Source of the DNA: an uncultured Nitrospiraceae bacterium
Lineage (GTDB): Bacteria; Nitrospirota; Nitrospiria; Nitrospirales; Nitrospiraceae
Direction: 5' to 3'
Assembly: GCA_963730935.1 (NCBI GenBank)
Contig: CAVSTP010000002.1
Coordinates: forward strand, 576,001-640,000
Length of the DNA stretch: 64,000 nt
Part shown: in pieces, positions 1 through 64,000 of the stretch
Layout of the letters: every line of letters begins with the position of its first letter
Numbering within the stretch: position 1 is the stretch's first letter
Made by a program: the position numbers and the translations under genes
The notes under the pieces: generated by a model
The model's database searches: none
Seen by the model: only the letters and a program-made list of their open reading frames with translations
What the model was told of the DNA's origin: nothing

Positions 1-1
1 T

Positions 2-3000
2 GCCGGCCAATTGGTCAACCTTGGCGCTGCCGATGCGGCCGGCACGCTCGGCATCACTGATGCTGAGCTCGATACTGTCACCGCCGGCACGGTTCGCGTG
101 GGCCGTGCCAATAGCGGCAACATGACGATTTCTAATCCAATCTCCCCTGGAGGCACGAATACACTGTCCCTGATTTCCGGCGGCACCATCACGCAAGGCG
201 CTGGCGACACCATTACAGAGACCAATCTCCGCGTGAGTGCCGTCAATGCGGTCACGCTTACTCAAGCAAACGACGTGACGACATTCGCTGGAACGGTGAC
301 CACGGCTGGTCAAGCCCTGCAGTTTACTGATGCGAACGGCTTCACAGTTGGTACCGTCGATGGGGTAATCGGCGTCACGACAAACAATGCTAATGCCGCG
401 CTGATCGCTACAACCGGCAATATCACGATAGACGATGACATTGCGGTCGGCACGGGTAATGTCGGCATCCAAGCTACGGCTGGAACGATTTCCCAGAATG
501 CCGGAGATGTGATCACCGCAGCCGGTTTGACCTTGAGGAGCCAAGGGGCCATTACGCTTAACGAAGCCAACGATGTCGATACTCTCGCAGGAAACATTTC
601 CGGAGCCGGCAACGCCTTTCAGTTCACGGACAGCGATGGCCTCACAATCGGCACCATGGCTGCAGTGGGAGGGGTGGCGGCCACGAACGGCATCACGACG
701 ACAAACGGCGCAATCACAGTGACCGCGACGAATGGGCCCCTGACCGTGGCCAACACCGCTGCCGCACAGGATGTGAATGCCGGCACGAGCACCGTGGCTC
801 TGACGGCCGGCGGCGCTAATCAACTGTTGACTGTTACCGGCGCGGTCACCGGCACCGGCGGCGTCACCTACACGGCCGACAACATGACCTTGACCGGCGC
901 TACGACGGCCACGGGGGCCATTGCCACCTTGCAGCCCAACACCGCCGGGCAACTTGTGAACCTGGGCGCCGCAGATGCGGCCGGCACCTTAGGCTTGACC
1001 GATGCCGAACTCGATACCGTCACCGCAGGCACCTTGCGCGTGGGCCGCGCCAACAGCGGCAACATGACGATCTCCGCCGCGATGACGCCCGCCGGCTCAA
1101 CTACTCTCTCCCTCATCTCAGGTGGCAGCGTCAGCCAGAACGCGGGAGCCACAATCACCGAGACGAACCTTGCCATCAGTGCAGTTGGGGCGGTGACATT
1201 AAATGAAGCGAACAATATGACGACGATCGCGGCGAATGTCACCGGCGCCGGCAACGCCTTTTCCTATACCGATGCCAACGCCCTCACCATCGGCTCCGTC
1301 GATGGGATCAACGGCGTGAGCACCAACAACGGGACGATCACCGTCACCGCGACCAACGGCGCACTGACCGTGAGCAACACGCCGGCCGCCCCCGATGTGA
1401 ACGCCGGCACCAGCACCGTCGCCTTGACCGCCGGCGGGGCCAATCAATTGCTCACCGTGACCGGCACGGTCACGGGTACCGGCGGCGTCACGTACACGGC
1501 CGATAACATGAGCTTGACCGGCGCCACCACGGCCACCGGCGCGATTGCTACGCTACAGCCAAACACGGCTGGCCAACTCGTCAATTTAGGCGGCGCCGAT
1601 GCGGCCGGCACCTTGGGCCTCACCGATGCCGAGCTCGATACCGTGACCGCCGGCACCTTGCGCGTAGGCCGCGCCAACAGCGGCAACATGACGATCTCCG
1701 CTGCAATGACGCCCGCAGGCACGAGCACCCTCACGCTGCTCTCCGGTGCTGCGGTTACGGAAACCGCCGGCTCGACCATTACCACGACCAACCTGCGAGT
1801 CAGCAGCGTCGGTGCGGTCGACCTGACACAGAATAATGACATAACCACCCTGGCCGGCAATGTGAGCGGAGCCGGCAATACGTTCGGTTTTGTTGACACC
1901 AACGGTTTTGCCGTTGGAACTGTCGACACTGTCACGGGCCTCACTACAAACAACGGCACAACCCAACTCCGCACTACAGCAGGCAACCTCGACATTAATC
2001 AACCGATCAATGTCGGAACGGCTAACCTAGGTCTCCAAGCTGCCGCGGGCACGATCACACAGAGTGGACCAGGCACAATCACCGCAGATGGCCTTGGCAT
2101 TCGAGCCCAGAACAATGTGTCGCTGACGCTCGCCAACGACGTCAATACGATCGCCGCGAACATCACGGGAGCGGGCAATAGCTTCACTTATAACGACGCG
2201 ACGGGCGTCACCATTGGATCGATCCCAGCCATCGGCGCGATCGCAGCCATCGACGGCGTCACGACAAATAATGGCGCGATCAGTGTCGCGACGACCAACG
2301 GGGCCTTGACCGTCAGCAACACCCCGGCCGCCCCCGATGTGAACGCCGGCACCAGCACGGTGGCCTTGACCGCCGGTGGCGTCAACCAACTGCTCACCGT
2401 CACCGGCACCGTCACCGGCACCGGGGGCGTGACCTATACCGCCGACAACATGACCTTGACCGGCGCCACCAACGCCGGCGCCAACATCGCCACCCTGCAA
2501 CCCAACACCGCCGGCCAGCTCGTGAACCTCGGCGCCGCCGATGCGGCCGGTACGCTGGGCTTGACCGATGGCGAGCTCGACACCGTCACCGCCGGCACCG
2601 TGCGCGTGGGCCGCAATAATAGTGGCAACCTCACCATCTCGGCCGCCATCGATACGGCGAACACCACGACGACCACCTTGATCTCTGGCGGCACGGTGAC
2701 GCAGACCGCGCCCATCACGGAAACCAATCTCGCCGTCAGCAGTGTCGGCGCCGTCACCTTAACGAACGCCGGCAACGATGTGACGACGCTCGCCGCCAAT
2801 GTCACCGGCGCCGGCAATGCCTTCAGCTATACCGATGCCAATGCCCTCACCATTGGCACCGTCGATGGGATCAACGGCGTGGCCACCAACAACGGGGCCA
2901 TCACGGTGGCCACCACCAACGGCGCCTTGACCGTCAGCAACACCCCGGCCGCCCCCGATGTGAACGCCGGCACCAGCACGGTGGCCTTGACCGCCGGTGG

Positions 3001-6000
3001 CGTCAACCAACTGCTCACCGTCACCGGCACCGTCACCGGCACCGGGGGCGTGACCTATACCGCCGACAACATGACCTTGACCGGCGCCACCAACGCCGGC
3101 GCCAACATCGCCACCCTGCAACCCAACACCGCCGGCCAGCTCGTGAACCTCGGCGCCGCCGATGCCGCCGGTACGCTGGGCTTGACCGATGGCGAGCTCG
3201 ACACCGTCACCGCCGGCACGTGCGCGTGGGCCGCCACAAGTGGCAACCTCACCATCTCGGCCGCCATCGATCCGGCCGAACACCACGACGACCACCTTGA
3301 TCTCTGGCGGCACGTGACGCAGACCGCGCCCATCACGGAAACCAATCTCGCCGTCAGCCAGCGTCGGCGCCGTCACCTTAACGAAGCCGGCAATGATGTG
3401 ACGACGCTCGCCGCCAATGTCACCGGCGCCGGCAATGCCTTCAGCTATACCGATGCCAATGCCCTCACCATTGGCACCGTCGATGGGATCAACGGCGTGG
3501 CCACCAACAATGGGGCCATCACGGTGGCCACCACCAACGGGGCCTTGACCGTCAGCAACACCCCGGCCGCCCCCGATGTGAACGCCGGCACCAGCACGGT
3601 GGCCTTGACCGCCGGTGGCGTCAACCAACTGCTCACCGTCACCGGCACCGTCACCGGCACCGGGGGCGTGACCTATACCGCCGACAACATGACCTTGACC
3701 GGCGCCACCAACGCCGGCGCCAACATCGCCACCCTGCAACCCAACACCGCCGGCCAGCTCGTGAACCTCGGCGCCGCCGATGCGGCCGGTACGCTGGGCT
3801 TGACCGATGGCGAGCTCGACACCGTCACCGCCGGCACCGTGCGCGTGGGCCGCAATAATAGTGGCAACCTCACCATCTCGGCCGCCATCGATACGGCGAA
3901 CACCACGACGACCACCTTGATCTCTGGCGGCACGGTGACGCAGACCGCGCCCATCACGGAAACCAATCTCGCCGTCAGCAGTGTCGGCGCCGTCACCTTA
4001 ACGAACGCCGGCAACGATGTGACGACGCTCGCCGCCAATGTCACCGGCGCCGGCAATGCCTTCAGCTATACCGATGCCAATGCCCTCACCATTGGCACCG
4101 TCGATGGGATCAACGGCGTGGCCACCAACAATGGGGCCATCACGGTGGCCACCACCAACGGCGCCTTGACCGTCAGCAACACCCCGGCCGCCCCCGATGT
4201 GAACGCCGGCACCAGCACGGTGGCCTTGACCGCCGGTGGCGTCAACCAACTGCTCACCGTCACCGGCACCGTCACCGGCACCGGGGGCGTGACCTATACC
4301 GCCGACAACATGACCTTGACCGGCGCCACCAACGCCGGCGCCAACATCGCCACCCTGCAACCCAACACCGCCGGCCAGCTCGTGAACCTCGGCGCCGCCG
4401 ATGCCGCCGGTACGCTGGGCTTGACCGATGGCGAGCTCGACACCGTCACCGCCGGCACCGTGCGCGTGGGCCGCAATAATAGTGGCAACCTCACCATCTC
4501 GGCCGCCATCGATACGGCGAACACCACGACGACCACCTTGATCTCTGGCGGCACGGTGACGCAGACCGCGCCCATCACGGAAACCAATCTCGCCGTCAGC
4601 AGTGTCGGCGCCGTCACCTTAACGAACGCCGGCAACGATGTGACGACGCTCGCCGCCAATGTCACCGGCGCCGGCAATGCCTTCAGCTATACCGATGCCA
4701 ATGCCCTCACCATTGGCACCGTCGATGGGATCAACGGCGTGGCCACCAACAATGGGGCCATCACGGTGGCCACCACCAACGGCGCCTTGACCGTCAGCAA
4801 CACCCCGGCCGCCCCCGATGTGAACGCCGGCACCAGCACGGTGGCCTTGACCGCCGGTGGCGTCAACCAACTGCTCACCGTCACCGGCACCGTCACCGGC
4901 ACCGGGGGCGTGACCTATACCGCCGACAACATGACCTTGACCGGCGCCACCAACGCCGGCGCCAACATCGCCACCCTGCAACCCAACACCGCCGGCCAGC
5001 TCGTGAACCTCGGCGCCGCCGATGCCGCCGGTACGCTGGGCTTGACCGATGGCGAGCTCGACACCGTCACCGCCGGCACCGTGCGCGTGGGCCGCAATAA
5101 TAGTGGCAACCTCACCATCTCGGCCGCCATCGATACGGCGAACACCACGACGACCACCTTGATCTCTGGCGGCACGGTGACGCAGACCGCGCCCATCACG
5201 GAAACCAATCTCGCCGTCAGCAGTGTCGGCGCCGTCACCTTAACGAACGCCGGCAACGATGTGACGACGCTCGCCGCCAATGTCACCGGCGCCGGCAATG
5301 CCTTCAGCTATACCGATGCCAATGCCCTCACCATTGGGACGGTGGACGGGATTAATGGCGTCACGACAAATAATGGAAACATCGGCCTGCAGACCGGAGG
5401 CGCCCTCGCCATCAATCAAGCATTGAGTGCCGGGACGGCGACTGTCGGATTGAATGCAGGTGGAGCCGTGACGCAAGGTGCGGCAGGCATCATCACAGCT
5501 AACGAACTGAATCTGCGCGGCTCCGGGCCCTTCACACTTACGAATGCATCCAATGACGTAAATGCAGTTGGAGCGAATACGACGGGCGCAATCCAGTTGA
5601 CGGACGTCGATGACCTTACCGTTGGCTCTGTCAGTGCGGTTGGGACGATTGCCGCAAGTACTGGCATCACGGCGGCGGGCAATGTGACGCTGACGACGAC
5701 CAACGGTGGGGCGCTCACGATCGATCAGCCGATTACGACGACCACTAACGGCACGCTGACGCTGACCAATGCGGGCCTCTTAGCGCTTAATGCCAATCTC
5801 GATGCCGATGGAGCGATCACCCAGAATGGGGCGGGGGCGACCACGACGACAGGCACCCGGACCCTCACCACGACCAATGATGCCGTGACCTTGACGCAAG
5901 GGCTCACGCTTGGCGGCGATCTCACGATTTCTACCGGTACGGGCCCGATTGCGTTTAACAGCACCGTCAACGGCGGCGGAAATCTCACGGCCAATAGCAC

Positions 6001-9000
6001 CGGGACCACGACCTTCGCCGGTCCAGTGGGCGGCGGCACGCCGCTCACGAGCCTCACGACCAATGCGGGCGGCACGACGGCCCTCAATGGCGGCGCCGTC
6101 ACCACCACTGGGGCACAAACTTATAATGATGCAGTCACTTTGGGCGCCGATACGACGCTCACGAGCACCGGCGCGGGGGCGATCACGTTGGGCAGCATCG
6201 TCAACGGCGCGCAGAGCCTGATCGTCAACACCATTGGCCTGACGACCTTCGCGGGCCCAGTGGGCGGCATCACGCCGCTCACGAGCCTCACGACCAATAC
6301 GGGGGGCACGACGGCCCTCAACGGCGGAACAGTCACGACGACGGGGGCGCAGACCTACAATGATGCGGTCACGTTGGGGGCGGATACGACGCTCACGAGC
6401 ACGGGCGCCGGCACGCTCACGTTAGGCAGCACGGTCAACGGCGCCCAGAGCCTGATCGTGAACACCACGGGCCTGACGGCGCTCATGGGCCCCATTGGAG
6501 GCACCACACCGTTAACGACGTTGACCACGAACGCGGGCGGCACGACCGATCTGAACGGCGGGACGGTGGTGACCACGGGCGCCCAGACCTATAACGATGC
6601 CGTGCTGCTCAGTGCCGACACGACGCTCACGGCGGGGGTCGGCAATATTACGTTTGGGAACACGGTCGACAGTACGGCGGGCAATACGTTTAGCCTGACC
6701 GCCAACAGCACGGGCACGACGACCTTCAGCGGCGCCGTGGGGACCACCGATGCACTCACGAGCCTGACGACCAACGCGGGGGGCACGACGGCCCTCAACG
6801 GCGGGACCATCACGACGACGGGGGCGCAGACCTACAATGATGCGGTCACGTTGGGGGCGGCCACCACGCTCACCAGTACCGGCGCGGGCACTATCACGCT
6901 GGGCTCCACCGTCAACGGCGCGCAGAGCCTCGCCGTCAATACGGCGGGCCTGACCACGCTGACCGGTCCCGTGGGCGGCGTCACGCCGCTCACCAGCGTG
7001 ACGACCGATCAGCCGGGCACGGTCACGGTGGGCAGCGTCACCACGACCGGGGCACAGAGTTATCAGGAGAATACGGTGAGCTTGAACGGCACCTACACCA
7101 CCACCAACAGCCCGGTCACCGTCGGCACCGCGGCCGCCGCGATCACGCTGGGTGGGAACACAACGGTGACGACCGGCGCCGGCAATATTCTCTTCAATGG
7201 CACGGTGGATGGCGCGCAGAGCCTGACCCTGAACAGTACGGGCACGACGACCGTCAGCGGGGCAGTGGGCGGCACGACGCCGCTCACGAGCCTCACGACC
7301 AATGCGGGCGGCACGACCGCGGTCAATGGGGGCAGCGTCACGACCACGGGCAACCAGAGCTACGGCGATGCCGTCACGATGAATCAAGCCACCACCTTCA
7401 CGACCACCGGCGGCGGCAGCAGCGTGAGCTTCGGCAATAACGTGACCAATACGTTGGCCGGGGCCTCCCTCACCGTGAATACGCCGGCCCTCAGTTTGGC
7501 CAACGGCAGCACGGTGGCGACCACGGGTAACGGCAACATCAGCTTTATCGTCGATGGCCTCACGCCCGGTACCGCCAGCATCAATGCGGGCACGGGCACC
7601 TTCCAGATCAGCCCCTCCACGCCGACCAAGACCATTGAGTACGGCGATGTGGATACGGCGCGCGTGACGGATGTCTATTACGGCTCGACGTTCACCAACA
7701 TTACCGCCGGCCAGTTCACGATCGGCGGGGCGACCCAGACGGGCGACATCTTTGTGACGGGCGTGGCCGCAGCCCCGGCCGCCACGACGCTGCAGACCAC
7801 CGGGACCGGCGCCGTCACCTTCGAGACGGCCCCCTATGTGACGGGCAATCTGGATCTGGGCGTCGTCAGTGGGAGCGGGGGCATCACGCTGGGCCAGAAC
7901 GTGACCCTGGGCACCGGGACGCTGCGGCTCACCACCACCGGCGCAATCACGCAGACTGGGGGCAGTCTCACGGCGGATCTCCTCGGCGCCTCGGCCGGCA
8001 CGAGCATCACGCTCAATCAGGCGGGCAACGATGTGAATGTCGTGGCCGCGCAAAGTGCGGCCGGCGGGATCACCCTGCGCGATAGCGACGATCTGGTCCT
8101 TGGTGCCGCGCCCGCGGTCGCCGGCCTGCATCCCGCGATCAATGGGCTCACCGCCCCCGGGCAAAGCGTGACCCTGACCACGGACGGCGCCTTGAGTCAG
8201 ACCCAGCCCATCGTCGCCGACAGTCTCACGGCCACGACGCTCAATAATGCGGGGGCCGCGATCACGCTGACCGATCCGGGCAATGCGGTCACCACCGTGA
8301 CGCTCCAGGCCCGCAATGCCGCCAATACGACCGATGCCGCCGGAGCCATTGCCTATCGCGATAGCGATGGCGTGGATATCGCCGGTGTGCGCACGACCAG
8401 TACCTTCGATCTCACGACCGCTGGGCCGATCACCAGTAGCGGCGCCCTGATCGTGGGTGGCACGACCACGCTCACCGCTGGCGCGGCCAACAACATCACA
8501 CTGAACAACGCCAACGACTTCAGCACGGTGAGCGTCGTGAGCGGCAACAACGTGACGCTCAACGATGTGAATGCCCTGGATCTCGGCGCCTCGACCATCA
8601 GTGGCGGGCTCACCGTCACCACCAATGGCGCGATTACGGATAGCGGCAATCTCACCGTGGCCGGCACGACGACCTTGGCGGCCGGGGCGGGCAACAACAT
8701 CACCTTGAATAACGCCAACGATTTCAGCACGGTCGCCATCACCAGCGGCAACACCGTCGTATTGAACGACATCAATGCGCTCGATCTCGGGGCTTCCACC
8801 ATCAGCGGCGGGCTCACCGTCACCACCAATGGCGCGATTACCGATAGCGGGAACGTGACCGTGGTTGGCACGACGACCCTCGCCGCCGGGGCGGGCAACA
8901 CCATCACGCTCAACAACGCGAACGACTTCAGCACCGTCAGTGTCGTGAGCGGCAACACCGTGACCCTCAACGATGTGAATGCCCTGGATCTCGGCGCCTC

Positions 9001-12000
9001 GACCATCAGTGGCGGGCTCACCGTCACCACCAATGGCGCGATTACCGATAGCGGCAATCTCACCGTGGTCGGCCCGACCACCTTGGCCGCCGGCGCCGGC
9101 AACAACATCACCTTAATAACGCGAACGACTTCAGCACGGTGAGCGTCGTGAGCGGCAACAATGTCGTGTTGAACGACATCAATGCGCTCGATCTCGGGGC
9201 TTCCACGATCAGCGGCGCGCTCTCCGTCACCACCAATGGCGCGATTACCGATAGCGGCAATTTGACCGTGGTTGGCCCGACCACCTTGGCCGCCGGCGCC
9301 GGCAACAACATCACCTTGAATAACGCCAACGACTTCAGCACCGTCAGCGTCGTGAGCGGCAACAATGTCGTGTTGAACGACATCAATGCGCTCGATCTCG
9401 GGGCTTCCACCATCAGCGGGACGCCTCACGTTACCACCAACGGCGCGATTACCGATAGCGGCAATTTGACCGTGGTTGGCCCGACCACCCTCGCCGCCGG
9501 CGCGGGCAACAACATCACCTTGAACAACGCCAACGATTTCAGCACCGTCAGCGTCGTGAGCGGCAACACCGTCGACGTTGAACGACATCAATGCGCTCGA
9601 TCTCGGCGCTTCCACCATCAGCGGGACGCTCTCCGTTACCACCAACGGTGCGATTACCGATAGCGGCAATTTGACCGTGGTTGGCCCGACCACCCTCGCC
9701 GCCGGGGCGGGCAACAACATCACCTTGAACAACGCCAACGACTTCAGCACGGTCAGCGTCGTGAGCGGCAACACCGTGACGCTCAACGATGTGAATGCGC
9801 TCGATCTCGGCGCTTCCACCATCAGCGGCACCTTGAGCATCACCACCAACGGGGCCATTACCGACAGCGGTGCGCTCAGCGTCGTGGGGACCACGACCCT
9901 CACCGCCGGGGCCGCCAACAACATCACCTTAAACAACGCCAACGACTTCAGCACGGTCAGTGTCGTGAGCGGCAACACTGTGGTGCTCAACGACGTGAAC
10001 GCGCTGGATCTCGGCGCCTCCACCATCAGCGGGGATCTGAATGTCACCACCGGCGGGGCCGTGACGCAGTCGGGCGCCCTGACCGTGGCCGGCAATGCCG
10101 CCTTCGATACCTCCGCCGCGGCCACCTTAGGCTCGGTGAGCTTCACCGATAGCAATGCGTTGACGTTGAACAACTCGCTGGTGGGCGGCAACCTGACCGT
10201 CACCACGGGCGCCGGCGATATCACGCTGCCCGCGGGCCAGACCCTGACGGTGGCGGGCAATATCACCTTGACCCCGGCCGGGGCAGTGGATCTACAAGGC
10301 ACCACCCAGATCGGCGGCACCCAATCCTATGTGGGCGGCACGGGCTCCACCTTTGTGCTCGGCGCGGATACCAATCTCAATACCTTGCCGTTGCCCGCGT
10401 CCGGCTCCGTCACGGTCAATACGACCGGCACCACCACGACCTTTGGCGGTCCGCCGATCCTGGGCCAAGCCATTGATCTCCCCCATGCCGGCAATAGCAT
10501 CGGCGGCACCGTGCGGTTTACCACTGCCGCCCCGGCCGTGACCGGCGCGACCCAAAACACCTATAACCTCACGCAGAGTGCTCCGGTCACCTTCAATCCC
10601 GGGCAAACCTTGACGGTCACGGACTTGGGCGGCACGGCCGGCAAGCGCGGCAATATCAGCCTGCCCAATGCCGCCAACACGTTCCAGGATGTGAATCTGC
10701 TCGGCGGCAATCTGGCCCTGACCGATAGCGGCCCGCTGAATATCGGCGCCACCGGCCTCAGTGCCAATGCCGGCACCACCAGCACGGGCACCCTCGCCTT
10801 GACCAGCACCGGGGCGATCACCCAGAGCGGCCCGATCACCGCGGCCGGCCTCACGACGCTTACGGCGGGCGCGGCCAACAACATTCTGCTCAATCACGCC
10901 GCCAACGACTTCAGCACCGTCAGTGTCGTGAGCGGCAACAATGTCGTGTTGAACGACATCAATGCGCTCGATCTCGGGGCTTCCACGATCAGCGGGACGC
11001 TCTCCGTTACCACTAACGGCGCGATTACCGATAGCGGCAATCTCACCGTGGTCGGCCCGACCACCTTGGCCGCCGGCGCCGGCAACAACATCACCTTGAA
11101 TAACGCCAACGACTTCAGCACGGTGAGCGTCGTGAGCGGCAACAATGTCGTGTTGAACGACATCAATGCGCTCGATCTCGGGGCTTCCACGATCAGCGGC
11201 ACCTTGAGCGTTACCACCAACGGCGCGATTACCGAGAGCGGCAATTTGACCGTGACCGGCCCGACCACCTTGGCGGCCGGGGCGGGCAACAACATTACCT
11301 TGAACAACGCCAACGACTTCAGCACGGTCAGTGTCGTGAGCGGCAATAATGTGGCGTTGAACGACATCAATGCCTTGGATCTCGGCGCTTCCACCATCAG
11401 CGGCGCCCTCACCGTCACCACCAATGGGGCGATTACCGAGAGCGGCAATTTGACCGTGACCGGCCCGACCACCTTGGCCGCGGGGGCCGGCAACAACATT
11501 ACCTTGAACAACGCCAACGACTTCAGCACGGTCAGTGTCGTGAGCGGCAATAATGTGGCGTTGAACGACATCAATGCCTTGGATCTCGGCGCCTCCACCA
11601 TCAGCGGCGCCTTGACCGTGACCACCAATGGGGCCATTACCGAGAGCGGCAATTTGACCGTGACCGGCCCGACCACCTTGGCCGCCGGGGCCGCCAACAA
11701 CATTACCTTGAACAACGCCAACGACTTCAGCACGGTGAGCGTCGTGAGCGGCAATAACGTGACCCTCAACGATGTGAACGCCTTGGATCTGGGCACCTCC
11801 ACCATCAGCGGCACCTTGAGCATCACCACCAATGGCGCGATCACCGACAGCGGTGCGCTCACCGTCGTGGGTCCGACCACACTGAGTGCCGGGGCGGGCA
11901 ACACCATCACGCTCAATAACGCGAACGACTTCAGCACCGTCGCCATCACCAGCGGCAACACCGTCGTGTTGAACGACATCAATGCGCTCGATCTCGGGGC

Positions 12001-15000
12001 TTCCACGATCAGCGGCACCTTGAGCGTCACCACCAACGGCGCCATTACCGATAGCGGCAATCTCACCGTGGTCGGCACGACCACCTTGGCCGCCGGCGCC
12101 GGCAACAACATCACGCTCAACAACGCGAACGACTTCAGCACCGTCGCCATCACCAGCGGCAACACCGTCGTGTTGAACGACATCAATGCGCTCGATCTCG
12201 GGGCTTCCACGATCAGCGGCACCTTGAGCGTCACCACCAATGGGGCGATTACCGAGAGCGGCAATCTCACCGTGGTCGGCACGACCACCTTGGCCGCCGG
12301 CGCCGGCAACACCATCACGCTCAATAACGCGAACGACTTCAGCACGGTGAGCGTCGTGAGCGGCAACAATGTCGTGTTGAACGACATCAATGCGCTCGAT
12401 CTCGGGGCTTCCACGATCAGCGGGACGCTCTCCGTTACCACTAACGGCGCCATTACCGACAGCGGCAATCTCACCGTGGCGGGCACCACGACCCTCGCGG
12501 CGGGCGCCGCCAACAACATCACGCTCAACAACGCGAACGACTTCAGCACGGTGAGCGTCGTGAGCGGCAACACCGTCGTGTTGAACGACATCAATGCGCT
12601 CGATCTCGGGGCTTCCACGATCAGCGGGACGCTCTCCGTTACCACTAACGGCGCCATTACCGACAGCGGCAATCTCACCGTGGCGGGCACCACGACCCTC
12701 GCGGCCGGCGCCGCCAACAACATCACGCTCAACAACGCGAACGACTTCAGCACCGTCGCCATCACCAGCGGCAACACCGTGACCCTCAACGACGTGAATG
12801 CTCTGGATCTTGGCCCTTCCACAGTGGGTACGACCTTGACCGTGACCACCGGAGGGCCGCTGACGCAGAGCGGGCCGATCCTGGTCCCGAATCTTGCGGT
12901 GACCAGCAACGGACCTGTCACTCTGACCAACCCCAGTAACGATGTTGATACCTTCGCAGCTCAAGTGAGCGGTGCAGGAAATGGCATCCAGATGACAGAT
13001 ATCGATAGTCTCACGGTAGGTACGGTGGGGGCACTTAGCGGGATCACCACAAACAATGGCGATATTGCGCTCATCACCGGTGGCGCACTCACCATCAATC
13101 AAGCCTTAGCGGCCGGCACGGCCAACGTGGGCTTAGATGCCGGCGGCGCCGTCACTCAAGGCGCGGCCGGCATCATCACAGGCAACGAACTGAATCTGCG
13201 TGGCTCCGGCCCATTCACGCTCACAAATGCGTCGAATGATGTGAACACCGTTGGAGCCACTACCACGGGGGCCATTCAACTCACCGACGTCGATGATCTC
13301 ACCGTGGGATCGGTCAACGCCGTGGGGACGCTGGCCGTAAGTAGCGGCATCACGGCGGCGGGCAGTGTGACGCTGACGACGACCAACGGTGGGGCACTCA
13401 CGATCGATCAGCCGATTACGACGACCACCAATGGCACGCTCACGCTGACCAATGCGGGCCTCTTAGCGCTTAATGCCAATCTCGATGCCGATGGGGCGAT
13501 CACCCAGAATGGGGCCGGGGCGATTACCACCACGGGCACCCGGACCGTCACCACGACCAATGATGCGGTGAATGTGACTCAAGCCGTCACGCTTGGCGGC
13601 GATCTCACGATCAGCACCGGCACAGGCCCGATTAGCTTTAATAGCACGATCAATGGCGGCGGCAATCTCACGGCCAATAGCACCGGGACCACGACCTTCG
13701 CGGGCCCAGTGGGCGGCATCACGCCGCTCACGAGCCTCACGACCAATACGGGGGGCACGACGGCCCTCAACGGCGGAACAGTCACGACGACGGGGGCGCA
13801 GACCTACAATGATGCGGTCACGTTGGGGGCGGATACGACGCTCACGAGCACGGGCGCCGGCACGCTCACGTTAGGCAGCACGGTCAACGGCGCCCAGAGC
13901 CTGATCGTGAACACCACGGGCCTGACGGCGCTCATGGGCCCCATTGGAGGCACCACACCGTTAACGACGTTGACCACGAACGCGGGCGGCACGACCGATC
14001 TGAACGGCGGGACGGTGGTGACCACGGGCGCCCAGACCTATAACGATGCCGTGCTGCTCAGTGCCGACACGACGCTCACGGCGGGGGTCGGCAATATTAC
14101 GTTTGGGAACACGGTCGACAGTACGGCGGGCAATACGTTTAGCCTGACCGCCAACAGCACGGGCACGACGACCTTCAGCGGCGCCGTGGGGACCACCGAT
14201 GCACTCACGAGCCTGACGACCAACGCGGGGGGCACGACGGCCCTCAACGGCGGGACCATCACGACGACGGGGGCGCAGACCTACAATGATGCGGTCACGT
14301 TGGGGGCGGCCACCACGCTCACCAGTACCGGCGCGGGCACTATCACGCTGGGCTCCACCGTCAACGGCGCGCAGAGCCTCGCCGTCAATACGGCGGGCCT
14401 GACCACGCTGACCGGTCCCGTGGGCGGCGTCACGCCGCTCACCAGCGTGACGACCGATCAGCCGGGCACGGTCACGGTGGGCAGCGTCACCACGACCGGG
14501 GCACAGAGTTATCAGGAGAATACGGTGAGCTTGAACGGCACCTACACCACCACCAACAGCCCGGTCACCGTCGGCACCGCGGCCGCCGCGATCACGCTGG
14601 GTGGGAACACAACGGTGACGACCGGCGCCGGCAATATTCTCTTCAATGGCACGGTGGATGGCGCGCAGAGCCTGACCCTGAACAGTACGGGCACGACGAC
14701 CGTCAGCGGGGCAGTGGGCGGCACGACGCCGCTCACGAGCCTCACGACCAATGCGGGCGGCACGACCGCGGTCAATGGGGGCAGCGTCACGACCACGGGC
14801 AACCAGAGCTACGGCGATGCCGTCACGATGAATCAAGCCACCACCTTCACGACCACCGGCGGCGGCAGCAGCGTGAGCTTCGGCAATAACGTGACCAATA
14901 CGTTGGCCGGGGCCTCCCTCACCGTGAATACGCCGGCCCTCAGTTTGGCCAACGGCAGCACGGTGGCGACCACGGGTAACGGCAACATCAGCTTTATCGT

Positions 15001-18000
15001 CGATGGCCTCACGCCCGGTACCGCCAGCATCAATGCGGGCACGGGCACCTTCCAGATCAGCCCCTCCACGCCGACCAAGACCATTGAGTACGGCGATGTG
15101 GATACGGCGCGCGTGACGGATGTCTATTACGGCTCGACGTTCACCAACATTACCGCCGGCCAGTTCACGATCGGCGGGGCGACCCAGACGGGCGACATCT
15201 TTGTGACGGGCGTGGCCGCAGCCCCGGCCGCCACGACGCTGCAGACCACCGGGACCGGCGCCGTCACCTTCGAGACGGCCCCCTATGTGACGGGCAATCT
15301 GGATCTGGGCGTCGTCAGTGGGAGCGGGGGCATCACGCTGGGCCAGAACGTGACCCTGGGCACCGGGACGCTGCGGCTCACCACCACCGGCGCAATCACG
15401 CAGACTGGGGGCAGTCTCACGGCGGATCTCCTCGGCGCCTCGGCCGGCACGAGCATCACGCTCAATCAGGCGGGCAACGATGTGAATGTCGTGGCCGCGC
15501 AAAGTGCGGCCGGCGGGATCACCCTGCGCGATAGCGACGATCTGGTCCTTGGTGCCGCGCCCGCGGTCGCCGGCCTGCATCCCGCGATCAATGGGCTCAC
15601 CGCCCCCGGGCAAAGCGTGACCCTGACCACGGACGGCGCCTTGAGTCAGACCCAGCCCATCGTCGCCGACAGTCTCACGGCCACGACGCTCAATAATGCG
15701 GGGGCCGCGATCACGCTGACCGATCCGGGCAATGCGGTCACCACCGTGACGCTCCAGGCCCGCAATGCCGCCAATACGACCGATGCCGCCGGAGCCATTG
15801 CCTATCGCGATAGCGATGGCGTGGATATCGCCGGTGTGCGCACGACCAGTACCTTCGATCTCACGACCGCTGGGCCGATCACCAGTAGCGGCGCCCTGAT
15901 CGTGGGTGGCACGACCACGCTCACCGCTGGCGCGGCCAACAACATCACACTGAACAACGCCAACGACTTCAGCACGGTGAGCGTCGTGAGCGGCAACAAC
16001 GTGACGCTCAACGATGTGAATGCCCTGGATCTCGGCGCCTCGACCATCAGTGGCGGGCTCACCGTCACCACCAATGGCGCGATTACGGATAGCGGCAATC
16101 TCACCGTGGCCGGCACGACGACCTTGGCGGCCGGGGCGGGCAACAACATCACCTTGAATAACGCCAACGATTTCAGCACGGTCGCCATCACCAGCGGCAA
16201 CACCGTCGTATTGAACGACATCAATGCGCTCGATCTCGGGGCTTCCACCATCAGCGGCGGGCTCACCGTCACCACCAATGGCGCGATTACCGATAGCGGG
16301 AACGTGACCGTGGTTGGCACGACGACCCTCGCCGCCGGGGCGGGCAACACCATCACGCTCAACAACGCGAACGACTTCAGCACCGTCAGTGTCGTGAGCG
16401 GCAACACCGTGACCCTCAACGATGTGAATGCCCTGGATCTCGGCGCCTCGACCATCAGTGGCGGGCTCACCGTCACCACCAATGGCGCGATTACCGATAG
16501 CGGCAATCTCACCGTGGTCGGCCCGACCACCTTGGCCGCCGGCGCCGGCAACAACATCACGCTCAACAACGCGAACGACTTCAGCACGGTGAGCGTCGTG
16601 AGCGGCAACAATGTCGTGTTGAACGACATCAATGCGCTCGATCTCGGGGCTTCCACGATCAGCGGCGCGCTCTCCGTCACCACCAATGGCGCGATTACCG
16701 ATAGCGGCAATTTGACCGTGGTTGGCCCGACCACCTTGGCCGCCGGCGCCGGCAACAACATCACCTTGAACAACGCCAACGACTTCAGCACGGTGAGCGT
16801 CGTGAGCGGCAACACTGTGACGCTCAACGATGTGAATGCGCTCGATCTCGGCGCTTCCACCATCAACGGCGCCTTGAGCGTCACCACCAATGGCGCCATT
16901 ACCGATAGCGGGAACGTGACCGTGGTTGGCCCGACCACCCTCGCCGCCGGCGCGGGCAACAACATCACCTTGAACAACGCCAACGACTTCAGCACCGTCA
17001 GCGTCGTGAGCGGCAACACCGTCGTGTTGAACGACATCAATGCGCTCGATCTCGGGGCTTCCACCATCAGCGGGACGCTCTCCGTTACCACCAACGGTGC
17101 GATTACCGATAGCGGCAATTTGACCGTGGTTGGCCCGACCACCCTCGCCGCCGGGGCGGGCAACAACATCACCTTGAACAACGCCAACGATTTCAGCACC
17201 GTCAGCGTCGTGAGCGGCAACACCGTGACGCTCAACGATGTGAATGCGCTCGATCTCGGCGCTTCCACCATCAGCGGCACCTTGAGCATCACCACCAACG
17301 GGGCCATTACCGACAGCGGTGCGCTCAGCGTCGTGGGGACCACGACCCTCACCGCCGGGGCCGCCAACAACATCACCTTAAACAACGCCAACGACTTCAG
17401 CACGGTCAGTGTCGTGAGCGGCAACACTGTGGTGCTCAACGACGTGAACGCGCTGGATCTCGGCGCCTCCACCATCAGCGGGGATCTGAATGTCACCACC
17501 GGCGGGGCCGTGACGCAGTCGGGCGCCCTGACCGTGGCCGGCAATGCCGCCTTCGATACCTCCGCCGCGGCCACCTTAGGCTCGGTGAGCTTCACCGATA
17601 GCAATGCGTTGACGTTGAACAACTCGCTGGTGGGCGGCAACCTGACCGTCACCACGGGCGCCGGCGATATCACGCTGCCCGCGGGCCAGACCCTGACGGT
17701 GGCGGGCAATATCACCTTGACCCCGGCCGGGGCAGTGGATCTACAAGGCACCACCCAGATCGGCGGCACCCAATCCTATGTGGGCGGCACGGGCTCCACC
17801 TTTGTGCTCGGCGCGGATACCAATCTCAATACCTTGCCGTTGCCCGCGTCCGGCTCCGTCACGGTCAATACGACCGGCACCACCACGACCTTTGGCGGTC
17901 CGCCGATCCTGGGCCAAGCCATTGATCTCCCCCATGCCGGCAATAGCATCGGCGGCACCGTGCGGTTTACCACTGCCGCCCCGGCCGTGACCGGCGCGAC

Positions 18001-21000
18001 CCAAAACACCTATAACCTCACGCAGAGTGCTCCGGTCACCTTCAATCCCGGGCAAACCTTGACGGTCACGGACTTGGGCGGCACGGCCGGCAAGCGCGGC
18101 AATATCAGCCTGCCCAATGCCGCCAACACGTTCCAGGATGTGAATCTGCTCGGCGGCAATCTGGCCCTGACCGATAGCGGCCCGCTGAATATCGGCGCCA
18201 CCGGCCTCAGTGCCAATGCCGGCACCACCAGCACCGGCACCCTCGCCTTGACCAGCACCGGGGCGATCACCCAGAGCGGCCCGATCACCGCGGCCGGCCT
18301 CACGACGCTTACGGCGGGCGCGGCCAACAACATTCTGCTCAATCACGCCGCCAACGACTTCAGCACCGTCAGTGTCGTGAGCGGCAACAATGTCGTGTTG
18401 AACGACATCAATGCGCTCGATCTCGGGGCTTCCACGATCAGCGGGACGCTCTCCGTTACCACTAACGGCGCGATTACCGATAGCGGCAATCTCACCGTGG
18501 TCGGCACGACCACCTTGGCCGCCGGCGCCGGCAACAACATCACCTTGAATAACGCCAACGACTTCAGCACGGTGAGCGTCGTGAGCGGCAACAATGTCGT
18601 GTTGAACGACATCAATGCGCTCGATCTCGGGGCTTCCACGATCAGCGGCACCTTGAGCGTTACCACCAACGGCGCCATTACCGAGAGCGGCAATTTGACC
18701 GTGACCGGCCCGACCACCTTGGCGGCCGGGGCGGGCAACAACATTACCTTGAACAACGCCAACGACTTCAGCACGGTCAGTGTCGTGAGCGGCAATAATG
18801 TGGCGTTGAACGACATCAATGCCTTGGATCTCGGCGCTTCCACCATCAGCGGCGCCCTCACCGTCACCACCAATGGGGCGATTACCGAGAGCGGCAATTT
18901 GACCGTGACCGGCCCGACCACCTTGGCCGCGGGGGCCGGCAACAACATTACCTTGAACAACGCCAACGACTTCAGCACGGTCAGTGTCGTGAGCGGCAAT
19001 AATGTGGCGTTGAACGACATCAATGCCTTGGATCTCGGCGCCTCCACAGTGAGTAGCACGCTGACGGTGACGACCGGCGGCGCCCTGACCCAGAGCGGGA
19101 CGGTGGTTGCCCCCAATCTGGCCGTGACCAGCAGTGGCCCCGTCACCTTGACCAATGCGGCCAATGATTTCGATACCGTGGCGTTCCAAGTGGCAGGCGC
19201 GGGCAACGGCGTACAGCTCACCGATGTCGATGGCCTCACGGTGGGCACGGTCGGCGCGGTCACGGGCATCACCGCCGCCGGCAATGTGGCGCTGACGACG
19301 ACCAACGGCGGGGCGCTCACGATCGCTCAACCGATCACGACCACCAACACCGGCACCCTCACGCTCACCAATGCCGGCACGCTGGCGCTCAATGCCAATC
19401 TCGATGCCGATGGCCCGATCACGCAGAACGGGGCAGGCGCGATCACAGCGACCGGCGCCCGCACGGTCACCACGACCAACGATGCGGTGACCTTGACGCA
19501 AGGCCTCACCTTGGGCGGCGATCTCACGATCAGCACCGGTACGGGCCCGATTGCTTTCAACAGCACCGTTAACGGCGGCGGCAATCTCACGGCCAATAGC
19601 ACCGGTACCACCACCTTTGCCGGCGCGGTCGGCGCCGTCACGCCGTTGACCTCACTCACGACCAATGCGGGCGGGACGACCGCCCTCAACGGCGGCACGG
19701 TCGTGACGACGGGCGCGCAGACCTACATTGATGCGGTGACGCTCGGCGCGGATACGACGCTGACCAGCACGGGCGCGGGCGCGATCACCCTGAACGGCAC
19801 CGTCAACGGCGCCCAGAGCCTGACCGTGAACACCGCGGGCGCCACGACCTTGGCCGGCCCGATCGGCGGCGGCACGCCGCTCACCAGCGTCACGACCGAT
19901 CAGCCGGGCATCGTTACGGTGGGGAGTGTGACGACGACCGGGGCGCAGAGCTATCAGGAGAATACGGTCAGCTTGGGCGGCACCTATACGACCACCAATA
20001 GTGCGTTCACCGCGGGCACGGCCGCGGCCGCGGTGACGTTGGGCGGCGCCACGACCATCACGACCGGCACCGGCACGATTCTCGTCAACGGCACTATTGA
20101 TGGCGCCCAGAGCCTGACCCTCAATAGCACCGGCACGACGACGCTCGCCGGCGCGGTGGGCGGCACCACGCCGTTGACCGCGCTCACGACCAATGCGGGC
20201 GGCACCACGGCCGTGAACGGCGGCAGCGTCACCACGACCGGCAATCAAACCTATGGCGATGCCGTCACGATGAATCAAGCGACCACACTCACGAGTACGG
20301 CTGGAACCGTGCAGTTCGACAATACGGTCACGAACTCCGTCGGCGGCGCCAGCATTACAGTGGATGCCCTGACGATTACCTTGAATGCCGCCACGACGAT
20401 GGCGACCACCAATGGCAACCTCAGCTTCTTTACCGATACGCTCAACACGAATGGCGCAAGCATCAATGCCGGCACCGGCGCCTTTGCGATTGCGCCCAGT
20501 ACCGTGACGAAGACGATTGAATTCGGCGATGTGGATACCGCCCGCACGACCGATGTGTACTACAGCTCCAACTTCGGCAGCATCGTGGCCGGAAGCTTTA
20601 CGGTCGGTCGTCCCGCTCAGACTGGAGATATTTTTGTCACCGGCGTGGCTAGCTTGACGACACCACTCACGGTCATCAACGGAGGGACCGGTGCTCTGAC
20701 CGTAGAAAACGCGGCTCTCACGAGTCCGAACAACAGCTCTGTGGGTCTTGTCAGCGGGTCCGGTGGGACGACCTTGGCTGCCGATGTGAACGTCGGCACC
20801 GGTACATTGCGGATCACAAGCACAGGCGCCATTGCTCAAAGCGGGGGAGCAATTACGGCCGATACACTTGCTCTGGCCGCAGGAACCGGCATCAACGTTG
20901 CGCAAGCCGGAAACGATGTCACAACACTCGCCGCTCAGACGGCAGTAGGTGGATTGGCCTTCCGCGATAGTGACGGCTTTATCATTGGCAGCATCGTGGC

Positions 21001-22207
21001 CAGCGGCGACGGGTTCCATCCGGCCATCACCGGTCTCAACGCCGGCGTTTCGGATGTGGCCTTGTCCGCTGGCGGACCAGTGACGCAGACCGCACCTATT
21101 AATGCCGGTGGACTGAGCCTTCAGGGAACTGGTCCCTATACGCTGACTCACGGTGCCAACGACGTTGAAACGATCGCGGCCAACACCACGGGAACCATTG
21201 AGTTCACCGACGTCGATGATCTCACCGTTGGCGCTGTGGCCGCAGTCGGCACGATCCCGGCCTCCGGCGGCCTCACCAGCGGCAACAACGATATCGCCCT
21301 CATCACCGGCGGGGCCCTCACGCTTAATCAGGCCGTTAATGCCGGTACGGCCGATGTGGGCTTGCAGGCCAATGGCCCCGTCACTCAAGGCGCGGCCGGC
21401 AACATCACCGCCAATGAACTCAATCTCCGCGGCAGCGGGCCCTTCACGCTCACGAACAATGCCAATGATGTGAACACCGTGGGCGCAACCGTCACCGGCA
21501 CGCTCCAGCTCACCGACGTCGATGATCTCACCGTTGGCGCTGTGGCCGCAGTCGGTACGATCCCGGCCTCCGGCGGCCTCACCAGCGGCAACAACGATAT
21601 CGCCCTCATCACCGGCGGGGCCCTCACGCTTAATCAGGCCGTTAATGCCGGTACGGGCAACATAGGGATTGCGTCGGGAGGATCCACGACTCAAGGTGGA
21701 GCCGGTCAATTAACGGGAGATAATTTGAATCTCCAAGGCAATGGACCATACGTCCTGACGAATCCAAATAACGACATCAACACCGCCGGCGGAACCGTGT
21801 TGGCTTCTCTCGTATCGATTGCCGACATCAATGGCTTCACGGTTGGTAACGTGCCGGCGGTGGGGACGTTACCGGCCGCCGGACCGTTCCCAAACGCTCC
21901 ACCATCTATTTTCGCAACCGTCGGCGGCCGCGGACTCTTGCAGGGGGTGGAAAGCACATTCGTTTACTTGAACCCGGAAACATTCATTCCCCTTTACTAT
22001 CCTTTCGGCCATCCAATGTTGGGATGGACAATCCGGAGTGTCACATCACTGTATGTGCCTACCACTCCGCTCAATTTGCCCTTGTTTGACAACAGGGCCT
22101 CCGGGACGCAATCGGTTGGTGGTTCTGGAAGTTGTGGTGAGCGATCCGGCGAGAAGGAAGACCAATCGGCGCCCAGAGGCGGCTGTGAGGAGGGCGTCAT
22201 TAAGTAG
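2..22207 (+). CDS. Giant repetitive filamentous-haemagglutinin-like (TpsA-type) surface adhesin, 5'-truncated by the window edge, at least about 7,400 aa; interrupted by compensating -1 (~9114) and +1 (~9574) indels
   Basis: ORFs 11..9142 and 9578..22207 are in the same frame, and 9139..9663 continues the same 68-aa repeat in a shifted frame. The duplicate copy 7,449 bp downstream is uninterrupted. T/G/A/N-rich beta-strand repeats throughout; the frame is open to the window start. Confidence 0.85.
2290..5337 (+). repeat. Tandem array of about 5 near-identical 621-bp (207-aa) units in the adhesin; more diverged copies at ~1-2290
   Basis: Identical antisense ORFs recur at 2434, 3673, 4294 and 4915 (period 621 bp; 618 bp across the indel-ridden copy starting at 3055). 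Confidence 0.95.
6242..11598 (+). repeat. Copy 1 of a ~5.36-kb near-identical internal duplication
   Basis: 6242 aligns to 13691 and 11581 aligns to 19030, a constant offset of 7,449 bp; identical antisense ORFs occur at that offset (6512/13961, 10327/17776). Confidence 0.95.
8504..19047 (+). repeat. Four blocks of 204-bp (68-aa) tandem units NNANDFSTVSVVSGN...GAGNNITL (about 8, 10, 8 and 4 unit starts)
   Basis: Unit starts at 8504, 8708, 8912 and so on; blocks at ~8504-10020, ~10893-12815, ~15953-17470 and ~18342-19047. Confidence 0.9.
13691..19047 (+). repeat. Copy 2 of the ~5.36-kb internal duplication
   Basis: Matches 6242..11598 at an offset of 7,449 bp. Confidence 0.95.
21204..21656 (+). 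repeat. Two near-identical ~147-bp copies (21204-21350 and 21510-21656, offset 306 bp) near the adhesin 3' end
   Basis: TDVDDLTVGAVAAVGTIPASGGLTSGNNDIALITGGALTLNQAVNAGT is repeated with near-identical DNA. Confidence 0.9.
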
Positions 22208-22365
22208 TTATGCATAGCTGATCGATGCGAAAGACAGACTCTAGAGACCCAATTGCCTTTATAAGACTATGATTATATTAGTAGTTTTTGGTATTTTCTC
22301 CTCCATCCTTCCGTAGCCCCTCTTCAGGGCAATGCGCTTTTCCTGAAATCTGCGACACTTTTAGT

Positions 22366-23622
22366 ATGGACAGGATCGATCACAGACCGGCCCTACGCCC
22401 TGCCATACGATTATGTCCTACACAAATAGGTGTGGTTTGGATCATCACACTCACCCTCGCTATGGGGGTGCTGACCACAACGGCCGCCGCTCAGGATCAA
22501 TCCGAGCATCGCACGATTCTTAACCAGAAGAGTTTCTCATTCGTCGTCGACGAGATTAGTCGGTTACTGGGGCCGAGGGAGCAGCCTATTGCCTTGCACC
22601 GGGTCATCGGGATCGACCAGTCGCTGACAATGAGTCAACTCTCGAAGGACAACCGACTGGTTGTGATCAATCCTCATCGAGTGTTATTCGCCGATTTTGG
22701 ATTCGTCGATACGGGCGAATTCCTGGCGACCACGTTGCGGGTCCGTGGCAGCCGCGACGCCAAGGCTGCCGTCAGCACCAGTACCGTCCGCGTCTCCGAA
22801 CACGGATATATTGCATTGATGACACCTGGTGTCACAACCGAAGCCGTCGTCATTGCAGCCGTGAGCACGGCACCATCGGATGCTGAACAGAAGATCCTGT
22901 TTGATTTCATGAGCGATGGCCTCATCCGGTATGCCATCGGGGAAAGCGAACTGAATCACTTCACCGGGGTCGATGGAAAGGCCTTGATCAAGGCCTCATC
23001 TGACGGAGAGCGGCTCGAAGCTGGCTCCGGGCAGATGTTGATGAATGCCAGGTCGGCCGCCGACATCCAACGGTCCGTGATGAATATCGGCAATGTCACT
23101 CGTGCTCGACGCTTGGTGGTTGAAAACAGCTCAATCCGACTTGAGGGAGAGAGCCCACTTGCGGCGAGCGTGAGGCGGCCAAGCAGCTCGCTCTCCCATG
23201 AAAATGCAAGCAGCAAACCCCTTCACAAGGAGCTTGAAAACAAGGCGGCTCAAGCGGATATAGCCACCGCGAAGGTCAGTCCCATGTCATCGAGCTCAAA
23301 TCACGATGCGCTGCATACGTCTGACAACAAGGGTACACCTATGAACAGCACGTCTCTCCTGCACAAGCGGTTGCAGAGTCGGCCACCAGCTGTAGCGAAC
23401 AAACCCCTCCCACGATCCAGGGAGTCCACACTTCAGCAAGCCGGCCGAACCGAAGGCAAGAGCGGAGCAAAAGGCAAAATGAAAGCCCAAAAGTCGACCC
23501 CTCACGCACGAGCTCAGCAACCACCGTCTGCGCTGTCGATCCCTCATCAGCCGGTTCTGCCGGATTGGATGAAGTATCTTCCGAAGAGTGAAGGCACCAC
23601 TGACAATCCAGCGGTCCCCTAG
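22366..23622 (+). CDS. Exported protein with a degenerate filamentous-haemagglutinin N-terminal (TPS secretion) domain and a disordered basic C-terminal tail
   Basis: Hydrophobic signal-like stretch ending AAA-QD. LHRVIGIDQSLTMSQLSKDNRLVVINPHRVLF...VDTGEFLATTL parallels the TPS consensus LNRVtG.dpS.I.G.l.anG.v.liNPNGilF...v.vgg.lAsTl. ATG 22366 preferred over TTG 22288. Confidence 0.7.
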   Translation: MDRIDHRPALRPAIRLCPTQIGVVWIITLTLAMGVLTTTAAAQDQSEHRTILNQKSFSFVVDEISRLLGPREQPIALHRVIGIDQSLTMSQLSKDNRLVVINPHRVLFADFGFVDTGEFLATTLRVRGSRDAKAAVSTSTVRVSEHGYIALMTPGVTTEAVVIAAVSTAPSDAEQKILFDFMSDGLIRYAIGESELNHFTGVDGKALIKASSDGERLEAGSGQMLMNARSAADIQRSVMNIGNVTRARRLVVENSSIRLEGESPLAASVRRPSSSLSHENASSKPLHKELENKAAQADIATAKVSPMSSSSNHDALHTSDNKGTPMNSTSLLHKRLQSRPPAVANKPLPRSRESTLQQAGRTEGKSGAKGKMKAQKSTPHARAQQPPSALSIPHQPVLPDWMKYLPKSEGTTDNPAVP

Positions 23623-23636
23623 CGATCTACCACGGG

Positions 23637-24134
23637 TTACGTGAACCGTCGTACCTGCTCGTTGAGGATTTGAGCAATCATGGAAGTGTCGAACGGCCAC
23701 GCGTATTGGATCGAGACTTCCGGATGTCTCGCTCTCACGCCATGAAGTATTTCCGGAATCTCGATCTCCGAATGGGCGCCCCCGGGTGTGAACATCGTGG
23801 TCGCCACGGTGATGCGAGTCGCGCCTTGCCTGATGAGGTCTTCGATCGATTCCTCCACACTGGGGGCGCAGAATTCGTTGTAGGCTAACGCAAAGAGAGC
23901 GCCATCCAGCAGCGGCCGCAAAGCGGCGCCGACCGCTTCCAACCCAGCTCGATAGGGATCAGTGGCGGCCGTCCTTGGCCACTGGCGGATGGTGGCGTCC
24001 AGTTCCCGTTCTTCGGCCGACGGAGGTGTGCCGGCAGCGCGCCGTTGGGCCTCTAAGCGTTTAAATTTGCTGACGAGTTCAGCCGGACAATCCTTCGCAA
24101 TGCCCCCGTGACCGACCAATACCACGCCACGCAT
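23637..24134 (-). CDS. CbiX/SirB-family short sirohydrochlorin chelatase-like protein
   Basis: N-terminal VVLVGHG, AYNEFCAPSV and TMFTPGGAHSEIEIP motifs typical of the CbiX/SirB domain. Confidence 0.8.
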   Translation of the reverse strand: MRGVVLVGHGGIAKDCPAELVSKFKRLEAQRRAAGTPPSAEERELDATIRQWPRTAATDPYRAGLEAVGAALRPLLDGALFALAYNEFCAPSVEESIEDLIRQGATRITVATTMFTPGGAHSEIEIPEILHGVRARHPEVSIQYAWPFDTSMIAQILNEQVRRFT

Positions 24135-24153
24135 GACACGCTCCTTGTCTATG

Positions 24154-25149
24154 CTACACGTAATTCCGCAACATCAGTTCTTTTGGATGCGGATTCAGAT
24201 AGACCTGGTTCTGAATGTACCCGACCTCATGCATCGTCACATGGTGCTTGATGAGCGTGACCGGGACGATGAGGGGCACCAGCCCATGATGATAGTCCCT
24301 GAGAACGCCGTGGAGTTCCGCGAGCTCCTTGGGCGTCAGCTGCTTTTTCAAATGCCCGATTAGATGCTGCAAGACGTCCACGTGTTTGCGTCTCGTCGCC
24401 TTGACTGCCAGTGTGGTCATGAACAGGGGTCCGTAAAGCGCAGCCAATCTCTTTGGCGAATGGCAGTGCGCCTGGGCGACCAACCGACCCAATGACTGAT
24501 AGCCCTCGCGGCTATGGGCCATCAACAAGTACTTATGAGCGGTATGAAACGCGACAATCGATCCGCGAGTCAGCGGACCGCGAACGAGAAGTTGCCATTG
24601 GTGGTAGCAAAAGATCCTTTCAATAAAGCTATCTCGTAGGGCAGGGTCGAACAACCGGCCTTCGTCTTCGATGGGTACTAGCGGGAACCGTTCCTTGAAG
24701 GCTCGTGCAAACAGGCCCACCCCGGTGCGGCTCAGCATGCCGTGAGCATTGAAGAGCTTGACTCGCTCGATCCCGCAACTCGGGGAATCCTTCTTAAAAA
24801 TGTATCCCGACAGCTCCGTCTGCTCGAGCGTCTCAAGCCTCCGCTTCGAAAACACGGTTAACGGTGTCGTCATGTCCCGTTCGCTCGTAACCGTAATGAG
24901 CTGCGTGTGTTCGGCATCGCCGACCAGCCGCATGGCTTCGCGGGGAGTGCCGAATCCCGCTTCAACCTCAGGACAGACAGGCACCCACTCGACATGCCGC
25001 CCTAGGACATCGGTCAGGAATCGATCCCGCTTGTGTCCTCCGTCGAAACGGACTTCTTCCCCCAACAGACAACGACTGACGCCGACACGGATCGGTAGTG
25101 CAGGCTGCCTTCGAGCGTCAGATAATCGGCCTGATTTTCCTGGCATCAT
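24154..25149 (-). CDS. DUF523 + DUF1722 (YbbK/YbgA; 2-thiouracil desulfurase-like) protein
   Basis: VGVSRCLLGEEVRFDGGHK, VCPEVEAGFGTPRE, KKDSPSCG, EDEGRL, FHTAHKYLLMAH and C-terminal YLNPHPKELMLRN; start uncertain (25149 or 25227). Confidence 0.9.
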   Translation of the reverse strand: MMPGKSGRLSDARRQPALPIRVGVSRCLLGEEVRFDGGHKRDRFLTDVLGRHVEWVPVCPEVEAGFGTPREAMRLVGDAEHTQLITVTSERDMTTPLTVFSKRRLETLEQTELSGYIFKKDSPSCGIERVKLFNAHGMLSRTGVGLFARAFKERFPLVPIEDEGRLFDPALRDSFIERIFCYHQWQLLVRGPLTRGSIVAFHTAHKYLLMAHSREGYQSLGRLVAQAHCHSPKRLAALYGPLFMTTLAVKATRRKHVDVLQHLIGHLKKQLTPKELAELHGVLRDYHHGLVPLIVPVTLIKHHVTMHEVGYIQNQVYLNPHPKELMLRNYV

Positions 25150-26025
25150 GGCAAGACTGTGATAAGGCTCAACGTAGGCAGGCCGCTCTTGATGACTCCC
25201 TGCACGTGCGATCCACACTCTCAACAATCAGTATAGACCTCGCGTGCGCCGTCTTCATCCTGTTTGCTATACGATCGAATCCGATGCGAAGCCACGGGGG
25301 GGGTGTGTTACTACGTCCAACGCGGGGGCGGACTAGGAGGAAGGAAGCAGATGTGCTCAGCGCGGCCGGGAGAGCCGATTTGGCTGGGTGATAGATTTCG
25401 CTTGTGGCTGCGAATTTTGTCCGCAGCGGCATACCTCAGTAATAGACGTAGCGTTTCGTATCGCGTTTCGCTAGGAGTTCCTAATGCTCCTTGGGCTCTT
25501 GACTAATTAAGGTTCCCCTTCCACTGCAGCTTGTTCTTAAGACTGACTCCTGCTTTGCACGAGCGTTGCGGCGATCGCTCTGAAAATGGTCTGCTGGTCA
25601 GGTACGTCTATCTTTGCCTGCCCCTCACGGGTAGTAGTCCAAGCATCATTTAACAGAGCTCCCGATTGAGCCACGCTGCTCGTGCTTTCGCTTGCGCCCT
25701 AGCACGCTGTCCTTGAAACCAATAAACGCCGGCGACAATAATTACAAAGTATGGTGAGCAGATTCATCGCAGCCGTAGCTAAAACTTTTGGCAGATTGTA
25801 CTCCGGTACGTCTGAAAGCTCACCACTACTTCAAGCAAGTCCCTGTGAAATGTGATCCCTTCTTATTTAGGAAAACGCTAGAACTATCCAACGAGCTACG
25901 GGGGCTTCGAATTTAATCATATAGTTAGCGGCCCCTAATCTACTGGTGTCAAGAATTCCCCCCAACCGTAGGGGGCGAGACAGACATCCTTGACATCCCT
26001 AAGTCGTGGGAATACGTTCCCAAGG

Positions 26026-26841
26026 ATGTCCAGCAAGGGACTGCCTGCTGCAATCCGTCAGATGCTCTCGCCGCTTGTCCGCATCCTACTTCGCAATGGG
26101 ATGGCGGCCAAGTCGTTCTATGAATTGGCGAAAGAAACCTACGTGGCGGCGGCGCGCGATGAATTCGGGATCGGCAAGAAGCAGGCTACGATATCGCGCA
26201 TTGCCATCCTCACTGGGCTGACACGCAAGGAAGTACAAGCGCTACTCGACACGCCTGCTCGGAGAGATGAAGGGTTTATAGACGAATACAATCGCGCGGC
26301 TCGTGTGATTACCGGATGGCTCCGTGATCCGGATTTTGGAGATGGGAAAGGTCATCCACTTCCGCTCCGCATGATTGGGAAGCGACAGTCCTTCGGCGCG
26401 CTGGTCAAACGCTACAGCGGGGACATCCCTGTCCGAGCCATGCTCGATGAACTCGTGCGCGTGGGAGCTGTGAAGCAGTTAAAGGACGGTCGAATCGGGC
26501 TAGCGGTGAGAGGGTATGTCCCGCAGAAGGGCTTGGATCAAAAGTTGGCCATTCTCGGACAGGACACGGCCGACCTCATCGCGACGATCGACCATAATGT
26601 GCACGGAAACCCGTCCTCTCCCAGAATGCAACGAAAGGTGATGTACGACAATGTCCCGTTGGAATCGGCTAAGGCATTCCAGGCAGTCGCTCAGGCGCGT
26701 GCCCAAGAAATGCTTGAGGCGCTGGATCGCTGGCTTTCCCATCGCGACCGGGATGTCAATCCGACGGTCAAGGGCAAGGGACGGCTTAGGGTGGGACTGG
26801 GTGTGTACCATTTCGAAGAACGGCTCGATCAGGACGAATAA
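26026..26841 (+). CDS. DUF6502 family protein
   Basis: LSPLVRILLRNG, ISRIAILTGLTRKEV, ARVITGW, F.ALV..YS.DIP.RAMLDELVR.G and IATIDHN motifs. Confidence 0.8.
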   Translation: MSSKGLPAAIRQMLSPLVRILLRNGMAAKSFYELAKETYVAAARDEFGIGKKQATISRIAILTGLTRKEVQALLDTPARRDEGFIDEYNRAARVITGWLRDPDFGDGKGHPLPLRMIGKRQSFGALVKRYSGDIPVRAMLDELVRVGAVKQLKDGRIGLAVRGYVPQKGLDQKLAILGQDTADLIATIDHNVHGNPSSPRMQRKVMYDNVPLESAKAFQAVAQARAQEMLEALDRWLSHRDRDVNPTVKGKGRLRVGLGVYHFEERLDQDE

Positions 26842-28301
26842 TGTATCTCCAGGGCGCCAAACGATTCCTGGCCTTGACCCTGCCTTGCTTGGCTTTTGTT
26901 TCGTGCGGCCCTAGCCCTCAGGCGGGTGGCGGTATTGGGGGAACCGGCTCCGTTTCAAGCGTCTCCTCGGGACCGGTGACCAAGCTGGGCAGCGTGTATG
27001 TCTCTGGGACGCAATACGACAATTCCAATGCCTTCTACTGTATCAACGACGAGCCCTGCACCACGGAGAACAGCCTGAAACCCGGTATGGTTGTAGAGGT
27101 CCAGGGAATGGCGCAATCGTCGGATCAGGGTGCAGTGACCCGCGTGGCCAACACAATTACCTTCCAAGACGCCGTGGAAGGGGTCGTACAATCTGTCGCC
27201 CAGGACGGGTCTAGCCTAATCGTGCTTGGGCAATTGGTCACACTGAACCCAAAAACGGTGATCGACGCCAGTATCCCCGGCTTATCTATTCGCAACCTCA
27301 CGCCAGAACTTGATGTAATCGAGGTCAGTGGACTGGTCGTGAGCGACGGCCATATTCTAGCTACCTTGATTATGAAGCGCACAGGCAAGCCGCAGTATGA
27401 AGTTCAGGGCGTCATCAAGAACCACGATGGGGCAGGTAGACGGTTCCAAATCGGACAACTGATGGTAGAGTACTCTTCTGCAGACGTCAGTGCCATCACA
27501 GCTGGCGGCGCCGCGAATTGGAACAACCAGGTCGTCCATGTACACGGAGACGCGTGGCAACCGGGCAGCGAAGCGCCTTATGGGGGCACGCTCCGGGCCA
27601 CGAAGGTTAAGCCACTGAGCCTCACGGTCGAAGACAGCGCCGAGGCAAAACTAGAAGGCTTCATCACCAACGTGACGCAGTTAGGCGCCTTCACAATCAA
27701 TAACCATCCAATCGAAGTATCATCCGCGACAGCGTTCGAAGGCGGCACGGCAAACGAGCTCGTCCTCGGCACGCATGTGTTCATCCATGGAGCGCTGGCA
27801 CGCGGAGTATTGGGTGCTCAACAAGTCATCTTCAAAGAAAACCTTCAAATGGAGTCGAATGTCGGATCGATCGACCTTCAATCCCTTACTCTGACCCTAA
27901 CCGGTCTGCCGGGCCTCTCGATTGAAGCTGATGCTCGAACCCAGATTGAAAACGGAGGCACCGTCATCCGCCTTGAGGAAATTCGGATTGGCGACCACCT
28001 CAAAATCCACGGGAAACTGCTCGATGGCAACCGCATAGTCGCGACCGAACTAGAGCGGACAGGCCCCTCTACCACCATCGTGCTAGAAGCGCCTTTGCAA
28101 TCGGCGATTGATCCCCGGATCCTGTTAGCTGGTGTGAATATCGAGACGTCAGGGATTCCAGAGAACGGATTTGTAGGGAATTACGGGCCAATTGGACGCA
28201 AGACATTCTTTGAGAAAGCCCTGACAGGGCGGCCAGTATGGGCCGAAGGAACTCTTACGGGTAGCAACGTGACCTGGAGCAGTGTCGGCATCCGTAGATA
28301 G
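26841..28301 (+). CDS. Lipoprotein with repeated DUF5666 domains
   Basis: Lipobox-like FVSC followed by GGGIGGTG, GPVTKLGSVYVSG, LKPGMVVEVQG and repeated EG.V/I..v modules; start overlaps the upstream stop (TAATG). Confidence 0.8.
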   Translation: MYLQGAKRFLALTLPCLAFVSCGPSPQAGGGIGGTGSVSSVSSGPVTKLGSVYVSGTQYDNSNAFYCINDEPCTTENSLKPGMVVEVQGMAQSSDQGAVTRVANTITFQDAVEGVVQSVAQDGSSLIVLGQLVTLNPKTVIDASIPGLSIRNLTPELDVIEVSGLVVSDGHILATLIMKRTGKPQYEVQGVIKNHDGAGRRFQIGQLMVEYSSADVSAITAGGAANWNNQVVHVHGDAWQPGSEAPYGGTLRATKVKPLSLTVEDSAEAKLEGFITNVTQLGAFTINNHPIEVSSATAFEGGTANELVLGTHVFIHGALARGVLGAQQVIFKENLQMESNVGSIDLQSLTLTLTGLPGLSIEADARTQIENGGTVIRLEEIRIGDHLKIHGKLLDGNRIVATELERTGPSTTIVLEAPLQSAIDPRILLAGVNIETSGIPENGFVGNYGPIGRKTFFEKALTGRPVWAEGTLTGSNVTWSSVGIRR

Positions 28302-28329
28302 CGAAGTGGACCGTTTATAAGCAGGGAGT

Positions 28330-28793
28330 ATGAATGTCCTGTAGGCAATCAGTTGCGCAGGCGGGTTAATGCTGGTCGCCTCATATGGTATGGCCCAAAC
28401 AGTGGGCACTCAGGTACAACGTGATCTCAATCAGCAAAATCGGATCGAAGAGGGTTGCAGTCGGGGCTATATACGCGAGGCAGCGGAGAAGCCGTAATAG
28501 AGAAAATGGAATCAAGAGCGCTCAAGGATGGAACACTTTCTTCACAAGAAGCTGCACGCATCCAACGGGCACAGAATCAGGAGTCCGGGACCATCAAAAT
28601 TCGAAACACAACGATGTGACGGGCAATCCTTCGTTGGCCTGATCTCAGCGCATGCAGGCCGATGTGCAACGAAACATCAATCAGCAGAATCGCGTCGAAC
28701 AGGGCGTTCAATCCGGACAGCTCACCAACAAGGAAGTTTCCAATCTGGAGCGGGGACAGTCTCGCGTAAACCGGGCAGAGGCTATCAAGAATT
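28330..28793 (+). pseudogene. Pseudogene of a secreted Q-rich repeat protein (QRDxNQQxRIEQGVQSGQLT type)
   Basis: RBS gggag then ATG 28330. Fragments across frames read AQTVGTQVQRDLNQQNRIEEG, KHNDVTGNP and SQRMQADVQRNINQQNRVEQGVQSGQLTNKEVSNLERGQSRVNRAEA, with internal stops and frameshifts. Confidence 0.65.
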
Positions 28794-28977
28794 AGCCAGT
28801 ATCAGGCCTAATCAATTTACACGAAGGTTAAAAGATGTCTCCATAGAACTTAAGAGGGGCAAACTACACCTTCTGACAATCAAGCGGATCAAGCCCTTCA
28901 GGATGCGGACAATCGATAAACAGGCGCAACTCCCTGGCATCAAAGGTAAATGCCACGTTAAACGGGAACCTCTTACA

Positions 28978-29751
28978 CTAGTCGCCTGGCAATGACCGTG
29001 TAAAACGGTCCCGCCATTCGAGGGATTTTCCGAAAGCAGTCTTTCCATATTGCTCTGCTTCTGATTGTAAAACATCCTCCGTTGCTGGGAGATGTTCAAA
29101 GAACTCGTACCTGCAGAGAAGCGGGAGGAACGTTTCACGATCAAAGCGGCTTAATCCGCTGTAAAAGAGCATGAACAATTCGTTACTTGAGAGTTGTGCT
29201 CGGACAATATTTGTATAAAATTTTCTCTTTTCTATTTTGGCTTCATCAACGTATTTAATGATTTCATATAAATTTCTAAAATAACGGTCTAACTCATGGG
29301 GCCCATACTTCAAAGAAAACATTTCGTACCTTTCGGACGGAGAATGTCCCCAGTTCTCGCTCATTAGTGCAACTCTTACGAAGTCTTTCCGCATTGCCTC
29401 GATGCAGTCCTTCCCAGTCTGCTCGTGACCTCCTCCATGTTCGCTCTTGTAATGCAATCCTCGAACTATCTCGTTGCTTAGATGCAGCAATCGAAAAAAA
29501 GTGCTTTCAAAACGTTCTCTATAACCCTCCGCCTTTTGTTCGGAGAGGTCGGACTTGATCTGGACCAATCCTCGGGCATGAACAAATAGGGAAATTACGA
29601 TACCAGCAAACGCCATGCCTATGAACAGCGTGTTCAACCCAGTTCGGTCTCCGAGAAAAATGGGAAGAAGGAAATGTGGATAGGCGAGCCAAGCCATGCC
29701 TACAAGTACAAAGGGAACGGTGTAGAGCCAACTAAACCTTTTATTATTCAT
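28978..29751 (-). CDS. Putative phage abortive-infection protein (putAbiC-like) with two N-terminal TM helices
   Basis: FESTFFRLL, YFRNLYEIIKYVD and KFYTNIVRAQLSSNELFMLFY motifs; visibly more AT-rich than its neighbours. Confidence 0.8.
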   Translation of the reverse strand: MNNKRFSWLYTVPFVLVGMAWLAYPHFLLPIFLGDRTGLNTLFIGMAFAGIVISLFVHARGLVQIKSDLSEQKAEGYRERFESTFFRLLHLSNEIVRGLHYKSEHGGGHEQTGKDCIEAMRKDFVRVALMSENWGHSPSERYEMFSLKYGPHELDRYFRNLYEIIKYVDEAKIEKRKFYTNIVRAQLSSNELFMLFYSGLSRFDRETFLPLLCRYEFFEHLPATEDVLQSEAEQYGKTAFGKSLEWRDRFTRSLPGD

Positions 29752-30828
29752 TTAGTGCAAAGAAGCCCTCTGGTGGACAGGTGAGGCATTGTAAGAGGCT
29801 CATTAACTAGTGCGCAAGGGGTAGGTAACGTATTAGGGGGAGTCGCTGAACAACTTGATAGGAGCGGCGATTCCTCCTTTCCCCTTACCGGACGCTGAAA
29901 GAACTATTTGCTTCTCTTTTGCCTGTCTTTGTCTCTCTCCACCCTCATTAGGCTGTTAAAGTAACACCCTAATAACACTGGCGGAAGACCCCCGGGCTTT
30001 TCGGGCGGGAGCCTAATCAGGACTCCAACGTCTCGCCGAAAATGGGAACAAGGCCTTATCTGTGAAGCGCCGACAGCCGAACAGCGTACGGCACAGCATG
30101 CCCGGGGAGTTGGTTCAACAATGCGCGTTCGGCAGTCGCGTCGACAGCTTGATCGAAGCGTGGGACGACCGACAGAAACGGACATGAGCCCTATTGGAGC
30201 GCACGGTGCGGTTATCTCCGTGGACTCGGCTAGGGGAGAAGGCTACCAATAAGGCTTTATGGATAAATGCGAACCGCTGATCCCATCTTCACTGCGTATG
30301 CCCGGCCTTTACAATCTATGCAGACATAACGCAGCACCAAATCTCATTCTTCAGGGGAATCGCACGGTCGGGCAAGAGGATACCTTCACACTCACAGCAC
30401 TGCAGAGGATCACTTTTTGGGGTTTCCATGTTATTGCTCTTCAATCGCCCTGGGCATGTTCGAGCTGCAGGCTTAGGTAACCATGCCCTAGCCTGACACC
30501 CGGGACGCTCTCCGTCAGGCTCACTTCGCGTTCACTCTTCCAGGTGTTCCCCCGGGGGGCCTTCAGCGCCGGCATATCGTTAGCATAGGTCTTCCAGAGC
30601 AGTAACGAGTCCCTTTCCCTGCGGACTGTTGGGCGAGCTATCGCAAGGAGGCGGCGGGGGACGGAAGCTGGAGCCGTTTGCTCACGTGGTTCAAGGAACA
30701 TGGGGTTGCCTGATCCCGCTGCCTACTAGCCCGCCTCTATGCCCACAATGCCGTTCAAACCTGTGCCGCTCCGTTGGTCTCTGCCTGCAGTGTCTCCATC
30801 CTGGGCCGCATGGACGCGGAGTTAGGAG

Positions 30829-30844
30829 TGGCACTGCTTTTGCG
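30829..30844 (+). promoter_or_regulatory. sigma54 (-24/-12) promoter
   Basis: TGGCAC-TGCTT-TTGCG, exact GG-N10-GC consensus, ~90 bp upstream of ATG 30932. Confidence 0.7.
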
Positions 30845-30931
30845 AAGACCGATATGGATCTCGTTGGCAACGAATCCACACTAAGTAACTGCGCGTAGTA
30901 TTGGCTGAACGGGCCGCATTAGGGGGTGTCC

Positions 30932-32212
30932 ATGAGAAAGGTAGTGATCGGACTCGCAGTGTCCTGGCTCACGGTAGGGTTATTCGTTTCAGTCGGTCTG
31001 GCCACCGATTTCTTTATGTCCACCACGGGCAGCGATGCGAATAGTTGTACCGCCGCCCAGAATCCCGCGACTCCCAAGGCCACGTTTGCCTCAGCCATCC
31101 CATGTGTCACCGCTGGCAATCGGCTCTATGTGCGAGGGGGCACCTATAAGCAGTCCATCAATAGCAATTACATTGCCATTGCCTCCGGGACATCATGGAC
31201 TAATGCGGTGACCATTGCGGGCTATCCGGGAGAAACCGTCGAACTGAATCCTGATGTCGTGGAGATTATCAACATCCCAGGCCCCAGCACGCGGCAGTTT
31301 ATCAGCATCGAGCGTCTGGTGCTGAATGGCACCAACAGCAATGGGGCTCGCAGGGTCGATCAAGCCATTTCCGTGGGGGCCAATAGCTCACATGACATTC
31401 GCTTTGTGGATGTGGAAGTCAAAAACACGGGCCATCATGGAATCTTTTTTCACTGGCCAGGCCATCACTTCTCCTTCATTCGCGGCTACATTCACGATAT
31501 TGGGAATATCACGAACTTTCCTAGCCCAGCCAATTATCACTATGGCTGCTACTGCGAAGCGTCATACAATCTCATTGACGGCGCGCTGATTGAAAACACC
31601 TTGGAGTACGGCATCCATAATTCCAACTCTAACGGCGGCGGGGCCAATACCAATGGCAGCATCTACCGCCATAACATTCTGCGTAACAATAATCTGGCGG
31701 CAAGCGGCGGATTCTCGTCCGCCGTCATCACCTCATGCAGCTCCGGGTGCAAGTTCTATAACAATATTGTGTATGGCGCCGTGGGACATGGCGTGCAAGT
31801 TGCCGCCGGATGCACTGGATGCGAGATTTCACACAATACCATCCATGGTGGGCCGCAAGATGGCATCAGGATTGAAGCTAACGCGACGAATAATGTCATC
31901 AGAAACAATATCAGTTATGGCAATGTGACGAATATCAATGATAGCGGGAACGGCACCACGCTCTCCACGAATCTGTGCAACAGCGGCTGCACGATTAATA
32001 GCAATCCGCTGTTTATGAATGCCGCCGCTGGAAACTTCCAACTCCAACCTGGCAGTCCAGCCATCGACGCGGGCACGACGATTAGTGCCATCACTGACGA
32101 CATCAGACTCGTGGCTCGCCCGCAAGGGGCTGCCTATGACATCGGCCCATACGAAGGGACCTCTACCAACGCGACTTCGCTCACAGCACCCGTCAATCTT
32201 CGAGTCCGCTGA
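30932..32212 (+). CDS. Secreted right-handed parallel beta-helix protein with a choice-of-anchor-Q-like C-terminus
   Basis: Signal peptide; FFMSTTGSDANS, GNRLYVRGGTY, TIAGYPGETV and Asn-ladder repeats; C-terminal NPLF...NFQLQPGSPAIDAG...RPQGAAYDIGPYE. Confidence 0.85.
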   Translation: MRKVVIGLAVSWLTVGLFVSVGLATDFFMSTTGSDANSCTAAQNPATPKATFASAIPCVTAGNRLYVRGGTYKQSINSNYIAIASGTSWTNAVTIAGYPGETVELNPDVVEIINIPGPSTRQFISIERLVLNGTNSNGARRVDQAISVGANSSHDIRFVDVEVKNTGHHGIFFHWPGHHFSFIRGYIHDIGNITNFPSPANYHYGCYCEASYNLIDGALIENTLEYGIHNSNSNGGGANTNGSIYRHNILRNNNLAASGGFSSAVITSCSSGCKFYNNIVYGAVGHGVQVAAGCTGCEISHNTIHGGPQDGIRIEANATNNVIRNNISYGNVTNINDSGNGTTLSTNLCNSGCTINSNPLFMNAAAGNFQLQPGSPAIDAGTTISAITDDIRLVARPQGAAYDIGPYEGTSTNATSLTAPVNLRVR

Positions 32213-32491
32213 TGCGGACTGTCCAGGGACCGCTACGCCAGTAGCCTTTGCAGTGCGGACAGTGGTGGCCAAATCTTCCCTCGCTATTGGAGACAATGTA
32301 CACCTCCAGGCAACCTGGAGTGAGTGGAGTAAAGAAATGGCCATGTGTAATTTGATGTTCAGGCAGGCGGAGTGCCTCTTTGAGAACTCCTATGCCAAGC
32401 CTGATTCGGCCAGGACGTTAGGATGTCCTCTGATGCTGGCCGATCCTAGGGAGTTTCTGCGGTTGGAAATTCGCAGTGGCGTGAAAGGTAT

Positions 32492-32815
32492 CTAGCAGTC
32501 ATCAGTCTTATAGGACTGAATGGCTTTATCAGCTGAAGAGGTAATGACAACAGTGCACTCGTGCGGAATTGAGTATGCATTCCCATCTGTCAGAAACTGC
32601 TCATCAGACCAAGGAAGGTTCCATGTGTAGACTATTTGGCCATCGTTCAAAGTCTCTGTCGTGCTCGGGGCGCCCCACTCCATTATTCGTTCATCAATTG
32701 AAGCATGTCGTTGAACCGCATCATCAAGTTTCGCGCTTAACGTAAAATTCAAATTCCCGTGACCGCAGCCAAACTGAAAACAGGCGAGCGTTGCAATTAC
32801 AAAGAGTGTGCGCAT
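32492..32815 (-). CDS. Small putative lipoprotein
   Basis: MRTLFVIATLACFQFGC lipoprotein-like signal; EWGAPS...DGQIVYTW motif. Confidence 0.55.
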   Translation of the reverse strand: MRTLFVIATLACFQFGCGHGNLNFTLSAKLDDAVQRHASIDERIMEWGAPSTTETLNDGQIVYTWNLPWSDEQFLTDGNAYSIPHECTVVITSSADKAIQSYKTDDC

Positions 32816-32896
32816 CTGCGTTGAAAGTGTACGGCACAATTGAGGGATGCGCAAATGCCGCTAATGGATATTACGTAGGATCGGGAGACTAGCCGG

Positions 32897-33532
32897 TCAT
32901 TTAGAATCACTCGTGGTCTGCTCACAACTAACACCCTTCGGTGCTCTCACCCACTCAGGTAGAACTCTCGGCGTCCCATAAGCGTCATCAATTTGATCTT
33001 GGGTGAGGAAGGCGGTGTTTTTGAAATTCGCGCCATTAATGTCTGCGCTCTCCAGGTGAACGCCCAAAAACATGGCCTCTTCAAAGTTTGCATTCACCAA
33101 CTTTGCGCGACTCAAATTTGCGCCCACTAACATCGCACCTGTTAAATCTGCACCCTCCAGATCAGCCTCACGTAAGTCAGTTCCAGCTAACATCGCCGAG
33201 CGAAGATTTGCGCCTTTAAGATTCGTCTTTTTAAGCCGCTTGCCAGCGAGCATTTGTCCGGAGGTGACCAGAGGGGTTTGGATCGGTTGTTCCACATACA
33301 CTTCTACAATGTAGGGCTCTTGAGAGCCCTCATGCAAGCAACCGAGGGGCGCGGAGAGCACCATTATCAGGGCGCATGGAGCAAAACCTTTACTGAACAT
33401 GGTCAACTGCGTCGATGCGGACACCGACTCATTCTGATGCTGAAGCATCTCCACAACTCCTGCGTCCATACACACTGGCCCATCAGTGGCTGACGGATAC
33501 CAAGCATAAATCCTTGGCACCACGGGTGACAA
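32897..33532 (-). CDS. Pentapeptide-repeat lipoprotein (paralog 1); true start probably downstream of 33532
   Basis: LGC lipobox; A(N/D)L repeats (GANLRSAML, ADLEGADLTGAML). Confidence 0.85.
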   Translation of the reverse strand: MSPVVPRIYAWYPSATDGPVCMDAGVVEMLQHQNESVSASTQLTMFSKGFAPCALIMVLSAPLGCLHEGSQEPYIVEVYVEQPIQTPLVTSGQMLAGKRLKKTNLKGANLRSAMLAGTDLREADLEGADLTGAMLVGANLSRAKLVNANFEEAMFLGVHLESADINGANFKNTAFLTQDQIDDAYGTPRVLPEWVRAPKGVSCEQTTSDSK

Positions 33533-33666
33533 GACACTATCACCTACAAATTATTCCGTCAGCCTCGGCTATGTTCATTGGCTCAGCGTATACATATTCG
33601 GCAATATCTTCATTTGGAGGAGCCCAAACTTATGGATTGGAACAGCTGACGGGACATTTATTCACT

Positions 33667-34144
33667 TCAAAAGGCTCTCCACCTTGAAGAGCCTGTACTT
33701 TCAGTTCTTCGCCGTTCGTGTGGATCAAAATATGGTCTCCATCTGCAGCATCGGCCTCGGCTAGGCCATCTTCCTCGTAATTTTCTCCGTGGAGATACAA
33801 CCTGACGAGTTAAGTAAACGGGCACCGCGAGGGCCTGCTTCGCAGCCTCTTCAAACCACCTCTTTGCCTGCCCATAGCTCTGCTTCTGGGGTACCCCCAT
33901 GCCTACTTTGAACAGCAGACCGAGTCTGTCTTGAGCCGACACGTCTCCTTCTTCCGCTAACTTACGGAGTTTTTTCGCAGTTGCCTCGTATTCGGCTCGA
34001 TTTTTCTCTGATGTGTCCACAGCAGGCTTGATGTAGGCACAAGCAGAACTTGTGAGGCACACTATCGATAGGACTAGAAGGATAGCTACGGGCGGACGCC
34101 GTTTTCCAAAATTGCCTTAGACGAGTGAAGGACGTGGAACTCAA
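33667..34144 (-). pseudogene. Frameshifted, truncated Sel1-repeat lipoprotein
   Basis: RBS aaggag before TTG 34144. In a shifted frame: VAILLVLSIVCLTSSAC, then LAEEGDVSAQDRLGLLFKVGMGVPQ..YGQAKRWFEEAAKQ (one Sel1 repeat); similarity is then lost. Confidence 0.65.
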
Positions 34145-34395
34145 AATCGCTCTCCTTGGAAAACTTCTCTACATCGACAGGTGTGCCAGCAATAGATGAG
34201 TGATGGGCTGCCGCGTCGATTTCGGTTCTTCCTCGGGAAAGTGACTGAAGGTTTCATTAACTAGAGTTTCTGCTAGTCTTCCACAGATTCACGCCTTCGT
34301 AGTCTATCTCCTGCATTGGAAAACTTAGTAGAGTGATAGAGAATGAACCGCCTTTGGCTTGACTATTCACAGATTCTCCCGTACGGGAGGTACTG

Positions 34396-35469
34396 ATGTT
34401 ACACGAGTTAGGGTCAGGTTCACGCGCTGGGCTAACCGGTGCAGCCCTCCTAGTGATCATAGCCAGTTGCCAAAGCTACAACGCACACCTCGTCGCAGAA
34501 ACTGACGGCTCCTATGTCAGACTCCCAGACAGTTCGACGAAAGCCGTGGTGTGGGGGACTTATCCGGAAGCCGTTAAGAGCCTCAAGACTTGGCTGCTAA
34601 AGCAACGCATCATTCTGGTCGACGATGTTAAGCTCAATCAGATCGCAAACGAGAAGGCCTTGTCCCTCCCCCTCGCGAACCCCGACGTCCTCAAGCTGGC
34701 AAAATCTACCGGAATCAAGCAAGTTATTTTCATCGATGCCGATGTATTCGTTTCGCAGAGTAGCGAAATTGCAACGGTGTTCGGGCAACCCGCGAGTGTC
34801 TATATGGCTTCCCTGTTCATCCGTGCAGTGGATGCGGAAAGTGGTGAAATTGATTGGAGTGGAAAAGCCCGGTCGACAGAAGCGTTCACCAACTCGTCGG
34901 AAGGCATCCACCAGCTAACGTGCCATGCCTTGGCCACGGCCTGGGGTTTACGACCACCAGGAGCGGGGACAGCTCCCTCTATCTGTCTGCCAGGACAGAA
35001 CGTCATGGTGGCCACTGAACCGCCGAGTGCTCGCTATATCCTCGCCACCGCCAAAGCGTTTCGGACCGTCTATGCTAAGCAGGTCATCGCACAGGCGGCC
35101 AGATCTAATGTCAAACCGGATGAGAACTGGACGCAGAATGATCACGGGATCATGCTTCCGGCCCAATTTCTCAAGGCGGCCGGTAGGGAATTGGACGATT
35201 TTGAATTGAGCCTCATCGGACTTACACCGATCTACAAGGAGAACCTCCCGAAGACTAAAGCGGAGGAGGAGGCGCTGAAAAAACTCATGGCCAATCCGGC
35301 CACGGGAGTGCTCACCTTTGAAGATGGTAACCAATTCAAAGGGCTTGCCGTCGACCTTGCCATCGCGGATTCCTGCGTCGCCTGTCACAACACTCATCCC
35401 ACCAGTCCAAAGAGGGATTATAGGAAGGGTGACGTTATGGGTGCTCTTGTCGTGCGTTTCAACAAATAG
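34396..35469 (+). CDS. Lipoprotein with a C-terminal DUF3365/Tll0287-like c-type haem domain
   Basis: Lipobox IIASC; C-terminal FRTVY, LPAQF, IYKENLP, single CVACH haem motif and GDVMGALVV. Confidence 0.8.
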   Translation: MLHELGSGSRAGLTGAALLVIIASCQSYNAHLVAETDGSYVRLPDSSTKAVVWGTYPEAVKSLKTWLLKQRIILVDDVKLNQIANEKALSLPLANPDVLKLAKSTGIKQVIFIDADVFVSQSSEIATVFGQPASVYMASLFIRAVDAESGEIDWSGKARSTEAFTNSSEGIHQLTCHALATAWGLRPPGAGTAPSICLPGQNVMVATEPPSARYILATAKAFRTVYAKQVIAQAARSNVKPDENWTQNDHGIMLPAQFLKAAGRELDDFELSLIGLTPIYKENLPKTKAEEEALKKLMANPATGVLTFEDGNQFKGLAVDLAIADSCVACHNTHPTSPKRDYRKGDVMGALVVRFNK

Positions 35470-35799
35470 AAATGGCCATAACTGCTGGCGGAAGGCCCCC
35501 CGGCGACGTTTAGGCAGGGAGGCCTGGCCTCATGAAGTCCTCTTGGCCTAGCCCACTTTCCCTCACGTTAATCACCAAAATCGAAACTGTCGAAAGGGAA
35601 TCGAACGACGCACAAATAATCGCATTCAACATCGAGAGCAGCGCCATGGATACCACCCGAACCATTTCAGATGCTCCCACAGGCCGCGTCGATGCGATTG
35701 CCTCCAAACATGACGACATGCACGTACCCCTGCCTGCAGGCGAGACGCTGTAACTGCCCCCCTTGAAAATTCAGCGATCATCGGTTGGTAATTGGAAGA

Positions 35800-35960
35800 T
35801 TATCTAAAGAGGCGTGTTCCGATTGACCTGTGACGCCACAATGCGAAGCCCAAAAGACCTGCGCTAACAAGAGCAGGCTTTCTGGTTCTGGAACACTTCG
35901 TGGTGCATCCAAGACACCTTGAGAAAAATCTACTCCAGTGAAGTTTCTGCCTAGATCCAA
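35800..35960 (-). pseudogene. Relic of a PEP-CTERM protein C-terminus
   Basis: VPEPESLLLL (V codon at 35894) continues after a 1-nt frameshift as AGLLGFALWRHRS, giving PEP motif + TM helix + basic tail. Confidence 0.75.
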
Positions 35961-36284
35961 GAGTCACGACGTAACCAACGCCGGCGGCGGCGGAGATGCT
36001 GCCAAGACCCCAGCGGCGTACACGATGGAAGATTTCATAGAGTCTCAAAAGCGAAGAGCGCGAGTGGCTCTGAAGTGAAAAGCTTAAGGATAGCTGTAGA
36101 CGGACGCCGTGTGCATCGAAGTAAAGGCAGCGCGTAATCTGATGAAACCACATGCCTGCCACATCTAATGGTTATAGAAGCGAATTGTGACACATTGCCA
36201 TGTTTCTTGTGTCCGGTGTATCGTGACAACGCCACTGAGCATCTGCCTCACGACCCTCAAGACGGTTAATGTGGAGTCGCCCAC

Positions 36285-36488
36285 ATGAGCGAATGGGATC
36301 TTGTGTCCGTGCTGGTCGCATTTGTGATTGGATTCGTATCCGGCCTGATCTATGCGCTCCGGCTCTACAAACAGCTCGAAGCGGACTGTGACCGCGAGTG
36401 GGCCAAGCGCCGTGGGCTGCGAGAGAAGACGCAAGATGATGAGCTGCCGGTACGGATCAATCCGATCCTCCGGCGGCAGAAATTGTAA
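36285..36488 (+). CDS. Small single-pass membrane protein
   Basis: GGAG upstream of the ATG; N-terminal hydrophobic helix followed by a charged tail. Confidence 0.5.
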   Translation: MSEWDLVSVLVAFVIGFVSGLIYALRLYKQLEADCDREWAKRRGLREKTQDDELPVRINPILRRQKL

Positions 36489-36623
36489 GGCTCGGTCGCA
36501 TTGACAAGCTGGCACCATATTGTCATCGGTTACCTATGATCTGAACTCTTTGGATGTCACCGACTTGTAATACTTGCGTCTAAAGAAGGAGAGGCAAGAA
36601 GACTTAGACAGCAGGCTAGCCGG

Positions 36624-37190
36624 TCACTTAGGGTCTATCGTGGTCTGCTTACAGGTACCACCCATAGGGGCTTTCAGTGTTTCAGGAAGAGCTCTGGGCT
36701 TCCCACACGCCTCATCAATTTGATCTTGATAGAGGAAGGCGGTGTTTTTGAAATTGGCGCCATCAATCTGTGCTTCCTCCAGTTGAGCGCCCAATAGCAT
36801 GGCTCCTTCAAAGTTCGCATTTACCAAGGCAGCGCCACTCAGATTTGCCCCCAACAGCATCGCACCTCTGAAGTCTGCATCCTCAAGATCAGCCTGGCGT
36901 AAGTCAGCTCCGGCTAACATGGCTCCAACAAAATTTGAACCCTTTAGCTTAGCCTTTTTAAGCTTTTTTCCGGCGAGCATTTGCCCGGCAGTGACCGGAG
37001 GTTTGTGTATCGATTCGTCCTCCTGATACACCTCTACAACGTAGGGCTTTTCAGAAACCTCATACAAGCAACCGAGAAGTCCGGTGAGCACGATTATTAG
37101 GGCACATAAAGCCAAACATCTACTGGGCATTCGTGAACTCAGTTTTTTGCTCGCAAAAGGCGAGTCATGATGTCGAAGTGTCTTGTCCAC
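36624..37190 (-). CDS. Pentapeptide-repeat lipoprotein (paralog 2)
   Basis: LLGC lipobox; pentapeptide repeats; clearly homologous to 32897..33532 (PY.VEVY, GQMLAGK, ANFKNTAFL.QDQID). Confidence 0.85.
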   Translation of the reverse strand: MDKTLRHHDSPFASKKLSSRMPSRCLALCALIIVLTGLLGCLYEVSEKPYVVEVYQEDESIHKPPVTAGQMLAGKKLKKAKLKGSNFVGAMLAGADLRQADLEDADFRGAMLLGANLSGAALVNANFEGAMLLGAQLEEAQIDGANFKNTAFLYQDQIDEACGKPRALPETLKAPMGGTCKQTTIDPK

Positions 37191-37241
37191 CAGAATCGCT
37201 GCATCAGTCTATCAATCATAGCCTCGAATCGACTGGCTAAA

Positions 37242-37533
37242 CTAATTGTCAGACCATTCAGAGAGCATTCCGGACTTATCGAAGACTAAGGTTAAGTTGT
37301 TGACACTGAGCAGAGCCCAGGTAACTGCCGCTCGGACAGTATTCATATGTCCAAAGATCACCGCCCTTATCCAGGGCAATGGTGCGATGGGGAGCGCCCA
37401 TCTTCTTGGCAATGCCATCATGGTCTTCTCGTCCGACAGCCTGTTGGAGATAATCTGCATACGAATGCATATGCATGTGATCACAGCCCATCAAGAACAC
37501 GAATACACCAAAGGTCGACAATAGGTGTCTCAT
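37242..37533 (-). pseudogene. Small lipoprotein with a frameshift near its 3' end (~37290)
   Basis: MRHLLSTFGVFVFLMGC...KMGAPHRTIALDKGGDLWTYEYC...QCQQLN; the natural continuation LVFDKSGMLSEWSDN is in the adjacent frame. Confidence 0.55.
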
Positions 37534-37723
37534 ACTTCATCTCCAAAGTCCCAGTACGAGGTCACTTCTGCTTCGCGATGATCCTGTACTTGATCTGCTC
37601 ATAGGTGGCGCGAGGCAGGATCTTTTTCTGCACCTATTCATCTTTTCGCTGCGATTAACACTCTATAACACCTGCCAAGTCGCAGTTCGCTAAAGCACTG
37701 AGGAATTAGGGACAAAGAATAGT

Positions 37724-37772
37724 TGGTGCCGAAGCCGGAACCCGGACACCCTTGCGGGCGCTAGACCCTGAA
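37724..37772 (-). other. Degenerate 3' half of tRNA-Leu(CAG); att-like integration relic, not a functional tRNA
   Basis: Minus strand ttCAGgg-tctagcgcccgcaagggtgt-ccgggttc-cggcttcggcaCCA: anticodon loop, long variable arm, T arm with a deletion, and CCA end; no 5' half. Confidence 0.75.
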
Positions 37773-37944
37773 GGCAGCGCAGCGTTTTGTTTCGTGTGTC
37801 TCCACGTATCCTACCGTTGCGATTTCCTTCAATTTATCCAACCTGGCCGAGACAGGGTAACACGCTGGGATACAGCGGTATAGAGCAGCCACATGACAAA
37901 AACATGACAGTCGCCAAGAAATTCACTATGGGGAACTGGTGGGG

Positions 37945-38013
37945 TAGGGGGGCTTTGGGCCAGATCAACGGCAACGACCCCTCGCTGGGTGGACCTGAGC
38001 TGAAATGGATTTT
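37945..38013 (+). repeat. Copy 1 of a ~65-bp intergenic motif (copy 2 at 41779-41849; partial copy 3 at ~42308-42351)
   Basis: taggggggctttggRccagatcaacggcMacgacccc...gtggacctg...aaatgga is shared with copy 2. Confidence 0.85.
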
Positions 38014-38287
38014 TAAAACTCGTGACAGATCGTATGGTGGCGGAAAATTTTGCAGGCTTAGAAAACGACTCCCATCGTCGGTATTCCGCTCTTGAATAGG
38101 TCCGCGCGTCCTTCTTTTAATCTGAGAGGACTTATACACAGTGAACCACTCGCAGTCCCCCCTTATGTACGTAGTATTTCGCCCTCCTTCTGTTTGCTCA
38201 CCCCGCACTTCTGAAGAATAGCCCGCTGGTTCCGTTACTCATATAAGGGATAGTAGCACTCTTGGGAGGTCCCGATGCTGTCCCGAT

Positions 38288-40036
38288 TTGTCATTGCCCT
38301 CGTCCTATCGTTACCCGGATATTCCTAAGGGTGGTCGTGGTCACCATGAAGCCACAGGTCGAGATTCTACCCATGAAAGAGCATTAGCCTTGAGACACCT
38401 AGGGTTCGACGAACAATGCTTTGCCGAGTTGGCGGCAGTGCAACCTTTGGAGAAGGCGACATGGAACTTGCGATCGGTCGCCAATGGCTTGCTTCCACCA
38501 CTCGCCTGGGTGGCCGAAGCGGATCGGACGAAAGGCCTTGTCACCCTGGTACACGGCCCGCGCGTCGAAGTGCGCGAGCACTTCTTCATTGAGGGGGTCT
38601 GGGACGGGCCGTTTCAGCTCGGCGAATTTGGGACGACTGATTGCGTGTTTGGCTCAGGCGGCCTTCTCACTGGGGACTCCATTCGCTTCGTGCCCAGCGC
38701 TGCGACAACCACCGATTCTTTGTTCTATGACGAAGATGGTGAGCACCTCACGGTCTCCAATTCCTTGCCCCTGCTGCTCGCCTCCACACGAGATCGTCTG
38801 GACCCTCGATGTCCAGATTATCCTGCCATCTGCGACTCGATCCTGCACGGGATTCACGACTATCGGCGGGACATTCCAACGACCGGAGGCATGGTGCGGC
38901 GTCTGATGTATCGGAATCTTGATGTCTCCAGGGGAAAAGTCTCGGAGTCAGAAAAGAGAATGCCACCACGGTTCACCTCTTTCGCCGAATACCGTGACTA
39001 TCTGCGAGACCGTTATGCCCAGATTGCCGCCAATGCCCGCGATGCGGCACGGACGTGGCCGCTGCAGATCGTCTCCACCCAATCGAAGGGGTATGATTCG
39101 ACGGCAGTGAATACGCTGGCCCGTGCGTCGGGAATCGACAAAGTGTTTACCGTGTCCACCGCCAAGAGTAACCGGTTCAAAGCGCATCAGGAGGAAGCGA
39201 ACCTGCCGGATGATGATGGCGGGGAGATTTGCGCCACGCTGGGCCTCCCATACATCCGGCTCAATCGACGCGCTTTTGCCGAGGGCTTTGACCAGGAATA
39301 TCTCTACTACTGTGCGCTCCACCACAATCAGGATGCGAACCTGATGGACATCCGGAAGCATCTCTCAACGGTCAGCCTGCTTCTGACCGGCGTCCTTGGA
39401 GAACTGTGGCGTCCCAAAGCGGATAAAGTGGAGTGGCCGTGTCTGAATGCAGACCTGCGGCACGGGGATCTGGGAGGGTCTGGCATGGCCGAATGGCGTC
39501 TCGTCGTCGGCGTGATCCATCTGCCGTTACCATACATCGGGGCCCGGCGCCGAGCGGATATTGTCGAGATTACGGAGTCGTCCGAGATGGACCCTTGGCG
39601 ATTAGGCACCGCATATGATCGCCCGATTCCACGGCGAATTGCTGAAGAAGCGGGTGTGCCGAGACGCCACTTTGGCCAATCCAAAATGGGTTCCGTAGTT
39701 ATTTTCGCGGAGCCCTCGATCCCATATGGCACGGCCCTGCGCCTCGAATTCTTCGCCTACTTGGCAGACGAAAAGATCATGGCACGATCAAAGATATGGT
39801 TCTGGCCAGTCGTGCGCTGGTGGAATTCGATGCTGAGGGCAAAATCGAAGCAGCAATTCGCGGCCATATACTACATGGAACGTGTGCTATCCAAGCTGAC
39901 CAGACGAGAAGTCCAGTTTCCGCGCCTGTGGTCGAAACTGGATGGCACCCTGTTCTGTTTTTGCGTCAATCGAACCGCAGACACATTTCGCACAGACTTG
40001 AAGATACTATCCGAGGGCCCGAGTGTCTGCGAGTAA
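38288..40036 (+). CDS. Hypothetical protein, distantly asparagine-synthetase/PP-loop-like; start uncertain
   Basis: 582-aa ORF; STQSKGYDSTAV resembles an S-G-x-D-S PP-loop; also VSNSLPLL, LLTGVLGELW and YDRPIPRRIAEEAGVPR..FGQ.K. Confidence 0.55.
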   Translation: MSLPSSYRYPDIPKGGRGHHEATGRDSTHERALALRHLGFDEQCFAELAAVQPLEKATWNLRSVANGLLPPLAWVAEADRTKGLVTLVHGPRVEVREHFFIEGVWDGPFQLGEFGTTDCVFGSGGLLTGDSIRFVPSAATTTDSLFYDEDGEHLTVSNSLPLLLASTRDRLDPRCPDYPAICDSILHGIHDYRRDIPTTGGMVRRLMYRNLDVSRGKVSESEKRMPPRFTSFAEYRDYLRDRYAQIAANARDAARTWPLQIVSTQSKGYDSTAVNTLARASGIDKVFTVSTAKSNRFKAHQEEANLPDDDGGEICATLGLPYIRLNRRAFAEGFDQEYLYYCALHHNQDANLMDIRKHLSTVSLLLTGVLGELWRPKADKVEWPCLNADLRHGDLGGSGMAEWRLVVGVIHLPLPYIGARRRADIVEITESSEMDPWRLGTAYDRPIPRRIAEEAGVPRRHFGQSKMGSVVIFAEPSIPYGTALRLEFFAYLADEKIMARSKIWFWPVVRWWNSMLRAKSKQQFAAIYYMERVLSKLTRREVQFPRLWSKLDGTLFCFCVNRTADTFRTDLKILSEGPSVCE

Positions 40037-40147
40037 AGCTTTTGTGGTTCTCATGCGCAGTGTTCGACGCAGGGACTCTTAATTGAATGTAGATTGTCGT
40101 GAAGGGAATACAGTTCTCTTGACGCAAGACATCTGAGGGGATTCCAT

Positions 40148-40987
40148 ATGCAACAAAACCCGAAAAATACGCCCCTTAGTGAGAATGACATCGCCAGAGG
40201 CGATAAGCGCCTGTGGAACCCCTTGTCGGTCGATCCGGTGGCAAGCCGGTTCTCGAGCTATGCAGCCTTCCAGGATACGGCGGTCGTTAGGCCGCTGGCA
40301 CCCGACGTTTCCGTCGACGCCGAACTCACCGATGCTCATGATCAATTAAGGCAGCAGATATTAGGCCAGTTCTACCCGTGCATCGGCGCACACTCGGCGT
40401 TCAGCCGAAAGAGCTATCGTTTCGGATTATACCCTGACCTTGCCTGCGACAGCGCCGTACGTGCCGTCTGCCACGACCTGTACGGCTTCTGCCACGAATT
40501 TCCGATCATCGACGACCATTTCATCACCTTCATCGCGATGTTCCGAGGACCCATCATCCAATCAGAACAGCACTTCGAGGATCTGCTGTGGAATCAGCTT
40601 CAGGCCATGCACTCTATTGATTCCGATTTCTTTACCTGGGACAAAAGCGTCGACTTCAACCCAAAGAACAACCAGTTTTCGTTTAGCATCGGCGGTCGAG
40701 CGATGTATGTCATCGGCATGCACCCCAAGTCATCGCGTCTAGCACGAACCGTCCGGTATCCGACCATGGTGTTCAACTTGCACGAACAGTTTGAGCGCTT
40801 GCGCGCGCGTGGAAAGTTTGAGACCATGAAGAAGACAATCCGGGCGCGCGAGATGGCGTTCCAGGGCTCGATCAACCCAATGCTCACGAACTTCGGCGAA
40901 AACTCCGAGGCGCGTCAATATTCCGGCCGGGCGGTGCCAGACAATTGGGGATGCCCATTCCACGCACACAAAAAGGATGAGGCATGA
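40148..40987 (+). CDS. YqcI/YcgG family haem-dependent guanidino N-hydroxylase (GntA/DcsA-like)
   Basis: YPCIGAHSA, FEDLLWNQLQAMH, FSFSIGGRA, GMHPKSSRLAR, VFNLHEQFERLR, SEARQYSGR and W.CPF motifs. Confidence 0.85.
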   Translation: MQQNPKNTPLSENDIARGDKRLWNPLSVDPVASRFSSYAAFQDTAVVRPLAPDVSVDAELTDAHDQLRQQILGQFYPCIGAHSAFSRKSYRFGLYPDLACDSAVRAVCHDLYGFCHEFPIIDDHFITFIAMFRGPIIQSEQHFEDLLWNQLQAMHSIDSDFFTWDKSVDFNPKNNQFSFSIGGRAMYVIGMHPKSSRLARTVRYPTMVFNLHEQFERLRARGKFETMKKTIRAREMAFQGSINPMLTNFGENSEARQYSGRAVPDNWGCPFHAHKKDEA

Positions 40988-41577
40988 CCACTACGTCGAT
41001 AACCCGTATTCCGCCACAGAGTGGCTGCTCATTCAAGGTCAAGCGGGGGCAGGTGTTGCGGGTTGTCGACCCCCTAGGAGAGCAGGTATCGGACCTGTTT
41101 GCCTTCGATGAGCATGATCACGATTGCCGGCTGTCGTCAGGTCGTTCACTGGACTATGCGAGCCGGGTCTACCTGACGACGGGCGACATCCTTTACGCCA
41201 ACAACAGCAAGCCGATGTTCACCATCATCGAAGACACCGTTGGCCTGCACGATTTCCTGCTGACGCCGTGCAGTCAAGAGATGTTTGAGATCATTTACAA
41301 GCACAAGGGTCACCATCCGAGCTGTTTCGAGAACCTAGTTCATTCGCTGAAGGAACACGGTATTACCGGGTGCGAGATCTCGACGACATTCAACATCTTT
41401 ATGAACGTCAAGATCGATCCGCAAGGAAAGGTGACTGTCGGAGTCCCCATGTCAAAGGCGGGTGACCACATCGACCTGCGGGCCGAAATGGACATGGTGT
41501 GTGGCCTGACGGCCTGCTCCGCAGAAGGTTCGAACAACGGCCGCTTCAAGCCGATCGACTTCTCGGTCCTCGGTTGA
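40984..41577 (+). CDS. DUF1989 / urea-carboxylase-associated family protein (YcgI/CgdAB-like)
   Basis: GQVLRVVDPLGEQVSDL, HDFLLTPCS, HPSCFENL, FNIFMNV and GDHIDLRAEMD..GLTACS; ATGA overlap with the upstream gene. Confidence 0.9.
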   Translation: MTTTSITRIPPQSGCSFKVKRGQVLRVVDPLGEQVSDLFAFDEHDHDCRLSSGRSLDYASRVYLTTGDILYANNSKPMFTIIEDTVGLHDFLLTPCSQEMFEIIYKHKGHHPSCFENLVHSLKEHGITGCEISTTFNIFMNVKIDPQGKVTVGVPMSKAGDHIDLRAEMDMVCGLTACSAEGSNNGRFKPIDFSVLG

Positions 41578-41778
41578 CACGCCCCGGATTCACTCTTGCC
41601 TGCATCGTCCTGCTTCGTGGCCCAACAGTCCTTGATTACCTACCGATCGCGATCAGAGGGAGACAGACGAGAAGTGTGATTGAAGATCATAACGACTGAG
41701 TACGTGAACCGCCACCCACCCCATCCTCGAACCGACACCAGAACCGCTACCAATTCAGTTTGTAGGAGCAAGGCCGCC

Positions 41779-41849
41779 TAGGGGGGCTTTGGACCAGATC
41801 AACGGCCACGACCCCCCACGGAGTGGACCTGCGCGGAAAATGGACTTTG
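41779..41849 (+). repeat. Copy 2 of the ~65-bp intergenic motif
   Basis: Direct repeat of 37945-38013. Confidence 0.85.
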
Positions 41850-42008
41850 CGGCATTTGCGATAGTCTAAAAGCGACTTCGAGTGGTAGTTACCTCGCTGG
41901 CAAAGCAGACCTAAAACCTGCTCCTATGCATTCGCCCTTAACCCTAGAGACCGATATCTACTGGTTCGAGCGATGGGACAGACTATACTCCTCATACGGA
42001 GGAGCATT

Positions 42009-42140
42009 ATGACACCCTGGGTGCATCGCGTGAGCTACCCTTCAACTGTCCTTCAGTACATTGGTGATGTCTTCCTAACCCTGTTGATCGCGGCCGGCGG
42101 AATTGTGCTGTTGATGCTCGGCATCTTCCTTTTCGCTTAG
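42009..42140 (+). CDS. 43-aa membrane microprotein (not in the ORF track)
   Basis: Strong RBS ggaggag; MTPWVHRVSYPSTVLQYIGDVFLTLLIAAGGIVLLMLGIFLFA*. Confidence 0.55.
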   Translation: MTPWVHRVSYPSTVLQYIGDVFLTLLIAAGGIVLLMLGIFLFA

Positions 42141-42188
42141 TGCTTGGAGCTCTACTGCTAGTTACCCAAGGCCCCAAGTGGGGCGTGT

Positions 42189-42290
42189 TTATCCCGCTCG
42201 CTTAAACAAATCAGCGCGTCCCTCTTTCTGGCTGTACTCCGGATTCTTGATCTTGACCCAGTGAGGAGCCTGCGCATTGTACTCGTAAGG
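42189..42290 (-). pseudogene. C-terminal remnant of an ATP-dependent DNA ligase (LigD-like)
   Basis: PYEYNAQAPHWVKIKNPEYSQKEGRADLFKRAG* contains ligase motif V (PY...WxKxK); no upstream gene body. Confidence 0.65.
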
Positions 42291-42573
42291 GACTCTGAGC
42301 CCGTCTCGCAACGCCCCCTCACACAGTGGACCTGACGGCAAAGAGACTTTGTAAGCCTGACGTCGTGCCCAAGCGCGGCGTATTCACAGCCAATCGCCTC
42401 ATTCTGTGGTGGTTACTTGGGGTAGCAGGAGTTTGAAACGCTTGCCCTGCTATTAGATTTAGGATGGAAGCGAACTAATAAACCGCAGGTCAAACCCGTA
42501 AGGGCTAAAAATAGAGAGTAACTTTAACAAACACGTATTTCATCTTCTCATAAGCCAACAGATATTAAGTTTT

Positions 42574-43512
42574 TCACGAGTGCGCCCATTGAGGAAGCCG
42601 ATGTTCTGTAAGCGTTTCTTCGAACAAGTCCCGATTGATTGCCTGTGCGGCAATTGCACCTTGGCCTGCCGCGATGATCATCTGGCAGTTCGCCGTCGTC
42701 ACACAGCCTGCCGCATAGAGGTTGGGAACGCTCGTTCTTGAACAGTGGTCCACCACGATTTGGCCATCAGCAGTTAATTCTGCTCCCACGCTTCTTACGA
42801 GATCGCTATGGCAAATATCGCCCCGAGTCACAAACGCCGCCTCAATGTTAAGGCTTGCACCATTATCGAATCGCAATGCAGTGAGCTGTCCGTCCTCATG
42901 TTCAACTCTGTGGATGCATTCCTTCTGAATCGTGACCTGATATTCCATCAGCCAGCCATGATGGCTGGAATCCCATACCGGGATCTGTCCGTTGGTACAA
43001 ATGGTCACGCTGGGCGAAAACAGCAACATAGCAAGCGCATAATCGGCTGCTTCATTGTTACAGCCGAGGATCACGATTCTTTTTCCTTGAACCCGGTACG
43101 CATCACAATCCTTGCAGAAAAACAGGCTATGACCCAAGCACTCTTTTACGCCAGGAATGTTCGGAGGCAAATGGGTTAAGCCTGTGGCGACGAGCACGCG
43201 CCGTGCCCGATATCGGTGGCCTTGTCCGAACAGCTCAAAGCAGTGCTCGTTGAGTTGCAGCGACTGGATCTCATCGTGCACGATCTCCACATGAAACCTT
43301 CCTACCTGTTTTATTCCTCGGTCAAGAAGTTCACTACCATCAATACCATCGGGAAACCCGAGATAGTTTTGGACATCCGGTTCCCACTTGGCCATGGAAC
43401 GTTCTGAATGGATGAGCACCGGTTTGCGACGCGCGCGTCCGAGATAGATTGCTGCCGATAGACCAGCCAATCCACCCCCCACGATGACCACTTCGAGTTT
43501 CTGGTCTTTCAT
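42574..43512 (-). CDS. Thioredoxin-reductase-like NAD(P)/FAD oxidoreductase
   Basis: IVGGGLAGLSAA, NYLGFPDGI, LVATG, CKDCD redox motif and TSVPNLYAAG. Confidence 0.9.
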   Translation of the reverse strand: MKDQKLEVVIVGGGLAGLSAAIYLGRARRKPVLIHSERSMAKWEPDVQNYLGFPDGIDGSELLDRGIKQVGRFHVEIVHDEIQSLQLNEHCFELFGQGHRYRARRVLVATGLTHLPPNIPGVKECLGHSLFFCKDCDAYRVQGKRIVILGCNNEAADYALAMLLFSPSVTICTNGQIPVWDSSHHGWLMEYQVTIQKECIHRVEHEDGQLTALRFDNGASLNIEAAFVTRGDICHSDLVRSVGAELTADGQIVVDHCSRTSVPNLYAAGCVTTANCQMIIAAGQGAIAAQAINRDLFEETLTEHRLPQWAHS

Positions 43513-43704
43513 CTCGTCACAGAAGATAAAAGATGCCCTTACCTATGGGTTCATGACGATCTTGATGCAATCATCCTGTTTGCGCAGAAACATGTCGTAG
43601 CCCTTTTGGGGCATCTTCGGAGACGATGTGTGACAACAACACTCGGATCGATGTCTCTCTTCGTAACACCACATCCTCAACAATGGTGAGCGCTGGTCTC
43701 GGTA

Positions 43705-44226
43705 CTATTTGGGTTGGTCGAGTCCAAGGACATCTGAGACCCTTTCCGCTTTCTTGAGGTGCACTGCCAGGATCGGCAGTGTAGTCTCCGCCCATTGCTT
43801 CAGTCTTGCGTTGTGTGACATCGCCGCATTCTCAAACTCCTTGAGATCTTTTCGATGCTGATTGAGGAGGTAGGCAATGAATGCTTCATCGAATTCTTTG
43901 CCGGATAGATGGGACAATCGCTGCTGTTGTGTTTTATGTTTGGCGTCGAGCTCAACAGGAAGATAGATCCCTTCCTTTGCGGACAGCTCTTTTAGTTCTT
44001 GGCTCGCATACTGATGGTCTTCAGTGATCTCCGCTCCATAGTCCTTCACTTCCTTGCGAGAAGCCTTCTTGATTGCTAACTTCCCAAGCGCAACTACCGC
44101 CAACTGGCCCTGGGCTGCCTTTTGTAAGAACGCCATTTCATTGGCATCTAGTTTTTGAGCGGCCCACAGCGGAGTCGTGGTGAAACAGGTGGCGACGCTC
44201 ACTGCGATGAACAAGTAACGGGCCAT
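43705..44226 (-). CDS. DUF4142 domain secreted protein
   Basis: Signal peptide; FLQKAAQG, EVKDYG...DH, LSGKEFDEAFI and TLPIL..HL; RBS ggagg. Confidence 0.85.
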   Translation of the reverse strand: MARYLFIAVSVATCFTTTPLWAAQKLDANEMAFLQKAAQGQLAVVALGKLAIKKASRKEVKDYGAEITEDHQYASQELKELSAKEGIYLPVELDAKHKTQQQRLSHLSGKEFDEAFIAYLLNQHRKDLKEFENAAMSHNARLKQWAETTLPILAVHLKKAERVSDVLGLDQPK

Positions 44227-44430
44227 TGAGCCTCCATCGATGATCTGGCGACCTTTCTGTACTATGGAACAGCTGATCATGTGAGAAAACTAGTAATGGC
44301 CCAAGAGTAAGCGAGTCTTCCTTGCTGCTTCTGCGTATCCTAGGAGGTGACCTAGGCGCGGTTCTTCTCCTGCCAAGCCATAATGAATCAAATCTACATG
44401 CATCTACACGCAATAAGGAGGGTCTAGCTC

Positions 44431-44964
44431 ATGGGGATATTTACGTCGAATCCATTGTTCGCAATGTTGAAAAAAGACCACGCGAAGGTGAAGGAACTGT
44501 TCGACCAATTCGAAAAGGCCACCGATCGGCGAACAAGAGCGCGCCTTGTTCAAGAAACGTTACTCGAGCTCGATGTACATGCCACGTTGGAAGAACGGCT
44601 CATCTATCCTGCAATTCGTGAAGAAATTGACGCAGAAGATTTAATGGACGAAGCGTTGGAGGAACATCACGTCGCGCACACCCTGATGAACGAATTAAAA
44701 CGTATGTCTCCCGGTGATGATCGGTATGACGCCAAGTTCACGGTCTTAGGTGAAAATATCAAACACCATGTGAAGGAGGAAGAGGGCTCGATGTTCCCCG
44801 AAGCGGAAAAAGCTGATTTAAACTGGGAAGAGTTGGCTCAGCAAGCGATGGAACGGAAGGAAGCGTTAAAGGCAAGAAAAAGCGGCAGTAGGGCAAAAGG
44901 AAAGAGCGCAAGAGCAAAGGCAGGGAGAAAATCACGTGCTCCACAGTTAAGGAAGGCCGCTTAA
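44431..44964 (+). CDS. Hemerythrin (HHE) domain protein with a basic tail
   Basis: LKKDH, HATLEERLIYP, EEHH and HHVKEEEGSMFP motifs; RBS aaggagg. Confidence 0.9.
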   Translation: MGIFTSNPLFAMLKKDHAKVKELFDQFEKATDRRTRARLVQETLLELDVHATLEERLIYPAIREEIDAEDLMDEALEEHHVAHTLMNELKRMSPGDDRYDAKFTVLGENIKHHVKEEEGSMFPEAEKADLNWEELAQQAMERKEALKARKSGSRAKGKSARAKAGRKSRAPQLRKAA

Positions 44965-45184
44965 CGCCGAAGAGTGGAAGGACTGGCGCGCGCGGGTTAG
45001 CTAAGGAATGTAGGTCGATCCATTTCTCATCCTGTTTTTATGCGATGACATGGTTTGGACCGGTCAATTACCCGTCGTTGTCGGAGAAGCATCCAACGAT
45101 AAGAGACTCGCCTGAGCCGGACTGGAGAGACGAGTCTCGACAATCCTCTCCCGAGTTCAAGATTCCAACACCAAGGAGGTATTC

Positions 45185-45634
45185 ATGAAAACGATCAGCT
45201 TGTGCGGACTATATCTCACTTTTCTCGGGCTCGCCCTTCTTACTAGCTCCGCCGGGCAAGCGGCAGACCCACCAGATGTTCAACCGTTCATTATTCTAAC
45301 TGCGGGTGGAGGAAGCGGCGGCTCTGGCGGTGGATCGGGTGGGGGGTCCGGTGGAGGCACTGGCAGCGGTGGGTCGGGAATGGGGAGTGGAAGTTCCGGA
45401 AGCTCAGGATCGGGGATGGGAAGCGGCAGCCCAAGCGGATCTGGACCAGGACCATCGACCGGAAGCGGGAGCTCGAGCGGATCCGGGTCAGGAATGGGAA
45501 GCGGCAGTTCAAGCGAATCTGGCTCCGGCTCAGGAACGGGAAGCGGTAGCTCGGGGAGTTCGAGTTCCGGCCAGGGATCAGGCAAAACAGGACCGCAATC
45601 GAGTGGCAAACCAGGGAGTGGTACAACCCGTTAA
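45185..45634 (+). CDS. Secreted Gly/Ser low-complexity protein
   Basis: RBS aaggagg; signal peptide followed by ~110 aa of G/S repeats with varied codons. Confidence 0.7.
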   Translation: MKTISLCGLYLTFLGLALLTSSAGQAADPPDVQPFIILTAGGGSGGSGGGSGGGSGGGTGSGGSGMGSGSSGSSGSGMGSGSPSGSGPGPSTGSGSSSGSGSGMGSGSSSESGSGSGTGSGSSGSSSSGQGSGKTGPQSSGKPGSGTTR

Positions 45635-45803
45635 CAAAATGGTGCTCCGGAGTCGCCATCCACGGGGCTGGCGACTGGCGGATACGCACCACATCAGAAG
45701 ACAAGGAGCATGCGGTTTACGAATTTCCGCAAACCCAAGCTCGGACAACCTAACCCCACAAGACTGGCCATTGGAACCGTGACCTGGCCGCGGCTTGGTT
45801 GGA

Positions 45804-46580
45804 CTATTTGTATCGAATCGCCGTTCCCACTGTCACCGTATTAACGTATCCGTACCCATAACCAGGGTAAGCGCCATAGGCCGAATATGGCAGATTGTTG
45901 TAGTAGCCTCCTCCCCAATACGGACCATATCCCCACCATCCCGGAGCGAATCCATAACCCCCCGCACCATAGTAAGGACCGTAGTAGCCCCAAGTAGGTC
46001 CGTAATAGCCGCCCCGGTGCCTATAATATGGTCCCCAAGGTCTCCCTCCACCCCAACCCCGATATCCTCCTGAACCAGGACCTCCTCCGCGGCCGCCACG
46101 CGCAAGGACAATTTTGACATCGCCATCACTCCTGGCATCTTGAAGGGACGAGTGTAGGTCGTCAGGGACTGGCTTCTCGTCTGGAGGCGAGGAGGGCGAA
46201 GGGGAGACTTGGTTATCGGGGCGATTGGATTGGTCTTGTGGTCGCAAGCGAAGGGCTCCAAATATCACGGCATCAGCTCCAAGCGTGCCGGCTTTCTCAA
46301 GTATTTTTTCACGCCTTGAGTTCTCGCTCAGCCACAGACTATCCACGGTCAAAATGGCGATTTGCACATGAGGCCGGATGGGCTCCCCTTCGAGCGCTTG
46401 GATGTGTTCAGTTTCGGGAGGAAAGCTTTCAGTGGATAACATCACAACATTAACGCCCGCACACCCAGTTAGGGTGAAAAAAGACAACAACATAGTCGTG
46501 GATACTAACCTTTGTTGAAGTGATCCCAATAGTGACCCAAGGCGGCAAGGGTCTAAGCAGGGATTGACAGTAAGGTGCAT
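45804..46580 (-). CDS. Putative lipoprotein with a Gly/Tyr-rich C-terminal segment
   Basis: LTGC lipobox; EKAGTLGADAVIF; terminal GTAIRYK; start uncertain. Confidence 0.65.
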   Translation of the reverse strand: MHLTVNPCLDPCRLGSLLGSLQQRLVSTTMLLSFFTLTGCAGVNVVMLSTESFPPETEHIQALEGEPIRPHVQIAILTVDSLWLSENSRREKILEKAGTLGADAVIFGALRLRPQDQSNRPDNQVSPSPSSPPDEKPVPDDLHSSLQDARSDGDVKIVLARGGRGGGPGSGGYRGWGGGRPWGPYYRHRGGYYGPTWGYYGPYYGAGGYGFAPGWWGYGPYWGGGYYNNLPYSAYGAYPGYGYGYVNTVTVGTAIRYK

Positions 46581-46792
46581 GTGAAACTCCCTTCAGAGCA
46601 TAACTTAACAAGATTAAGAAGCCATTAAAGGCATCTTAGAGAGTTGGTTCGTGTAGCGAGTTCCCCTGAGCGATCGACCGGTAGAGTCAGCGTCGCAATC
46701 GTGTCTCTCAGGGGTAAGGAGTGAAGCGGCCAAGAAAGAAGATGCCTTATATCAAGGCAACAGAGGACGACTGATTGGCCCCGATGAGATTC

Positions 46793-48370
46793 TCAACCTG
46801 CAACGCTCTTTTCAAAGCCTGGAAGAATCGCCTTGAAGAAGGCATTTTGCACGAGCTTTCCGATAATCTGCCACGTATCTTCCTTTGGATTCTCCACGGG
46901 ACCTGTGACACTGGTTTCGGTAGCCACTTGTCCTGTCGAGCTGCTTTTGAAGAGAGCCAGTACCCCTCCGACAACCGCTTCGTACATTTTGTGCGACGCC
47001 GCCTTATCTTTATCTTGCTCGGGATCATATACTTCGACATCCTTCAAGAATGGTTTGACATAGCCGTCGATGTGATTGTTTTTCACTGTCATTTCGCTAA
47101 AGAAGGCAAACGTGCCTCCTGTCGTATCGAGCTGTCCGTAAGCTCGTAAGAGTTGATTGAGCGTCTGGACTTGCGTCTTGACGATGCGCACGTGAAGGTC
47201 GAAATCAGGGTTCGGTTTCTCGGGTCGGAATGAGCCCGTGACGGTCGTCGGACCGGTGCCCATAAATTTCCCGGTAAGTTTCATCTGTCCCATTCCCTCC
47301 TCCGGTCGATTGCTGAAATGGTCGACATCGAGATCCAAGTCGGAGAAAAACACCCGATAATCCGGCGACGACGCTTTATTGATGAAGCCGACATCGCTGT
47401 GCAGTATCTTGCCGTGGGCAACTTTCAACACGAGCGTAGGATCTTGATGGGCTTCCTTCACCTTCTCTGCCCCTTTCTTCGCACGTGCGGCTTCCTTCTG
47501 CTTCGTCTGAGCCGTATGGACATAATCGGCCTTGACGCCCTCAAGAGTAAATTGGTTGATGTCGATCACGGTCGTATTGCCTGAGTGTTGCACATGACCA
47601 ATCACATCAAGGGCGCCTTGCTGTAGTTGCACATTGTACTGTCCGGATACCGGCATCAAGTTTGTTAACGAGAAATGTTTGATTTGGATCTCTCCTTTGA
47701 CGCGGGGGTCAGGCTTGGCCAGAAAATCCGCACGGCCATTCAGGGCGAGCTCTGCCTGGTCGGGAAGTCGCCCGCTGACCCGGAGCACGGAAGGATACAC
47801 GTCGTCGCCGGCTGGCCGGTTCGTCACATTGTCTGCCACAATCTCAAATTCTTCTATACGCATGGGAGCCACGGACGGCTTACTGGTGTAGGTGATCTCG
47901 CCTTGTGAAATAGAGAGCGATAGACGCACCGGCATCATGCCTCGTATCGTGTCTTGCCATGCAGCGGCCTCCTCTTTGATTTCTTCTTTATCCTCGGTAT
48001 GCATGACCTTGTCGACCTGTTCACCTGTGGCAGAGAGAACAGGGCGCTCGATGCGCAAATCTACGTCCAGAGTCCCCGTCAATAAAGGCAAAAAACGAGC
48101 ATCCGCCAGCAGGCTGGGAATCGTCGCAAGCGGTGGTTCAGGATGTGCGCGTTGGCGCACTACGAGATCGTTTACTTCTAGCGCCAACCTGAAAGGATGA
48201 ATGTGAATGGTGCCGATCCGGACGTCATAATCCGCTAGTCGCTGGGTTGCCTGGTCTTCCGCATAACGTTTGAGAGGACCTGTGAGAAGGACAGTGGCCA
48301 GCATGAGCGTCACGACGATAAGACCGACGATGAATCCCCCGATCGCCCACCACCGATGCCTTCGTAACAT
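46793..48370 (-). CDS. DUF748 domain (AsmA-like) protein
   Basis: N-terminal TM anchor; GYVKPFLKD, QVAT.TSVTG.VENP and LVQNAFFKAILPGF. Confidence 0.8.
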   Translation of the reverse strand: MLRRHRWWAIGGFIVGLIVVTLMLATVLLTGPLKRYAEDQATQRLADYDVRIGTIHIHPFRLALEVNDLVVRQRAHPEPPLATIPSLLADARFLPLLTGTLDVDLRIERPVLSATGEQVDKVMHTEDKEEIKEEAAAWQDTIRGMMPVRLSLSISQGEITYTSKPSVAPMRIEEFEIVADNVTNRPAGDDVYPSVLRVSGRLPDQAELALNGRADFLAKPDPRVKGEIQIKHFSLTNLMPVSGQYNVQLQQGALDVIGHVQHSGNTTVIDINQFTLEGVKADYVHTAQTKQKEAARAKKGAEKVKEAHQDPTLVLKVAHGKILHSDVGFINKASSPDYRVFFSDLDLDVDHFSNRPEEGMGQMKLTGKFMGTGPTTVTGSFRPEKPNPDFDLHVRIVKTQVQTLNQLLRAYGQLDTTGGTFAFFSEMTVKNNHIDGYVKPFLKDVEVYDPEQDKDKAASHKMYEAVVGGVLALFKSSSTGQVATETSVTGPVENPKEDTWQIIGKLVQNAFFKAILPGFEKSVAG

Positions 48371-48385
48371 GAGCTTGCCTTCTTC

Positions 48386-49336
48386 TTATGCGCTTCGTTT
48401 TAAACTTGGGGCTCGATCCGCCGGTGTCGCTTTTTTCGGGCTGACCACCGTCGCATTCTCACTCGGCTGAATATGTTCCCCAAATCGATTGGCATACACT
48501 TGCGTGAATTCGGCTCCGAACAACAGGATTTGGGCGGAGTAGTACACCCAGACGAGCATTACCACCAGAGAGCCGGCGGCACCAAAACCACTGGCGACCT
48601 GGCTTTTGCCAAGATAAAGACCGATGGCGAATTTTCCGATGGTGAACAACAAAGAGGTGATAGCCGCTCCCATCCAGACGTCCGGCCAAGCAATGCGGGC
48701 TTCAGGCAAAATTTTGAAGATCATGGCGAACAGGCCCGTGATGACCGCAAACGATAAGAAGAAATTGACGATCTGGAGAACCACCTCTGGCACCGGCAAG
48801 AGGTTGCCGAACCATTTGCCCATTGCGGCTAATGCCGCGCTTAAAAGCAGCGACACGAGGAGCAAAAAGGCGGTTCCCAACACGGTCGCAAAGGACAAAA
48901 AGTTATCTTTGACGAATCCCCAGATCCCGCGGCCCTCTTTCGCCTCTACGCCCCAGACGGTGTCGAGGGCGGCCTTCAGCTGTCCAAAAAGGCCTGCCGC
49001 ACCGGACAGGAGCACGACCACCGCAATCAGCGTGGAGACAAGACCCGTGGAAGGGGTCTCCGCTCGTTCAATCATGTCTTTGATAGCGGCGGCACTCTGC
49101 TCTCCCACCAAATTGCTGAGTTGCTCGATGATGGCACCCTGCGCCGCTTCCTGCCCAAACACCAGGCCAATAATCCCGATGATGACGATGAGAAGCGGCA
49201 CGATGGAAAAGACGGTGTAGTAGGCTAGAGCGGCACCCAGACGAGGAGCTTTATCATGGCTCCAATCTGCTGCGGCGGCCTTGAGCAAAATCCAGAATTC
49301 TTTTGGCCGAAAGGCCGTATACCAAGGAAGAGTCAT
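48386..49336 (-). CDS. YihY/virulence factor BrkB family membrane protein
   Basis: GAALAYYTVFSIVPLL, IFKILP, LFTIGK and GAAGSLVVMLVWVYYSAQILLFGAEF. Confidence 0.92.
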   Translation of the reverse strand: MTLPWYTAFRPKEFWILLKAAAADWSHDKAPRLGAALAYYTVFSIVPLLIVIIGIIGLVFGQEAAQGAIIEQLSNLVGEQSAAAIKDMIERAETPSTGLVSTLIAVVVLLSGAAGLFGQLKAALDTVWGVEAKEGRGIWGFVKDNFLSFATVLGTAFLLLVSLLLSAALAAMGKWFGNLLPVPEVVLQIVNFFLSFAVITGLFAMIFKILPEARIAWPDVWMGAAITSLLFTIGKFAIGLYLGKSQVASGFGAAGSLVVMLVWVYYSAQILLFGAEFTQVYANRFGEHIQPSENATVVSPKKATPADRAPSLKRSA

Positions 49337-50400
49337 AAAGTATGTTCTTTCTGATTTTCGGGCTGAGTGGAATTTCTATGCCTCGCTTGGCAGCAACTAA
49401 TCGTACCTATCATGTCTTCCAGGTGAACTCTGCTGGTCGATAGGCGTACCTTTGGCGCGCAAAAATAATCCCATTTGAAAATCCCCTTAAGTGGCCGGAT
49501 GTGATTGTTTGAGACTGTGCGGGAATATTTCTCTATACTAGCGGCGAACCCGTCAATCCAACACTAGCAGTCCCCCTCGGATACATTAGCTGTAGTCCCT
49601 CGCATTCGTGGGTCGATGCCAAACTGTCACCGGGTGCAAAGCTGGTCAAAACTGCTCAGGCGTAATGATCAGCGTGCGGAAAGAGAACTGTTTTGAACAG
49701 ACCGCACCCGGACTTTTGGTGGATGGTCCGAACACCTTAGCAAAAGAATCCACTTCTCCCCTGAGCGGAGGACGTCGATTATGTCCACCTGCAATATCTG
49801 TCACACCGATGCGTGCTTGGGGCGCTGCATCTTTATTGTCTATTGAAAGATCAAATATCGGCATACAACTATTTAGGGCCGTGCATTTACAAATAGCAGG
49901 CACACGAAAGGAGTGATTAGGACAATCGACCCTTGTGCGCTCAAGCGGCGGCAGCCATCGGTCGCGCCTTGGCACATTCCGAACACCATCGCAGTCCGCA
50001 GTTGATGCAGACAAATTGCTCGACGGTGAGTCCGGTCGGCACTTCGATCGCTGTCTCGATTCGAAGTGAGCCTTCGCACGTCCTGCATCGAACAAATTCA
50101 GTATCCATACAACAAAGGATATGCCGAATCTAACCCGATATCTGTCCCAATTTGCTCATGTGAATTGCAGTGAGAGGTCTGGGTTGCGGAGTTGTGGAAT
50201 TCTGTCTGGGGCTGGCACTGCAGGAGGTCCTGCCCTCGCCTTCGGTATCCCAGTCCAGCAGCACCGATTAACCGAAATATACGAAATAACAATTAGCTTT
50301 TGAGACTTCCTCTATGGCGGGTGGGAGTCTTGAAAGCGATGCCGGAGTCTTTCCGCTTCGAACCCGACGTCCAGCCAAAAGGAAGGCCGCGGAGACTTGT

Positions 50401-50823
50401 TCAAGCGGGCAAGATAGAGGCTATTGCGTTTTGAATCGCCATATCGAGGTCCCTTGCTGAGTGTTGCTGTTTGTGCAAACAGGCAAAAGCACCATTGTGC
50501 AATACCAAGTCATGTAGGTTGGGATATGGCAGCTTAGTGAGGACAACGACAGCGACCGAGGGCCGGTGACGATTGGGAATTAACGTGAACAGCGCTTCAA
50601 AGCCTGACTCCCCAGACAAGTCCAAGTCTAAGATTACACAATCAATCTTTTGAGATTGGTACAGGTGCAGGCCCGATTTGATGTCTGTGGCCGTTAACGT
50701 CGAATAGGCGGGCGAACATTTCCTCAGACCATGTGACCAAAAATCCAGGTCCGCTGGATTATCATCAATGAAAAGAACCGTAGTCTGAAGAGAGGCCACT
50801 TCGGGAGGCGCGGAAGGGGTCAC
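50401..50823 (-). CDS. Stand-alone response-regulator receiver protein
   Basis: VLFIDD, DCVILDLDL...SGFE, VVVLT and GAFACLHK. Confidence 0.85.
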   Translation of the reverse strand: MTPSAPPEVASLQTTVLFIDDNPADLDFWSHGLRKCSPAYSTLTATDIKSGLHLYQSQKIDCVILDLDLSGESGFEALFTLIPNRHRPSVAVVVLTKLPYPNLHDLVLHNGAFACLHKQQHSARDLDMAIQNAIASILPA

Positions 50824-50932
50824 TTAGGAACCGCCTTTCTTCACCTAGAGTCCAATATGTAAGGGCAATAGGGTCGAAAGTATGATCTTTTGAATTCTGA
50901 AGATCAAGTATCTCCAAAAGAGCCTAAGCTGC

Positions 50933-51133
50933 TTAAGTGGTCGGCCTTGACGGTGGTGTCTGCTTTAGGGGTGGGTCTTGCTTTATCGGCGGCCGATCAA
51001 AGTGCAGACCGCACGCTTCACACACGTAATGGCCTGTGAGATATCGATCTTTTGTAGAGGTTTCAAGAAGGAGTCGAGGGTGCACACAGGGTGCATCGCT
51101 GGACACAGCACGAGGATCAGCAGAGGACGCCAT
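50933..51133 (-). CDS. Small Zn-ribbon-like protein (CxH...CxxC)
   Basis: CVHPRLL...LTGHYVCEACG. Confidence 0.5.
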   Translation of the reverse strand: MASSADPRAVSSDAPCVHPRLLLETSTKDRYLTGHYVCEACGLHFDRPPIKQDPPLKQTPPSRPTT

Positions 51134-51322
51134 GGGGCGCACAATCGCATATTTGTTTGCCATGCACAAGGCGACTTGTAGGCAAGTGCCTACGCAGCGT
51201 GCGATTTTGTTGCTAGAGACTCTTCTGGACATCAAAAGCGCTCGATGCGTGATAGTCTAATCTTATCCTTCCTTCAGTCATTGACGGCTTTCCTTCAATC
51301 CATAAGTTCTTTAGGGAAACGC

Positions 51323-51691
51323 ATGCAAAGAGCTTTTCAACCAGATGACTTGATGACGATACTCGACGGTATTGACGATGCCGTCGTAAAGCTCGATGGT
51401 CAAGGTAACTTCTTGGCCATGAATCGGGCAGCAGCTACTATCTATGAACGATTAGGACTCGACTTCTTTCGGGACATGAAAGGGAAATCCGTTTGGGATT
51501 TGTTTCCAGAGTTCAAAGGTACTCTCGTTGAGCGGGAACTACGTTCGGTGATCGATCACCACATGCAGGTAAGTTTCGAGTTTTACGACCCCAAAGACCA
51601 GCGTTGGTACGAAAAAAAGGGCTATCCCGCTCCGCCGGGGGCTATCTTGGTGTTTCGAGACATCACGGACAAGAAGACTTCGACAACGTAA
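51323..51691 (+). CDS. Stand-alone PAS domain protein
   Basis: ILDGIDDAVVKLD, MNRAA, GKSVWDLFPE and VFRDITDKK. Confidence 0.85.
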   Translation: MQRAFQPDDLMTILDGIDDAVVKLDGQGNFLAMNRAAATIYERLGLDFFRDMKGKSVWDLFPEFKGTLVERELRSVIDHHMQVSFEFYDPKDQRWYEKKGYPAPPGAILVFRDITDKKTSTT

Positions 51692-51711
51692 GGAAAGACC
51701 CTTCGAAGCAT

Positions 51712-51763
51712 TGGCGGAGAGGGTAGGATTCGAACCTACGGTCCGGGTTGAGCCGGACAGCAG
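51712..51763 (-). other. 3' half of a tRNA-Ser gene; att-like integration relic
   Basis: Minus strand ctgctgtccggctcaacccggac-cgtagGTTCGAATcctac-cctctccgCCA: variable arm, intact T arm and acceptor 3' strand; no D arm or anticodon loop. Confidence 0.85.
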
Positions 51764-52176
51764 CCATATCTGACGCCACGACCGTTCTTCTCATCGACGA
51801 CGATCCCCACTACCGTGTTTATTACGCACAGCGCCTCCATGCATCGTCATCAAATTACGATGTGGTCGAAGCAGTTACTGGCCGACTTGGGTTAGACATC
51901 TGCGCAAGGCAACCAATTGATTGTGTCGTACTTGAGATTGACCTGCCGGACATGTCTGGTTTTGAGGTGTTGGCAAAGCTCGTTCCCCGTGCCTATCATC
52001 CCGAGATCGCCGTGATCGTCCTGACAAGGCTCCCCAATCCATTCCTGTTAGACGTCGCAATCAAGAACGGCGCACAGGCCGCATTGCAAAAGGGGGTGGG
52101 AAGCGGAGACCTTCTCGAACACTCCATCCGCAAGGCCATTTCGACAGTGGTAGTTCGAAACAGACTTGTTAGTTGA
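51748..52176 (+). CDS. Stand-alone receiver protein, atypical (Glu at the expected phospho-Asp); start lies within the tRNA relic
   Basis: VLLIDDD, DCVVLEIDLPDMSGFEV, VIVLT and GAQAALQK; paralog of 50401..50823, which has DCVILDLDL. Confidence 0.8.
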   Translation: MSRTAAISDATTVLLIDDDPHYRVYYAQRLHASSSNYDVVEAVTGRLGLDICARQPIDCVVLEIDLPDMSGFEVLAKLVPRAYHPEIAVIVLTRLPNPFLLDVAIKNGAQAALQKGVGSGDLLEHSIRKAISTVVVRNRLVS

Positions 52177-52258
52177 TACGTAGTTGATCGTAATTCCTTT
52201 GAATCGTTTACGCACACTGTGAAAAAGGCGTTAACTACACGCCTGTCGGAGCGACTAT

Positions 52259-52687
52259 ATGCCCAATGAGGACAGCGAACCGTCGCATTCTAGCCCCATC
52301 GAGATCCTCCTCGTCGATGACCATCCCCACGTTCGAAGACTCTTGCGCGAGATGATCGAGACGTATGACGACCTCAGAATCGTCGGGGAAGCCGTCAATG
52401 GCGAGGAAGCGGTGCTGCTTGCGGCGAAACTCAAGCCTGCCGCGGTGGTCATGGATGTTCACCTGCCCGTATTGAATGGCGTACCAGCCACAACATTGAT
52501 CAAGATGAACAATCCGTTTACCGCCATCATTGGGTTGACTGCGGGCGATCCCCACGAAGACGAAAAAGCTATGACCATCGCTGGTGCGGCCGTGGTCATC
52601 AATAAGAGCGACGTGTTGAGCGCGCTGTATCCAGCCATCGTCGATTCACTCAAACGAATTCCTTCTCAGACGGCGAAAGATAGATGA
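52259..52687 (+). CDS. Stand-alone NarL-type receiver protein
   Basis: ILLVDDH, VGEAVNGEEAV, VVMDVHLPVLNG, IIGLT and AGA..VINK. Confidence 0.88.
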   Translation: MPNEDSEPSHSSPIEILLVDDHPHVRRLLREMIETYDDLRIVGEAVNGEEAVLLAAKLKPAAVVMDVHLPVLNGVPATTLIKMNNPFTAIIGLTAGDPHEDEKAMTIAGAAVVINKSDVLSALYPAIVDSLKRIPSQTAKDR

Positions 52688-52866
52688 CAACTGCCGATTC
52701 CTGCCACTGTACAGGTTGCGCAAAGTGTCAGCGACAGGACAACCACTGTCGGCGCTCAGTCGTATTCGACATTGACCATCTGTGCGAAGAGTGTCACGAG
52801 CAAGCGGCTCGCATGCTCCAAGGTTCGCTTCCCTCCGATCCTCGGTACCAGAGCCGATCAGCGTGA
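52684..52866 (+). CDS. Cys-rich microprotein (CxCxxCxxC...C...CxxCH)
   Basis: ATGA overlap with the upstream receiver gene; 7 Cys in 60 aa. Confidence 0.5.
   Translation: MTTADSCHCTGCAKCQRQDNHCRRSVVFDIDHLCEECHEQAARMLQGSLPSDPRYQSRSA
52758..52826 (+). repeat. 69-bp segment duplicated at 58491..58559
   Basis: agtcgtattcgacattgaccatctgtgcgaagagtgYcacgaRcaagcggctcgcat....caaggttc at both sites. Confidence 0.9.
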
Positions 52867-53153
52867 TGCCTACCGGGTGTTTTAGCCGCAATAACCATTT
52901 TGGTGTCGTGCTTCTAGGTACGAAATCTCATATTTCTTTGTCCCGCCTGCAAATCATTTTAATATTCTCAGGTTCCTGGTGACACTGTGCGAAGTGTGGT
53001 TGCACCCGGACGCCGGAGCTAACATTGCCCGCCTGTTGGCGGTCAACAGCGAGAGTAATGTCAGCATTAGAAGAATCCGATTGTGTTTCCCGATGGTCGA
53101 AACAAGCTGCGACTGGTCAAAGCCGTGATGCGTTGGCAGGAAGGAAGACCCCA

Positions 53154-53348
53154 ATGGAGGGTACGACCCCCACTACAACACTCAGCGAGTTGAACCAACT
53201 CTACGGATTATACTGCGAGGCAACCGAGGGTTCGTCGCCTGATGTACGGAGCGCGATGAGAGCATGGATCGCTTATGAACTTTATGCACGACGGTACAAC
53301 CGAGAGCGTGGACTCGATACCACATCTGAACGGCGGTCGCCTCAATAG
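53154..53348 (+). CDS. Small hypothetical protein
   Basis: AGGAAGG upstream; helical-looking 64-aa product; no recognisable family. Confidence 0.35.
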   Translation: MEGTTPTTTLSELNQLYGLYCEATEGSSPDVRSAMRAWIAYELYARRYNRERGLDTTSERRSPQ

Positions 53349-53948
53349 AATATCAGGCTCTGTGTCCTCCGGATGGGTTAGGCATCGCACGCATGCAGTC
53401 ATTTGCCTAAATGACGTGGCCGTCACGATCTACGCCTACAATCCCACGGTGGTTTGATGGCAGATCGCGGCTCATCTTTACCCGTTGTACCTGTGGCGTT
53501 CGCGTTGGAAAAGCGGCAAAGAAGCTGATGAAGGGTACCTCACGCTGGTATGAAGGTAGACAGAGGTGGCGTTATGGGATCGGAAACGGACAACGTGGAA
53601 AGATTGTTCGACGCTCTTGAGGAGTTAAGGCTCTTACTCGTAAACAGCCTCCCTGCCGCTGCACAAACACAACCTAGTCGCCGCTCTCCCGAACGCCTCG
53701 GAACTCGCCTATTGGGCGACTCTCTTCATATTTTATCCGAGACATTTCTAGCGCGATGGAGGCGATACCGTAATCAATACCACCGAAAGCGCAATGCGTT
53801 CCTGCTCTTGACGTTAAGCGGAGCTGTTCGGCCCGCCAATGTGGAGTTGTCCTGTGGTGGTGGACGACAGGAACCGCTTCGATGATTGAAAAGGTGAAAC
53901 TGCAACTCGTTTTGAAGGCACTGCAAGACTGAATAGACACAGAGTTCA

Positions 53949-54131
53949 ATGCTCACGAAGCAATGCGACCGCTGTAAAGGCACGATGCTCAGAGAGGACA
54001 TCGTGTTAGGTAGCGGGTCATTAATACGGAAATCTTTGTCGGCTTACCACTGCAGTAATTGCGGGCGGAGTGAGTTTGGGGCAGTCGAAATCGATCGCCG
54101 TTCGGACGACAGCGGCACTAGGCTCACTTGA
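53949..54131 (+). CDS. Small Zn-ribbon protein (CxxC...CxxC)
   Basis: CDRCKGTM...YHCSNCG. Confidence 0.55.
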   Translation: MLTKQCDRCKGTMLREDIVLGSGSLIRKSLSAYHCSNCGRSEFGAVEIDRRSDDSGTRLT

Positions 54132-54266
54132 GCGATTCGTTTAACGATCGAACATAAAGACCCTTCACGGAAGATTCCAGAGACACATTGTCCCTCTCTC
54201 TCAGACTAGTTGTCCCCATTATGATGCGCAACCCCGAGTAAAACCAAGAAGATCCATGTGTGTATG

Positions 54267-54282
54267 GGGCATGAGCTTTGCT
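54267..54282 (+). promoter_or_regulatory. Putative sigma54 promoter
   Basis: GGCAT-GAGCT-TTGCT (GG-N10-GC) ~85 bp upstream of ATG 54365. Confidence 0.55.
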
Positions 54283-54364
54283 CAATATGTATGTTGTGAA
54301 CCGAATAACTATCTTGTGAACCGAGCATTAAGCATCGACACGCCCTTTGAGAAAGGAGGAAGGT

Positions 54365-54607
54365 ATGACCTCATCAGTAGGTACAGCGACGATCGGCATC
54401 CTTCCGAACGCTCGTTGGTTTCAGAAGCGGAAGGATATTCACCATAGGACGAGTCGATTCCGTTTGGCGGCGGCGTGTCGATTGCGTCGCGCGGCCGTGC
54501 ACCGAATTGAATGGGGCAGTGCCTGGGACGCGGTCTGGGAAACGATCCTCCTCATCAGCATTGGCTTGAGCAGCCTCGGATTTGTCTCTCTCATCATGCA
54601 GACGTAG
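54365..54607 (+). CDS. Small protein with a C-terminal TM helix
   Basis: RBS aaggagg; C-terminal hydrophobic segment. Confidence 0.5.
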   Translation: MTSSVGTATIGILPNARWFQKRKDIHHRTSRFRLAAACRLRRAAVHRIEWGSAWDAVWETILLISIGLSSLGFVSLIMQT

Positions 54608-54680
54608 TGAGCCCGTCATCGGTGCCAAGACTAGCAACTGGACTGATTGGAGAGAGAAATACCAACCGCCGGAGTGACCG

Positions 54681-54899
54681 ATGATCGGCATGATTTCCGT
54701 TTGCTTCGCCATGGTAATGGGATTGGCTCTCCTCAGTGGGTGTGCGCCGGTCTACCTTCATCATCCCGAAACGGGCAAGACAGTTCAATGTGGGCCCTAT
54801 TTTGAAGATCCTGCGTCGGACCATTCGGCCAGGTTACTCAAGAGAGGGTGCATCGAGGGTTATGAACGCCAAGGATATGATCAAATAAACGGTGGTTAG
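54681..54899 (+). CDS. Small lipoprotein
   Basis: LLSGC lipobox; VYLHHPETGKTVQCGPY...CIEGYERQGY. Confidence 0.65.
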   Translation: MIGMISVCFAMVMGLALLSGCAPVYLHHPETGKTVQCGPYFEDPASDHSARLLKRGCIEGYERQGYDQINGG

Positions 54900-56083
54900 C
54901 GAAGCCGCTAGTGGAGCATCGTACGCCAAGTCTTGAAACCAGGAAACAAGCATAGGCCGCATATCGAGCAATACGACTCCTTACGACTTCGATCTCGCTC
55001 CATCCGATCAAAGGCTCCCATATGCATATCGGTTGCGTTAGAGCCGACCAAAATGCGTAATGCAGGTCCTGTACTGATTACTGCCTTTTATTGCCGCCAA
55101 GTTCCGTAATGCTTAACTTCTGGGTTTAGTAAACACACTCTGCATATTGATCGTGGTGTGCAATGACCGGTCAGTCATTGCACATGGGAACCGACCTGCG
55201 GTTTACCAAATTCCGAGAATCCAACCTCAGACAACCTAACCCCCCACAAGAAACCACAAACCAGGTAGCTCCTGAGATGGGTACATATGGGCGTAAGTCG
55301 TCCTATCGTGGTAGCAGCGTGGTGGCAGATCAAGACTCTAAAGGTTCAATTTCCCAACGGGATTTTCCAAAGAGGAACTAATCCCCTAGCCTTCCAAATT
55401 GACGTGAAAGCCTTGGCAGGGATCGATTAGCCTTACCGCCTCTTTCTATTCTGGCGTGGTCCGATCAGCGAGGCGATGAACATACTCAATGCTGAACAAT
55501 AAACTCGCCAAGTCATATTTCCTCCCATTGTTGCTAGTAGCAGTCTCTCGGTCTATTTCCACCACTGTTCGCATTCGCCTTTGTTAACTGTTTCGGTGCA
55601 GAGGTCAATCAGAGCCCTAAGCCCAACTCAAATCGCAATCTATTTCCATCTGCAAATGCCCCATCCAGAACCGTCAGACAATCCTGAAAAATGGGCTGCT
55701 TTTCCACCAGGGCAGGAACACTTTCTATTCTCGTCATTGCGAAGCCCCATTCCCGTTCCCACTCATCGGCAGTCCATCTGGATCGCTTTCTGACGATTAT
55801 GCGCCTTTTTCTCATCATTGCCCTGCTCGATGGGTACAGGCTTGGACGTGATCTTAGTGTACACGCGGCCTATCCTGGTTATACTTTTTTCGCTCTTTCT
55901 GATTTTTCCGGCAGCCGTGTCCCAGCCTTCACCTGACTTGCAGTCGGCCACGCAACTACCTCCTGGGCGCAAGGGTGATGCGGTCGCTTCATCTTTCCCC
56001 CATCTTTCTGGATCAAACACTCAAAGCTTGCTATTCTCTCGAAGGAGGAATCGCATGACAAAAGAGCATTCGAAACCGCTCAT

Positions 56084-56293
56084 ATGACCAAGATTCTCGT
56101 CATAGTTGAAGACCGGGACCTATTAGCTGCTGTCTTGGACGAAAGAGGGTATGAAGTTATATTGGCAGAGAATGGTGGAACAGGGCTGATGTTATGTCAC
56201 CGGCAACCTCCTGATGCTGTCGTGTTGGACCTCCGCATGCCTGAACTGGACGGTCGCAGCGTACTGCAGCAATTGCGGAGACTATACACATGA
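56084..56293 (+). pseudogene. Truncated receiver domain (N-terminal half only)
   Basis: KILVIVED, GYEVILAENG and PDAVVLDLRMPELDG; it ends before the conserved Thr and Lys. Confidence 0.7.
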
Positions 56294-56670
56294 AGCCGAT
56301 GAGCATGTATCGAACAAACAAGCCGGTTCAAAAACTCATCACCGGCTACCGTCCCGTCGTCCGCGCCCGCGAAGGACGGATGTTCGGTATGCGCCAGCCG
56401 CTCGATGGACCAATCTTCGAAACGCTAGAGGATGCGCGCAATTGGTGCATCCATGCCCTGATCAGTCACTATGATCGAAGGCTCGGGATGTCGGATGCGA
56501 CGATAGAACCGTTCAAGGGCATGGTGTACTGTGGTGGCCCCCCCTCAGACCCCGCCCAGCTTCGGGACATCGAGCGGATCTGTGAACAGGCGGCGAGGGA
56601 GCGCATAAGGGAGAAGAATCGTCATCAGCCGGTCGATTCGACGGATGGGTCAAGTTTTCTAAACCGGTGA
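56290..56670 (+). CDS. Hypothetical protein
   Basis: 126-aa ATG ORF with GGAG upstream; no recognisable family. Confidence 0.45.
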   Translation: MKPMSMYRTNKPVQKLITGYRPVVRAREGRMFGMRQPLDGPIFETLEDARNWCIHALISHYDRRLGMSDATIEPFKGMVYCGGPPSDPAQLRDIERICEQAARERIREKNRHQPVDSTDGSSFLNR

Positions 56671-56957
56671 ACCGCAACTGCCGACATCACTGATAGGAAA
56701 GCAGCCGTAAACAAAAACTTTAAAAGGGCTCGTGCGGCACTTGTCTTGTTTCGAAGCTCTCGCTCAACAAAGCGTTGCGTTCTAGTGTGTGCATAACACT
56801 CGGCTTCATCCTTAGTGCTAAAAGCTTTCTTATCTGGGATGATGGCATAACGCTGTCCATCTTTTTGGACCACAATCTTCTCAATGTGCCACCGTCCATA
56901 AATATCATCCCCTAGTATGTTCTTGACTCGAACCACCGGCATTCCTCTCAATAGCAC
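56625..56957 (-). CDS. Hypothetical protein with a C-terminal hydrophobic segment
   Basis: 110-aa ORF; FSTKDEAE..A motif; no family. Confidence 0.4.
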   Translation of the reverse strand: MLLRGMPVVRVKNILGDDIYGRWHIEKIVVQKDGQRYAIIPDKKAFSTKDEAECYAHTRTQRFVERELRNKTSAARALLKFLFTAAFLSVMSAVAVHRFRKLDPSVESTG

Positions 56958-57516
56958 GCACCAGATTCCGATTTAGAAAAACTCCAGATGAGCGTCTGAA
57001 CTCCTAGGCTGCCTCCGCAAAGCGTTCTGCATTCTCATCAAACTGCCGTTGGCACGCGACTCTACAGAAGGTTGTTCTGCTCAGCTGATTCTATGTGCTC
57101 AGCGGTGTATGGACTGCTAGCACATTCCCTTGCTGCTGCAGAAATTAAGTTGTCTCCCCACGAGCAGTGTTTTGGGCATAGCGCGTGCATCGTAAATCTT
57201 CTTAAAACCGTCTACTCATCTGCAAGTCATAATAAGTGAGGAATGGGCTTCCATGAATAGCCCAAATTGCTCCGCTCTGGGAAAGAGTCCCGCCCAAGCT
57301 TTACGGAGCAACAGAACAATATGTCGTATCTGACTGAAGAACTCGTGCCGCAAAATCATGAGGTTACCCTCGATGCCATCGGAGACTCACTCAACCATTC
57401 ACTAACGTGAACATCGCCAGTCTGCAAGCAGGGATATGCCGCTTAGATTGGACAATCTGTCGGGGAGTGGAACATTTGTCTGTCGGATGTAGTCAAGGAC
57501 ACTTAAGGAGGCCCAT

Positions 57517-57888
57517 ATGAAATTGAGATGGCCATTGGTAGCAAGTCTGTTTTTCCTATGCATGCTGTTCGACTCGCCACTGCCTTCTCTCGCAGACTCC
57601 TTGGATAAAGCCGCCATCAAAACCGAAAAACAGAAAATGGAAATGGAGCGGGAGGCCCAAACAAAGCGGCATGAAATGGAACGGGAGGCGCAGAAGGACA
57701 AACATGCAAGGGAGCGCCAGGAGCGTAAACAAGGCGAAGACTTGATGGGGGAAGCAGAGAAACTCCAGCAGGAGCAGCGCAAACACAAAGAAGGGATGGC
57801 GCGGGAAGAAGAGAAACACCAAAAGGAAATGGCCCGCGAGGAAAGGAAACACCGAGAGGAAATGGAACGAGGCGGACAGAGTAATTGA
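57517..57888 (+). CDS. Secreted, highly charged coiled-coil protein
   Basis: RBS aaggagg; signal peptide; repeated EMEREAQK/EMAREE-KH units. Confidence 0.7.
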   Translation: MKLRWPLVASLFFLCMLFDSPLPSLADSLDKAAIKTEKQKMEMEREAQTKRHEMEREAQKDKHARERQERKQGEDLMGEAEKLQQEQRKHKEGMAREEEKHQKEMAREERKHREEMERGGQSN

Positions 57889-58020
57889 TGCCGAGCGATC
57901 TCAGATCATTGCTTTTACTACCCCTGCTCCGCCGAATAGTCCGGTCGCAATTGGATCAACAAGGTCAATTCCCAGTCTCTCATCTAGGTCAGTGAATGAA
58001 CATCAATATAAGGAGGTAAT

Positions 58021-58395
58021 ATGTGGGCCATTTTCTTGGTTAGCCTGAGCGTCGTCTTCATGGGACCCTCAATAGGATCAGCAGTGGACCTTCAAGTAGT
58101 AGATAAGAATTGTTGGATCGAGATTTTCGATGACGACGAATATGATGAGGACGATCCGCATGTCAAGATCCAAGGGCCCGCAGAGTACGCCACTTTGAAA
58201 GATGTCTTTGGGCGCAATTGGAGCAATGACATTGAAAGCGTGATTGTGGGCACCAATGCGACCGTGAAGGCCTGGATGAATAAAGACTTTGCGGGGCCGG
58301 AAATTACCTTTACCCCCGGACAACGCGTGCCAAAACTTTCGAAATTCAAGATGTCCAATAACATTGAATCCATGAAAATCACCTGTGGACCTTAA
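58021..58395 (+). CDS. Secreted beta/gamma-crystallin domain protein
   Basis: RBS aaggagg; signal peptide; CWIEIFDD, WSNDIESVIVG and MSNNIESMKI. Confidence 0.8.
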   Translation: MWAIFLVSLSVVFMGPSIGSAVDLQVVDKNCWIEIFDDDEYDEDDPHVKIQGPAEYATLKDVFGRNWSNDIESVIVGTNATVKAWMNKDFAGPEITFTPGQRVPKLSKFKMSNNIESMKITCGP

Positions 58396-58446
58396 CCGGC
58401 GAGTCGGCTACCAGTCGGGTATTAACATTGCTGAATCCAAGAGGAG

Positions 58447-58481
58447 GAGCCCGCTCACCGAAAGGGAGGCGGCTCTTTTTC
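58447..58481 (+). terminator. Putative rho-independent terminator after the crystallin gene
   Basis: Imperfect GC stem gagcc...ggctc followed by ttttt. Confidence 0.45.
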
Positions 58482-58490
58482 TACCGCTTT

Positions 58491-58559
58491 AGTCGTATTC
58501 GACATTGACCATCTGTGCGAAGAGTGCCACGAACAAGCGGCTCGCATTTGTCAAGGTTC
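58491..58559 (+). repeat. Second copy of the 69-bp segment of the Cys-rich microprotein gene
   Basis: Matches 52758..52826. Confidence 0.9.
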
Positions 58560-58702
58560 CAAGATCAACATGAGTGGTCAAAAGTGGACATATAGTCATA
58601 GGTACGAGGGCGCATACTCTTACTACACATTCCCACACACACCTGCCGACGGCCTCCTGGAAGGCCCGACCGCCGACATCTTGTGAGAAAGGCGGTCGCC
58701 CT

Positions 58703-59038
58703 ATGTCGAACAATCCTATCTTCCGTCCTCTACGTATGGGACAACGGAGTGTTCAATTCTATAAACACGTCTGCGTTTTCGAGTTGGAACGTAAAGGCGG
58801 TATGTTCACCGCAGAGGTAGTTTGTACGGTGTGCGGTGCCTACCTCTCCTCTCAGCAGGATCGGCCACCAGGCACAAGACAAGGCCGCACAGGGACCGTG
58901 AGAATCGGCGAAATCTCTAACTTCGGCTCTTCTACTGATTGCGAAAAAGCGGGGGCTTCCGAAGTCGTGGACAAGAAGAACGCCGTGGCTGAAGTAACAT
59001 CGACGGTAAGCCCGCAGACAGGCAAGAGAAAGGGGTAG
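58703..59038 (+). CDS. Chimeric-looking ORF: Zn-ribbon-like N-terminus plus a receiver-tail fragment
   Basis: KHVCVFE...TAEVVCTVCG resembles 50933..51133; KAGASEVVDKK resembles the C-terminus of 52259..52687; the stop codon lies inside the IS inverted repeat. Confidence 0.4.
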   Translation: MSNNPIFRPLRMGQRSVQFYKHVCVFELERKGGMFTAEVVCTVCGAYLSSQQDRPPGTRQGRTGTVRIGEISNFGSSTDCEKAGASEVVDKKNAVAEVTSTVSPQTGKRKG

Positions 59039-59398
59039 TGGGTCAGTTTGATGTCGTGAATGGCTGAACGTTTTGCATGAGGGAGTTTAGGCGGCTTTAT
59101 GGGCGATTTCAGTTCTTTTTTTGGCGGATAGCTTTTTCGCCCTTGCTTTTCCGCCCTTGAGTCCTCCTAGCCGTCCAAGGGTTACGGCAGGGTTCCTCTC
59201 GGGCTGGCCAGACTCCCCATCCATCATAACGGAACGAGCTAGGCGGGGCTTATTTTCCTCCTTCGTCACTTCTCGCAGAATCTCGAAATCCGTTACGTTC
59301 ACATCGGTGGATTTCTTCTTTTTAGCCATGCGGTCACTATACATGACCTCTTAAGCACGTGACTGTGCTATATCGACCTTTCAAACTGACCCACTACC
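59034..59398. mobile_element. 365-bp non-autonomous IS1-like element with perfect 18-bp terminal inverted repeats
   Basis: ggtagtgggtcagtttga (59034-59051) and tcaaactgacccactacc (59381-59398); no transposase inside; no target duplication seen. Confidence 0.8.
59087..59329 (-). CDS. Small basic IS-associated passenger protein (NPAVTLGRLGGLKGGKARA type)
   Basis: MAKKKKSTDVN...NPAVTLGRLGGLKGGKARAKKLSAKKRTEIA; lies wholly between the inverted repeats. Confidence 0.75.
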   Translation of the reverse strand: MAKKKKSTDVNVTDFEILREVTKEENKPRLARSVMMDGESGQPERNPAVTLGRLGGLKGGKARAKKLSAKKRTEIAHKAA

Positions 59399-59430
59399 AG
59401 ACCGGCGGCGTGTCGCCAGAAGGCATTCCG

Positions 59431-59661
59431 ATGGCCGACAACAAGACTGACCCGCGCCAATGGACATCAGAGAAGCCGACGAAGTCAGGGTTTTATTACT
59501 ATCGTCAATCGAACGATGAAGAACCTATTGTCTTAAAGGTGGAGTTACTAGATGACCGGAAGGGTCCTATTAGCGTGGTATGGCTACCTGGCGATAATGC
59601 CCCGGAACCACTTGAACAATGTCACGGTGACTGGGCTGGCCCGATCGAGCCGCCGGTATGA
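59431..59661 (+). CDS. Small hypothetical protein, phage-like
   Basis: WTSEKPTKSGFYYYR...WAGPIEPP motif pattern. Confidence 0.55.
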   Translation: MADNKTDPRQWTSEKPTKSGFYYYRQSNDEEPIVLKVELLDDRKGPISVVWLPGDNAPEPLEQCHGDWAGPIEPPV

Positions 59662-59817
59662 TTGCGCCTATTCGCAGTCGCAAACGCAAAATGATGCTGA
59701 TCTCTTCATCGAGGTCAACGCTTAACTGAATCGCCGGGACAGTCATTAGCTGGGTGATAGCCTGCTTCCTCGGCGTCCTCAACCACCACCGGAAGAAACC
59801 ATCCTTTCTCCTTCTAT

Positions 59818-60297
59818 CTATCCGTACGTCGCCGCGAAATCCGCATCCGTCATCGTGAGGTACATAATCCCCTCAATTAACGAAGCAATGAGAGGAATTA
59901 AGGTCCAACAGAACAGCAAGTAGAAGATACCCATTCCAACTTTGCCAAGGTAGAATTTATGAGCGCCAATGCCTCCGAGGAGCAAAGCGAACAATGCCGC
60001 CGTCAAGCGATTGCGGCCAGAAGGTGACATAACGGCTTGACGGACGCCGCACTTGGGGCAGATTTCTGCTTTGGCAAGGATGAGACTCCCGCATTCCTGA
60101 CAGTACTTCTCGTCTGATCCTTTGATTCTTGGCTCACTCAGTTCTGTAGAAAGTGGCATATAGGCACTATCCTCTGATTCTACGGATGATCCTATTTGGC
60201 GAAGGGGAAAGTCTGGTGGGCTCGTCTCCTTTGGCAGAAACAGTGAAATTGTTCCGGCGAGGCCGACAAAGATCAAAACTAAAAGGAATAATTCCAT
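59818..60297 (-). CDS. TM2 domain protein with a zinc ribbon
   Basis: KYCQECG...AEICPKCGVRQ; AALFALLLGGIGAHKFYLGK.GMGIFYLLFCWT. Confidence 0.9.
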   Translation of the reverse strand: MELFLLVLIFVGLAGTISLFLPKETSPPDFPLRQIGSSVESEDSAYMPLSTELSEPRIKGSDEKYCQECGSLILAKAEICPKCGVRQAVMSPSGRNRLTAALFALLLGGIGAHKFYLGKVGMGIFYLLFCWTLIPLIASLIEGIMYLTMTDADFAATYG

Positions 60298-60571
60298 TCA
60301 CGTTTGTGTCCTTCGTTGCCATCCGCCTCATTCAGTTGTGTCAAGTGTGTATGAAGGGGTCTGTGGCGTTCTGGTCACAATCGCTCACATGAGAAAATAA
60401 TCCGGGGTCCCTGCTGGAGACGTGTCTCGGCTCTTCTAGGATGTGGCGCCTCGGTGCGGCAACGGCGCATTGAAGGAATTATGAATTTCATGTGCTGTTT
60501 TGAGCGGTTGCCCGTTCCCTGGTTCGGCGCATCGTAATGGGCCAGGAACGAGGGAGGCTGTGCCAGACAAT

Positions 60572-60608
60572 AAAAGGCCCGACTTCGGTGGGCGCGGAGT
60601 CGAGCCCT
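60572..60608 (-). terminator. Putative rho-independent terminator after the Gfo/Idh/MocA gene
   Basis: Minus strand ggctcgactccg...cgaagtcgggcc followed by tttt, ~30 bp past the stop. Confidence 0.55.
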
Positions 60609-60636
60609 ACTTGTGAGTGGGTGCACCGATCACGAG

Positions 60637-61764
60637 CTATAAAGATGGGGATTGAGTATGCACGAGCGCGGGCTTACGAACGGGCGGCCGATGGATTACT
60701 TGTCGTTTGGTGGGCCAAGAACGTTTAGCAGGAAGGTTTAGCTTGACCAACTTTCGCTGCGCGGATGAGCGATAGAGCGCCTGAATAATCTGCACATCAA
60801 TTGAACCCTCTACACCTGACGGTTCCGGGTTTTTATTACGGCGGATACAATCGGAAAAATAGATGAGCTCTGCGGCGAATTGATCACCAGCAGGAAATCG
60901 TTTGGTCCGGGTATGTCCATTCAGAGTAACGCGCTGCATTAGAGGCCCCACATACTCGTACGCGGGGTTGAGTTGCAGGTGCCCTTTGGTGCCAATCAGC
61001 TCATACGAGGAAACATCGGCCGCGCCAAAACTGCAGATGAAACTCGCGAGCCTCCCATCGGGGAAGTACAGGAGTGCACCCGACATTTCGTCCACTTCGC
61101 GAAAGCGACGGTCTGTCCCCTTCACGGAGAAAGCGCTTACTGCGCTGGGATTCTTCTGAAATAGATAACGGGCCGCGTTGATACAATATATCCCAATGTC
61201 ATAGAGTGAACCACCTCCCATCTTGCGTTTCACTCGTATATCCCCTTCGCGGACCTGCATGGCAAACGTAGAATTAAACATTCGCAGTTTACCAAGCTGT
61301 CCGGACCGGGCGAGTTCCACGGCGTTGACATTTGCCTCTTCCAAATGCAGCCGATAGGCGATCATTAATTTTGTTCCCGCACGCTCGGAAGCACGAACCA
61401 TGTGTCTGCATTCCTGTTCGTTCAGTGCCATGGGCTTTTCGCAAAGAACATGAATGCCGGCTTTGGCAGCCCGGGTCGTATAATCGCAGTGCATGCTGTT
61501 CGGCAGGGCGACATATACTGCATCAATATGTCCGTCCCGCAAGCATTGATCATATTGCGCATATGAATAGGTGTACGGAACCCGATAGCGCTGGCTAAGC
61601 GTCTTCAACTTCTGAGGGTCACCCGAGACCAACGCGGTAAGTTGGGAGTTAGAGGATGCATGGGCGAATGCGGGTAACACTGCCACCTGAGCGATGTGTC
61701 CCAATCCAACAACGGCATAACGGATAGGTTTTCGTTGGTGCACCCCCTTCCCTCTCTTATGCAT
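60637..61764 (-). CDS. Gfo/Idh/MocA family oxidoreductase (glucose-fructose oxidoreductase-like)
   Basis: IRYAVVGLG, DAVYVALPNSMH, HVLCEKPMA, LMIAYRL and GGGSLYDIGIYCINAARYL. Confidence 0.92.
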   Translation of the reverse strand: MHKRGKGVHQRKPIRYAVVGLGHIAQVAVLPAFAHASSNSQLTALVSGDPQKLKTLSQRYRVPYTYSYAQYDQCLRDGHIDAVYVALPNSMHCDYTTRAAKAGIHVLCEKPMALNEQECRHMVRASERAGTKLMIAYRLHLEEANVNAVELARSGQLGKLRMFNSTFAMQVREGDIRVKRKMGGGSLYDIGIYCINAARYLFQKNPSAVSAFSVKGTDRRFREVDEMSGALLYFPDGRLASFICSFGAADVSSYELIGTKGHLQLNPAYEYVGPLMQRVTLNGHTRTKRFPAGDQFAAELIYFSDCIRRNKNPEPSGVEGSIDVQIIQALYRSSAQRKLVKLNLPAKRSWPTKRQVIHRPPVRKPALVHTQSPSL

Positions 61765-61835
61765 AGCAGGATTCAGTGTGACAAAATCTATGGTCCCAAG
61801 GCAGACGTTTAGCTAGACAGGCCTATGACACACCG

Positions 61836-62021
61836 TCATGTCCTTCGTCCGAACAATTTTTCTCCCGCGACCATGCCCAGGATCAGTGTCACGACGCAAA
61901 TCCCCAAGAAGATAAAGAACAGCACCTTTCCGATGCCTGCGGCGTCATCGGCGATGCCCCCATATCCGAGGGCCGCAGCAATAAGGGAAATGACGAAAAA
62001 AATAACGGACCACTTAAGCAT
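61836..62021 (-). CDS. DUF1328 (YtjA/UPF0391) small membrane protein
   Basis: MLKWSVIFFVISLIAAALGYGGIA..AAGIGKVLFFIFL. Confidence 0.9.
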   Translation of the reverse strand: MLKWSVIFFVISLIAAALGYGGIADDAAGIGKVLFFIFLGICVVTLILGMVAGEKLFGRRT

Positions 62022-62147
62022 GGTTTTTCCCCTTTCTCAATTCAGCCGCCGCTTCTTTATGTAAGCGGCTACAGCCGGCTAGGATGGAACGTCTTCCAGA
62101 ACGACATGCTCTCCAATTATCTGCATAATCAAGACCGAATTGCAGAC

Positions 62148-62161
62148 TAGGAATACTCCTA
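62148..62161. promoter_or_regulatory. Palindromic TAGGA-ATAC-TCCTA box between the divergent DUF1328 and DUF3309 genes
   Basis: Perfect 5-bp-arm palindrome resembling the RcsAB box; related sites at 44341-44354 and 62224-62237. Confidence 0.45.
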
Positions 62162-62302
62162 ACTGCTAGGCATTAATCGGGGGCTCCGGGTGGAGGGCCT
62201 AGTGATTCCGTGGCAGGGAATGTCAGGGATACACCTAGTATAAGTTAGCCATAAACGCTGCGAATAATCATTCTAGGTGGGAACATTTACGGGGAGGATT
62301 TT

Positions 62303-62461
62303 ATGTCGACCATACTGTTCATCGTGCTCATCGTGCTACTTCTTGGAGCATTGCCGACATGGCCTTATAGCGCTAGTTGGGGATATTACCCGAGCGGTTT
62401 GCTGGGTCTGGTGCTTCTCATTGTGGTGATCATGCTTTTGACTGGACGTCTGCCTGCTTAG
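62303..62461 (+). CDS. DUF3309 family small membrane protein (not in the ORF track)
   Basis: RBS ggagg; MSTILFIVLIVLLLGALPTWPYSASWGYYPSGLLGLVLLIVVIMLLTGRLPA*. Confidence 0.9.
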   Translation: MSTILFIVLIVLLLGALPTWPYSASWGYYPSGLLGLVLLIVVIMLLTGRLPA

Positions 62462-62712
62462 CAGACGGCCACACTGAGAAGTAGAAACTTCAGCGACTGA
62501 CGGCTGACCTTGGACAGCATCTAACAGAAATCACATGTTGGCATGATCAAAGGGTATGACATGAAAATTCGTCTTGCCCTCTGATTTGCACGAGAAAAGA
62601 AGAGCGTTGTCAGTCAACCGGCGAAAGACCTTTATCAATATCTCTACGGTCCAGACCAGCAAGCCCCTTCATCAAGGTACACAGATTAGGACGGCTGCCA
62701 TTGAGGTAGCCG

Positions 62713-63384
62713 ATGCACATGCGGCGGTTTCTCTACGAAAATGGTCTTTTACTCATTATGTTTGGACTCTTCCTGGTTTTCCTTGCCGGGCAAAGTATGG
62801 CCGGTTGGCTCGTTTACAATGCCGATCAACAGGAGCACCAGCAGCCTGCTATACCGTATAGTACTTATCTGCAAAGCAGTCACTTCTTGGAAGCCGTCTT
62901 CGAAAACTGGGAAAGCGAGTTTCTGCAGATGGGCGCGTATGTAATTCTCACGGTTTTGCTTCGACAAAAAGGGTCACCAGAGTCCAGGCCACTTGATACT
63001 AAAGGTACCGGAGAAGACAGTGTTGCGGCTGCCAGACGGCGTGCCAATAGCCCATGGGCAGCACGGCAACATGGATGGATACGGAAACTCTACGAGTATT
63101 CTCTTACGCTCGCCCTTCTCTTCCTTTTCATTCTTTCTTTCATTCTCCATGCCGTATCTGGCCAACATGTCTTCAATGAGGAGCAAGCACTTCATGGGGG
63201 GTACGCAGTCACCACAAGCGGTTACGTCATGACCTCACAATTTTGGTTCGAGTCACTCCAGAATTGGCAGAGCGAGTTTCTATCGGTTGGTGTTCTGATT
63301 CTTTTATCCATTTTTCTGCGTCAGAAAGGATCGCCACAATCCAAACCAGTTAGCCATCCACATGGCGAGACAGGTCAAGAGTAG
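62713..63384 (+). CDS. DUF6766 family membrane protein
   Basis: Duplicated FENWESEFLQ / LQNWQSEFL and LRQKGSP(E/Q)S motifs. Confidence 0.85.
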   Translation: MHMRRFLYENGLLLIMFGLFLVFLAGQSMAGWLVYNADQQEHQQPAIPYSTYLQSSHFLEAVFENWESEFLQMGAYVILTVLLRQKGSPESRPLDTKGTGEDSVAAARRRANSPWAARQHGWIRKLYEYSLTLALLFLFILSFILHAVSGQHVFNEEQALHGGYAVTTSGYVMTSQFWFESLQNWQSEFLSVGVLILLSIFLRQKGSPQSKPVSHPHGETGQE

Positions 63385-64000
63385 TTGAGGGGTGAGCGCG
63401 ATCGAGATTGGTGCCATGAGGTAGCAAAGTCTCCGAGCTATCTTCCACAAGTGCTTTGCGTACACAAAGCTATTGCTACGGCAGGATTAACGATCTACCA
63501 AATGACCACATGAATCTCTGACGGCAGCGAACTAGTAAACCGCAGGTCAGGACTGGCTGGCGACCAGCAGTCAGAGCAAGATTCCCCCTTCGATTCGTCG
63601 GAAGACATCATGACTTCATGCCCTTGCTCGTCGACGGTCGGGTGGTCGTCTTGTCAGAGCGACTCCGTGCCCTCGTCGGCGTAGAGGAATACGTGGATTT
63701 GTTTCTGATCATATCCTCCAGAGGGGTATTGCTCCTTTGGGCCTCGAGAGCATAACCTCGCGTGATTTGGCGTTCGGTAGGGGGACGTCCTCTCTTCTAG
63801 CAGTATGTGTGGCACGAAGTAAGGTAGAGCTGTTGGACTTTACAGTGAACCAAGAAGTTGAAGTGCCTCGCACATGCTGGTTTATCGAAAAAGTTTCGCC
63901 TGTGTGGAATCAGGAAGGTGAAAGAGAAAGGAAGCAACCTGTACCAACGCTGTTTCTATTTCATAGAGGTGATGCGTATGCCGGCAGTGAAAGACTCATG

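Follow-up and report, generated by a model that had tools for sequence, protein, structure and literature searches.

Two-partner secretion (TPS) draws on no energy source, and no dedicated regulator that acts at the transporter has been described. According to the sections of a 2017 review drawn on here (PMC5422565), POTRA domains bind extended, amphipathic, unfolded segments of the TPS domain, export is considered to be driven by folding at the cell surface, the smallest unit to be secreted is a TPS domain of about 250 aa and there are TpsBs that serve several substrates; the signal that TpsB recognizes was called imperfectly defined. The same sections describe template-assisted folding in trans by isolated TPS domains (N-terminal fragments of ShlA and HpmA). 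The first Asn of the NPNG motif was reported, in the text available, to be essential for secretion of FHA and ShlA (PMC10284417), and FhaC secretion is said, in the part of the preprint drawn on, to be blocked by a designed peptide, P1, predicted to bind in the POTRA1 groove (bioRxiv 10.64898/2026.01.11.698920). The glycosyltransferases HMW1C and EtpC, HxuC, CdiI, BcpO, CdiC, SphB1 and LapG are each, like the protein described here, encoded by a third gene of a two-partner locus. Unlike the latter, none of the additional components listed in section 9 of the review is a TPS-domain paralogue (PMC5422565).

The gene in question lies in a 64,000-nucleotide stretch of DNA from an uncultured Nitrospiraceae bacterium (the whole stretch is referred to as the window). 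Its product resembles the TPS domain of TpsA proteins of the HMW1/HxuA/EtpA type in a homologous region of ~220 aa, a signal peptide and a location in a tpsB–tpsA locus. Unlike these proteins it has neither a passenger nor a Cys hook, carries NPHR in place of NPNG, ends in a disordered linker and a short tryptophan-containing motif (the W-motif), has a domain that lacks the cap strands and one extra-helical segment, and falls below the Pfam and TIGRFAM cut-offs. Orphan tpsC and cdiA-CT cassettes are also partial copies of tpsA downstream of tpsA, and in the portion of the review consulted they are 3′ toxin modules for recombination (PMC5422565), whereas the window gene is a 5′ copy with ~34% identity that has its own signal peptide and upstream block. 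The cassette explanation was rejected for this 5′ copy at 34% protein identity; blastn found no match longer than 300 nt between the gene and the adhesin. The HpmA265 and ShlA fragments share with the window protein that an isolated TPS domain would act in trans on full-length TpsA, but they were engineered with an intact fold, whereas fold-determining residues are eroded here. The H1 helix and linker that plug TpsB, and peptide P1, are alike in a proposed occupation of the substrate site of TpsB (PMC5422565 and bioRxiv 10.64898/2026.01.11.698920, both as far as drawn on). H1 and the linker act in cis and P1 is synthetic, whereas the window protein would be a natural, trans-encoded and substrate-derived occupant. 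The literature searched, which lay mostly outside subscription journals, yielded neither an account of a TPS-domain paralogue that stands alone in a TPS locus nor a TPS study in Nitrospira. We regard the gene as representing a real, apparently undescribed family of accessory type, the mechanism of which is considered below in conditional terms.

The gene, its locus and its relatives

The gene (22366–23622, + strand) encodes 418 aa from its ATG without internal stops, in a reading frame that is open already from 22288, and begins 158 bp behind the adhesin stop codon (end at 22207). This agrees with an earlier note on this DNA, which had described an intact ORF of ~418 aa about 160 bp behind the adhesin on the same strand, and every peptide quoted there is found in the translation. 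What had been called a signal-like hydrophobic stretch is a predicted Sec signal peptide (residues 1–42, 22366–22491, + strand), with an h-region and an AxA-type site after residue 42 (cleavage between AAA and Q) recognized by hydropathy only; a hydrophobic signal region is present in all 16 family members examined. A conserved GCGACACT element (22355–22368) lies 6–7 nt ahead of the start codon, where no Shine–Dalgarno sequence is evident. RNA contigs from four runs gave two 151-nt pieces (depth 2, from one run) that span 22212–22514 and leave the remainder of the gene uncovered.

Upstream, the giant TpsA adhesin is read in two frames on the + strand. The 5′ frame (2–9142) starts upstream of the window at C2:572933, and the N-terminus, 3 kb upstream of the window, has a canonical NPNG TPS domain (PF05860, 125 bits); the 3′ frame (9578–22207) is an open reading frame of 4209 aa. 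The adhesin gene measures ~25 kb in all, or about 8,400 aa. The two frames are split by −1 and +1 indels near 9113 and 9570, 450 bp apart and both within near-identical repeats, which are likely to be assembly errors because the net frame is restored. The cognate tpsB (C2:570824–572668, with ShlB and POTRA_2 domains) lies directly ahead of the adhesin, outside the window. The convergent cbiX (23637–24134, − strand) forms a right border that is conserved with or without the gene. Beyond it, at 25990–28301, lie a DUF6502 gene and then a DUF5666 repeat lipoprotein-like gene, and elsewhere in the genome (G000:C4:28800-35200) there is a second TPS system, consisting of a tpsB-like gene and a TpsA that appears fragmented, with a gene for a TPR-like exported protein beside them.

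The family has about 30 known members. A word-indexed search gave 23 proteins among 8000 scored, of which 19 are 48–92% identical to the window protein, most over near full length, and four, about 500 aa long, belong to a subfamily that is less eroded; searching 1.84 billion representatives with a profile brought further members, as did a second seed. Database labels are ‘hypothetical’ or ‘filamentous hemagglutinin family’. A quick tree of 115 TPS domains placed all 28 family rows in a single clade (SH-aLRT 100), which sits on a long stem and is nested among the TPS domains of Nitrospiraceae adhesins. Orthologues thus exist, and the gene stands directly behind the adhesin in all seven loci that could be compared (the window, G030 and 5/5 metagenomic loci), with cbiX convergent at its 3′ side in six; the contig of the seventh stops first. 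Among 371 genomes of the bacterial family, in a survey that scored the best four candidates per genome and included many incomplete genomes, the gene was found in only three (G000, G030 and G082, the last with the same sequence as locus L037), and 55 others gave adhesin-type matches only. All 21 other Nitrospiraceae loci covered to the end of the adhesin carry the tpsB–adhesin pair and lack the gene (cbiX being in reach in 20), and in G300 only 85 bp separate the adhesin tail from cbiX. The gene is therefore lineage-specific and, as it is found in only 3/371 genomes, optional. The proposal of a third component of TPS loci holds in so far as a conserved extra gene is concerned, but not for a general component of such loci. 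In several genomes the adhesin is followed immediately by an incomplete second copy of cbiX (L085 15490–15827, L090 11285–11506 and L095 7128–7271), which marks the adhesin–cbiX junction as prone to duplication and insertion.

Two features of the partner proteins were compared between carriers and non-carriers. The C-terminal segment of the adhesin (21947–22204, + strand) is of a subtype with …LGWTIRSVTS…PLFDNR and a wide Cys pair, and this PLFDNR subtype occurs in 7/7 carrier loci, across both gene subfamilies; the aligned segments from the 21 non-carrier loci all lack it. G368 and G300, the adhesins of which are nearest the source of the family, are non-carriers without it. The Cys pair itself (window 22130–22204) resembles a periplasmic disulfide anchor; it is tight in most non-carrier loci (five residues between), wide in most carrier loci (about 16–28) and absent in L037. 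Complex prediction with the mature window protein and the last 86 residues of the adhesin returned ‘no answer’ (score 0.00). N-termini of TpsB could be read in 26 of the 31 loci tried. POTRA1 begins about ten residues behind the signal peptide in 21, and the other five (G000, G030, G082, G006 and G368) have a long acidic extension of 65–95 aa, rich in Pro, Ser and Glu. Judged from sequence, these 26 TpsBs, including that of G000 (L115), appear to have no usual H1 plug helix or linker, since their N-termini offer neither the room nor the composition for it. The acidic extension is not strictly tied to the gene, since G368 has the former and lacks the latter.

Erosion, selection and origin of the TPS-derived domain

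Residues 43–262 (22492–23151, + strand) form a TPS-derived domain, as indicated by homology, the tree, column counts and dN/dS. The window protein alone matches PF05860 (E 0.032, 14.6 bits, cut-off 33.5) and TIGR01901 (E 0.097, 12.6 bits, cut-off 29.1) below the family thresholds, although the similarity suspected in the earlier note is real: 23/27 members match one of these models at E≤1, the less eroded relative P0171 clears the cut-off with 56.3 bits, and a profile of 27 members reaches EtpA (E 4e-17), HMW1 (2odl, 3e-10) and HxuA (4e-7) in the PDB. Alignment with the N-terminus of the adhesin itself, upstream of the window, gave 33.7% identity over 243 aa (tblastn, E 7e-40). Fold prediction was of low confidence, with pLDDT 33.5 for the full-length protein (27 family rows) and pLDDT 54 and pTM 0.33 for the best model of the domain (115 rows); with this low-confidence domain model Foldseek gave EtpA at E 0.62 and nothing at E≤0.001, and VIA-align gave HxuA at Z 3.3 and nothing at Z≥5.

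Erosion of the domain is selective. In the window's subfamily hydrophobic columns are retained at 46/59 positions versus 10/26 for Gly/Asn columns, in keeping with the noted loss of many consensus Gly and Asn residues, and N-x-G ladder motifs number 1.0 per domain versus 7.0 in the adhesins. The counterpart of NPNG is NPHR, at residues 102–105 (22669–22680) where it had been placed; N102, P103 and H104 are each at least 90% conserved in the family, so the first Asn is retained, and NPHG is present in four other TpsA-like matches (506–946 aa). Relative to the adhesins, the N-terminal cap strands are deleted in the window's subfamily and eroded in the other one. The window's subfamily has also deleted a 14-aa extra-helical segment, has lost the aromatic W and has fixed G>N96, N>H104, G>R105, G>E118, G>S183 and G>N243. 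Altogether 29 changes are fixed at columns conserved in the adhesins, and the stem branch is long. The segment DFMSDGL of the extra-helical hairpin varies little, if at all.

In place of a passenger there is, as the earlier note had seen, a disordered tail: a low-complexity linker of about 135 aa (23152–23556, + strand), rich in S, P, T, A and K and basic in its distal half, with no long repetitive β-helical passenger. Its length and charge are conserved (134–139 aa in 16/19 members of the window's subfamily, no Cys, distal net charge +6 to +12) and its sequence is near neutral. The linker ends at a motif that had been overlooked, LPDWMKYLP (residues 398–406, 23557–23583, + strand), a predicted short amphipathic helix with a helical moment of 0.63. 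In the consensus LP[ED]W[MI]xxLP the residues L398, P399, W401, L405 and P406 are invariant in 20/20 members; the counterpart in the other subfamily is WRQPKWNF. The motif was not found elsewhere in the genome of the window, the tail had no match in Pfam and nothing usable in ESM Atlas, and a weak search for fused longer forms of the family gave only two distant ordinary TpsAs.

The TPS-derived domain is under purifying selection that is weaker than that on the cognate TPS domain. Over 15 pairs from six loci (Nei–Gojobori; the pairs share loci and are not independent) dN/dS of the domain was 0.09–0.41, mostly 0.15–0.2 at dS 0.2–2, the highest value being that of the window–G030 pair, compared with 0.55–1.0 for the linker and with control values of 0.10–0.17 for cbiX, 0.10 for tpsB and 0.03 for the TPS domain of the adhesin. 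Fisher tests on window pairs were significant for the domain (p 0.009 to 3e-22; 1e-20 against L034) and not for the tail, and none of 2000 neutral simulations at 0.42 substitutions per site remained stop-free. There are disrupted copies. That of G082/L037 has one stop, intact alleles existing in the same cluster, and among the matches listed 48/57 cluster members reach the C-terminal motif, the other nine being fragments that carry frameshifts (four), records of that split gene (three), a tail with a frameshift (one) and a truncated record (one). Assembly error is a plausible cause of the disruptions because the G030 adhesin is also heavily frameshifted. With dN/dS far below 1 and disrupted copies in a minority, a pseudogene or decaying duplicate, the outcome against which the earlier note had asked for dN/dS, was rejected.

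The origin of the gene is a 5′ partial duplication of a Nitrospiraceae tpsA that included the upstream control block. In the less eroded subfamily the first 62–98 residues of the linker match, in the same frame, the coils that come next in adhesins of the G368/G339/G300 type (E about 1e-13), a subtype different from the present adhesin of the window; such homology to adhesin coils as was found is in frame, and an out-of-frame origin of the tail was rejected. A block at 22306–22361 (+ strand), conserved in seven loci, is homologous to a block upstream of Nitrospiraceae adhesin genes and would function as a promoter or 5′-UTR. A matrix from adhesin upstream regions (trained without the genome of the window, seeded by eye and post hoc) scored 16.9 at L036, 11.8 at L037 and 2.4 at the window, scores matched by 0, 6 and 200 positions, respectively, out of 8.09 million in the genome. 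In an nhmmer profile of adhesin upstream regions the upstream region of the gene ranked third in the genome, not significantly (E 0.34); a σ70 scan gave no sites, no + strand terminator was found between adhesin and gene, and Rfam gave no match at gathering level. Between tpsB and the adhesin lies a conserved block of ~56 nt, often with a perfect TATAAT (for example in L061, L068 and L045), and may represent, throughout the family, an internal promoter that carries a regulator site. What followed the duplication we read as erosion and gain of the terminal motif.

What the protein may do

Our preferred though tentative reading, which takes up the decoy or plug of the earlier note and which we regard as possible rather than probable, is that the protein is a lineage-specific accessory factor of the tpsB–adhesin (type Vb) locus, a competitor or plug that tunes export or retention. 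The gene would be co-regulated with the adhesin and its product exported by Sec to the periplasm. There the TPS-derived domain would keep the amphipathic strands that POTRA binds and would lack the turns needed for folding of a β-helix at the surface, so that it could bind the cognate TpsB without productive pull-through. As a competitor or trans-encoded plug it would then tune how far the adhesin, of roughly 8,400 aa, is exported or retained, with the linker of roughly 135 aa as a spacer and the amphipathic W-motif as a tether to the membrane or a partner. The single clade, the selection on the domain, the 7/7 synteny and the upstream block in common with adhesins argue for such a factor, as do the conserved signal peptide, linker length and W-motif. 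The retention of hydrophobic over Gly/Asn columns fits the binding of unfolded amphipathic segments by POTRA domains given in the sections of the review used (PMC5422565), the block of FhaC secretion by a POTRA1-groove peptide, in the part of the preprint drawn on (bioRxiv 10.64898/2026.01.11.698920), offers a parallel, and the 26 TpsB N-termini appear from their sequences to be without an H1-like plug. However, most loci, including those of TpsBs also without H1, run the tpsB–adhesin pair without the gene, which is thus not required for it. The domain came from an adhesin of the G368/G339 type and not from the subtype of the present neighbour, selection on it is much weaker than the 0.03 of the cognate domain (0.41 for window–G030), and there are disrupted copies (the G082/L037 stop and the frameshifted fragments).

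The retention of the first Asn of NPNG, reported as essential, also counts against a plug, and together with NPHG in four other TpsA-like matches it speaks against calling the protein secretion-incompetent, as the earlier note did. The same two observations would suit a mini-TpsA, in which case the same TpsB would export the protein as a second, small substrate, and its basic disordered tail (distal net charge +6 to +12) and W-motif might attach to polyanions of the matrix, to the cell surface or to the adhesin; ~250 aa of TPS domain make up the smallest unit that is secreted, and multi-substrate TpsBs exist (PMC5422565, in the sections used). We consider this somewhat unlikely, as the window's subfamily has lost cap strands, aromatic W and turn glycines, with the Gly of NPNG changed to Arg, and export is thought, in those sections, to be driven by folding at the surface (PMC5422565). 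If the target were instead the periplasm-retained C-terminus of the adhesin, the protein might regulate anchoring or release by analogy with the CdrA and HMW1 tail systems. The restriction of PLFDNR to carriers (7/7 versus 0 among the aligned segments of 21 non-carriers), its persistence across both subfamilies and its lack in G368 and G300, nearest the source, point in this direction, but carrier loci are related and shared descent alone may account for the co-occurrence, so we rate such a role as unlikely. The long stem and 29 fixed changes might reflect a new periplasmic role unrelated to secretion, the gene staying beside its parent by inertia in a neighbourhood that cbiX synteny shows to be stable anyway; as it is never found away from the adhesin (7/7) and has kept an adhesin-type upstream block, this seems quite improbable. 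Slow decay without current function would explain stepwise erosion between the subfamilies, a near-neutral tail, some disrupted copies and a patchy distribution, and is nevertheless largely refuted, and in our view very unlikely, given domain dN/dS far below 1, 0/2000 stop-free simulations, the invariant C-terminal motif (reached in 48/57 members listed) and the conserved linker length. A folding template in trans, also suggested in the earlier note by analogy with the ShlA and HpmA fragments, has the precedent of isolated TPS domains (PMC5422565, in the part drawn on) and the nearly invariant DFMSDGL hairpin in its favour, but a template would need a stable β-helix and the domain has lost its cap strands and most of its turn residues, which makes it hardly credible.

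Taken more broadly, it is quite conceivable, if still short of probable, that the protein is a natural trans-encoded regulator of TPS, a non-folding mimic that would plug or compete at an H1-less TpsB or clamp the periplasmic tail of the adhesin and so set display versus release. If this is true, the mimic, derived from a substrate, would have no natural predecessor among TPS regulators at the transporter in the literature searched, and the contrast between the strands kept and the turns and cap dropped would amount to an experiment of nature in which the recognition signal for TpsB is separated from the folding signal. The two subfamilies record stepwise erosion from a β-helix to a spacer with a new terminal motif, and such a regulator would bear on attachment in nitrifying biofilms.
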